From the NCBI RefSeq assembly GCF_002113885.1, contig NW_018480059.1:674295-738294 (forward strand): a DNA stretch of 64,000 nucleotides, in the 5' to 3' direction. The translations under genes and the position numbers were made by a program. The DNA comes from Mizuhopecten yessoensis (Eukaryota). The stretch's first letter is position 1; every line of letters begins with the position of its first letter. Of the stretch, positions 1 through 64,000 are shown one piece after another. The notes under the pieces were generated by a model, which searched no databases, was not told where the DNA came from, and saw only the letters and a list, made by a program, of their open reading frames with translations.

Positions 1-258
1 AATTCTCAAGCTTTAATGTCTATAAAACAACTATTTTATTAAGATAACCTGTCTTCAATTATTATTTAAAGATGGTAACAGCTTATGTGTTTCATACCAC
101 AACCCAATTATACAACCATTCATTTTACGTTCGTATTTGAACAACTTTCGCTCTCTCACATGGACGGTCCTAATAGACAAGTTTGACAACTAAAAGTCAG
201 GTTCGTGTTATCATAAGTATAGATGGATATTGACATTTTACACTTCTATTATCAACAG

Positions 259-3200
259 GGATCACGTGGAAACCAGGGAGAAGATGGCCGAGCCGTAAGT
301 ACCAAACATAAATACAGTGGTAGCATAATGGTATCTGAAACGAGAGATCAAGCATTAGTAATCCGTATGTATCCCTTATAAGATATAGGGAATATGCCCC
401 TTTTCAATAATATAAGGGAAATAACAAAAATAAATCTTACCTTAAAGTTGTGATACTTTTGATATTTTTTAATATTTTATTATGGTGGACAACTTGTTGT
501 ATTCTAACTATATAATTTACAAAACCAGTAGGGTTGTTTATATGTGTGTTTTTTTTTTTACATTTTACCATGCGTTGTTTATTTGAATAATACATTGCTC
601 TTGCCCTTATATGTTATCGCTAAAACATATTTTTCTAGCAACAGGGAATAAAAAATAGATGATTTTTTGACATGTGTATTTTTTTTTATTTAGTTATATT
701 CATATAAAATTATACCTGAAAATGCAAATGCTTTGTTTTCATCCGACAATATGATATCATTAAAAAAAATATCCTTAACTATAGATGTGTAATCTGTTAA
801 GATAAGTTACTATGCTACAATACCGTTTAATCGTGATTACCTGAAAACATTTATCAGTATATTTTTATTAATCTTCTTTTTCACTTGTGTAAAAGAAGCC
901 ATATTTTTTCACACTTTTACGTTGTGCTTTGATAGGCAATTAATATAGCTATTTGACCTGCTGTATCAAAATATATTAACAAAAATATCATATAAAGGTA
1001 ACAAAAGTGGAATACGGGTACTCCATCGACCCCTCAAAAATGTATGCCTATTAATATAATTTTGTTGCTAAGTACTCATTAAATATATATATTTCTGTAC
1101 AGGGTGTGATGGGAAATGCTGGTATGCCAGGACCCCCAGTAAGTATGACTTATTATTACTTTATTACAATACTTTATAATATTTACTAAATTATATCTTT
1201 TGTTATGATTGATATCTATCAAGCAATTAAAATTAAAAAAAAAAAAAAATCCCTCTATTTTTTCAATATATCAATATTGGAAATGGCAATACTTGGTATC
1301 ACATAGCAATAGCCTCTGAACTCATCATCTTTAGGGAGAGCCGGGACGTTCCATCTACAGCCAGGCAATCACTGGATGGTTTAGCCGTTCCAGCCTGAAG
1401 GGAATACAAGTGAGTATATTTATACAATGGCATGTGTTGTTGTCAGGTTCTATGCTACACTGAAACGCACGTCCTTTTCGGGAGAGTTCATTCCTGAAAC
1501 CTTTGTGAAAAATAAATCTTTATTTTTTAACTGTACTTAATTAATCGAATCCTCTAATTTCACTTATGTTATTTATGATTTATTAGAAAATAATAATTAA
1601 TTTAATAACCTTTTATTAAAATTTGTAACCAAGAATGTTTGATTTTTCAGGGAGACGAACCATTGACTGATTCAGTATGTATTACATAATGTTTGTTTTA
1701 TGATAAAAGTTCCACAAGCTGAATACGCTCACAATATGTTTTCAAGTCTCTTTAGATAGGTGGTCAAAATGGGAAATTCTTTCTCTCTTTCAAGGGATGG
1801 ATCACACGAAATATGATAATTGATTTTGTATAATAACAATATCAAACTTAGTCATTTGTATTTATACAAGGTTAAGTTCTTATGAAGCTATTATCAACAA
1901 ATGCAGGATTATTTAATAATCATACAAATATGTTGTTCTGTATTTCTATGAAATTACCTTCCCACATATAAATTAAGTAATGTTCATTTTATACCCCTAA
2001 GTCTACCTTTTTATCAATATGAAATTCGTGTTTGCCGTGATATTCCATAGCCTACATTTACTATCACAACAGCAAACCAACATTGTGGCCTATCTAAACA
2101 ACATTGGAGAAGAGCTGCAGAAAATTACTCACCCACGTGGTGAAGAGGATTCTCCTTATGCTAGGACTTGCATGGACCTCCGCGTGCTGAACCCAGATTT
2201 GAAAAACGGTACGGAACCTATCAATGACCGCATCATTTTTTAGTCATTTTTAGACGGATTTTTCCAAATCAATATCAGTACTTTCATGATTTTCTTCTTA
2301 GTGCAGTCGATAACTTTTTTAGAAGTTGATTTCTGATGTAATTGTCTTACATTGAAAAAAATGTTTCAAAACAGAATAAAAAAAATACCGTTACTATAGG
2401 TATTTCTCAATGTCGGTGCAATTACATATCTTAATAAAGGAACGTCATTATTTATAATTATAAAATGAGTGGTAGGTTAGGATATGCAAATAAAGAAAGA
2501 TACAGCTATTTGTTCAAATTGGAATCGACAGGACTGTATTGGATTGATCCCAATGGCGGTGTCACCTCAGACAAGATCCAGGTCTACTGTGATTTCCGGA
2601 AGAAGACATACACCTGCGTTAGGCCAATGTATGATATCGTAAGTGTCATCAACAATGTCCTGGTATATTATTACTTTATGAAGATCTTGAAACTATTTCC
2701 ACAGTATTGGGCTATTAGGAAACACATGCGTATCGTTGGCCTATGTCTGATATCACAGCAACTATTGCCTAGTACATCGTCACTGTAAAACAATTTTCAA
2801 AACCATTTCCAAAGGACTACTTTGGTAAATAGATAACAATTTAAAATGTTTTAAACAGGTTTATTGTTGAATGCACAACATGAATGCTATCCAAGGAAAC
2901 TAAATTTTATTGTAGTCATTGTAGATTAATAATTATTGTCATACTTTCCTTAGGTAAGTAACTTAATACTTTATTCATGTCGAGCCTCTTCCGAACTCAA
3001 TTTATGTTGACTATTTTACAGTATGAGAACCAGCAATTAACAAAAGAGGAAGGAGAGGATTATGCTTTGTTTGCCCATAAGACAATCAAGGGCAGAGAGG
3101 TAGGGATATATTCATACGACGTTTTACAGAAGTACTTATAATAAAAACTATTAATATGAAGTTCTACAAAGTATTTAAAGAAATTGTAAGCTTTTCTTCA

Positions 3201-4018
3201 TTATAAATAAGTAAAGCATTTTTGGTACGTTCAATACTAGCGAAGAATGAGTTTAATGTTCACCAAATGTGACTAGTGTTAGCAAAAGCTTGTTTGAAAA
3301 CAAAGGTTACGAGCCTAAAAGCGTTCTAAATGTTCATACTCCTTTGTTGCCGTAGCTGGAGTACAAGTCAAACAGGGTTCAGCTTAAGTTCCTGCAGAAG
3401 GTCAGCTCCAAAGCCCTCCAGACGATTGTGTACAAGTGTAGGAACACTGTTGCCTACTTTAACCGGGCCGAGGACGCCTACAACAAAGCTATCAAACTTA
3501 TCACCTTTGACGACACCGACCTTGGTGCCCAGGGCAGGAAGAAGTACAGATATAAGGTCGTCAGGGATGGTTGTGACGTACGTATAAACTCGTTGTTCTA
3601 CGGTTTAGTTTTGATAGACATTGTACTTATTGCTGTCGAATGAACCAGTTTAACAATGGAGATACATGGTTTTTTTTCTGGATTTTATATTACAACGTGA
3701 ACTTCAGAAAATGATCTGTATCTTTGATATGTGTTTGATTAAGAGCGTTTTTGAATTTGTACGTTTATGAAAATGGGAAAAAGTTGCATACTGCAGTATC
3801 ATATTTCAATTTAAAAATGGATGAATTAACCAATCTTAAACGGACTTTTTTTGTGGTTACAGATGTCTTCCGACAAGTGGGGAGAGACTGTTCTCGAGGT
3901 TAACACAAAGAAGACAGAGAGGTTGCCAATCATTGATATAGGCATCGCAGATATTGGAAAGGCAAACCAGGAGTTCAAGGTTGAAGTGGGGCCTGTGTGT
4001 TTCACTCACGAAATTTAA
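259..4018 (+). CDS. Fibrillar collagen alpha chain A, 5'-partial (end of main helix, C-telopeptide, COLFI C-propeptide)
   Basis: Nine GT-AG exons in consistent phase: 259-294, 1103-1138, 1335-1409, 1651-1674, 2073-2208, 2532-2638, 3022-3099, 3356-3577, 3863-4018 (TAA). Translation: [34 protein letters not shown]...[14 protein letters not shown] ...ARTCMDL...[10 protein letters not shown]...VYCDF...TCV...QLKFLQ...QTIVYKC...DGC...WGETV...RLPIIDI...VGPVCF. These are diagnostic COLFI motifs. Confidence 0.95.
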
Positions 4019-4665
4019 TTTTATAAATGTATGTAGTTTACAATTGAAAAAACCCGATTTTGGACAATTAATGTGTTTAGATAATCATATATTATTTTGA
4101 AGCATACTGTTATCGCTCAAAATTGTTTTACTTGAAAATGACATACTTGTGAAAACATTTTATACCTTTTTTTCTAAATGAAATGACGCCGCATATAAAA
4201 AATTGCTTTATTGTAGGGATTTATTTTTCTGTACGGGGTGGGACCATTTGTTATCATCATTGGGTTGGTTTATTGAAATATAAAACATGTTGGATGCTTG
4301 TGTGTGTGGGACCATTCCTTTGTTGTTTTCCTTTATCAGAGAAAGATAATATATCACGTGACAGGATGTGTAATGTATCCTGTGTATGAAAGTTGCCATG
4401 GAGGATGACGATACGTGACGTCATCGTTAGGTGTACCACCTGCGGTTTGCCATGATACCGCCCCCGATGACGTCACGTTTCAGACCTTGTATTTTTATCT
4501 GTGATATACAGCTTACACTGCCATGATTTCAAGTACTAAAAGCTATAAACACTATCAGACGTCTGAAAGCTGTAATTTCATTGGTCATTAACATTATCAT
4601 TATTCAAGTTGTCTGACGGTATTTTGTATTATATCATGACACTTGCTTGTCTGACCCTTTTCTTA

Positions 4666-4671
4666 AATAAA
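4666..4671 (+). promoter_or_regulatory. Probable polyadenylation signal of collagen A
   Basis: First AATAAA downstream of the stop at 4018, followed by a T-rich tract near 4702-4720. Confidence 0.55.
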
Positions 4672-5500
4672 AATGAGAAAAAATGACAAAACATGGCGTT
4701 CGTTTTTTTCCTTTTTACTTGATAGCTCCATTAAACATTGATATCGTGCATGACATATCTTATTAATTTTAAAACTAGAAATGCTATTTTAAAATAAAAG
4801 AGGAGTACTGCTTGGATATGGTATTGATTGATTATGTTTTAAGAAAAGTAATAATTTGTCAACACTAAAACGTGTAATGTACTTTTTGGTAAATTTAGAA
4901 TCAACGTTATGAGTAAGCTAACATGTAACGTAGTCAGAATATGTTCCATTCTTGGAACGCTTGAAAAGAAACAACGAAAAAGAAATTAACTATATGGCAT
5001 TTCAAATCAAAACAAGTGTTGTATTATATTTTCTGTTTATTAGTGTGTTTACACGGTAAGGATGACAGGTTTCGATATGCAATTCCATGTATTTCGTCCA
5101 AGTAATACCTGGAATATACACGTTTAGATCCGATACCAGAATATCAAGGAACAGTAACAGTTACAAAAATCAAAGCGTATCGTGAGCCATGCAGCAGAAT
5201 TCAGGAAAACGTCGACATATTTGTTCATTATAAGTGTAGTGTTAATCAATATGACGAATTTAGAAATATTGTGGTGCTTATCCAGTTTAGAAAATCATAG
5301 AGGGCGTGGGGATACACTGTATACAAACAAGAGGCATTATATCGAGGCTTTATATCACCCACAGCGATTATCTAAATGCTTTGCCCTGTGCAAAATATTT
5401 TGAATGATTATCAGTTAATGTAACTGAAATTGTTCAGACTACAAAATATGTCTAGTTATATGTATGTATTAAGACATTACGTTCCTTGACCAATATTCCT

Positions 5501-8500
5501 CTATAGATTTCTGCCTAGCCGGTCTATTTCCTTAACGATAAAGTCCATCCCTGACCTATCACAAAGCGGGTTTTCTATTATGATCCGGAAAAAGTTCACT
5601 AGTCCTTTGCTGGACAAAGGCTGGTAGGCGGTCATCATTGTTCCCTCCATCATCATCTTCGTCTTGATCTGTGGCGCCACCTGATGAATGACAAACATAA
5701 TCGAATTTGTTTTAACCTGATTCGATATGATGGCATGGCAATTGAGTCTAATGGCCAGCAGAAGTTTATCATAGGATTGAAAAGAGCTCTATATTAATAC
5801 GCGTGCATACATTAAAGACATGAAAATGGTATAACATGCATACGCGAATAAAGCATTCAGTTTAACATCAATTAATTGAAACGAGCTTTCATCCTAAAGT
5901 GAGATACACATGTATAACAAACGTACGCTTTTTGTGTAGAAGTCACGGGGAAACCTTTACCTTAGCTACTTCTTTCCACCAATCGGTGTTTTCCTCTTTA
6001 CCCCTAAGTCGTGGTGGGATATACCAAAAACTAATGTTCGTGCACTGAAACTAAAAGAATGGTAAGACATTTAATGGTTGTAAAAAGGTTGTTATAAACT
6101 CTAGAGAACCAAATAATTATTTGTGTTTAATTAATTGCCCATGTGAGATACTGTTTCATCTGTGTTTCTTAATATTAATTCCATCAATTTTGATAAAAAT
6201 CTTAAATCAGTTTCACAGTCGAAAGTTGAAGTACGAGTCAACTGTATTATTATTATATAGATGTGTTATCTCTACTACCTCGGGAAGGACTAGCCGGAAT
6301 CCTTCTGTTTCTTTAACCTTCTGTGTCAGGTACCTAGGTAGGAAATCATTATAAATATATAATAGAATCGTAATTTAAAAAATGTATGAATAAAACGGGA
6401 AAGAAAATTAGCGCGACATCCAAATTGAAATTATTTCTGTAACGAAAATGTTATCCGCAAGCTCGGAGATTGCATTAAAAAAACCAATTTTGGTTATCTA
6501 TGCAAAATTCTAAAAAGCTAAACAAAATATCAAAGGAAACAATAGGCATATACAGCTCATCCGCTATTAAAGGTTGTTGGTAAACTCATTTAGCGTCTGT
6601 ATTATTCAAAAAAGGTAAAGAGCAAATTTATTTAAAACTAATTTAGAACAAGTGCGCTAATAATAACTCCACATTTTATCGATCATTTTTATATGAACAT
6701 TAAGAACTATTCAATTCATGAGACCATCAGAATGAATCAAGGCCGTTAATTTGAACAAACTCGATTGCCTGTTGTCCTAATATATAGTTTGATTATTTAA
6801 CCAGTTGACGTTAAAAGTAGGGTTGTTTAAATAAAAAGTAAAGAAAAGTGACCTTGAAATATATTGGCAGTAAAAATGCTCGGAAATAAAGCAAGGCAAT
6901 TATGTTGACTCTTAATTTATAATTTTGAAGTTTAAAAAAACGGATTTGTTTTGTGTTGATGAGTTTCCATACTTTGCCATTTCGAAAGCATGGTCCACTC
7001 GGGCCTCCATACCCTTGTCTCCATACGCTTTCCACTGCATCCAGAGTTTCAATACGTCCGCCTTTCGTCCACATTGTATTGTCTTGTCACCTTTAATCAT
7101 GCAAATTAACGAATATAAGTTGTTGTCCCTATAATTACATTTCAATTTGTCCTAAGAACTATAGTTTTATGCAAAACGCATCATCTAATATTTCTTTCAA
7201 TAACAATTTCCTTATTGGAATGTTTATGATGCTAGCTGTAAAAGGTGAGAAAAATGGACGGGGTTAAATGACAGCAAAACACGAAATATATCTTCTGTCT
7301 CAACAGTAAATTTGACCGATTTAGAGTTCACCGTTTTTGCCCACTAGAATCATAGAAGATGTAACGAAAATTTAGATAACTGCAGGTTATTTTGTATATA
7401 AATAATCTGTAAAGAAAGCATGGATTATTCAACATAAGTAGTTAAATATATTATGCCTCATACCAGTGTATTTACACCTTCTTTTTAAAGTAACCGGTCA
7501 CTTATTTTTCAAATAAATTGAAGGTTTGCAGGTCATTTTAGTATATTCTCGTGTGGTAATTTACGCTGATACTTTTACGTATAACGAGAGTTGTCATATT
7601 TTGGGGACTTCCTTACCTTGTGTTTATCAAAGATTTGGTTTAACTGAAGACATAATGAAATATAATAATTAGGAACAGAGGGCAGTCTATGGACTAGAGT
7701 GGAAATTCATCTGAATAGTCTTTGTTCTGGTCCATTTGACCTTCTGTTGAGGATTGACTAGTCAAGTTACATGCAATATGTGGTATGCATACACTGACCG
7801 TCAATTAATACAGACCAATTCGACATATCGAAGTCGTATACACCATGTTTTTGTTTAGATAAAAATGATGGTACCCATATTACATTTAAACACAACAAGA
7901 TCAGCTGTAATGCAACAAAAGATTATGCAGTATTTTCCAACGGACATAGATATTTTATACATCAAACGCTCGTTTTGGGCATATTAGAAAGATTTCACAT
8001 TACAAAATCTAAGACGAGATGGAAGCATTTTTGTCTTCATTATTATTCGTGATAACTACATATATATTAATTCCACTACATTTCTTAAAAATTAATTACT
8101 CATATCATATTTTAATGTTGACACATTTCATTAAATTCGCGTAGCCGAATTTCATGAAAAGGGCGAATAAGATGATCTACTACGATAAATACAATTTTGC
8201 AATTGCACAATTTATTATAATTTTCTTAGAGTTAAAGACTAACTTGTAACTTGTGGAAACCGGGGTCTCTTTTTAAAAAGAATATGGTATAGATTTATGT
8301 AATCTACTTGATAGTATGTTTAATAAAATTCACATTGTAAAAACAGGTCCTTACTGTCCAGATAAAGATTACCTTAATTTTATTTTATTTTTCTATTTTG
8401 CAGCGTTACTTAAATCAAGGTATCATATTCTCACTGCCAGTTATATTACAAAGAAGATTTTAACCGGTTCCTAGTTTAGATAAGGTCTTGCACATAAGAA

Positions 8501-11500
8501 ATGTGGAGTTTCTGTGAAATGACCTATGTTATATCTTCAATAAGATTCATCAGTTTGGAAATATGTAATATCAAAGTTTTACTTTCAACACAATCAATGT
8601 ACGAGTTAAACGTGTCGCAACGTTTCTAGACCAACTGATCCCTTTGTTAAGAAGCAATCAAAATCAGGGAAACTCCAAACATGAACAGACGCGAAGGGAG
8701 ACACTAGCTGATTCAACTGTATGACCCTATATTGACATAACGGGAGGGGGCTAAATCTACACCCTACCTGTGACGTATTCGATGCAATGTGTATACGCTC
8801 TCTATCGATAGGCGAAACTGCCCGGGTCGAGTGACATAAAAAAACATGATATCGTCACATCGTTGTACAGGTAAAAAAAATACAAATCGACACTCAGTCA
8901 TAGATTGAAAAAAAGGGACCAGTCTGTCATGAAACGTTGCGACACGCTTAATATGGACATTATTTGTGTTGAATGTGAACCTTCGATAAGACCTATGTAA
9001 TATGTTACCAATATCGTAGGAGGTGTCGTAGCATTTGTCTGGTTGAAACAGATACTCTGCATGGAACGAGTTGCATTGTTCCAAGAGTCCCTTCAATAGA
9101 AAACAGAATATTATGATTTAGTACAAGACCTATCTCGTTGCAGAGCATTGTTTAATTACAAAATTGAAAACAATGCACCCATCTTCCGAATTATTCATAT
9201 CATAATTGACAATACTTTTTAGCTTTTAAATAGACGTTAGCATTTTTAATACAATTATCAAGTTTAAAAGCAACCAAATATTCACAAGAAAGTGAGTGAG
9301 CACGTGTCGCTTCTTACTTGAAACTGTTAGTCATTTACTTTTCGCGTACGCTTACTTTTGCAAGTATTCATTAGCATTTGTTTCGTGACTTGAGGAATAC
9401 TAGAAGGAATCATGTACATATACAAAAAATCGTGAAATATTCACAATTGACTTTATTCAGGAATATTCACTATATTCACTTAGATATAATTCGCGTAACA
9501 TGAGTTATTAACAGTATCCTTCAACCATGATGGTATGAAATCCTGTGCTTGTAACATAATGTATAAGTCTGTTACAATTTGCTTTTAGTAAAATTCAAAT
9601 GTTCTGATACACTATGCTTGGTGTAATATTGCACTGTTCACATACACCATGCTTGTTTAAAAATAAGTTGCCTGATACACTATACTTGATATTAAATCAT
9701 ATTGGTATGATAAGTATAATTGGTGTAATACCATGCTTCTATTATACACTGAATTAGGTGTAAATCTAAAGCGGTATGTTATTCTATTCCTATTATGAAA
9801 CTATAGTGGTTTGATGTATTCTGCTTGGTTCACTATCATTCTGGGACATTATGATTGGTGTAAAATTGTAGTCATCTGATAATTATACTTGACTATTTTT
9901 TTTATTCCTATGAGATACTACGTTTGGTGCTAATTCACAGTTGTCTGATATCGATACCGTATGGTTAGTGTAATGTCATAGTGGATTGATACAGACGTAT
10001 ATGTGTTTCATTGGACGAATTAAACGACTACCTTCTCTTTCATGAGCAGAGTTGAACACTGGATAGGTACACCACTCATCTTATGCTGGTTCCACGCCAC
10101 CGAGTCTGCTCTGATGTATTAAAGAAGTAAATGCAGACAGAATAATTATAAGCACAAAATTAAACGTGTGGGAAGTTAAACACATATACGATAGGTACAA
10201 AGAAACAAGATATCAGAGACAGTGTAAGTGTTTGTATACTGATGTTGGAAGTTACAAATAGAATGAAAGAATTTAAAAATTAAAAGATTTTTGAAAAACT
10301 AATCTGCATAACAAATATATAGGTCATTATGAATAACTTATGATATACAACGGATTTCCAATAAATGATTAATTCGTATAATTGTTATATATTCATTGTC
10401 CTTTCTATAAAAAAAACAAAATAAATGACAAACTTAATTTTAATAAAATCGTGAATTTATTGTACAGATTATTTTTTGAGAATATGTTAATAAATTGAGA
10501 TGTAATATTGAATGTTGTTAACAATTTAATATCATAAATGTAATATATCAACCGATAACATTATCTATATTTGAATTCTTGAGTGTTGAGTGTTACCTTT
10601 CAACTCCACTCATGAGTGAATGGTGTTTTGCTGATAAGATTGCACTTCCTCCCCAGGCCGCCTGTATGTATAAGGAGATATATCAAAATGAAATTTTGTT
10701 AGTAGTGGTTGTACATGTAACGTCAAGTTAAATGGAATGGGGCCGTACACTATCGTTCATCGTCCCAAACATTAGTTATTTGATATACAGATGATGTGAT
10801 TTTTTTATCACTTTAATATTAAGTCATTATCTCATAACAAACTATTGAAATGAGATATTTGGCACTAACATGTCTAACATTGAAGCAAAACTTATTCTTC
10901 CGTGCAGTATAGTTAAACTAAATTAAATTACAGTAACCTCATTAATACAATACAGTGATCACAATCTAGTATCTAAAACGTACGTCGACGTGCATCCAGA
11001 CGGAGTGCTTCTGACAAACATCGGCTATAGCATTGAGGTCGTCATAGGAACCAAGAACAGTCGAACCACAGGTGGCCATCACAAACACCGGCTGTGTTCC
11101 CTTTAAACATTATCAAAACACTACATAAATGATTACCTAGTATATATAAGAGACATAGGATGAGGTGGTTCTGATTTTTCTTTACAATTCTTCAAACTCG
11201 ACACTCATTTCAGGTTCCTGTGTGTTAAAGTTTCATTCACAAAGATAAATAACCACTCGAGGTGAATTAGTTGATTTATTAATAGGCTGACGAAGGAAAT
11301 TTTAATATATATCTAACTGCCATTGTTTCACTTATTGAAAACACAAACTGACACTTTTGCCAAGACAGCTTAAATGTTTAGCCAAAATACATTTTATTGT
11401 TATTTTTACCTACGTATGTTTCGTGACATTGCTTACCTTCGTTTTCTGTTCTGTGAGTTTTTTGTCAAGATCAGTTGGACACATCCGTCCGATATCGTCC

Positions 11501-14500
11501 GTATTGACCCTGATTAGGTTGTCCATTCCTAATCCCAAAAAACTGGACCCTTTGGCTAGAGAGTAGTGTGCCTTAAACAGTTTACATAAAACACTTGGTA
11601 ATTAAAAGGACGAAAGAAAATGAAATTTCACAGAATGATATTAGTTACAACATATTGATAGTATGACGTCGGGACATGGAAAAGAATCACCGTTGTTGTG
11701 TTTGTCGCTATGACAACCTGCTGTTGGAACATTTTCTATGAAATCCTCATTATCCAGTTACTATGGCTGTCTCATTTACGCAATGTGACGATGTTATTTC
11801 ACGGTATACTCGTTTCTGTGATAAATAATTCTTAGTCTCAGTGACATGTTAGCTTTATAAGACATTTTACAAAGGCAGTAAAATCCAGCATAAACTAATG
11901 AACATTAAAATATTAGTTTATTTTATTTTATCCTTTATTAAGATCAAAACACTCATTTAATGCGTTAAATATTTGGATAAACGATTAATATTTTGAATGA
12001 TCATTTATCTTATGCTTATAAGTGTATTTTATAACACGTATATTAATTATACCTACATCTGAATGAGTAAACATCGTCATGACCTTCGACCCGAAATTAC
12101 CCGTCTGTTTGAGTGACGGATTGGTCTGGTACCTCGCAACATGTAGTGCTAGGATATTGGAATAGGAACCACCTGGGAAAGATATCAACATACAAAATAA
12201 GATATCATAATTCAAAATCAAAATTAAATTAAATTAATATCAATATTCAAAGGCGTCAACATCAGAACTCAGATATAAAATTGCAACATAAACCGCTACA
12301 GCAATCTACAATGAAATCAGATGTTCCAGAAGAATAAGTGTTTCAATCACATATGTTACTCGTCATTCACAGAGATTACCGTATGTCACCATGATCAATG
12401 TTACTTTCATCCGAAATCGATATGCTTCTAAATTCTGAGTGCTTACTTATAGCATAGATTGTAATTATAGAGTGTGCTTTAGAATATGCTATCTTCAACA
12501 ATGACAAATTCATTTCTTTACCTGGACAAAAAACACCGTCACCATTTGGAAATCCAAACACTGAACACATTTTTTTCATCATGTACTTCTCCAAGATCAC
12601 GAAAACAGGGGCTACTTCGTAAGTGTGTCTGCAAGAGTGAACACTTTTTAGTAGAAACAACACTTATTGTAGAAAAAACCCGAAACATATTTAAGATTAG
12701 CTTTCAAACGACAAAACATCCTACACTGGCATATTTCATACTTAATTTTGCTTATTATGCTAATTAGATTATTGTTTCCATTGATAGATTCATTACCACA
12801 GATTTCATATTTTGCCTGGAATTCTTCTTGTTGTATCTTACCTGGATCAATGCAATAACACGATTGTTCCAGTTAGCATGATTGCTAAGATAATAGTCAT
12901 GTGTTTCACTGTTTGCAAAACAATTCAAAAGCCTATCAAACATCAGGACGAGGTCTTCTAAGGATGGAATTTCCGATGTAACAAGGATAATTATAAATTC
13001 ATAAATTCAAATAGTGAATGTGTCGTGCAACTGTACACATAAACATTAAACAAACAATGCGACGGATTTTGTCAACCTACACTCAGGAAAATCTTACGCT
13101 TATGCTTAATTTCCCGTAAAGTTTGTCAATGAATCAGGGCCGGAGAGGTGTTCGGACACACGAGGTTTTATTTTTGCACAAGCGTTTGGCATGACGTCAT
13201 GTGGTGATACATTACGAGTCGACTCACAGATTAGTGCTAAGGGCGTCAGTGAGCCACGCCCCCGCCATGCTGTATGGATCTTTGCCGCTGTAAAGCTGAT
13301 TATAGAATCGAGGATGACCTGACAATATACAAAATAATATCTTACAGTACATATGATGTCATTATTTATCGATGATATAGGACAACTACGTAGCTTATTT
13401 TTTGGATCATTGTAATTAAGTGAACAAAAAAGATAATTTAAGCTTTAGGCAAATTTGACACTTATAATATTATGTTTGTTATTACTTTTTTTTGTGTCTA
13501 GGTCATGCTAAATATTTTACATATATATCAAACTAGAGACATGTTATCATCTAGGTGTGAAATAACACTTGTTATTTAATTCGTGTTGTATTTTTGGTAC
13601 TTTGCACTTTACAAATGCAGAATCCAATAAACAAAATGTTCTGACAAAGTCATATAAAATATATTCTTCGTAAGTGTAATATGTTTAACAACCTTACGAA
13701 ATCATTTTTTATAATCTAACTTCCCAAACTCAAAAATATCACCTTAAAAACACATATTTACTACATATGCATTATAGCTCATGGTTATTAATGCCTTAAA
13801 TTTAAAATGATTATAGCAATAGCCGAGTGTTAGTGAGTATATTCGTTTACATGCATATGCATTTAACTTATGCTTTACTGCAAAGGGAATGAAACACACT
13901 AAGAAAACAACAGTCGTTAACATACACTGTACCAACGCTGACACTAGTTCAGAGTATATATGAAGTGACACATGAAACTAATCTATAATATAAAGAATTC
14001 ACAATTTAATGTTAATGCTGATTTCAGATAGAGTCCGAATTCTCTATGTTTCAAGCAAACAAAAATTGCAATCTGTACATTGGTGTTCTGACTATAATTC
14101 GATTGATTAAAGAAAATAAAAAGCAGGACCTGTATACATAAGAGAAGAACCAATTATTGACCGTACCTGTTTTAACGCTGTACTTTATCAGGTCACTACT
14201 CAGCTCCAGTAACCGTTCGTTTGAAGTAGGTCCGTCTTGAATGTTAAGGTCGAGTAATTTCTGTTACAAAAATAGTTGGTTAGTAAAAGCTACATTGTAC
14301 CTCAACAACATTCCCAAATGATAACATATATCGCTAATGATCATTGGTAATGGAATAGCTTTAGCTTGTGTTCTATAAATTGAGAATAAACTAAGGATAT
14401 TGTATGTACATTTAAAGCAGAATCAACCATTTATCATAAGAACCCTTTACAACGTGAACTCTTTGAACTCCTGAAATGTTTTGAATCATAATATAACTTA

Positions 14501-15237
14501 ATGAAGGAACGAATATGATGAAAAAATCTGTTTTGCACACTGTGCTTAAATTCATAATTAAGGTATAATTGTGTTGGTTTTTTTTATTGTGCGTAGTGAT
14601 ATGTTTCATAATAATAATATACAATAATATGCAACATTTGATATAGCGCCCTGTCTAGTTAGAATAAGCCACTCTAAAGCGCTTTATGTTCCATCAGACT
14701 GTGGTTATAAAAATATAGCCCGTTCGAATTTCATTTGAATATATGCAAATTAAGTGAATGCCGCAAGGTACAAAAGAAACCAGATTGTTAAATATCTTAT
14801 ATTGAAAGAAATTTCATAAGTAATAAGATTGGAGTATGGCCTCACCTCCAGCTCCTGTGGTTGTACAAAGTTACAGACTTTGCTGTTGACATTTTCCTCC
14901 GCCTCTATTGCCTCACTGCTCATTAGTTTATAAAATTTATCCAAGAACTCTTTCATGGAAGGGTCAGTGAAGGGTTTATCTACAAAAACAAGGAATATAC
15001 AATGAATATAAAATTTGTACAGAGCCCCTAATCTGACATGCTATTCACTTATTTTATTTTGTGTGATGGAAATATTATTTCGATTTAACGAGTTATGGTT
15101 TCGTTTTATCGAAAGAGAAATTAGTTATAAAGAAATAATATTTAGAAAAATATCAATAATAACTGTGATCTCTGTAAAAATTAAATGAGACGGACTGGTT
15201 ATGTACTTGGAGCTAGATACTCACTTATATATGCCAT
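5501..15237 (-). CDS. CSAD/GADL1-like: PLP-dependent acidic amino acid decarboxylase (cysteine sulfinic acid decarboxylase / GADL1 / aspartate decarboxylase-like), 491 aa
   Basis: 15 coding exons (transcript order): 15237-15225, 14979-14846, 14260-14167, 13318-13228, 12628-12522, 12172-12057, 11571-11437, 11100-10984, 10661-10597, 10110-10032, 9090-9009, 7090-6973, 6333-6279, 6050-5961, 5680-5501. Total 1476 nt, all GT-AG, open frame. Family motifs: [64 protein letters not shown] (PLP Lys301), [27 protein letters not shown]. The short N-terminus fits CSAD/GADL1 rather than GAD1/2. Confidence 0.93.
8569..8988. mobile_element. Degenerate MITE-like element with ~77-bp imperfect terminal inverted repeats
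   Basis: 8569-8645 (tatcaaagttttactttcaacacaa...cgtgtcgcaacgtttc...gatccctt) is the approximate reverse complement of 8912-8988. Both ends are TA. Lies in a decarboxylase intron, 20 bp from a donor site. Confidence 0.6.
9600..9990. repeat. Highly degenerate ~35-bp minisatellite
   Basis: Recurring ctgatacactatgcttggtgtaat-like units. Confidence 0.55.
14608..14690 (-). mobile_element. Isolated L2-type LINE/SINE 3' tail remnant
   Basis: ataataata...atatagcgccc...actctaaagcgcttta matches the stem-loop and tail of the L2 fragment at 42572-42647. Confidence 0.5.
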
Positions 15238-15312
15238 TGTTCGCTGGTTCTTAGTAACAGAATTAGCTATTACGTGACGATCGGTTAGCCTGAGCAGCCG
15301 AGGTGGTAGTTG

Positions 15313-15598
15313 CCTGATAATATGTCGGAACATGAAATTCGTTGACAGCCTGTAACATATGATCGTGTCCATGCATAGTAAATTGTTAAATAATCTATTG
15401 AGTAGCAAAGTTCGGAACGCTAGAGTCAAAAGGTGAATGAAGCATGATTCGGTGTCCTGATAATATATTGGAACATGAAATTCGTTGACAGCCTGTAACA
15501 TATGATCGTGTCCATGCATAGTAAATTGTTAAATAATCTATGGAGTAGCAAAGGCCGGAACGCTAGAGTCAAAAGGTGAATGAAGCATGATTCGGTGA
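15313..15598. repeat. Near-perfect 143-bp tandem duplication just upstream of the decarboxylase start codon
   Basis: Copies start at 15313 and 15456 (cctgataatat...gcatgattcggtg) with only a few substitutions. Confidence 0.9.
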
Positions 15599-15731
15599 CC
15601 TTTCTGGGATCAATATCCCAAATAACATTGATAAATAACAGTAAGTCTATCTAACAAGGAAAACAAATGTGTGTTTAGCCAAAGGCTAATCTCCGCACGG
15701 TCCTAATAAAATATGGACCATGTGGCCAACT

Positions 15732-16201
15732 ATGTTAGAATACACTGTCGTAACGTGCTAGAATACACTGTCTTAGCGTGCTAGACTACATTGTCTTAAC
15801 GTGCTAAAATAATTGTCTTAACGTGCTAGAATATATTGTCTTAACGTGTTAGAATACATTGACTTAGCGTACTAGAATGCCTTATTTTAGCGTGCTTGAA
15901 TACATTGTCTTAGCGTGCTAGATTGTCTTAACGTTCTAAAATAATTGTCTTAACGTGCTAGAATATATTGTCTTCACGTGTTAGAATACATTGTCTCAGC
16001 GTGCTAGAATACATTATTTTAGCGTGCTTGAATACATTGTTTTAGCGTGCTAGATTGTCTTAACGTGCTAAAATAATTGTCTTAACGTGCTAGGATATAT
16101 TGTCTTAACGTGCTGGAAAACATTGTCTTAACGTGCTAGAATACATTGGCTAAACGTGCTATAATACATTGTCTTCACGTGTTAGAATACATTGTCTTAA
16201 C
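15732..16201. repeat. ~23-bp minisatellite (gtgctagaatacattgtcttaac) with a 132-bp higher-order period
   Basis: About 20 monomers. The variant monomer gt(g/t)ctaaaataattgtc recurs at 15801, 15933 and 16065. Confidence 0.9.
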
Positions 16202-17326
16202 ATTGCTCATTATCAGTTGATTTTAAATGCTTACCCAGCGATGAATAAAGATAGTCGTATGTATCATTGGACTACACTACTATGTTTACACATGATATCG
16301 GCAACACGTTTGTTTAACCTCAGACCTTGTCACCTTGACACGACATCCCTGTTCTGACCTTGACTAGTCTACCCTGACGTATTTGTCAAATATCACGCTA
16401 TACAGACGTTGGCGTGAGAAATTCATAACGACTTCAGGTATATAATCTGTCGCAGCGTCATATATTATTTCCTTTTACATGCTAATTTTTCTAAAATTGA
16501 ATAATATAAATTAGGTAACCATTTTCTTATAGCTGTGCTGTCGTGTTCACCGAGTGAAATAATACACAACAGACTGTTAGTGCATAACAGTCTTTGCCGG
16601 CGTGGCATATTATGATAAAGGACCTATAGCGTTGTAAAATCAAATCAGCAAAGCTAAATGTGTTCATCACGGTTTTCTAGATCTTCGAGCTTATATTAAA
16701 ATAAACCGATACAAAATTATTCATATATGTAACTTAATATGTCCCGTTGTAAGGGACTTACTTACGTACGCACAGATCGTCGGCAAGTCGGCGATAGTCT
16801 GCTGTTTATGCTCTGTATTTAGGTCAGTGAGTATGGAAGACTGTTAGTATCACATATCTCTAAGGAATATCACGGAGACAGGAATAGCCACATCAACTCA
16901 AATGATGACGCTCAGCGATATGACGATCAATATTCTATGTACAGTAAAATCTCGTTATACTGTCGTTATATCCCCAAGAAATTTTGACGTTATAAGGGAA
17001 TTCGGCGATAAATTGAGGACATCGTATATGTATGATTGACAAATGAAAAAGGCATTATATCGAGGTTACTCAGTACTCAGTTACCAAGCACATGGTGGAG
17101 AATCCAAATTGGACATAATGTGAAGTTAAATAACTTTAAGTGTGGTTTTGAACCCGGCACTTACCGGTTGAGTCGTATTTTTATTTCATTAACGTGTGTC
17201 GGATGTCAGGCAGATGTTTACCACGTTTTGTTTCTTGAATGACTTTCTGACCCGTGTTGCATGTATCGTACTAATGTTAATGTGATGACTGGAGTGACTT
17301 ATTTGTAAATTGATCAACTCACCACT

Positions 17327-17975
17327 ATGATTCCGGATAAAGTGTTGCACATTTTAAAAACGTACGATTTGGACGTCGCTAATTTAGACTGTTATTTTGT
17401 TTTGATTGAGAACACGGACAGTGTTTCCCTTACATTAAAATGGACAAAAGTAAGCATGCCATATTTTAAAGCAAACGTCAATACTTCAAAAGCGAGTGAC
17501 AGTGTGCAGGCACCTTTTGTTCAAGCTATCGGGAAGCACAGGTCGCCGTCCCAACTCCAGTATGACAGGAAATGAAGGAGGGAGTGGAAGCAGATGAAAA
17601 TGTCTTCCCATGAAGAAGTAACAGATGTCTCTTGATCATTTATCACATCCTCGAGGATCTACTGGTGAGTCGCCCATACAACATGAAGATAACCATTTTT
17701 ATACTACTGTGAATGTGGAACCAGTTTGTGAGAAACTTGATGCAAAACCAAAGGTTCAACATCAACAGCACACTACTTTTAACCCAGTGCTATATAATGC
17801 TATTGTTAATCATGTATCGTCTCATTCTGTGCCGTCTCCGGGACCACGTTTTGTAGCTGTTAGGTCAGTGCCGACATCAGTCCCTGAAGCATGTGTTTCT
17901 ATCGACAGCAAGGACATGCTAGCATTTTTAATAGGAAAAAGAAATGATCTTCCTCAGAATCTTGTGTATAAGTAG
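17327..17975 (+). pseudogene. Eroded intronless ORF, probably transposon-derived
   Basis: MIPDKVLHIL...KHRSPSQLQYDRK*RREWKQ continues through one stop. A second ORF (17625-17975) follows in a shifted frame. Coding-like composition, but no family can be assigned. Confidence 0.3.
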
Positions 17976-18856
17976 ACATTATCATTCATTGCACACTTTT
18001 ATTAGCATAATGATATGTGAATCCTACATCATGACATTATAGATAATGGTTATTTATTTTTGATGGACTTCGTTCCCCAATGAAGCATATAGTTACCTAG
18101 ATCAACCATTAGCATTTCATTATATCAGGCTTTTTTTGGCTCAAACAGAACTTTACCACATCCCATTACTACATTGTTGTGTTACTAGTATTGTGAAATT
18201 AACTGTCAGTGCTGCACGTTTGCTAATTTTTTATAACTATTCAATCATCTTGATTTCAATGATTGGTTTTTTGGTACACATGTGTAACTGTTACAAGTAG
18301 TTGTCACTGTGTACACGAAACTGTATGTAAATTGTACAATCAGTTTATGTTTTGCCTATTTCAAATTAGAAAAAAATGATCCCAGGATAGAACTAGAATA
18401 TGTTATAAAGAAATATCATTCTGTAAATTCAATTGATGGTTGTGAAAGAAAAAATAACGGGTCTATTTTTGTTTTGCTGGGGGGATGTTATATACTTGGT
18501 ATATATCATATTTTCTCTCATTTCCCTGTTGTAAGATAGATCTGTCCAGGGTTAGAAAGGAGTGTAGGAAATTACTATTTTGCACTCCATTTCACGTGAC
18601 GTGACGAATTCGGAACTCTCCGATGCCGCAATGCGAAAGGCGACGTCATGAAATTAAAACCTTTTATAATATATTTACCGTACATGTTAGAAAGATGTGA
18701 TTGAATGTTCTGCTCCAAACACTGTTTGCTCATATGGGATAATTCGCTTTTGTCTAAACAGCTCAGGGAAAAATGATATTTTCAAAAATGGGGGCCAGTC
18801 CAAACGCATTTTCATGGTTTCTGAGCTTATTCTGGAGATTGGAATTAGAGAAAAAT

Positions 18857-19007
18857 ACTCTTTCGTGCCCAAGGGGGTAGGACAAGGAAATTCCACCCTC
18901 GGGATTTTCAAATTTGGCAAAACCCGAGGCGAAGCCTCGGTTTTTACCAAATTTGAAAATCCCTCGGTTGCAATTTCCTTATCCTACATCCCTGGTGATG
19001 AAAGAGT
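18857..19007. repeat. ~150-bp imperfect palindrome centred on cgaggc-gaa-gcctcg, probably the core of a non-autonomous DNA element
   Basis: Arms gtaggacaaggaaattccaccctcgggattttcaaatttggcaaaacccgaggc and gcctcggtttttaccaaatttgaaaatccctcggttgcaatttccttatcctac, with the loop at 18931-18933. Confidence 0.7.
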
Positions 19008-22000
19008 CTTATGATGCCTTTTAATAGAATATCCGGAATTGACCGTTTTGTGAATTATGGTATTCCGTCTCCGTAAATTATGTCTATGTTTTGCTGTGGA
19101 CTTCCTGTTTCCGGAAATAAAATGAAAAGTTGAAGAGTGAAGCTGTTTCGATTCATTTCTTAATAATCCTCTTATATCGAAAACCTAGTACAAAGGATAT
19201 TATATCAATTGTTTAACCTAGATGAAATCAGACGGCATCAACAATGCAGAAGAGCAGAGTTTTTGTTTAGTTATCACACAACAGTTTACATACGTAACTT
19301 TCAAAATTACTGACCATGAGTACTTATTTATATTTAAATATTTTGATGATTTTTGACCTCTTTGATATTTGTAAATGGAGAGAGAAAATCATAAAATAGG
19401 AAAAAGTCGTCTAATTTGAATGCCAAAGGCTTTGTTTAATGTATTTTATTTAATAATGTCACTTTGATCTTAGATTTGAGAAGGTCTGTGTGTATTTTGT
19501 GTTTAAAATTTTTTATAAAAGGTTTTATTCTGATACATATCAGGTGTAACATGTAAATACAATGCAATTAAAAGGACTAATAATATTAAATATATAATGC
19601 AGAGGCTATTTTGAGAATGGGTTAAAGCAAACAATGACCAAGAAATTGTGGATTGATTGGAACAAATGGAAAAGCATATGTGTGTTTATGTATTTGCGAT
19701 GTTGAAAGAAATTAAACATCATCATTTAATCCATATGGACTTTTAATAAAATAAGTAAAGACGTTTTCAAACAGGTAAATTTCGCTTTCAAACATAACCC
19801 TGGCAGTTATTTTTCCCCTTTTGTTCAGTCTATAAATAAATCACGCACAACCTATGGCAGAATGAGACCTGTACATATGACATTTATGAAAAATCTGTCA
19901 GTTTCTTCTTGAGAATGGCGAAACCAAGCTTAAACTTTCCAATCAAAGATGGTTTTGGATGAATATAATAATTTTTGGTTTCCATTGTATAAGAATATAA
20001 AAATATGTCTTTTAAAGCTTGAAATATTTAGTTCGGTATACAAATATGGCTTACCTTACCGAAATAGCCTTCAAAATTATTTTTTATTTTATTTTTTTAT
20101 ATTAATATTCATATCAACGAAAAGCAAACAAATATAGCATGGGCTTCATCTTGCAGGGAAATCATATCAGGTGGGGCGAGAATTGTAATGTATTTAAGAT
20201 GTATATGTAAAACACACTTAACAAATCAGTAATCAATCTCGGTATGTAGATTTGATCGAAGGCAAATATCAAGCGATATCAGAAGAGTATCTTTGCCCAA
20301 TCTTTCAGCTTGATATGTGATACATTAACGGGTGAGATATATGTAGGACTATAATCTGTCGAAGTGCTATACATACATACGGGACACGTCTTAAAGCTTC
20401 GTTAATGTTTCGAGGCCATTTTTTCACACATCAATCTCCAACTTGGTTTCGAGGTGTTTTATTGCCAAAAAGGATCACATATTCTGATTTCGCTTAATTT
20501 CATGGTCATTTTCAATATGAAGACGCCTCGATATCTGTAGAAGTCTATGTACACAAGTGACACGCCGTGGATCATAAAAAGAAGTTATAATTACTCATTT
20601 TGTTCCCTTTTAGGTATCTGAATATTTGTATATACTTATTCCTAGTCATGAAACTAGCAAATCTATTAATGTTGAAGGCTGATTTAGTATTGAAAAGGAA
20701 GTATCTGACTATGCTTCATTAAAAGTGCAGATCCATACAAACATGTGACACGACGTTTGTCGTAAATATTGAATATCATATGATACGTGTAAATGAGTTC
20801 GCCTGAAGCAGCCAAAGAAGGCAGAGACGCCTAGCGGTCAGTCGTGTTTTTTTTTGTTTTGTTTTTATTTTGTTCTTATCATTTTTTATATATATATTTA
20901 AAGAAACTTTTGTCATTTTATTTTTCAATTGAGGAGAAACTTAGAAACTCTTGTCGGTTTTTTTTTTTTTTTATACCAGGGAGTTACTAAGAACCTTGTT
21001 ATAACATTTGTTTTTATATATATACATATGTGATAATTAAGATTAAATATCCATGTGGAGTAGTTTTTTTTCATCTTTACTGTTCTCTTTATATATCAAA
21101 GTGAAACTAAGTGAACATGTGTAGTATAGTTTTATCAATAATATACCTTGTGATGTCGCTTACTTTAGTTAGTATTTTCAAAGATATAAACAGATCATCA
21201 GGTTCAGCAGGCCACAGCTCGTGGGAATGGACAAAGAACATGATTTCTTCTTAATACACCTTTTGCTATCGATCTCCATTTTTTATGGTGTCAATGTTGT
21301 TTATAGTAACACGATCAAACATAAAGTGAATATTCCATCTCCAGCATTTCCAACCTTTTTTCCCGATTAGAAATGTAAATGAGGCTCAGCAGATACCCTT
21401 TATGTTGCAAGGAGATTCCAGAAACGCTTTTCATGAAATGAAAATTGAATGTTCGAATGTCTCACGAAGAGGAAATAACTTCTAATACCTTAGTTATACA
21501 TCAAAGTTCGATTTCAGACAGGTTTTGTAACTATATTAATACGTAAAGTACATGTTTACAAGCATCATGTAGAAAAAAGGATAACAAACAGTATCTCCAT
21601 ATTCTGAATGTGTATACAATAAGAAATTTGGAAATAAATAAGAAAGAAGTAATAATTCCGCGCTTAATTTGAAATTAATGCTTGGGAGACGATATTCCGC
21701 CCACAATACTAAGGTAGTGCTGCTCGGGTATTTGAAGCGATTTCATTCTCATTAGTGACAAGAAATATTTCAGAATCGATTGATACTGGTTTCCACACAC
21801 AATTGAGTTTGTCTTTTTATTTTGCAGTAACAATGTCTTTTTTTACACCTTTCGCACTAGAAAACGTAATGGGAAAATGTACGTAAGAAAGCTAACCGAT
21901 GGTAAGTACTGATAGAGAGAATATAGTAAAAGGCACAAACCTTAACAAGATAAGCCTTTAGACCGATATCAGGGTATTCGATATAACCAAGTCGACCTAC

Positions 22001-23347
22001 ATAAACACGAACTGCCAGGCGATTTGATATAAACTTCGAGTGAACGTGGTGTTCCTACTCACGATAACCTATTATAAAATCATAGCTGCTTTTCTTCTAC
22101 ATCTTTATTCAGTTGATATCTTGATCTCATGTGATTTTATTCATGATCGCCTCACGATCAACACGAACAGTTCTAAATCTAAAAGCATACTGAAAGCGGT
22201 ATATATATGGTAACCATGTTGACTAGGGTTTTGCTCGAATAACACGGTAACCAAGTTTCAAACGAATTAACAAGAACCTAATTAAAACCTCAGTTGACAT
22301 TCCTGTTAGTACTCACAAATTGTATTGTAAAAGTTGCACTTTACTCCACATTATCTCTATGTCAAATCGAGTCTCGACATAAAACAAATAAGATGAAATA
22401 TAGGAGTCAAACCCTCCCTTTTACCTCAGTTGAAACGGCTTAACTTACCTTATCAATGTTTATTTCATTCCCGTTATCGACCTTTTTAAGCAGTCATCTT
22501 CATTTTTCTTGATACTATCTTTAAAGGCAGGAAACTGCCTAACGATAGACGGCAATTTAATTGTATTTCCATACGTCTCGGCATATAATATTGGTCAGTT
22601 ATATGCCATTACCTTCAGTAAAAAAATGTCTACTTCACAAGATAAAAAGTAGGATTCTCTGTGACTAGAAGTGCTGAGCAGTACATGCTCACGCTACTTT
22701 ACGTTCCTTTATAAATGGTGCAACTTTTGTAATGAAAACTATTAAAATACAATAATAGTTCTTCTGTGGCCTCAAAATCAATTCAAATAAACATTTCCGT
22801 TATTTTTTAGAATAAAAAGTCGCCAAAGTGATGTTTTAAATCTTAATTCCATTCTGAATGTAGGCGTTAATGTCTTAGATTTCAAGTGATAATTCCGGAC
22901 GCTGATGAGTTCACTGCCAAGACCATCCGGTATCCCGTTTTGTTGTAGTTCGATGTATTAGAACATCTAGGATTGGGTAATCAAAGAAATGCAAATTTTG
23001 AAACGAATGGTGAATCGTGTACACTTAAATCAATACCAGGATTTAGATTTGGTAAAATATATCAACATCGATATATCCTTCCTTATTTTGTAAATCACAT
23101 ATAAAATGCAGCAGGGTATATATGCTGTTTTCATGCAAGACATTTCGCAAGGACAGTCTCGTATAAAATGGTACATTGGTATGATAACGTTCTGTGTATA
23201 TCTCCCGGATACATTTTAATTCAGCTGTTAAGTAGGTTGACCCCAAAAACAGGAAACATGTACAGATTATATGTGATTCACTTTAATATGTAAAGGATTT
23301 TTGCAGCTATGAACATAATAACACCAACACATATCAACTTAATAAAA

Positions 23348-23353
23348 TTTATT
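23348..23353 (-). promoter_or_regulatory. Probable distal polyadenylation signal of collagen B (proximal alternative at 23922-23927)
   Basis: AATAAA on the minus strand about 830 nt after the stop codon. Confidence 0.4.
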
Positions 23354-24185
23354 TTGTTCCCCGTTAGCTACTGTTTAGTGTTTGAAATGACGTCGCATAA
23401 AAAAATTGATGATAATGATGAAAATATGAGAGGTAGAAAAATATAGTATGTGAGTTTTGACCCTAATTAGAATTTAAATAATGACACTTTCATAGAGTGC
23501 CAATATTACACCAACACAGTAGTAATATATTGTTAACACCTCCTGAGGCAAGAAGTGTTTTATCCCTTTACATATACATGTATTTGTATAATTCCCTGTT
23601 TATAAATCTAAACAGGAATCACATTGTATTCCCCTATAAATATGCATAGACAGGAAGGAAAGACGATGAAACAGTGATAGTTACATATGGACGGATGTGA
23701 TAAGGTTATCTCCCTTTATCAGAAAAAGAGAACATATAACATGGTTTATCAAATTGCTATGGTTGCCCTTATTATATTCCAATTTGCCATGAATTTGAAT
23801 TTTCGTAAATATGTCAAATGATATTAACCGACTATGTGTTCTCTTGTTCTTAAATGAATAAGTATCACCAATTCAGCACGTATTCACTCATTTGCTCATA
23901 TTTACACACATTTGCTCATATTTTATTTCTTCCGAAGAAAAAATGGTCCCGTATTATTTCACTTTTGTTACCCATTGTTCTTCAATGGAGATGTTAAGTA
24001 GGTATCGCCATGATTTACCATAGTGTTTCGAGACTCAGTATTATGTATCACACCATCTATCTGGAGATGGTCTATATTCGATTTGTATACCAAATGTGTA
24101 GATTCTGCCACGATTTCAAGTACCAAACGTCTGCCATGATTTCAAGCAAAAGTTTAAAAGAATGAAATTTGATTTATCAATTTAA

Positions 24186-26206
24186 TTAGTTCTTTCTGAA
24201 GCAAACTTCGCCTAATTCTATTTTAAACTCCTTATTGCTACCGGTAATATCATTTGCATTAATGTCTACATCTACTATTGGCAGTGCCGAAGCCCTCCTT
24301 GACACAAAGCTGAATACCTTCCTTCCCCATTGGCCGGGTATCTGCAAAAACAGACAATATCAGTGATTAGTTTATAACGTTCAATTAAAAGAAATACTTC
24401 ACAATATTTTAAAAAGAAATTATACAATTTCGTTTAAATTATGAAAAGTCAATCATTTATTAAATGATACAAAAACAATTATCAAATGATTTAGGATGTT
24501 TCGTATATTAGTAACTTGAAAGAATTATGTAACAATTTAAAACTTTATAGAAACAATTGTATTGAAACTATTCATATCAATTTGTCTTTATTTTTACCGT
24601 GAGGCTATTTTTAATCATGTGATAAAATTACTAACATTGCAGTTATCCTCGTCTATCTTAACATCAACATGGCGGGGCTTAGCACCGTTAGGCTTGTTGG
24701 CCATGACATCAATGCCTTGGAAGGTTTCAAAGGAGGTGGTGGCGAGGTGTATATCGTGATTTAGACACTTGTATGTAATAGTTTGTCGTGCTTCCTCACT
24801 GGCCAATTGTAAACTACTGAGCTGCGTATTATCGGCTTTGTAATAGAACTGGAAATAAACATAGAAAAAGAAAAGAATATTATACAGTCTATACTTTTTT
24901 TTTATTGAAATTCAAAGTTATCCGTGTTCTTAATGCGAAAAGCTGAAATAACTGATCAACATTCAAACACTGGGTATACATGTATCCGTTTTCGATTTAT
25001 GATAACCAAATGCATGAGAACTTTAATACAATCTAACCTGGTTCAAACACTTCATATGGTATTAACATGTGTAATAGAAGACAATAAAATTCAATCAAAA
25101 ATGAATGTTGGTTAATTTTTTATGTTTTGATTTGTTCTAAGATCATCCGACATATGTTGAAAGGAATGACGAGAATCATTGTTGATATAAATTGATTTGC
25201 TTACCTCTTTTATGCTATCAATGAATGATTCAACGGTATCCCATGTTAACTGTAATAGCAATATATGAATAAGGTAAAATCAAATCTCGGAGGATTCAAC
25301 AACCGTTGCCGTTTATTTTTTGCACCAGTAGATTTAGTATTTATCACTGCCGTAAATTACAGATATTGTATGTTTTTGCAAGTCACTTTGTGTTTTTATG
25401 ATTCATTATGTAATAAAACACTGCTACTAAAACAAACATTTATTACTTAAAAAAAACCCACCATGATATAACAAAATGAACATACAGTTGCAGATATTAT
25501 TATGTTGTAACAGGGAAAAACTTACGCTAGAAGGACAGTTTAAAAATTGTTTATATATAAATACCTCATTAATTCCCGGTGTTATACATGTCTCTCTCTC
25601 CTCAAACCTACAGTATGCTCTGATTGCGTTATTAATCTCCATACCATCGGGGTCGATCATGAAAAACCCTTGAAATACAAAATGAAAACAAATGAAAAAT
25701 TATAAGCGATGAAGTGAATGTTTGAGATTAAGCTTGGTTTCTTCAATGTCCACATACGCAGAAGGAAACATGATTCGAACTCAAAAAATATAAAACTTGG
25801 TAAAATATAAGTCACGGAAATAATAAAACAAGATGTGATGGAAAGGTAGGCGTTTTATATTTTATATACGTTCTCAAAATAAGAATCGGGAGTTATGACA
25901 ACAAAACCACTAGTAAGCATAATAAAAAACGTCGATATTCATGTCGCATGAAAATAAAATATATCTTAATGAGACAATGTATATTTATAATGGAATACAT
26001 TTGTTTAGACAGGTTTTGGTTAATTTGGGTCTGAATTAAGTGCCCGTTTGTCTATTCTAACCGTTTTTGAGTTGTGCTCTAGCCTCTTCAGTCTGAGTAT
26101 CATATAATTGGGCGCAATCTCGGGCAGGTGCATCCTTGGATCCGTCTGGTACAACTAAACGGGAGATGGAATCCTGTAAGCTTGTCAGGAATTTCGATGG
26201 GAGTGC
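24186..26206 (-). other. COLFI C-propeptide coding region of collagen B
   Basis: [12 protein letters not shown]...GFFMIDPDG...AIRAYCRF...ETCI...[20 protein letters not shown]...DNC...WG...ALPIVDV...ELGEVCF. Confidence 0.93.
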
Positions 26207-29200
26207 CTTCAAATCCGAAATACATAAAACATTATTTTCTTGTATAACGTCTAAACTATATTTTGTTGAAATGCTTCTGATTCACATTGATTTTAAAAAA
26301 ATGTGATATTTTAGAACAGTTCTACAAAAATGGCCATCTATAATGTTCACAGTAAGATCATTTGCTTTTCTATTGCCAATTAATTGGTCTAAGTACTCGG
26401 ATTATGTTTCTGGCTTCGTGAGGTTACTTACCATAAGAGCTTGATCGTACATCTGTAATGAAAGGTTTTCAATCAAAAGTTAAGCATATTCACTAGGGCA
26501 TTTAATTATTAACATAATTCTTATCAAAATATTTCACAGGAAAAAAAATAAAAGTTGAAACATGTTACAGACGGTTGTTTTGAAAACAATATTTCGTAGG
26601 AATTATAATAATAGATAAGTTCTTGATATTTTATTTTGATTGTTTCTTAACTTAAATAAACAACTTTCAGTTCACTTACCCAGTCACCTCCTTTAGATGA
26701 TGTTTGTGGGCTTGGCCTTGCCATGGCGTATCCCTATAAATCGTAAATCAACAGTAATTGCTTTAAGAAAACAAAATTGATTGATGTTAAGATGTTTTCC
26801 CATATTTTGTATTTATAACAATATCTATTCCAATATCTCATAGAATCATGTATTTTTTTCAACACGACAGAGAAACAATAATGAAACAGTTGTTTGAGTT
26901 AAAGTATTGTGCAAATATCATTAATAAACACGCAATACACAATCGACGGCTTTCGGATAAACCCTTTTTTTACCTCTTTAATTTATTTATTTTATTTTAG
27001 CACTTAAATTAATCGCGTTTACTTTTATCTTTTTGCATCTAGATTTCTAGTTTTGGTTTTGTTATTGTATGTTTATGATATGGCATGTTAGTTTTTATAA
27101 ACTCTCCGTACTTACTGGAGGTCCTGGTGCTCCACGGGGCCCTTGTGGTCCAGCTGGACCCTGCAATATTATAAATCGATGATGCAAAAAGGAAAAATAT
27201 ACTTATTTGTTTAATAAAACGTATACATGTACCAATTAATGAAAAAAATATTTTTTGGATGCATTGAAAAAACACTCATTATCTGGGAATAGTATTTGGA
27301 TATATACTCATATTGGACTAAAAACATAAGCATGTTACGTTACATTACTTCTATGTTAAGATTTTGGCAAAGTTCTTTTACATCAACTCTCAGTCAAACT
27401 CTCTTAAAATAGGGATTGAACCTTAGTTGGCAAACCAGTAGCGATTTCATTGTAGGGATTACAAATGAAGATGAACAAAACATGTGTTCAAACACACTTA
27501 TTTGAGTAACCTTTAAAGAAATGAAATTGTATAATTTGAGGTACAATGTATATTTGTAGACTGTTTTATTACTCACGGAATCACCATCATTTCCGGATGG
27601 TCCTCGAGGTCCCTTTAAAAAGAAAAAAGAAATTGATTAAGCTGACTTTAATGCATCTTACCAAGGCATGTTAAATAAAGATTAAATTCTTCTTCAGCAT
27701 ATAAGTTAATTATGAATATCTCTCATATTTTTCTTAGATCGATGTATCTGTTGTATCTTGTAAATTGTTCCTAAAAAATCCGGGACGCTTGTATTTTCGA
27801 AAATATACAATTATAGTGAGGCGAAAAGTTTAGCTTCTGAAAAGATTCTACGTTATTCTTAGCCTTCAAATAGTTTTTCTATATTGGGTTTAATATTTAC
27901 AACAGGAATACTTACCTGTGGTCCTGGTAATCCGACGGCACCTGGCTCTCCATCACGGCCACTAGATCCACGCTGTCCTGCGTTTCCCTAAAGATAAAAT
28001 CAGAGTTACGTAACAAAGGTAGAAAATAAATCAACATTGATTTGCATTAACTTTTGTTTCTTTTTTGTAAACACGTTTTTCTTTTCCAAAAATTATTGTA
28101 AATCCTTTAATTTTTACTCGAATCAACAACAGAAGGCAATACTGACTTTAGCACATAAAACATCTATAGAGTATCACTGTATTTACAACCCTTGCGTTAA
28201 TGTAGAACAGAATACACAATAGTGTTCGGTATATCATTAGCATCTAACATTTAGAACGAGCGGTTATTTGAATAATTCATTGTATAGCAAGCGTATATAA
28301 AGTCCAAACCTATCATAATTTGGTAATGCTATAATTAGAACAAGTTTTGCATTTAAAGATATCTTAAGTTCTGCTTAAAGAACCATACTGACATGATTGT
28401 ATTCATTGAGATAATAAGCAACTGTTTCAATAATTAGTTTATAAAATACGAATAAACCAACCACGACATCAGGTTATGTTTTATTTCATTTTTTTACTGT
28501 AATGTATTTTTGATAGTATATTATATAACAAATTTAATTTGAAAGGTGATGCCAATGTACAGGCCAACAGTTAGTTCCTTATCGCATAGAAATTATTTGT
28601 TTATTTGTATTTACGTTTTCAGCACCTATCGCATTCTTTAACGTGCTAAGTCATCAATTATAAAATTATACTTACTGGTTGTCCTGGGGGTCCTGGAGGT
28701 CCAGCATGTCCCATATCACCTGGATTTCCCTATCCGACAAAAATATAACTTCAGTAAAATATGTGTATCGAAAATATTTATCATTAATAGCCAGGGTAAC
28801 ATAATAGTTCATCGGTGAATGAACGGGTTTGAATACGTATAATCAATAGTAATTTAAAACAGTAGAAGCCGAATTCAACAGATGAATACACAGATGAATA
28901 AATATCAAGGCATATGTGTAGTTTTGAGTAATGTTAAACTTTGTAGCACTTTTTTTCGCGCTTGTAACAATTTTGGCTGGATTTTTAGTTTCACTTTTCC
29001 ATAGATAGCCAAATATTGCAACTCCAAAAAGGTAACAATCAAATAGCATATAAACATACCTGTGGTCCAGGAAGTCCCTGTCCACCTGGCAGACCTGGCC
29101 ATCCCTTATCTCCCTACACAGAAAACATCACTGGATTAAAGTACTATACTTGGATTGCATACATGTTAGTATTCGACCAATTTGATATTGACGGAATAAA

Positions 29201-32200
29201 TTTCGTGACATTTAGTATGCTAAAATATTACTGAAAATCATATTTCATTTATAAATTATATATTTGCGATTGCGCTTGCGTTGAAAAAATATTGCCAGGT
29301 AATGTTAGTGAGAACTTGTTCATCAGATTATAGTTGTTATTTAATAAGTTTTTACATTAAACTACACTACTATTTTAAATATGCAAATGATGCTATATCT
29401 CTATATATTGTCTACAAAAAAGTGTCCATACCCTTGCGCCTGGTGCGCCCGAGTCTCCCTTGTCTCCTTGAGCTCCTGCTGGTCCCTGTGAAGTGGAATA
29501 AGTAAAAACGTTACACAGTTCATAATACTTCAAACAAGCTTTTCAGAATTTTAATTTGAGTAATTTTGTAATTTTATGCATATTCCGAAAAAGTACAGAA
29601 ACGTAAGTTTATACATATTGCATATAATTTTGCACATACTTATTCATATATTTACATATTTAAAACCGTAAAACCTACAAAAACAAAGAGTTTCCTTCGT
29701 AACTAAAATATAAATAATGTCATTCAAATGAGGAGGTGGTACAATTCTTTGTTTTCGTATAAAATAAAATAATTTACGCCAGGTTTTGATATAGTACTAA
29801 GTGATCAAGGGCGTCAGCAAAGTGTACATAAAATACCATGGATTCAATTACAGGTATTATTGATATAGATAAATGTTCATATTTAAAAAATCTTATTTAT
29901 TACTGTTATATACTTCATAACATAGCCAATGGTAATGATTAAGAACATATATCGACTTGAATTTACTTATCTAAACTATATTGATAATTTAATCTAAACA
30001 CATTGTTCAGCCTAAATTCAATCACCGGTGAAGAATTGTGCTGTCAATTACACAGACCCCTAATAACTCACCGAATGTCCAATTTGTCCTGGTGCTCCGA
30101 CTGGGCCACTCTCTCCTGGCGCTCCCTAAAATATTGGTAATTATAATATCAATAGTGTTACTATTTGGTATTGTAAAAGAAATAACAAAATAACATTAAA
30201 TTCACGGCATAGACAGAGAGACATACGTATGAACTTACCCTTTCTCCTCTTTCCCCTTGTTCTCCTGTAGAACCGCTTGCTCCCATTGATCCCTGAAAAT
30301 CATTACACAAAATTATTTACAGGAAGATAATAGGATGATTTTTTTTTTATCTTTAATTTAAAAAAAACCTAGCAAAACACAAGATATTTTAAATTCAAAT
30401 TGCAGCATAAGTTCATTGTCAGTGTAAGAATTAAGGAAGGTAAAACGTGATTGACAAAATTCACCGATGGCAAATTGTTTATAGTTGATAGTATGTAGTA
30501 GAGTTGTTTGAACAATGTTATTACAGTAAATGTTACCTCCTTCAATATGAAAAAGAAATATTCAGACTGAAAAGTTTATAAAACATCTACACAACAAAAT
30601 TTGAAACTTGCCTTTTCTACATGAGATCAGCAGTTTTTATTTTAGAAAATAGTTGTCTCCTTAGTTTTAAATGATAGAAAGCTCGAAAAATAGGAGCTGT
30701 TATTGGGCAAAATTATTTTTGTTCAAATTACTGACAAACGATATATATCATCAATGCTATTTTCAGTTATCATTTAAGAAGAAGAATATACGACATCCAC
30801 CTGATAGGTAAGTAACAATATGTCCTCGTTATTTCGAAATGCTCCTGAGGAATTATCTTTCACAAAACGAAACAATCAGTGGAGGATTCGAAAGCAATTA
30901 TTAGCTCAGTGATATCAGTAGCCTGCAGCGTCATCCATTGGACTTACCTATTACAATACAGATAATTATGAAATGGTTTGATCTTTTTTAGCAGAGATTT
31001 TGAGTGTCTCATCAAACAAAGTGGATGACTTATGGTTCAGGGTCAGATTAAGAGTAATTGGGGAAACGTCTGTTTTATTTGTGTTACAAGCAGTGATTAA
31101 ATGTATGCATATCGCCTTAAATACGGTGGGTTCCATAATTACTTAGATTATGTCCTTTACTCAATAAACAGAATATGAAAGAATAGTGGAGGTGGAAAAG
31201 GAATACACCCGTAATGTGATATAACCTGTGGTCCAGGGGGGCCTTGAATTCCATTTGAGCCCAACGGTCCTCTATCTCCCTTTGCACCAGAGTAGCCTGG
31301 GGGTCCCATGTTGCCATCCATACCAGGAACTCCCTGAAATTAAAAATACCAACTTGGTAAGGACATCACTTCGCAATTCTGTATGTGTTTGTTTTCTTCA
31401 TCTGAAGAACCCTAAGTGATTCTTAAATGTCCTATTCGGGAACAGCATCAGTAATTCACAAAGTATCAAGCGGCTTGTTGCATACTACTCTTGTGTAGCC
31501 AGGTGTTCAAATACAACATTCAAATCATGGCACGTAATAGCAGTGTCAAGGAATGTATGTATGTGCACGTGCGGCACGGACCACCCGTCCAAATCCCAGT
31601 CACCGCCGTCTCCCTACATCACTCTGACTTTACCTCTCGATGGGAACACACGGAACCATCGAGAGCACAATCCAGTCACATTAACCTTGCTCTGAATGTT
31701 CCTGGTAAGTATTTGTGTGTAAGTATGAAAGAGAATAATTAAAACATAATAACCAAAAACGTAACAGCAGAAGGCAGAGTTAAATTATAAAGTAACAAGT
31801 AAAAGCATCTAGTGGTGCTAACATAACTGTATAATGATTTAGAAATTGCTTTATAGTTAAATGGAATTCTATAGTTCAAGCCAATAAAATTCACGACTAC
31901 ATATCAAACAAACTAAATTCAAACAGAGATCATTGTAAAGTAACGATTCTGATTGTAAAAGAAAGAAAAATGTTGAAAACGGATCTAATTGTAAAATAAA
32001 GATTCTGACTGTAAAGAAATTTTGATGTTGACAACGGCTCTAATAGTAAAAGATAAGTTGATGTTGACAACAAATCTGATTGAAGCATAATGGTCTGATC
32101 ACCATTCTATTGACAACACACACAAATATGTCTTACAACTATGCCAACAAATACAAAGTGACTGATATTTTATTTTAATAACACATTTTGGAATTCTACA

Positions 32201-35200
32201 AAATTGTTACATACTGTCTCTCCGGGCAGACCAGGGTATCCGGCGGTTCCCATTGGTCCTGGTGAGCCTGGTGGTCCTGGGATACCGTCTTGACCGTCTT
32301 TTCCTGAATTACCTGTCGGACCCTGGTAAATTAAGATACGATGATAATTTTATGATATGTGGAATCATCTGTACGAAAAGTTAATTTGGCAACTAAGAAA
32401 TTAACTTTGCTTAGGCTTACTGCTGATGACAATCATCAAAAAAAAAATCCGGCATATATGCTTATGAAATGCTATTGTTTAATGATGGTACGAACCTGTG
32501 GTCCAGCTTCTCCCTGGGGTCCAATCTCTCCTGGCATTCCGGGGAATCCTGGTCCACCTCTCTCTCCCTGGGGTCCAGTAGGCCCGGTACCTCCTTGCGC
32601 TCCCTGTGATGTTATGTTACAAAGACAATTCAATGATTTGTGTTGCGTAGACTTGTATTTCTCTCTGACTGTTATATTTATATTGATTCCTGATATGTGA
32701 TTTAAATATGTTATTTAGCTGGTCTATACTTAGTTAGCTCTCTTAATTGTGGAATTCACATTAGGAACACTTACAATTTGTCCGTCGCTTCCTCTGTCGC
32801 CAGGTGATCCATCTGCTCCTGGGAAGCCATTAGTGCCTGTGGGACCCGGAGGTCCTGGTGGTCCGATTTCTCCACGATCTCCCTTGAAGAAATTTTGTGG
32901 CATGAACTTATGTAGAAAATGATTTCATTTTCTTTCGTACTTACTGTATATATTGAAAGAAAAAATAGAGAAATTAAAATCTTTGTGTGATTCAACGAGA
33001 CGCAATTGAGACGCACATCAACATTTTCCCGAAACAACAATCTAAACGAGGATTTGTGCCTCGAGTCATTGAGCTGGGTTAAATCCGTAGAAAATAGATG
33101 TATATTTAAAGTTAAAGGGTGACTTGCTGTTTACCTGCTCTCCTGCCCTACCGCCTGGTCCAGCCATTCCGGTGTTACCCTTCTCTCCTGTTAAGCCGGT
33201 GGGTCCTGGCCTTCCAGGAGCCCCAGGGGATCCAGCCATTCCCATAGAGCCAGTCTCTCCGGTAGACCCCGGTGCACCGTTAAGTCCATCATTGCCCTAA
33301 AAGAATAGGCATAAATACGGAAATATATACAATCTCCCCGTAGGCTGAATGCTAAAAAACGTATTATTATGTTGAACTGATATCATCTACAGGCTATATT
33401 GCTATCAATAGCATTAACGAATTTCAGTAATTTGATGTTAATACAATATTGTTATGTTGCGTCTTACTAAAAGGACTTTTGTTTCAAGCAATGCATTTAT
33501 TACATCAAAAAACTTGATAAATAAATATTTAAAAGAAAGTAGATAGGTATATACTTACTGTTTCTCCGGTAGCTCCGGGCTCCCCTGGGTATCCTCTCGG
33601 GCCTGGGTCACCCTAAAACGCGAAATAACATATTATACGTATACTGATATAATTATTTCGTCTTAACTAATATCGAAAGACTATTTTACATTGTCATATC
33701 TGTCATTTTGCGAACCCCAGTTCCTACTAGGTAATCAATTATAGGTTTAATTCAGTTCATCTTTTCTCTTTCAGTTAATGATATTGAGAAATTGAGAAAA
33801 AAACTAAGGCAACACCCCATAAAAAACATAAAAACTTAATATATATTACTGATATTAAGAGAACACGAAAAATGACTTACACGTGGTCCACTTTTGCCTG
33901 AGTCTCCTTCAGGTCCGCTCTCGCCCGCCGGTCCCTAAAGAACAAAAGTCAGGACATGTGATCAACAACAGTATAGCAAAAACGAATGAAGCATACTGAG
34001 CTGACAGGTATTTGATATCATAACCAGAATACTTATATCAAAGATATTTGCATTCCTGAAAACAATTTGTACATGAACTGTAAACAGTGTAACCAATATT
34101 CAGAGATGCACCTTCAGGAAGTTCATAACAAAGTCTGTTTTTGCATTTCTCTTCTATTGAAAGTCATACACGCTTATGCTGCAATCACAGTCATTTCCTT
34201 GAGTACAGCACTACTGGAAATTCAATTATTATAAGATTTAGATGTTTTTCTAACGACTTGAGCATTTGTCTAGTTAGTCGTCTACTGCAAGCTATTCCGA
34301 AAGGCTGAGGTTGTAGAAGAACATATTGAGTTTTGATTCCGAATGTCGCTGGTTCTTTGATCAGACATATATAACACTAGTGTTTATACTATATAATTAT
34401 ATTTTAGGTATTAAATGTGAACTTAGCTTGCAATAGTTTCCAGTGTTCTGTATGTTTTCCTCTTGTATGACAACCTGTGACTTTTCGCCATCAAACTATG
34501 TTGCCTCTTGCTTAATACAGAATCAGCTATGTGTAATATGAAAATAACTGCGATTGGAAATTTTAACATTGGTCACTTAATACAGGTGGTCTCTTATTAT
34601 AATTGGTCTTTCGAGCAGGTTTGGCTGTACCTAAAACTACCCGCCATTACTTGGAAGGTTCGCACATATATGTATACTATTATGAACATACTGGTGGTCC
34701 AATTGGTCCCAATGCTCCTGGTGCTCCAGCGTATCCTCTTGATCCCCCCTCTCCGGGTTCTCCTGATGCTCCGGCCTCTCCAGGTGCTCCACGGTCTCCC
34801 TTCAATGGCATTGTGAGACTGGCAGGTCCGACAAGTCCGGGTGCGCCTGGTGCTCCCTGTTCTCCTGGTACACCTTGCAAACCTGGTGCTCCGACCCCTC
34901 CTGGTTCTCCCTGTCAAAATAATATTTGATTGTTGTCATTATATAGAGGGTCCCCAACGAGTGATGATCGGTTATCATGTTAATCTAACTCGGGTTAATT
35001 AGTTTTCAAATGATATAGAACACGAGGTTTATCGAGCGTCTTTTACAATTTGAAAAAATAGCCTGGTTTATATCTTATTCTGTCGTTTTCTTCACAATAG
35101 AGTTGTAATGTATTTTAGGATAACAGAATATCATTTAAAATAATGAATTTCCTGACATTTTTATGGGATTTGATGTTTCCTCAATACTAGGTTTGTAATT

Positions 35201-38200
35201 TTCGAATCAACTTTGATTTCTGATTTTGTCTTTTTGTATTGACTTTTAACGATGCTATAATTTTCCTGTTTTACGTTATACTGTCCGCACGCTGATTAGA
35301 ACTTTTAAGTGTATCTGCATTTGAATTTGCAAATATATCACTTACCACAAAACCTTGTTTTCCATTCAGACCTGGCGGCCCAGATTCTCCTGGAAGTCCC
35401 TAAGAAAATAATCAACTATTTAAGTATCACATTTATATTAATTATATATGATATCCTGAAGTTGAAAACAATGCAATGGAAATACCGTAAAATACCCTAA
35501 AATGTTTAAAAACAAATAAACAAACAAACTAACAGCATGCTACAATATAGAATCAGTAATAGTTATAGGTATGCAATTGAATTGCGTTTGGGAGTTATCT
35601 CAAAAGCAGCAAATATTTGGGAAGAACTTGTTCATTCCTACCATCTACTTCGCAGTTATATTTGAAAAGGTAGAAGCAAAAGGATTGTACATATCTCAAT
35701 TAAAACCTATGTTTGCACTGAACAGTAGATTTCACTCACTACAAGTCCCTGGGATCCGCTATCTCCGCGTTCTCCTGTTGCTCCCGGTGGTCCCTTTATA
35801 CATAAAACATACAGATATAAGTGATTTGCGGCTTGATATTCTATTATGGTTTAAAATAAATGATACTTAAACGGCAAACTGTAGAGCAAGTTTAAAACAT
35901 CCACGATGATATATATAACCGTAATAATTTAGTAGTCTGGCTGCACGTAATATGTCAAATGTTGCAAGGAATCGGCTTAATATCGGCTGATTAAGAAAAC
36001 TAATAAGGGTTGTACTTACGAATTGTCCGACTTCTCCTGGTGGTCCCTCGCCTCCCCTCTCTCCTGGTGCACCAGTCGGTCCAGAAGGTCCAGGCTCTCC
36101 GGTGAACCCTCGGTCGCCCTATCGACCGAATGATTTAATTCATCAAATTAATAAACAAGTGTTGCAGCACTTAACAGTTGACATCACTGTGTAACGTTTT
36201 CACTAAGTATTTTACCATATTTTTAATATCAATTTTGCTTACCTACTCAATTAGATTTCATTTATACATTCATACCAATAGATCTATATTGAATGTTACA
36301 TATCTCTCTTTGTACATGTACAAAGCGAACCGTATCTTATCCATACGAATGACACAGCTAAAACATTGTTATCTCTGAATTCACCAATATCAGTCAGTTT
36401 TCCACTTGCACAACTCAAAAAACTCCAATCAGTCCTCTTACTCTCAGCAAAATTAGTTAGAAGTGACAATTTACTTAGATAACCTGATATATCAAATTAT
36501 TTATTGATTTAGAGATATATGCACATAGAATTCGATGTAACGAGATTCAATATGTAGCATGTTCACTTTCCACTTCGCTCAGATAACTTACTCTGCCTCC
36601 AGCCTCTCCAGGCACTCCGGGCTCTCCCATGATTCCTGGTTCTCCAGTCCTTCCAGACTCTCCTGGAGATCCTGCCTGCCCTGTTATTCCCTGGTAGTAT
36701 TTAAAAAACATAGTCAATGTATGAGTTAGGACACATTTTCAAAACAATTGACATTTTCAGAAAACATTTTTGTAAAATGACAATCCTTTAGTAAATTGTG
36801 TAACCGTCGATAGAAATAGGAATACAAAATCGTCAGCTCGCAATAAATTCAAAAACCAATTGTTTAGCCTGAATTTGATTTGCTGAGTAGAAGCTCACAG
36901 GTAACAAGATTGATATCATTACGTATTTCGATGAAATTTTAGGTTTTGTAAAAAAACCCATATCTACCTGCTATCACACCATATGAGAGAATAAAACAGT
37001 CTTAACAATCGTGTAACAAGTTACTATAGATATACGACGTTGAAGTCTGACTACGTAAATATTTATATGTTCTTTTAAGCACGCAGTGTTTAAGGTTAAT
37101 TTGACTATACCTGGAATCCTGGTTCTCCAATGGGTCCAGACTCGCCACGCTCACCTTGTGGGCCCTTTAAACAATTCAAATTAAATCAAATTGTATGTGG
37201 TTGTTAAAAAAAATTGTCACAATAAAGGAAAATAAAAAAAACGATGTTTAGGGAACCAACAAGTAAAAAAATGAATAAAAACAAATGAATATTTCAGTAA
37301 AAAACAAAATCCCTCACAATTTGTAAGGAATATCTGAAAGAGCTGTGTTTTCAATAGCAGAAAAATGTTGATTAAAAATATGAAGGCATAATTAATTATA
37401 CGTTGACCTGCAAACTTTCTGAAGGCACGTTTATGCATGGTAGTTAACTTACTGAGGCCCCTGGTCCTCCAGCAGGTCCTGATTCCCCTGCAGGTCCCTT
37501 CGTACCACGTGGTCCACTTCTTCCAGGCGGTCCCGTTTCTCCATCTCTTCCAGGGCTACCCTAAATTACAAAATGGAAACAGGTATGTACGCGTTATAAT
37601 CACACTTTAAATGTATACCTTTGTTTTCTTATTTTTGAATTAATGGTTCATTGAATCATCAAGCCCAAATAGTACAGTGACTTATATCACTTTAAAAGAA
37701 ATCATCTGTCTATATGCTAAAATATTGGCAAAATGATTATGATTATTATTAAACTCTATAAGTATGATGATATTTAATCTGATCCATTTAACATTAAGGA
37801 TTGATAGATTTACCTCGTCTCCTTTAGATCCAGATGCTCCTGGCAGTCCTGGTACACCTGCTGGTCCCGTTGGTCCTTGCTCACCACCCTTTCCCGATTC
37901 CCCTGGTACACCCTAGACAACAGAAGAAAACATAGATAATTAACATATTCAAAATCGTACGATATGCTTTATTTGAAAAAACGAATTGAATTCTGGAAGA
38001 TATTGTCAGTATTATTAAGTTCTTTTATCTGATATGTTTGCGATTACAGAATAGAAATAATATAGCAAAATAATGAAAAGTTAAAACAGAAAACAAAGTT
38101 GAATAGAAACTGAACGTATTCACTTACACCTGGTCCCGGCGGTCCCTGGCGTCCATTGTTTCCACCAATTCCTGGTTGTCCCTGGCAACATATCACGATG

Positions 38201-41200
38201 TAATGCAATAAATATATTGTATTTCGTCCATAAGATGAAAATGAATGTTCTAGTTACACTAGATGTAGTTTTAATTTTAAATTTTATTTACACGAATGCT
38301 CAATGAACGTAAAGACGTCACTGTTATATCTACAACAAATGAAAATGGCACTTTCTACATAAACACTAATCAATTCAATTTAGTAGATGTTTAAATTTGA
38401 AGGGATATAATACAGTAACTTACTCTTGGTCCTGGTGATCCTGGCAAACCAGCTGATCCTTGTTGTCCCTAAAACCAAAGTTAATAAGCTGCTCATATGT
38501 AAGATAAATCTTGATGTTAACGTCAATATATATCGTCTTTTTATACGCTACTCCTCTCCACGTTTTCATTTCATTGATGACATACGGATTTGTAAATGAT
38601 TTATATTTGATTAGACTCATTGAATAGCTATTTACACATTTAGTTCTTACTCAGTGATAATTGTTTCCTTATTTACGTACATTCTCTCCTGGCTCGCCGG
38701 GTTCTCCTGACTGTCCTCGCTCTCCGTCATTTCCTTGTTGACCTGGTGGTCCCATGGCTCCTGGCATTCCCTGAACTCCTTGTGCTCCCTGATATCAAGA
38801 CAATGTTAATTTGATATTAATTTACTTCATGAATAAATTTGAATACATATTTAATTTCATGAAGTTCGAGTTAGATTGACCCCTTGTTACGTTTTGTAAG
38901 TGGATATAAAATATATCTGGACACATGTATAATAAAAACTATAAATAAGGAAAAAATCACCATTCTATGCAATATACTTTGATGAGTTTCTGAATTCCAT
39001 TAGTATTTGTTTTAGCAAGTAAAAGCTATTAATAATGTCACAAGGCATTTTTTTCAGAAGAATATAAATAAAATAAAGGAAAGCATATGTGATATAATGA
39101 TAAGTAAGTATGAATGAAGTTAAAAAGGCATATAAAGTAGCATTGATATACTTTCACAAGGTTGCAAATAAAACGAAAAGATATATATTTTGATCATTAT
39201 TCTAATTTACTGTTTCGTATTATAATATATGCATGGAGTAACTCACTGATTGCTAAAGAAATATTACAAAAACTATCGCAATTACAAAAAAACTCATCTT
39301 AGAACATGAACTAATAAACAGAAACCAGAGCATAATTTCTGAACTTATTTCTTCACAGAGACCTAATGACATTACGTACCCTGTCTCCAGATATTCCTGG
39401 CGGTCCCATTGTTCCAGGTAATCCTTGTGCTCCCTAAACACATACGACAAATATCCTCATTTAGTTTTCTGCTCTATGTTCTTTCTTACAAAATTAACTA
39501 AACGTTTAACATAAAAAAACGTTACAATAGACTTTTATTACATAACACTTTTGAAAATTGCGTATGTTTTAGATTAGGCATAAGATATGTAAATATATAT
39601 ATTATAACTTACGCGTGTTCCTGGATTTCCAGCCAATCCCGGAAGTCCGCGTTCACCCTGGGCTCCACTTAGACCTTGTGGTCCTGGACTTCCCTCACGA
39701 CCGTTCGCACCATTCATTCCCTATGTGATTTGTAAGAGTAATATTACCAAATTATTAAAACATTATTCTTCGCTATCACCCGTTACGATTCTTTTATAAG
39801 CAGTCATCTAAAAGTTTTTTTTCAGTACCATTCATTATATAAAAAACATTTTTAATGGGCAATATTGTTTGGCTTGTGCTACCTCAGTGGAATGTCTAAC
39901 TGGTTTCAATACATTGTCTGGGGTGGCCTTAATTAAACCGATATCAATCCTTCTTTTTTGTAAACAGTAAAAAGACATATCTTTATTTGATATACTTTAA
40001 AATATTTCAGTTATAAGGTTCATGTCACACTTACAGGATCTCCCTTCATGCCCATTTGGCCCGACTCTCCAGACTCGCCAGGGCCACCCTGGGGTCCTGG
40101 GAATCCTGGGGAACCTGGAGCACCTTGCAGACCCTATAAAGAGAAAGATATTTGTGTCAATATAACCGAACTACTCGGTAGTGAAGCGGACGTAAAACCT
40201 ATCAGTCAATCAATCAATCAATGTTCAATTCTATACCCATCAATATCTTCTATGTATTTAGTAATCATACCATATCTTTCAATCTTACCCGTAAAATGTC
40301 ATGTTTTTTAATATTTAGAGATGCTTGTCTTCGCATCCCTTTCACCAATGAGGTGTCAGCCATTCAGAGGCCGCAGCTACTATGCTTGCCGACCATTACT
40401 CATCGGAATCCAACCAATTGTTTTTGAGAAAAATGTCTTGGAGACATAATAAAACGTCGTCTTGGGGACTTTATAACAATAAGAAACAAATCAAAACCAA
40501 TAAGTCTCTTCACATTGTTGGAGGAATAATCCAATTGCCAGGAAAATATCATTTCTGGGGTTTCTTAATATTAGGAAAATCGAATTACCATGTTTTTTTA
40601 CATTCTCCTAAGTTTATATGTACATTTATAATATCGGCTTATCAATCACTAAAAATAATTGGATCCCTTAAGCAAGGTGCATTGAACAGCTTTTAAAAAT
40701 GTCTTAGTATTTAAGATATACTACAGACAGCATTACCGTTTCTCCCTTTGGGCCACCTGCACCGTCACTCCCAGGTCGTCCGGCTTGTCCGGGGGTGCCG
40801 GGTGGTCCAGAGATTCCGTTCTCGCCCGGTGGTCCTGTAAGACCCATTGGACCACGCTGACCAGATTGCCCGCCATCTCCCTATTCACCGAAAAAAGAAT
40901 TAGAACTAACATTGAAATAAGGGACTTTCCAATCACATAATAAATACATATATTAACCTCCTTCTAAATCAAAGTGCGAGCTTAGATTTTCTTTCCAACT
41001 ATGATATGTGTTCTTACCTTTTGTCCTACACTGCCAGAGAAACCTGGAGGTCCTGGATTACCTGTTGGTCCCTGAGATCCACTCTCCCCTGCAGTTCCGT
41101 CCATACCACGAAGACCCTGCAATGAACAGATAGATACAGTTGCGCGTTCGATGCTCAGACGACATTCTATTGCATCGCATATGATAAATAAGGACTACAC

Positions 41201-44200
41201 ATATTGTTATAATATTACTAGTAATGTGTATACATGTGAGGAATAATAAATTGAATACCTGTAAAATAAAACCGCAGTATTTAAAGAAATATATAAACAA
41301 ATATAATTTTTTTGCACAGGGTAGTTTATCAACTGAAATATAACCTACCATTGATCCTGGAGATCCATCCCTACCGCGCTCTCCCAGTGGCCCTGTTGGT
41401 CCCATAGGTCCTGGGGCTCCTGGGGGGCCAGAGACTCCAGATGGTCCCTTTTTGAAACAAACAATAGCAGTTTATTTGTTTTGTACTCTCTGTCTATTTG
41501 TCTCCTTATTACCGTCTGTTTCTTTGTTTCTGTCCGTCAACGCTCTTTCCGTCACTGTATCTGCCTCAGACCTTATGTCTCAGCCTGTTTGTATGTGGTT
41601 TTTCTCTCTTTTTCTCTCATTTTACTGTATACTCAAATAAAAAATACTCTACATTTTCTGTGTTTAGGATACCGTACATGGAAGCATTATATATCTAACC
41701 TTTTGTCCCTGTGGTCCTCCTGGTCCTTCTTTTCCGGTGGAACCGGGGAATCCCTGTTGAATAAATGTTAAAAAATATATGTATTTCTCAAACGAATAAG
41801 AAATGAAATAAACACAATAATCTATTATGATTTAGTTCATATCGTTATGATATTTCTGGCAACCAATGTTTAATGAGCATAATAAAAATGTCGATGTGTA
41901 TAAGCTTTCTTATTTCATATTGCACGAGAAAACAAAATCTGATCATGACGGCGACCACCAAAATTTCTCGCTTTCCTTATCTACCGGTATCGCTTGTATT
42001 TTATCCTTGTTTATCATGTTGTGCGTAAAGTTTGAGCACGCTATGAATGTTAAAGAGGTTTTGATGTCCTTAAATACATGTTTTGAATGAATTTCTAGTC
42101 GTTTAAGGACAGCATATCATCGATAAATCTCAAAATTAGCTACCTGTCGTAATTGCTCTTAGATAAAATCAATTTCATATGAAACACAAACTAGTTGGCA
42201 AAGAGAGTGGCATAATTGGAACCAAACTCAATAAAATATCCAACCAGTCATCAATCCTACCATCGATTTCATACTCAGTATGCTTTATCGTGGTCTTTAT
42301 CGTGTTATTTAGAATGTTTCCGACATTATATTTGTTCTGTCGTTTTGCCGTTTTTGGGAAATAAAACTCTCATAATCTCTCATATAAGAGAGAGTGTTTC
42401 CTTAGTTTGTTATACGAAATGGTAGTGAGGAAATGGTAGTGACGGAATGGTAGTGACGGAATGGTAGTGACGAAATGGTAGTGACGGAATGGTAGTGACG
42501 AAATGGTAGTGACGGAATGGTAGTGACGTAATGGAAGTGACGGAATGGTAGTGACGTAATGGTAGCTTGTAATAATAATAATAATAATATACAGCATTTA
42601 TATAGCGCCCTATATAATTTGTAAAATTACTCTAAGGCGCTTTACAACATAGGGATAGTAGTAATGGTTATAATTGTGGAAACAAACAACAAAGGCTTGC
42701 AATCACTTTCATACATTTAACAAGCAATGTGCACATAACTGAACAAATAAAAGGGTGGTATTTACATGACGTCTTTGCAAAGATTCTAAAATGCAGACGT
42801 GAAGAGGTGAGTTTTTATGTCCCTCTTGAACTTGGCCAGGGTATTTGACTTCCTAATAGCAGATGGTAAGCTATTCCACAACGTAGCCGAAACCCTCCCA
42901 AAGCATCAGTAATGGTAGTGACGGAATGGTAGTGACGAAATGCAAAAGTCAAATAGTAAAGAGGCATGCATTGCATCAAAATATTGATTTGAAGTAGGCT
43001 CCATTAGTTTCCAGTCGACTATACGATTTTTCAAGCAGTATATCTAATAGGGTATGCAGACAAGATTATAGACGTTTTGAATGCCGTCAAAACCACATAC
43101 GCATAATCCAGATCGTTGGGTGCTGGAAAGATTATGCTAATCAAAGATAGCAACCGTTATTGACTACCACATCTGACCTTTAACCTTTTACTGCTGTCTG
43201 ATGTGAAATGTGCCACAGTAACTCACCCTGTGTCCCTTTGGTCCTGGCAGACCGGGCATTCCCGGACGTCCTGAGTTTCCCTGGATAAATAAGAAATTTC
43301 TGAGGTGATTAAGTCACTCTTCGAGATACAAATATTTACAACTATGGGTAAACTGTTTCATGAAATATTCGAAAGCTTTGAGTTCGTCTACTTCGCATTG
43401 AAAACTTATACAAGGGACAGTTTTACTTGATTTGGTACCAAGCAGCGTCAATTAGTCTTTTTGTGTACATAAAAATATACATGACATCTATAAGAGTATT
43501 AGATTGGTAAGAGAGATACTCACAGAAGAACCGATTGGTCCAGATGGTCCTTGTTCTCCCGGCAGACCCTCGTCACCCTGAAATAGAATGAACTAGCTGA
43601 TAAAGTGCTCAGGGAATACCTCTTTTAAGAGAAAGATGACCGAAGTCGTAAAATGTTAATTTGAAATACAAACTTTGCAGTGTTCTGCATTTTTAGTGTC
43701 CTTATTCCGTTGTAGCTCAATGAAAGCAATAATCCACTTACATCAGCCCCTGGTGGACCGGACGGCCCTGGGAATCCTCGTGATCCTATAGGTCCCTAAG
43801 GTAATGAGAAAAACAGATTTTGACCTGGATCAAACTCACTTGATATAAATAAGTCATATATAGTCCAATGGAGATTGGTATTTTACATATAGCATTCAGA
43901 AAATTGTTACACTTTTCTTTAAATGGTGACATGAGCACACCATATATATGACTTTTATATGATATTATGATGACATGCCTAAGACACTTGGGCATATGGT
44001 GGCCAAACATTGTTGAAGATATAACAATAATGTTAAAATCACATCTGACGGTAATTTAAGGTATCAACATGATATGTTGGCGCTAAGGATGGCATCAGAA
44101 ATATATTTACTGGTGGTCCTGGCTCTCCTGGCTCTCCCCTCATTCCCATAAATCCCTGTGGTCCCTAAACATAAAAAAGAGCATAGATATTCATCTCGGA

Positions 44201-47200
44201 ATTTTATTTTCCTGGTAGCATATCAACATAAATGTTTCGAATTGACTAAGCTGCATTTTATGTGAAATGATGAGCTTGCATGTCTGCTTTCATTGAAACA
44301 ATGTGATCGCATGATATCCTTGATATATAAATCAGATAAGACTGCTGGAATTTACAACAACTTTACTTTCCTCTCCGTGGACCTGTCTCTGTGCTACATA
44401 AATGTATTTGCTCTGACCATTTGTGCTTCGCTGTGCGCAAACCGCCACTTTATTAAAGTCATTGGTGTTTGGGTTGTTAAAGTAAACGCATAGACTCACG
44501 TCTTCAACGACGTTAGAGGAATTTAGGTAAAACTTTTTAAAACGATTTGACTCATATACCTGTAGATATTTGTAGAAGATTAATACAACTATAAAAAGGA
44601 TTTTTTTATATATAAGTTTATTAGCAACAAAACTGATATTTCGGATAGCAAAGGATATTTGGAAGTTTCTAATATTATCTTCTTTTTTTTAATGTTCTAT
44701 GACCGTGACCCGGGTATCAAAGTTAAATTCTATAATATCTAATAATTCATATTCATTCAGAAACAAATCATCAAGTAGGAACGGGAATGTGCACATGCAC
44801 ACTCATAAGACAATTAAAAAAACCCCCAAAAAACTGAATACTTACACCTGGACCGACCGGTCCCTGGGGTCCGCGAGGTCCTGGAGATCCCTATAGAAAA
44901 TAGCATGACAGTTTTATAAAAGAAAAGAAACACACATAATTGTTTTCAATATGTTAAATATGTTTACAAATATTGAATATCAACAATCCGTTTTGTATTT
45001 ACACTTTATATGTTTATATGTTACAGGATCGTTTTTACATAATTCATGGACTTATAGAAATTATTATATGTTTGAACATTTCTCGCAATCACATTGGCCG
45101 TAGACTGGTTATCCGGTGAATATCGATTTATAAATATAGCCTATAAAGAAATTCACTGCAACTTGTTGTAGCGCATGCACAGTTAGACCGGAACACGATT
45201 TATCATACGACAACAAAAGATGGCTGCTGTCGAACGCTTCGCCTCCGTTATATCTGAAAATGTTCAAAAACTACTCGAAGATACAAATCCTGTTAACACA
45301 AACATTTTTACTCAACACTGAGTGCAAGCCTCCATGGAAAATAACCTTGACCATGTCTTCGAAAGCTACGATGCCGAATTGTTGGATACAACCCTGGCTA
45401 CATTTTACACAGAAACCTTGAGTTTGTTTTAAAATTAAATTCTGAAGTGAACGTTAAAGTATCTACTTACCTGTGTCATTGTGGTAGGAAGTCCAAGCAT
45501 GGCTGGGCCGGCTTTCTCGTCGGCCACGACACCAATTTTTCCGAGGAGCTGACCATTTTGCATATTATCCTGCTGATAGATTATTGATTTAATCATAAAT
45601 AATTTCATGAAGCTGTCATTATTTAAAACATATCATATTTGTAGGGTTGAGATTGCAATGCATATGCAAACCTTTTGGGGTTTGTCGAATTTATTTAACT
45701 ATGGATTCCAAAGATTTTTCAATGTTTAAAAGTAAGACATTATATTCACCATGTTGGTGTTGCTCTGCACGATTAAAAGTTATTGCAATAAATCAGGGGA
45801 AATAACTGCGTTTTGATATGCTCTTTATTCCTTCGTTGCAAGATAATGAAAGAATTATTTATTTAGCGTGAGTCTACATAATAATAGAAAGACGAATGTG
45901 TACCTGCTTCTCAAATTGTACAGTAAATATATACATTAATAATTGTACTCGATACGTTAAAGTCAATTTACCATATAGATTTAAATTACGTAACTGGTGA
46001 AACGTGTCCGTCTCAATTTTTTTTATTCATAACGAATTATATAGCTTTGTTCAGTATATTGCAAGGTATCTTTTGAATTGGTTAGAACTTTTGATATTTA
46101 TGAAAACTTTTAGCACACGCTTAACACTGAGCAATAACAAGAGCGATTTCAATCTTTCCACTTCATGGGGCTCAGTTTAGGTTTATATCTGACAGAAATT
46201 CGTGTTGATATTGTCATTTGGCAAGACAAATCAAAATACATTTCTATTTGTTTCTTTCTAATTATGGTTCGTGTGATATCAAATATTTTATATGACAAAA
46301 GTACCATGACCATTTTCTTCTTTACAAAATGCCTACCTTTTTCACGACTCCGGCGCTTTCTGCAATTAAAATAAAGTATTATATTAAAACATATATTCTT
46401 GTTGAAAATTAATAAATTACTTTAAATTGCTCTTGATGTTTGTGTTGGCAAAGCTTCAGTTGATTAGAGAAGAAACGCAAGTATCAGTAAGAACTTTTAG
46501 TGTGACAATGCTGCGGTTATTTTACATTTTGTGAGCATTTTGTATTTAACCATGATGTTTGACATTTTAACAGAATTGTCCATTTACATAGTATGTAGTA
46601 CTATATACATATCGGTTTGGCGATAGAATGCAATTCCCGACCAAGAAATTTTAAACTATTGATTTTAGTCAAACTTGTTCGAGTAAGCAGGGTTTTACCT
46701 GCACCTCTATGAAATAAAAACAAACTCAGAACTGGTCAGTAAAAGTTAAGATAAACATGTATGTATAATACTGAAAGTGTTTTATGACTCTCATTATTCG
46801 AGAAGGTATTAGGAAAATAACGCAAGACAGGTCAATGTTACATTTAGATAATTTCCTTTCAAAATTGAGTGTTGATAACTTACGGACACAAATGGGACAG
46901 CATGGTGTCGGTGAATTTTCCACGATATCAAGGTACTGACCCGCTAGGCACTCCACAAATTCACATTGGATCTTATTACAGGTCACTTGTCCATCAAAAC
47001 ACTCGCAAAAATCAAGCACTGAGCATTTACTTAATGATCCTCCATGAGGAATACGTTGGTCGCCAAGCAAGCAGTCTCGCATTTCGGGTTCCAGTAAGCC
47101 TGAATAACATTAACAGAAACATGTGTATATGCAATTTAATAGCAAACCTACATAAACAACGTATGTCCTTATTAAGGTGAGATTTGGAGGGGAAAAAGAA

Positions 47201-50200
47201 TTCGTTGCCAAACACTCGGCAACTCGTATCTGCGGTAATTTAATAATCTTTCCCCTCGGGTTAGAATAACCCTATTTCACCTAAAGGGGATAAGAGATTC
47301 TATTATTCTTAAAGAATATACCATACAGTACAATAACGTGATATTAATTTAAAGAGGTACAATTTGATACAAACTATCGTCTTGCCAAGGCAATTTAATG
47401 TACTCTCTAGCGTATAATTTTGTTACGAAATCATATTCAGTACCGTTGATAAAATTTTCGTTACAACATTACAGATAAAACACCCATTGTAACAGCGCTC
47501 TTTCAGCATTTCAAAATAAATTTTAATTGGAAAATAGTTTAAAACAACAATGGCAATTCTGAGGAAACGTGCAGCAGTCTATTTTACTATAATCACATTT
47601 TTGCAATTAAATATTTGAAGTCATAATAAATTCAAAAAAAAAACACACGCTTTCTTGTACTGTTAAAAAACATGAATAATAAGCAATACGATCATTTTGA
47701 TGCAGCATGTAGCGGTTATATTTCATTTTGTTCTCATAATTGCATTAATCGAAGACTTAATAAATTCCGGAAAATAATCCTATTCAAAAATGCTTCGTTA
47801 ATGAAACTATATCATCAACACTCTATTTCACTGCTTAGCTAGCGCCGTGACTTTCAAGCTATTATTCGTAAATCTAAATAAAAATGAAGTTACTGAGTAT
47901 TTCGTTGCGCAACGCATATTGTAAACAGATAGACATTTGTTGTTTTAAAAGAAAAATTGTAAATACTAGTTTTATTGTCATAAATGCATTAAAGGAGTCA
48001 CGATAGAACAAAAACATGACGTCACACTCTCTCGTAGAATTTCAAAGTTACATTTTTTACAACATAGCTCGCTCAAAGATTTGTGACTTATGATATAAGA
48101 GAACAGCCTTACTACTGAAATTCACGTACTTTAAATACATTAAAGGTCCATTAAGGTGTATTTTATGATTTATACATTTTTATTCTAATTTTTGCTTTTA
48201 TCGTTTTCATACATTGATTCGTTTCCTATTTCCCCCTAAAAAAGATTGGAAAATATTGGACACAACTCCAAATTGGTGCCCCATTATATCTATAAACGTT
48301 TTTAATATAAACACATTTTTTTGCCTTAAAACACTGAATACCCGTATGAACTTGTATGATTTGCCTACTAGTTTTGTTTAGAATGTACTTGTATGAAACC
48401 TAGTTTTGTTCAGAATGTACTTGTATGAAACCTAAGGCTAGTATTGTTCTGGTCTGGTGGAAGAATAATTCTGTCAGCCAATCAGCTTCCCAGTATTAAA
48501 TAGAAATAGAATAATTCACATATAAAAGTAAATATTTTTGTTGAAATGAAATAACACTACAGTGGGTGTAAATCTTGTCATGAGATTCATTGATATGTTT
48601 ATATATGAAGTTACCACAGAGAGTAAACATGGTTTAAATATACAAGTGTATTCCTAACATTTAGACACATGGCAGCTAAAAATAGTCGGTAGTAACGAAC
48701 AGGTGCTCTATTAAAAACATGATGGTTATAGACAGGTTGTAGACATAGACTTCTATAGCCAGGTAGTATATGAAGCTATGTAAATTTGATAGACAGGTGA
48801 TAGTTACAGATAAGTTTTCTGCCAGATCAACAGTAAAATGGTTATTTACGTATCGGATTTTTTATGATCTTTGACAAGGACCTTGAAAAGGATAATATGA
48901 CAAGCTTGCTTGATTCTAATCGCTTCTCATAAGCATGGTAATAAAGTATTACAGAATAATCTTCAATCACACATCTCTATGGTCAGTTACTCTTAATCAA
49001 TTTTATTGCACAAACATACCATATGTATCTTCCAAATCTTGAGCAATGATAACCTTGTTCAATTTCACGCGTGTAAACTATATATCTTCTAAACCTTGTT
49101 CAATTTCACGCGTGTAGACTATATGTCTTCCTACCCTCTTAACCTTGTTCAATTTCACGCGTATAGACTTCACGCGTCTTCCTCTCTTTCTTTCATTTTG
49201 CCCTTTGTGTTTTCTTAACCTTATTCAGTTTCATACATTATTTACGTGTTGTCAAACCTCGTTCTATTTAATTCATATATCCTTTGTCTGTTCTTTGCAA
49301 GTTGTTAAATTTGACAGATATATCATATATGTAACTCCTTTTCTTTTTAAGGTCACGCGTAAATCACGTGTCTCTTCCAAACCGTCTATCGTGTCAAAAA
49401 TGATAATAAAAAAACAACTGTCAATTCGTGACGACAAAACTTAACTTCAGAGTGGCACAAAATCAGCCCCCATATATAATAAACATGTACACTGTGTTTT
49501 TTAGGTCAGACATTTACGTAGCATACAAGAGGTTTGACATTGTGATAAGAAAAGGTCAGCATCATTGCTTTCCCGAGGTTAATAATAACTTTAATATTTA
49601 TCAAGTTTCTCTTAAATGCAAAATTTGTAGCGATTACTCTATCTTAGATTTTATCAATAGACACGATTGCTATAAAAATAACTATTTATTGAATATTTCA
49701 TCGACAAAGTCTCGAAATTTAAACATATTTACATTGTGTTGATATGATTTACAAAATGGTTAATATAACAACCATGTCACGTATACCATAAAGAGTATCA
49801 CCTGAAAAGGGTTAATAGCAATAGTCTCCCGCCTTCATCAAATGGAAAGGATGTGCGTTTGCATAAGGATTAAAGTTTAGCAATTAAATCATCATTGTTC
49901 TTTGTCTTGTATTTTGTGTAATGTAATTGTTAAGTTTTGTACCTTTACAAATCACATTGTCCCACATATTTATGATATGAAATTGGTATTAATAGACCAC
50001 CTGTTGGAAGTTGAAAGAGGCAGTCATTTGAAGCAGATGGTCTCACAATACAGATACGATCCACAATAAAATTACTACAGCGGGTGACCATTAGTGGGGG
50101 TCTCTGCACGCAGTCGGTATTCTAATGGAGGTGGTCATATGCGAACCTGTACTTAACTATTTGTTTCATTATGAAGCGTAGAAACAAATCATCTCAGTTG

Positions 50201-52501
50201 TCGGCATCAACCGAGTAAAGATGTCTGTCAGTTGTAAGTTCTCATTTTCTATTATCGTGTACAAAAGGTATAGGTCAAGTGTAAAATGAGTGTTTGTATT
50301 CCTTCAACTTTTATGTTCCCGGTCCATATGTATGTTACAGTATATCTATGCTATGTCAACATTATCTTGTCCTAATTTCTAATAGCAGTATCATGTGACT
50401 AATAATTACTAAATTAAACAGCTGTTGATAGCAATTTAATTATTTAGATATTTGAAACAAAAACAACTTCCTCAAAGTACCGGAAGAAGAAAAACTAATG
50501 ATAGAAAAACCGAAAGTGGAGAAATGATTAAAAAAAAACCTTTGTACTGATGACAAATATACATATTTATAATATTACATAAATTTTATCCCTAAGACGA
50601 AAGCTATCAAATGGACGTGTAGATCTTCTTAAAAAGTGTCATAATCACCACTATCCAAAAGTCATTGATAAAGATAATACCAAACCAATATTGAATGTGC
50701 AATGATACCCTGTACTCTTATCATAGCCGGAAGTGGTCCGTGAAATTAGATTAACTTATCTGTAAAACGGGGTTTATGTTTAACGCTGCGGCGTGAAGTG
50801 CTCCTAGATAGTGATCAGTAGTGCATCATACAATAGAGATTATCGTGAAGTTTACTTACAGGAAGTATGTTTCCAGTGATAAATTAATCCTGCATTTCAA
50901 TGCTACAACCCGTAGAGATTAAGCTATATAATTATATTGAACAATGACCTTCACGAAGTCAGACGTGATAAAACGCCCGTGTTATTGATTGATTGAGATG
51001 AGAACAACAATTTATTGGTGCAATATGAAAATAAAGTTAATTAAGGTCACGTCAGTCATTTTGTTTCAATTGCGCAAACAGTGTCCTTTGCCATGCTAAA
51101 AAGTGTGCTAGTACCATGACTCATTATTACTGATTGGGTATAAATGAATGCTTACAAGATTTTACTAAGTGTTCATATCATGAAACTTATATTCGAAGAT
51201 TATGATAAATAAGGGAAGAGTCTTCGGTCTAAACGTTTTAACTGCACGGTCTGATTTTGAAAATGAAAAACAAAGACACTGAAAGAATTTGCTAAGTCAA
51301 CGTATCTGAATAACTGTAAGCTGTGAAAGGCGACGTGGCACTTTCAGGAAATACTTCAATTATATGCAACGCAACCAAAAGTAGAAAAAAGAGTTATTAT
51401 AGTTATCTAAAAGGGTTTGAAATAATTTAGCAACTGACAACATCACTAAAATATCAAAGGTAATCACTTAATAGAAACTGATGATTGTTTCACTTAAGGG
51501 GATGTCCGCCATTTTGAATGACAAATATGGCGGACACCAATTTGCAAACGTGGCACTACAAAAAATACATATTCATAGAAAGATTATTCTATAATGACAT
51601 TTTGACAAGGAACTGACTGAAATTTGATTAGTAACTTGAAGCAATATTATGAACATGTTATTTCCATGAATAGGAATGACAAATACACCAAATACACATT
51701 TTGTTAACGTGGCACCTCATTATTTTTAACAATTTGTTTGGGTGAATCAATTTTGATGTTGATATTTTACAAGGAAATATATTGTAATATTTGGCTTCTA
51801 AAATATTGAAAACTATGGCATAATTAGACAAGAGTACATTGTCTCAACATGTCAAAAGAAAATGTATCATCTGTTACGTTGTAATTACAATCAAATTATA
51901 ATTACATTAAAATTATCACAAAAGAAGGTATTTTATCTCGCATATTATATGATATAGCCGAGCATAATACAAAGCTGACAAAGTCATAGCTCCGTCTTCC
52001 GATAATCCTTGATGTTTGAACGGATTTTAACCCCATACAAACAAGCATAGTCATGGTATGATGGCAAGTAAACATGACCAAGATTGGTCATGATATGGTG
52101 TAAAATTTTAGTAAATGACAAGGACAAAGTAACACAATATGCGAAAAGAGTTGAATACAAATTTACTAATTCAACGAATTATTAAATTCACAGACTGAAA
52201 TGTTCAATAAATGATCAACAAAACGGTTGCTCAAATAAATTCAACACCAAAACGTCTTATAAACTTTGAATACATATCACTAATTTGTCTACACCAATGT
52301 TTAAACACATTGTGACATAATATTTGCATTATTCCATGATTTGATATAGCAAGACAAAGAATTGTGAATGAAGGCAATACGTTAATGTGTTAGTATTGTT
52401 TGATACGTACCATTTCGTTCGTAGTTAATCCTTTGTGCTGATATTTTTCCAATCATACATATGAGCAGAATGCCCCATCGTACGTGTTCGTACGATGTCA
52501 T
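24186..52501 (-). CDS. Fibrillar collagen alpha chain B (VWC-type, clade A-like), complete, ~1400 aa, 49 coding exons
   Basis: N-terminal exons: 52501-52411 (signal peptide [23 protein letters not shown]), 47099-46884 (VWC, 10 Cys), 46359-46337, 45572/45569-45471 (N-telopeptide DEKAG). 38 phase-0 Gly-X-Y exons: 44890-44846, 44164-44111, 43795-43742, 43577-43524, 43280-43227, 41753-41700, 41447-41349, 41116-41018, 40880-40737, 40133-40035, 39720-39613, 39433-39380, 38788-38681, 38468-38424, 38181-38128, 37912-37814, 37560-37453, 37164-37111, 36690-36592, 36118-36020, 35793-35740, 35399-35346, 34910-34692, 33934-33881, 33612-33559, 33296-33135, 32882-32775, 32603-32496, 32322-32215, 31333-31226, 30292-30239, 30125-30072, 29485-29432, 29113-29060, 28729-28676, 27987-27916, 27612-27577, 27160-27116. 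These total 3036 nt = 1012 aa and mostly follow the 54/45/99/108/162-nt pattern. C-terminal exons: 26733-26680, 26452-26432, 26206-26062, 25668-25565, 25249-25205, 24848-24636, 24341-24186 (TAA). The helix length matches the canonical ~1014, so no helix exon appears to be missing. Confidence 0.95.
40155..40221 (+). mobile_element. Possible SINE 3' tail remnant
   Basis: aatataaccgaa...gcggacgtaaaacc followed by (tcaa)n, the usual layout of a retroposon tail. Confidence 0.35.
42418..42942. repeat. 14-bp minisatellite (aatggtagtgacgg) split by a LINE insertion
   Basis: About 10.5 units at 42418-42565 and about 2.5 units at 42909-42942. Confidence 0.9.
42566..42908 (-). mobile_element. 5'-truncated L2/CR1-group LINE (ORF2 C-terminus, 3'UTR, stem-loop, (ATT)n tail)
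   Basis: Minus-strand 42902-42786 reads [38 protein letters not shown], the typical WNxLP...FK...KTHLF end. A 3' stem aagcgcc...ggcgct and an (att)n tail follow. Candidate TSD gtaatggtag at 42556-42565 and 42909-42918. Confidence 0.85.
45060..45420 (+). mobile_element. Crypton-like (tyrosine-recombinase transposon) 5' remnant
   Basis: From ATG 45220: [65 protein letters not shown]. This resembles the RF...LL...NT...T...LD..L..FY.E N-terminus of Crypton/ZMYM/KCTD1/QRICH1-type proteins. One in-frame stop, truncated. Confidence 0.6.
46884..47099 (-). other. VWC (von Willebrand factor type C) N-propeptide exon of collagen B
   Basis: Phase 1-1 exon of 216 nt: [48 protein letters not shown]...PCCPICV, 10 cysteines with a terminal CCPxC. 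Confidence 0.9.
49051..49176. repeat. Three copies of aaccttgttcaatttcacgcgt (41-49 bp spacing)
   Basis: Copies at about 49051, 49092 and 49141. Confidence 0.8.
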
Positions 52502-52619
52502 TTTGAGCTAATGAGTGTTCTTTCCTAACTATCTACTGCATTTATAGGGGAACAGTAGAAAAATAGAATTATCTGTCCAGATTGAAAGACTTGTTGGTAG
52601 AAAAAGCCTGAATACTCAG

Positions 52620-53000
52620 GCCTTTTAAACACTAGGAAGAGCCGTGCTGCTTTTGAAGAAAAAGCAACACAGGACTCCTAGAGCGACGTCGGAGATATTG
52701 AGTCTAGTACCGTCGACCAAAAAGCCAGGCGGCTAGCCCTCAAATGTTTGCGATGATAAGTCAGAATTGTATACGGTACACATGCGCTAACGGCCAATCA
52801 GTCTCCACAACTGTGACCTAGGCTACCACTCGTTCGCTGTTCCCCGAGCCTGTTTCCAGCATCTGCAACCCGTTCGTAAGATGGATGGACGTTCGGGCCA
52901 GCTCGGTTTCAATTATGCAAAGTTATATGAGTGGTAAAAACACAAGCTTGCACACTCCACTTGGGTGTAACGTGATACCATTTCCCTGTATAAGTCGTAT
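52620..53000 (-). promoter_or_regulatory. Putative 5'UTR/promoter region of collagen B
   Basis: Locally GC/CpG-richer stretch upstream of ATG 52501, with a CCAAT at 52794 and TATA-like words near 52925 and 52990. The TSS cannot be determined. Confidence 0.3.
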
Positions 53001-56000
53001 ACTTTACTTGTATTTGATAAAAGCTTGTTGAGTGTGAAACAAATTATTGCCATGGAGACGTGGGTTGGAGCTTGACCTGGGTTGACCCTGCCGTAAAACC
53101 GTTATTTAAACCAGTCGCGTCTCTGTGCCCGTCTTATGAGCCCCGTTTGTCTAACGTAACTTGTCATTTTACGAAGTGGGAAAATCGCATCAGTTGCCGA
53201 TGTAAATTTTCGCTTCGTCAACCTTTCTCATATTTGTGGAAGACGTTAGTCTTGAAACAAATAAACCAATCCCGTACTTAAGTTGTTCGATTTTTGCATA
53301 CGAGACAAAATATATATATTTTACAATATTCCAAAAAATAATAACGATTATCTTTATTTTTTTTATTACTTTCAGCCCGACTGTGGTCTAAATTCTTCAA
53401 TAGTTTTATTTCGTGTAATTATACGAAAACATATGTATCAAGATTATTAACAATTAGCTTCTATAAAACACTGTTAAGACGGAGGATAATTTTATTTCGT
53501 ATAACCCGTTGAGCAATTCCTTTGAAAGATGTTTCAATAAAAACAGCTTGTACAACTAAGAAAATGACTGAATATACAAATATAGTTTGCTATCACTATA
53601 ACCGAAACCGTCAGCATACTATTTTGTTAGATGCTTTTAAGCAATTACAATATTCATACTTGGTCAATGTGTTGATTCATGAGAGTTTACTGTATTGTTT
53701 ATGATAAGAAAAAATATTACAATCTGAAGTTTTATTGGCTTTGCGATACTAGACATTTCACATACAGGAAATAACGAACTAGGTGAAGTTGTGCCAGTTT
53801 TCTTGACTGGTTATTTTTGTGAAGCAGACAGAGTAACACGGAAAATTCAGAATCATGCTTATCGACTATTTTTGCCTGCTTCTAAAATTTAACTTGTAAC
53901 ACACGTACAGCGACACTTATCAAACCACCGTCTATAAAAGTGTTTTGCGTATAACCTCTGGCACTGAATATAACGTGATGTATCACAATGAGAGGTTTCT
54001 CCAACAGTAGCCAACACTTAGTACAGTTGATTCTGGGGTGGCCACAACACCTGTTGATTGAAGATATTTTAAAGAAGCATCATTACGTTGACATTATTGT
54101 GATGAAGCTATATATATTGTAACTTTATTATGTTGTCACTTTTTATGGTGTCATAATTAATAATTAATTAAAATGTCACACTATTTGTAAATACATCTTA
54201 AAACTCTCTCTCTTTCAATTAAACAACTGTACTAAAATATTTTTTATAGACAATATTACTATACCGTTGCGCATTTATCCAGATATGAGACTAATACAAA
54301 AATAAACAGTGTGACGGAAGCTGCTGTTTCCCGAAAATATAGCTCAGTTAAAACGAGGCTATTGCTACAGTTTGAGAAATATTTCAGTTGAGTGGTGTGT
54401 TGAGTTGGTATATGACCTTGATCCCTCTTTTTCTTTGATATCGATTTACGTATTGAATGGGTAGATAAGAGTTTGCATTCCATGGCAATACATGGACTTA
54501 ACCCTTTTGTCCATTCTGTAACTGTATGTTCTGGATAAGCGAAGTTATAGTGCCTCATATATATATTAAATAAACAATATATTCTTATGTATTTCCTTAT
54601 AATCAATACTATGTTGTGTAGGTTTGGCGAAAATATATCTCTTATTTGTTATGCAACTAACTCATATAATCAACTTCTATCGTTTTCGTATATAATGTAA
54701 ACATCCGTATATATATAGCTAGGTTTGAAAAATCACGAGTAACATTAACTGAGTTCCTATGTAAAATAAATGGACCATTAATATGCCAGGATATCTCGTG
54801 GCTCAGTAGGTAGTTATATGGTCCCCGCACAGTGATCCGAAGCCAAGATAAGAAAACCCTTCACGACATTACGCGTCAACTGAGTTTCAACCATAAAAAA
54901 CAATCATTCTGACGTGGAACACATGGTTTCAGGAGTTGATGTAGACAACTAGACTGTTCCTCTTTGCCATGTTCGCATGTTTCCTATCGGGAAGAAAATG
55001 TTGCAAAAAAAATCATGATTTGTGTGTGCAGTTTTGACAGCCGCCCACAAAAAGCGAGACATGGGATGCAAAGCGGTGTAAACCGCCATACGAAGGAAGT
55101 AGACATATGACGCGCATTTCCTGTACAATAAGCGCACTGTTGTATAAGTGTTATTATGTTTCATGATTTTTGATATGCTTGCTTCCTCGAATAAAATTAA
55201 TTTGCATTGTAATAGGAGGAGTTTGGTTATGTACGAGCTGTATAGATCAGATTCTTGTATTAATAAATCGTTTTAACTTTCCTTATAGAAAACACACACT
55301 TTAATAGTGGAGCAACATCCCACAATCAACTGTATTGTCATTAGTCTTATCATTGTTAGGGAATTGCTTTTATGATATACAAATGCGTCTACAATAATAT
55401 GTAAGCAACAGCTTAAACGAATAATACTAATTTATAATATTTCATTAAAAAGAACATTGCTAGGATGTGTTTGGATGTTTGGTCTATCAAACCGTTTGTA
55501 AATAAAGATATTAAATAACATGATTCCAATTCCACCCCTACAGCCTTCTTTTAATAAAATAGGCGTTACATTAAAACTTCTGCTGTTAGAGAATTGTATA
55601 TGATCGGCCCCATTGTCTAAGTCCATGAAGCTGGGGGCATCATGGCAGATGTTTACCAACAAAGCATGACCAATTTGACTACCAGACAATACATCTGATC
55701 CTTTCATCTGTGTCCATCCATTAAACATGTTATTTAGTTTCCTTTGAACATTAAACCACACGGTTTGATGTAGACCTTTATAACGTGTTGCAATGCTGTT
55801 AACAACTACCTTACTCACAAAAAATACACGAGTTAAAAAATGTGCAGACCTGGTAATTTTGTTTCTGCTCATGATTAGACGCGATAAACTTTCCTTTTGT
55901 TTTTTATTTATTGCTATCATCAAACTCTATGCACTTGACGTTTTAATCGACTTTGATACATTCATGAAGATGGCAATGACCTCGGATATATTCTTCTGTG

Positions 56001-56866
56001 TCTATCACGACTATACCAATGTCGGAGCGTTCTGCAGATGGAAGCCACATGGACCAGTAAAGAAGGCTCCATGTAAGACTTTTACTTTCGGGTCAAGAAC
56101 CTAGAAAAGAAAGAAAACAGGATCTAGGTCGAAATCAGGCGATACGATCTAGGCCATAGATAATGTCTAGATCGTTGACATACATCTTCGAAGATAGGAA
56201 GTAAACGATTGTTTTATCATATAATGAACTGTCACATGGCATTGTCTTGATTGCTGATGCTTTATGGTATATATTTATAGAACAATACGATGCTGAATAT
56301 CATGACAGATATCAAATATGGCGCAAGAGTTCTATGTTTTATCGATCTCCTTAATAGACGCTGTGATATATTTTTCTGTTTTACTTTCTATGGGATTCAA
56401 ACTACATATTTATCACGGAATATGACACTGTTTTCAATGAACAACGATAAAATGGCAAGATTCAGCGATTCGTTTGCGTTTTCTATCAGACGAAATGAGA
56501 AACTAACATACCAATGAAAAGCATTCATTAACTTCTGATAACATCTCTGAACGTTTTCATTTATTTCCGTGTGTGTTGTCGATATATACATGTGTATACG
56601 ATTTGTTCATGTTGCTTTTTTAGTTACAAAATGTAAGATGCACTGCATAGATATTCAAAACCTTGCAATCTCAAATAATTAAGTGTTTCTGATAAGAAGA
56701 ATCCATAACGCGCCAGTCACGATCCTAACTTCAACAGGAAATATATAAATATATGCTTACTAACTTCTCAATTTCAAGTGATCACAGAGTATATATTTTT
56801 CTTGTAAGAAGGAATGATTAGAAATTTATAAAAGGACGGCAAGGGTCGGTTTTGTACAGTTTGACT

Positions 56867-56976
56867 CACAGGGGCATGGATCGCTTTACTTGTAATATAA
56901 AAAAATATAGGGGTCTATTAGTATAGGAGACCCCTATTTTTTTTATATTACAAGTAAAGCGATCCATGCCCCTGTG
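56867..56976. mobile_element. 110-bp MITE with ~50-bp near-perfect TIRs and an 8-bp TSD (hAT- or P-superfamily type)
   Basis: cacaggggcatggatcgctttacttgtaatataaaaaaatataggggtct ... agacccctattttttttatattacaagtaaagcgatccatgcccctgtg. The direct repeat gtttgact lies at 56859-56866 and 56977-56984. Confidence 0.9.
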
Positions 56977-57279
56977 GTTTGACTTACCTATTTAACAATT
57001 CTTGGTTATTTCCAAGTGGTTGTTATATACAGTGTATGGAAGTATTAACAGTATGGCGTGTTACTTTATGTAACGTATTCGTGACGGGTCACACTGCTAT
57101 CGCCCAAGGAAATTTAAACGTAAATGTGTCGAGTCAACGATATTTACAGTCAGGCATTGTAACAAAGAAAGTTGCAACAAAAGATAAATGGTATTTCATG
57201 ACTATTAATACTTATAATAGCCGATGTTTCAACAACTAAACGTCTTTTAGAATACTTTGGACATGACTGTGACAGTTAA

Positions 57280-57321
57280 TATCACTGATGAGTACTAAAT
57301 GAACGAAATTGCATTATGGTA
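57280..57321 (+). ncRNA. Degenerate minimal type I hammerhead ribozyme motif (Penelope-like element remnant)
   Basis: tatca-CTGATGA-gtac taaat gaac-GAAA-ttgcat-TA-tggta. Stem I tatca/tggta is intact, and stems II and III each carry a mismatch. Confidence 0.45.
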
Positions 57322-60300
57322 AAGTAAAACACGACGTACTAAGTTTGATTTTCTGCAACGGAAACTTTAATTTTTGAAATACATTACAAAGGTCTAGATA
57401 CAACATCCATTGAAACATTTAGAAAATGGATCAACATATAAAAGATGGAAAGTTATCGAAACTGATATTTCTGTATAAGAGAGGTGCGGATCGTAACTCT
57501 TAGTAGGCTCTGTTCAAATCGTGATTTGCTGGCACGGCAAAATATTAAGCCCGCTAACTCGCTCGTGTCTTTAGCACGAGGGACTACACATATATGCTTA
57601 CTAGACAAAATGTGCCCATATTCTATTAATTTCCAAAATCTCCGTATTCTTTTAAGTTCTTAAAGTTTTAATAGCATGTATAATTTTTACAATACGTAAT
57701 AATCACTTCAATGGCTTGTTGAACTCATAAAAAAGCAATTAACAACTTCCTGTATGTTTAACTATATCCACGACATACCCGATATATTCACCATCTTGTT
57801 CACATTGCACGGTCGATTTAGGGTCGTCGAACTTACATAGAAGTATGTTTCTTGCATTAAGTTGATAGGACACTTACACAGCAGTATACTTAAAACTAAT
57901 TAGGGAATTATGTTGATTAACGGAACGAAAAAAGGGTGAAAAAGTTACTAGAATTCACCTATTACAAGCGTCCAACAGCACTAGAAATCACCTGCTGCAA
58001 CAACTCACATGGCCCGACTGTTACAAGCGTCCTGGATTCACCTGTTAATAGAGTTCAATATCCCCCTTTAACTACCAGGATATTAAAAAGCGTCCAGTAT
58101 TTTGAGTAAAACTAATTTTTGCATTTTTATTTCTGAGCAGATTTTTTGTATGTTACTCTACGTTTCTTTCCTGTAGTTGATAATTATAAATACACGCACA
58201 TATAAACATCTTGATTGTGATTTGTACTGTATGTTGTATTGCGGATTGCTATTTGTATATAAGGATTTGTTAGTTTGTTTGAGTGAATTCTATTTCATTG
58301 TGTGGATTGATGTCGATCTTGCACATAACATTAATGTCATTTAAAAAATAAGAGAATTCCATGTTTTTTTGTTATATTCTATAACTTAATTTCCATATTT
58401 TAGATACACACTGAGCTATTTTTTAATATATCAATCTCCCATGAAGATAACCAGACTTCCAGGAGCATCCCACAAAAATCCCCTGATTTGCTTACGGGGC
58501 ACTATTGTATTGAGAGAGGTATCAGCTATGATGAACGATTCTCTAAGACGCCGTAACATATGGTAACTGGGTCAACCCTTGGGAGGAATAGGGGCCGTTT
58601 ATCTCGCTCCCCAGCTCGGGGTTATCTCTGGACACCGATATGGCCCTCTCGGTTTACATTCCCGGTACAGGTTTCAGCTGCCACCGTATACAAATTATGT
58701 TTAGAAAAAAACACCTATGTTTCGTTTTCTACTTTAACCAGCATTGACGTGAATACTTTACCGTTTCTCGTTGAAAGTCATAGGTATCCGATTTAGAGGG
58801 AAAGCAGTACGAAGTAATTTTGAAACAGATAAATCCCACTCGGGCGGGCTTATAAATAACGTAAGGTGCGTTCACCTCAAACGTGTACTGGATGATCATG
58901 AGGGAATTTCTGTTTTGTGTTTAAAAGAAATTAACGAAGAGAATATCGGTTTGTAAACAAGCTCGTAATTCGACCACAAAGATGAATGAAAATAAGGCGA
59001 AATAAGAAAAAATGTAAGATTTACAAAGAGAGTATAGAAAAAGTATATGGAGAATAAAACCAGGTATACAAAAAGCGTCTTCTGCTTCATCGACGACATC
59101 CGCCATATAGGTTAAAGCCAATTAATGCCAGGTTTTCAAAAAGAGAAACGCGGTAGCTAAAACAAAACAACACACTTATAAGCATGATAAAAACTAAATG
59201 TTCGTATTGCACAAGGAATTCAAAAATTTCTCATTGAGGTCTTAATTACAACTTTAAAACTTATCTTAATCTGCCTGCCTTACATGCATGAAGTTGAATA
59301 GTTAACATTCATATAAAAAAAATCTCTATGGCAACCATACAACTTACCTTCCTCAGCGCCTGCCTCACTTCAAACCACGTGTTTATCGCAGAAATTGTGA
59401 TATTCGGAGCAAGGTCGTGAATATCAAATTGACTGTTATTTGCAAACAACGTCGATAAGAAATACTGTTAAGAAAGGAAAAGTTCACGATCGGAGAACCG
59501 AAACAGTAGCAAACATCATACAGCTAAATAGTTTTTTGTTATTCGAAGACAATACGTCTGACGTTTCTAAACATTTTCTTCAGGTTGGTGAGTATGGATT
59601 ATGAGAAGTTCTTTGTACACAACCAATACAATTTTCTATGTGACGTTTTGATGACTAGTACGATATGTACACTGTCACCTTCATCAGACAAATGACCAGT
59701 GAAGCGTATGCACACAAAGGTGTAAAATGTGTACGAGTTGTCCATTAAATCGATGTCGATTTCGGCAACGCTGGAAACGTATGTACAATAGTTGTTATAT
59801 ATGTATCGAAATGACTCAATTCAGCTACGCTTTGTTACGTCTGACAGTTATATTACTGACACTGAAATCGAAGTACTTTTAAAGTCTGTGTTACAAGTCC
59901 TGAAAATATCTTCTATAATTTCAGCCTCACGTGAAAACAAAATAAAGTCGGTTAAGAGAAAGTACAGAATTGGTATGCCACCAGCCCAGTAGAAACGGTT
60001 TTTCCCGACCGCAACACGATATCGTCAACCAGAAATTCAATCACGATTTCATCTTTAGTATATGCTCCAAAATAGTTCTCAACCTAATATTTGTAGTATT
60101 ATTCGTAAACAAATATCATGATATGAGAAAAAAGGCGTGTTACTTCAGTTTTGTATGATATATGGTAGTTTACTGAGCGGAAAGGCAAATGGCCTAATAT
60201 AAGAACCGTTTTAATGAAAGGGAATGTGTATTTTAATTTTTTAAATATTGCCATGCTCTCGAACTAATCAGGTGCGGTACTGATTCACTTTAACAGTCAA

Positions 60301-60423
60301 ACAATGATGTCTGCATAAATATTTTACAGTAGTTCTTTTTTCGCTATTTCGTGATCAGATAAGTTTTCGAATTAAATATGACAATGGGCAGTTCTGGTAA
60401 GGTAAAACAGGCGCTACAGAGAT

Positions 60424-60824
60424 TACTATCTCTGCTAACAGAACAAAGCTTACTTACTTTACTTACACTTCACAGCTCACTATTCCGAGAACAATACAGT
60501 GTATACTATCTCTACTAACAGAACAAAGCTTACTTACATTACTTACACTTCACAGCTCACTATTCCGAGAACAATACAGTGTATACTATCTCTACTAACA
60601 GAACAAAGCTTACTTATTCTACTTACACTTAACACCTCACTATTCCGAGAACAATACAGTGTATACTATCTCTACTAACAGAACAAAGCTTCCTTACTCT
60701 ACTTACACTTAACATCTCACTAGTCCGAGAACAATACAGTGTGTACTACCTCTACTAACAGAACAAAGCTTACTGACTCTACTTACACTTAACAGCTCAC
60801 TATTCCGAGAACAATACAGTGTGT
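60424..60824. repeat. Tandem array, 5 x 80 bp
   Basis: Units start at 60424, 60504, 60584, 60664 and 60744 (tactatctctactaacagaacaaagcttac...ctattccgagaacaatacagtg). Confidence 0.95.
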
Positions 60825-61507
60825 ATTATATCTTTACCCGAAAATGAAATAACGTACGACTTTGATTAAAATTCACACGAAAATGAAAATCACTTTCCGG
60901 ATTAAAAGCTGGCTATTGTACTGAAAACAAATTAGTTTTTTTTGTACTTTTTTTTGGCCCATGACTTAAAGTTAATAAGACTCATGGAGTCATTTCTGGA
61001 TAACAAGTACACACAGGTGCTGAGTAACGTAAACAATGCGGATGTTCCGTCCAAATATATCATTAAAACTGTCAGATAAAAGTACAAAATGACGTTTTTT
61101 CTGTAACCTGGTATCATGTAACGGACAAACACAGGAACAAAACTCTATCCACCGCTGCCAAATTGTCTTCACTCAAATTTATTTTCATCAAAGTTATTGT
61201 TCGAGCTACCCAAAGTTGAACTTTTTTTGTCATCAGATAATCATTTAAAATCCTGATCTATGTACATCAACGTATGCATATTTCGTTTCCTATAGGCATG
61301 CAGTACATGTAGCAGAATTAGTTTAAACATATTTTATTGTACAAATATACAAATGGATAGGACAACAAATTATTACAACTTAATAAAGTCCCCTCCACAA
61401 TACATATGGTAAAATAAACGTATATGTTTTTTAGGGAAAGGGCGAAAGATAGGGTGGAGAAGGAAAGGTTGTGTGGGGTGGGGATGGCTGGTGAGGGGGA
61501 GGGGGGG

Positions 61508-61892
61508 NNNNNNNNNNNNNNNNNNNNNNNNNNNNNNNNNNNNNNNNNNNNNNNNNNNNNNNNNNNNNNNNNNNNNNNNNNNNNNNNNNNNNNNNNNNNN
61601 NNNNNNNNNNNNNNNNNNNNNNNNNNNNNNNNNNNNNNNNNNNNNNNNNNNNNNNNNNNNNNNNNNNNNNNNNNNNNNNNNNNNNNNNNNNNNNNNNNNN
61701 NNNNNNNNNNNNNNNNNNNNNNNNNNNNNNNNNNNNNNNNNNNNNNNNNNNNNNNNNNNNNNNNNNNNNNNNNNNNNNNNNNNNNNNNNNNNNNNNNNNN
61801 NNNNNNNNNNNNNNNNNNNNNNNNNNNNNNNNNNNNNNNNNNNNNNNNNNNNNNNNNNNNNNNNNNNNNNNNNNNNNNNNNNNNNNNNNNNN
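61508..61892. other. Assembly gap (385 N)
   Basis: Run of N flanked by a G-rich tract on the left and a minisatellite on the right. Confidence 0.99.
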
Positions 61893-62158
61893 TGGTGTAA
61901 GTATAGATGGATAGGAGGACATGCATGGTGTAAGTATAGATGGATAGGAGGACATGCGTGGTGTAAGTATAGATGGATAGGAGGACATGCATGGTGTAAG
62001 GATAGATGGACAGGAGGACATACGTGGTGTAAGTATAGATGGATAGGAGGACATGCAAGGTGTAAGTATAGAGGGATAGGAGGACATGCATGGTGTAAGT
62101 ATAGATGGATGGGAGGACATGCATGGTGTAAGTATAGATGGATAGGAGGACATGCATA
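61893..62158. repeat. 33-bp minisatellite (tggtgtaagtatagatggataggaggacatgca), 8 visible copies, running into the gap
   Basis: Direct inspection. It produces the repetitive spurious ORFs at 61318-62197. Confidence 0.95.
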
Positions 62159-62647
62159 GCAGGTCAACGCTTCACATAAAAATAAAGAACCCCTCAACAG
62201 AGGTCAAAGTTTCAAAAGTTTCCAAAACACTATTTCTTATAAACGTTATTTAGATGATTGTTTTGCTCTTTTTGTACTGCCCATGAAAAAGATACACATA
62301 TTAAGCATACAGCAACAATAGATTTAAGTCAATTTCAATAGGATTATCCTTTAAAATGTGTAAATAATATTACCATGTCCCTGTTGGTGTAGACGTCAAT
62401 ATACGATTGCCCTAATTGTGCCTCTCATGTCGCCCACTTCACAATCAGCTGATTGAAACAGCGCCGCCCCGTATCCGTTCAGGTCAGAGGCAGCCAAACT
62501 ACTGTTTTACGTTAAATCCAAAAATAAAAAATTTCCCTTTGGTTTCAGATCATAACTGAAGGAAAGTAATATTCAGTTGATTGATAACTTTAACTACATG
62601 CAGCGAAAAACCAAAGTATCTAAAAATGCTTATGTATCCTTCCACTT

Positions 62648-64000
62648 ATACACTATACATACACAAGCATACACTATACATACACAAACATACACTATAC
62701 ATACATAAGCATACACAAACATACACTATACATACACAAACATACCCTATACATACACTATACATACACAAACATACACTAAACATACACAAACATACAC
62801 AAACATACACAAACATACACAAACATACTCTTTATACATACACAAACATACACTATGCATACACAAACATACACTATACATTCACGAACATACACTATAC
62901 ATACACAAACATACACTTTACAAACACAAACATACACTATACATACACAAACATACACAAACATAAACAAACATACACTATACATACACAAACATACCCT
63001 ATACATACACAAACATACACTATACATACATAAGCATACAGTTTACATACACAAACATACACAAACATACACAAACATACCCTTTATACATACACAAACA
63101 TACACTATGCATACACAAACATACACTATACATACACAAACATACAATATACATACATAAGCATACACTTTACATACACAAACATACACTATACATACAC
63201 ACACATACACTATACATACATAAACATACACTATACATACACAAACATACACTATACATACATAAGCATACACTTTACATACACAAACATACACAAACAT
63301 ACACAAACATACACTATACATAAACAAACATACACTATACATACACAAACATACAATATACATACATAAGCATACACTTTACATACACAAACATACACTA
63401 TACATACACAAACATACACTTTACATACACAAACATACACTATACATACACAATACAGACATGAACATACACAAACATACACTATACATACACAAACATA
63501 CAATATACATACACAAACATACACAAACATACACAAAAATACACTTTATACATACACAAACATACACTATGCATTCACAAACATACACAAACATACACTA
63601 TACATACACACACATACACTATACATACATAAACATACACTATACATACACAAACATACACTATACATACATAAGTATACACTATACATACACAAACATA
63701 CACAAACATACACAAACATACCCTTTACATTCACAAACATACACAAACATGCACAAACATACACTATACAAACATAAGTATACACTATACATACAAACAT
63801 ACACTTTACATAAACAACCATACACTATACATACACAAAAATACACTATACATATACACACATACACAATACATACATAAACATACACTATACATACACA
63901 AGCATACACTATGCATACACAAACACACACTATACATTCACAAACATACCCAAACATACACAAACATACACAAGCATACACTATACAAACACAAACAAAC
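62648..64000. repeat. Compound CA/TA-rich simple repeat (catacacaaa / catacacta(ta) units, ~21-bp composite)
   Basis: Almost G-free strand. It produces the low-complexity ORFs at 62581-63981. Confidence 0.97.

Follow-up and report, generated by a model that had tools for sequence, protein, structure and literature searches.

Conserved blocks with mutual mRNA complementarity in the 3′ untranslated regions of two convergently oriented fibrillar collagen genes of Mizuhopecten yessoensis

The 3′ untranslated regions (UTRs) of two convergently transcribed fibrillar collagen genes of Mizuhopecten yessoensis, hereafter called A and B, have in common short blocks of 16–27 nt that are antisense to each other in the two mRNAs. 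These blocks exist far beyond chance, are unique in the genome and are part of the mature mRNA of gene B. Cross-species sequence comparisons show saturation at neutral sites, yet both genes retain conserved islands with sharp borders, and the blocks fall on these islands. We tentatively favour the reading that the blocks are the remnant of a single 3′ segment formerly transcribed from either strand and that they may have been kept because the two mRNAs pair, with a probability that we place somewhat below even.

The window analysed here is a 64-kb stretch of DNA, and all positions refer to it. Gene A, on the + strand, ends with a last coding exon at 3863-4018 (exon 3863-4015, stop codon 4016-4018), and gene B, on the − strand, with one at 24186-24341 (exon 24341-24189, stop codon 24188-24186). 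Both match the terminal part of the Pfam COLFI domain (PF01410), with E-values of 6e-18 for A and 4e-9 for B, exons having been searched against the profiles one by one rather than as a joined spliced model. Gene A has 37 G-X-Y runs on the + strand upstream of the window, totalling at least 1020 residues, and gene B has 38 such runs on the − strand at 27116-44890. Further COLFI exons were seen as well. A and B thus have the features of fibrillar collagens, namely an NC1 (COLFI) domain at the C-terminus and an extended, uninterrupted G-X-Y helix. The two genes are convergent, as proposed in the initial annotation, but they are not immediate tail-to-tail neighbours: a gene for a PLP-dependent decarboxylase lies between them on the − strand, outside the elements described below (approximately 5501-15519, with PF00282 matches at 6912-7145 and 12376-12663 and a C-terminal open reading frame at 5501-5698). 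The A UTR appears to end at about 4690 and that of B begins at 24185, and the genes therefore do not overlap at one locus as cis-NAT partners do.

The starting point was a 23-mer of the A UTR (block 4, 4518-4540, + strand, with a 16-nt core at 4518-4533), located 500 nt past the A stop codon. Direct sequence matching located its two reported counterparts on the same strand, in tandem, 38-81 nt past the B stop codon and separated by a gap of 3 nt. The distal copy (block 4a′, 24105-24127) has two mismatches, both T>C. The proximal copy (block 4b′, 24131-24148) contains the exact 16-nt core at 24131-24146 and matches at 17/18 positions when extended, with a third T>C difference. As these are same-strand matches to oppositely transcribed genes, the sites are indeed antisense between the A and B mRNAs, block 4a′ in the B mRNA (− strand) being the complement of the A 23-mer with two G-U pairs. 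Computed in isolation, the predicted duplexes have energies of -34.7 kcal/mol for 4a′ and -27.9 kcal/mol for 4b′, and the predicted accessibility of the sites is unremarkable (84th percentile for the A element, 27th-30th for the B copies). The short GCCATG(A) words listed in the initial annotation are present at 4395, 4449, 23786 and 24007, and of the six GCCATGA copies that the window has on its + strand, five fall inside the two UTRs. The UTR comparison also identified an extra short motif copy in B (GCCATGATTT on the + strand; 24007-24016, − strand), which has a T>C counterpart at locus L013.

The complementarity between the two UTRs proved larger than initially claimed, with two more significant blocks and a 10-mer. 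Block 1 of A (4179-4205, + strand, 27 nt, core 4178-4194) is 93% identical to the same-strand sequence at 23383-23408, which constitutes block 1′ of B and is its antisense in the mRNA (− strand). Block 2 (4330-4354, + strand, 25 nt) is 88% identical to the same-strand sequence of block 2′ (23713-23737, − strand in B). Block 3, which contains the GCCATGA word (4446-4455, + strand), matches block 3′ (23783-23792, − strand in B) at 10/10 positions. All shared blocks are collinear and lie in the same orientation on the chromosome; as the two genes are transcribed in opposite directions, the blocks are reverse-complementary between the A and B mRNAs. They are ordered 1-2-3-4 from the A stop codon and 4-3-2-1 from the B stop codon, with the B poly(A) signal 29 nt beyond block 1′ and the B stop codon 37 nt beyond block 4b′. 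This order and these distances to stop codons and poly(A) signals are as expected from one segment read from both ends, and they resemble those of convergent overlapping cis-NAT pairs, although today a distance of 19.5 kb and another gene separate the copies, and nothing overlaps. All three differences in block 4 are T>C changes giving G-U wobbles, as described initially, and across all blocks 5 of 7 differences between A and B are G-U compatible (P 0.002-0.03). As the T/C variation falls on a CpG/TpG site, however, a biased mutation process might produce the same pattern as tolerance of wobble pairs. Every motif copy has Y at the variable position.

Comparison of the A and B UTRs yielded four same-strand HSPs of 31.5-35.3 bits. 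No opposite-strand HSP rose above background, and same-sense similarity of paralogous UTRs was rejected on this basis. HSPs of at least 30 bits were found in none of 68 control tiles and in 1 of 500 shuffles; the two UTRs thus show the complementarity beyond chance between distinct loci that characterizes trans-NATs. No match to the 23-mer with up to three mismatches was obtained in 100 shuffles. The exact 16-mer also exceeds chance, as had been argued, with a composition-aware expectation of 7e-4 for one shared by the two stretches, instead of the original figure of about 1e-4. A genome-wide count, suggested at the outset as a check, revealed 3 exact copies of this 16-mer in 988 Mb, for 0.38 expected, and hence it is not a repeat. 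The third copy, on another contig (L001), is devoid of flanking similarity and of collagen context and was taken as a chance occurrence. The block-1 17-mer is found exactly once in the genome, and in a whole-genome BLAST each UTR matched itself only. A SINE-like repeat or transposable-element origin, which calls for multiple copies in the genome, was discarded.

It might be argued that AT-rich UTRs have many short words in common, that lone exact 16-mers arise by chance when the search space is large and that a comparison of 9 kb with 14 kb gave seven HSPs of 31.5 bits. However, the comparison of 0.7 kb with 0.9 kb made here contains three independent collinear blocks, for about 0.03 expected. 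Their uniqueness in the genome, the controls, and their recurrence in RNA contigs and in contigs of other species effectively refute an explanation by chance, by a piece of a transposable element or by faulty assembly, to which we assign a negligible probability.

The B 3′ UTR (23351-24185, − strand) is present in a 1499-nt RNA contig that covers 23351-24341 and is spliced (24341^24636), which places the B sites in mature mRNA, one of the checks proposed in the initial annotation. A lower-depth RNA contig extends this UTR below 23100. Among transcriptome-sized contig sets, those of 20 runs, drawn from 15 studies, contain 90% or more of the words sampled from the B stretch, and a word search with the B last exon found nothing further. 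The A 3′ UTR probably spans 4019-4690 (+ strand), as its first canonical poly(A) signal is AATAAA at 4666-4671, with no AATAAA or ATTAAA between the A stop codon and 4666. Sequence conservation up to this signal suggests that the A mRNA reaches 4518. Spurious open reading frames inside the A UTR, looked up for RNA contigs, gave no matches.

Orthologues of A and of B were each obtained from one other species, possibly a different one for the two genes. Alignment of A with its orthologue (L011) gave identities of 48% in the intron, 78% in the exon and 51% in the proximal UTR, and 26 of 51 third codon positions of the last exon differ. Identity reaches 87% over 4285-4690, which places the distal 3′ UTR above the coding exon in conservation; beyond the poly(A) signal, identity is down to 41%. 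Around the A element, some 44 nt (4494-4537, + strand) are invariant, with 43 of 43 aligned columns identical between the window and L011. Block 2 is conserved in L011, and the block-1 core is kept at 16/16 positions amid otherwise unalignable sequence. The base after this core is A in both genes of M. yessoensis and G in both orthologues, whose species may differ; it is thus a candidate for a paired change that preserves complementarity between the genes. The A UTR also harbours a predicted hairpin on the + strand, with arms at 4413-4426 and 4465-4478 and block 3 in its loop; its 14-bp stem is present in both species, maintained by one compensatory change from U-A to C-G. Most of 4285-4690 is conserved sequence private to A, without a B counterpart. 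The conserved stretch, about 44 nt around the element and 400 nt overall, is far wider than its complementary part, which suggests that the A UTR has other functions as well.

The B UTR is alignable with that of organism C only as islands, one of which corresponds exactly to 24104-24151 (44/48). In organism C both tandem cores are intact, 4b′ is identical, and the 4a′ copy is a perfect 19/19 complement of the A element. Block 2′ lies within an island at 23611-23747 that is 93% identical, and the core of block 1′ recurs as a loose contig end. Conserved parts private to B, without A counterparts, are found at 23611-23712 and 23825-23926. The alignment of orthologous UTRs called for in the initial annotation thus indicates that the arrangement of one site in A and two in B is kept in each gene's two sampled species. 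None of the blocks was found in 1.8 kb of 3′ flank of the third fibrillar collagen gene of the genome (C5494), nor are they present at more distant A-like collagen loci (L015-L020), which indicates either that they are not deeply conserved or that these loci are not orthologous. Several hits with the look of vertebrate collagen C-termini, conceivably human, were left out of these comparisons.

The explanation that we tentatively prefer is as follows. An ancestral segment between the two stop codons would have been read from both strands, as overlapping convergent 3′ UTRs. This segment would then have been duplicated in direct orientation, with decarboxylase-bearing DNA now separating the copies. 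Selection would keep the A and B mRNAs able to base-pair in trans, which might serve to bring the mRNAs together for the assembly of heterotrimers or let each of them influence the stability or translation of the other. Points against this explanation are the unremarkable predicted accessibility, the possible mutational bias at the CpG/TpG site, the CRE/ATF-like character of block 1 and of the hairpin arms, the width of the conserved A stretch and the lack of the blocks in a more distant A-like collagen. It had been reasoned initially that shared ancestry would generate same-sense similarity. This argument needs qualification, since direct-orientation ancestry of a segment read from both strands explains the antisense relationship; the antisense nature of the sites, their non-repeat status, the presence of the B sites in mature mRNA and the 1:2 copy numbers all stood. 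There is a precedent in published trans sense/antisense pairs whose link to cis pairs runs through paralogues (PMC2528163).

A common segment might also be a mere historical relic, each block being kept for a separate function on each strand by mRNAs that do not interact. The private conserved parts of each UTR, which have no counterpart in the other, speak for such a history, but the same few short blocks, out of some 700 nt, would then have to be functional on either strand purely by coincidence. Furthermore, the best B island (24104-24151) and the best A stretch (4494-4537) are mutually complementary, and the block is duplicated in B. We consider this scenario improbable.

The main rival to mRNA pairing is a shared DNA regulatory module, i.e., a 3′ enhancer that once served both genes and was duplicated, with RNA complementarity as a by-product and with orientation of no consequence for function. 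A DNA-level motif (RFX/YY1-like) had already been named as an alternative in the initial annotation. The blocks may be viewed as putative transcription factor sites: CRE/ATF-like sequences, spotted by eye, are found in block 1 (a 7/8 CRE-like word) and in the hairpin arms, in addition to the GCCAYGATTT-type motif. The A UTR has two perfect TGACGTCA palindromes within a CpG-rich patch. The short motif, present in 2-5 copies per UTR with Y at the variable position of every copy, is reminiscent of a homotypic site cluster; the sharp edges of the conserved islands give them the appearance of footprints; and partner collagen chains are expected to be co-regulated. However, perfect identity over 19 nt between paralogous loci and over about 44 nt between species exceeds the size of usual binding sites. 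That conservation of A ends with the poly(A) signal argues for a role in the transcript, and the compensatory change in the hairpin is of the kind that RNA would show. The motif pair is not enriched in the genome (130 occurrences versus 100 for the reversed control, most matches being satellites), and the motif is missing from the 3′ flank of the third collagen gene. YY1 requires a CCAT core, and this core is broken in the T>C copies. A DNA module is thus a serious possibility, albeit an unlikely one.

Small RNAs would offer another route, if one UTR gave rise to a 19-23-nt miRNA, siRNA or piRNA targeting the complementary sites of the other mRNA. The element does have the length of a small RNA, and the near-perfect tandem sites resemble cleavage targets. 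Conversely, no pre-miRNA could be recognized around the element: the 4485-4625 segment folds no better than shuffled sequences (minimum free energy -17.5 kcal/mol, z +1.08), with the element in a predicted loop instead of a hairpin stem, and no Rfam family was matched in the window. We judge this route very unlikely.

A special case of mRNA pairing, put forward in the initial annotation, is that one B mRNA tethers two A mRNAs at the endoplasmic reticulum and thereby biases co-translational assembly towards an A2B heterotrimer. The combination of one A site with two tandem B sites in each gene's two sampled species, the full-length fibrillar nature of both collagens and the stability of the predicted duplexes in isolation are consistent with it. 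Nevertheless, the B sites are only 3 nt apart, leaving little room for two bound mRNAs. The additional collinear blocks 1, 2 and 3 speak more for UTRs aligned antiparallel in a 1:1 contact, and a zipper of this kind would explain them no less well than a tether of 2:1 stoichiometry. The tether model is doubtful in our view, and we hold with equally little confidence that conserved 3′ UTR pairing, with each tandem B site capturing one A mRNA, might set A2B stoichiometry before the C-propeptides meet.

The synthesis of vertebrate type I collagen mRNAs' products is coordinated at the mRNA level by LARP6 and a 5′ stem-loop, a same-sense 5′ structure bound by the protein. To our knowledge, this LARP6-bound stem-loop is the only RNA-level answer to partner-chain coordination described so far. 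The present elements would address the same problem, partner-chain synthesis through an RNA element common to both mRNAs, but they are located in the 3′ UTRs and are antisense to each other.

Other described systems share some of these features. Like trans-NATs (Li et al. 2008, PMC2528163), the blocks are complementary stretches from different loci; their collinear arrangement resembles the multi-HSP classes of that study, in which an origin from cis pairs has a precedent. They differ in being short islands of 16-27 nt rather than long duplexes, in being under cross-species purifying selection and in that both partners are mRNAs that encode proteins, which are likely to be partner chains of a single structural protein. 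Staufen-binding sites can arise from intermolecular mRNA-mRNA duplexes (Gong, Tang and Maquat 2013, as presented in PMC6426291). In that account, too, the 3′ UTRs of two mRNAs pair, with a regulatory outcome for both, but the duplexes are formed by SINE (Alu) repeats, imperfectly and over about 100 nt or more, whereas the elements described here are single-copy, short and nearly perfect. Finally, the kissing-loop dimerization of oskar and bicoid (PMC11567897) is a short, sequence-specific RNA-RNA contact between 3′ UTRs that joins mRNAs in one particle, and a short motif copy of A likewise sits in a conserved hairpin loop. Those contacts are homotypic and involve short palindromic loops, unlike the putative heterotypic contact of 16-23 nt between two genes proposed here. 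Our literature search for collagen mRNA-mRNA complementarity found no report.

It has long been asked how cells manage to produce partner collagen chains at the correct site and in the correct proportions. If the blocks act by pairing, they would represent a rare conserved heterotypic contact between subunit mRNAs and a clear example of a cis-antisense pair that has become a trans pair. Should the A2B reading be true, it would reveal an RNA-guided route to heteromeric protein assembly derived from once-overlapping convergent genes. If they act as DNA, two collagen genes of an invertebrate would have a compact enhancer in common. In either case, the blocks provide short and precise experimental targets.

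The two convergent fibrillar collagen genes are separated by a PLP-dependent decarboxylase gene (Pfam PF00282; ~5501 to ~15519, - strand). The last exon of collagen A (+ strand) spans 3863-4015 (COLFI, E 6e-18) and is followed by a stop codon at 4016-4018, the helix exons (37 G-X-Y runs, at least 1020 residues in total) being located upstream of the window. For collagen B, coded by the - strand, G-X-Y exons were found in 27116-44890, the last exon at 24341-24189 (COLFI, E 4e-9) and the stop codon at 24188-24186. Profile and homology searches used exons one at a time, without a joined gene model, and the genome searched was a 988-Mb assembly of 82,659 contigs. By eye, the decarboxylase resembles glutamate or cysteine-sulfinate decarboxylases. 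Its likely poly(A) signal (5036-5041, - strand) lies ~325 nt from the A poly(A) site, and TTTATT words at 4207-4274 raise the prospect that a long decarboxylase isoform could overlap the A UTR. A run of 385 N at 61508-61892 represents a gap or masked sequence.

The 23-mer at 4518-4540, 500 nt beyond the A stop, has a same-strand copy with two T>C differences at 24105-24127, and its 16-nt core, CTGCCATGATTTCAAG, is found again without change at 24131-24146. We thus reproduced the sequences and positions of the sites proposed in the initial annotation, those of B being 38-81 nt beyond its stop. Sensitive BLAST of the A 3' region against that of B yielded four same-strand HSPs of 31.5-35.3 bits: block 1 (4179-4205 with 23383-23408; 27 nt, 93%), block 2 (4330-4354 with 23713-23737; 25 nt, 88%) and block 4 with its two B copies, 4a' (4518-4540 with 24105-24127) and 4b' (4518-4533 with 24131-24146). 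Block 3 is a 10/10 match between 4446-4455 and 23783-23792. The blocks are collinear, in the order 1-2-3-4 from the A stop and 4-3-2-1 from the B stop, and opposite-strand matches between the two regions did not rise above background. HSPs of at least 30 bits were found in none of 68 equally long window tiles and in 1 of 500 shuffles. Three independent blocks were observed for ~0.03 expected in UTR-by-UTR space, an expectation scaled from a ~200-fold larger comparison with seven such HSPs by chance. Five of the six GCCATGA words on the + strand of the window are inside the two UTRs. The genome contains three exact copies of the 16-nt core where composition predicts 0.38, and the one outside the two UTRs lacks flanking similarity. 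Whole-genome BLAST with either UTR returned that UTR alone; the element is therefore not a high-copy repeat. Chance, repeats and artefacts were excluded as sources of the match. From these comparisons we infer that the two UTRs are homologous along their length in direct genomic orientation, which makes the A and B mRNAs antisense to each other, as initially proposed. A 13/16 match to the core is present at 31518-31533 (- strand), in the sense orientation of the B pre-mRNA and apparently intronic; chance alone would give the window ~0.5 matches of this quality.

Both B sites are within the B mRNA. A 1499-nt contig spans 23351-24341 and is spliced to 24636, and the stretch that it skips ends in CT..AC, i.e. 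GT..AG on the - strand. At least 90% of the words sampled from 23330-24185 were recovered in 20 runs belonging to 15 studies; the contig sets of these runs, of 27-707 million letters and mostly below 100 million, are too small for genomic coverage of this assembly, indicating that the words come from mRNA. An ATTAAA at 24181-24186 (- strand) overlaps the B stop and is evidently read through and used inefficiently, since RNA contigs extend >800 nt further. In one run (X1), a lower-depth 1024-nt contig, located at 23100-23727 and below, continues beyond the AATAAA at 23353-23348 to ~22700, which suggests a longer B 3'UTR isoform or read-through. Short contigs of 60 nt with alternative sequence, covering 23698-23788, suggest a polymorphic site. 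The A 3'UTR probably extends past 4518 to the AATAAA at 4666, with good indirect support: no AATAAA or ATTAAA precedes that signal after the stop, and cross-species conservation reaches it, then collapses.

A word search with the A last exon identified a 51-residue orthologue (82% identity), carried by two DNA contigs of another species (L011, L012). Identity is 48% in the intron, 78% in the last exon, with changes at 26 of its 51 third codon positions, 51% over the first 150 nt of the UTR and 41% beyond the poly(A) signal, which places neutral sites near saturation. The 4285-4690 segment is 87% identical, so that the distal UTR is more conserved than the coding exon, and 4494-4537, containing the element, is invariant (43/43, a run of ~44 nt). 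The block-1 core (16/16) stands alone as a conserved island, at the position of the block shared between A and B. The arms of a 14-bp inverted repeat lie at 4413-4426 and 4465-4478; both contain a perfect TGACGTCA palindrome, and the loop between them carries a GCCATGA copy. In the other species, a T>C in one arm is matched by an A>G in its partner (U-A to C-G), so that the arms remain fully complementary. On this covariation, 4413-4478 is read as a conserved hairpin of the A 3'UTR; it could equally be an inverted pair of CRE sites.

For B, a whole-library search with the last exon, from which several vertebrate-looking matches were left out, gave a spliced C-terminal fragment (P0002, 69% identical); its RNA contig, L013, includes 215 nt of 3'UTR. 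L013 was assigned to organism C because it exactly matches loose ends of that organism's contigs. In its positions 1-3050, the gene caller reports seven + strand ORFs instead of a single one, which may reflect frameshifts or splitting of the collagen repeat by the caller. Organism C matches the B UTR in islands at 23422-23443, 23611-23747 (93%), 23825-23926 and 24104-24151, the letters between them being unalignable. The last (44/48) is exactly the tandem pair: both cores are intact, three of the four differences fall in the spacer, and copy a is a perfect 19-nt complement of the A element. One A site for two B sites is the count in both species sampled for each gene, although the A and B orthologues possibly come from different species. 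A third short motif copy (24007-24016) is kept with a T>C, and a loose contig end of organism C contains the block-1 core. The base following that core (4195/23399) is A in both window genes and G in L011 and organism C, which may be a coordinated change if these two orthologues share a species. The B UTR of organism C also holds AAGTTGCCATGG, which matches A 4390-4401 exactly and makes up one half of an RFX X-box-like palindrome; in the window, the B counterpart (23752-23763) has decayed at two positions. This is further evidence for a common origin of the two UTRs and for a loss of blocks that proceeds separately in each lineage.

None of the blocks was found in the 1.8-kb 3' flank of the only other COLFI gene detected in the genome (C5494; L014, 261807-265362), one COLFI exon match of which contains three stop codons, perhaps from an intron read through or damage, nor in a more distant A-like collagen (L015-L020). 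Genome-wide, 10-mer pairs within 200 nt were no commoner than in the reversed control, and most were satellites. No Rfam family was found in the window.

We tentatively propose that A-B mRNA pairing is functional. The isolated duplexes are predicted to be stable (-34.7 kcal/mol for 4a, -27.9 for 4b, -27.4 for block 1 and -27.1 for block 2). Five of the seven A/B substitutions across the blocks yield G-U pairs (P 0.002-0.03 by assumed rate; four of six without the two-base 4b extension of the initial annotation). Pairing is also favoured by conserved stretches longer than ordinary factor sites, of 19 nt when the paralogous loci are compared and ~44 nt between species, by conservation in A bounded by the transcript and by the RNA-type constraint of the nearby hairpin. 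It is weakened by unremarkable accessibility predictions, by the T/C position being a CpG/TpG site, at which mutational bias may mimic wobble tolerance, and by a conserved region in A far wider than its complementary part. The resemblance of block 1 and the hairpin arms to CRE/ATF DNA sites also counts against pairing and fits a shared DNA regulatory module, a reading that is somewhat unlikely in our view. As most of 4285-4690 has no counterpart in B, additional roles specific to A must exist for its distal UTR. That the blocks are a relic under independent constraints is rather unlikely. As a special case of pairing, the tethering of two A mRNAs by one B mRNA towards an A2B trimer is improbable. 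A small-RNA route is more improbable still: the element has no hairpin of its own, lying in a predicted loop that an invariant 8-bp stem closes, and the folding of 4485-4625 does not surpass that of shuffled sequences (z +1.08).

The closest systems are trans-NATs (PMC2528163), SINE-based mRNA-mRNA duplexes in Staufen-mediated decay (PMC6426291) and 3'UTR kissing contacts such as oskar (PMC11567897), but none has single-copy conserved heterotypic blocks joining partner structural-chain mRNAs, and we found no paper on such blocks for collagens. Precedents exist for trans antisense pairs that are linked to cis pairs via paralogues (PMC2528163). The A/B gene duplication appears old, as the last exons are only distantly alike by eye, and sensitive BLAST found no same-sense UTR similarity left. 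The direct-orientation, collinear blocks fit a single ancestral segment between two stop codons that would have served as both 3'UTRs and later been duplicated in direct orientation, the decarboxylase-bearing DNA now separating the copies. The B poly(A) signal is 29 nt beyond block 1' and the A stop 160 nt before block 1; the B stop is 37 nt beyond block 4b' and the A AATAAA 125 nt beyond block 4. Since neutral sequence is saturated even between the two species, selection must be maintaining whatever similarity is left between A and B.
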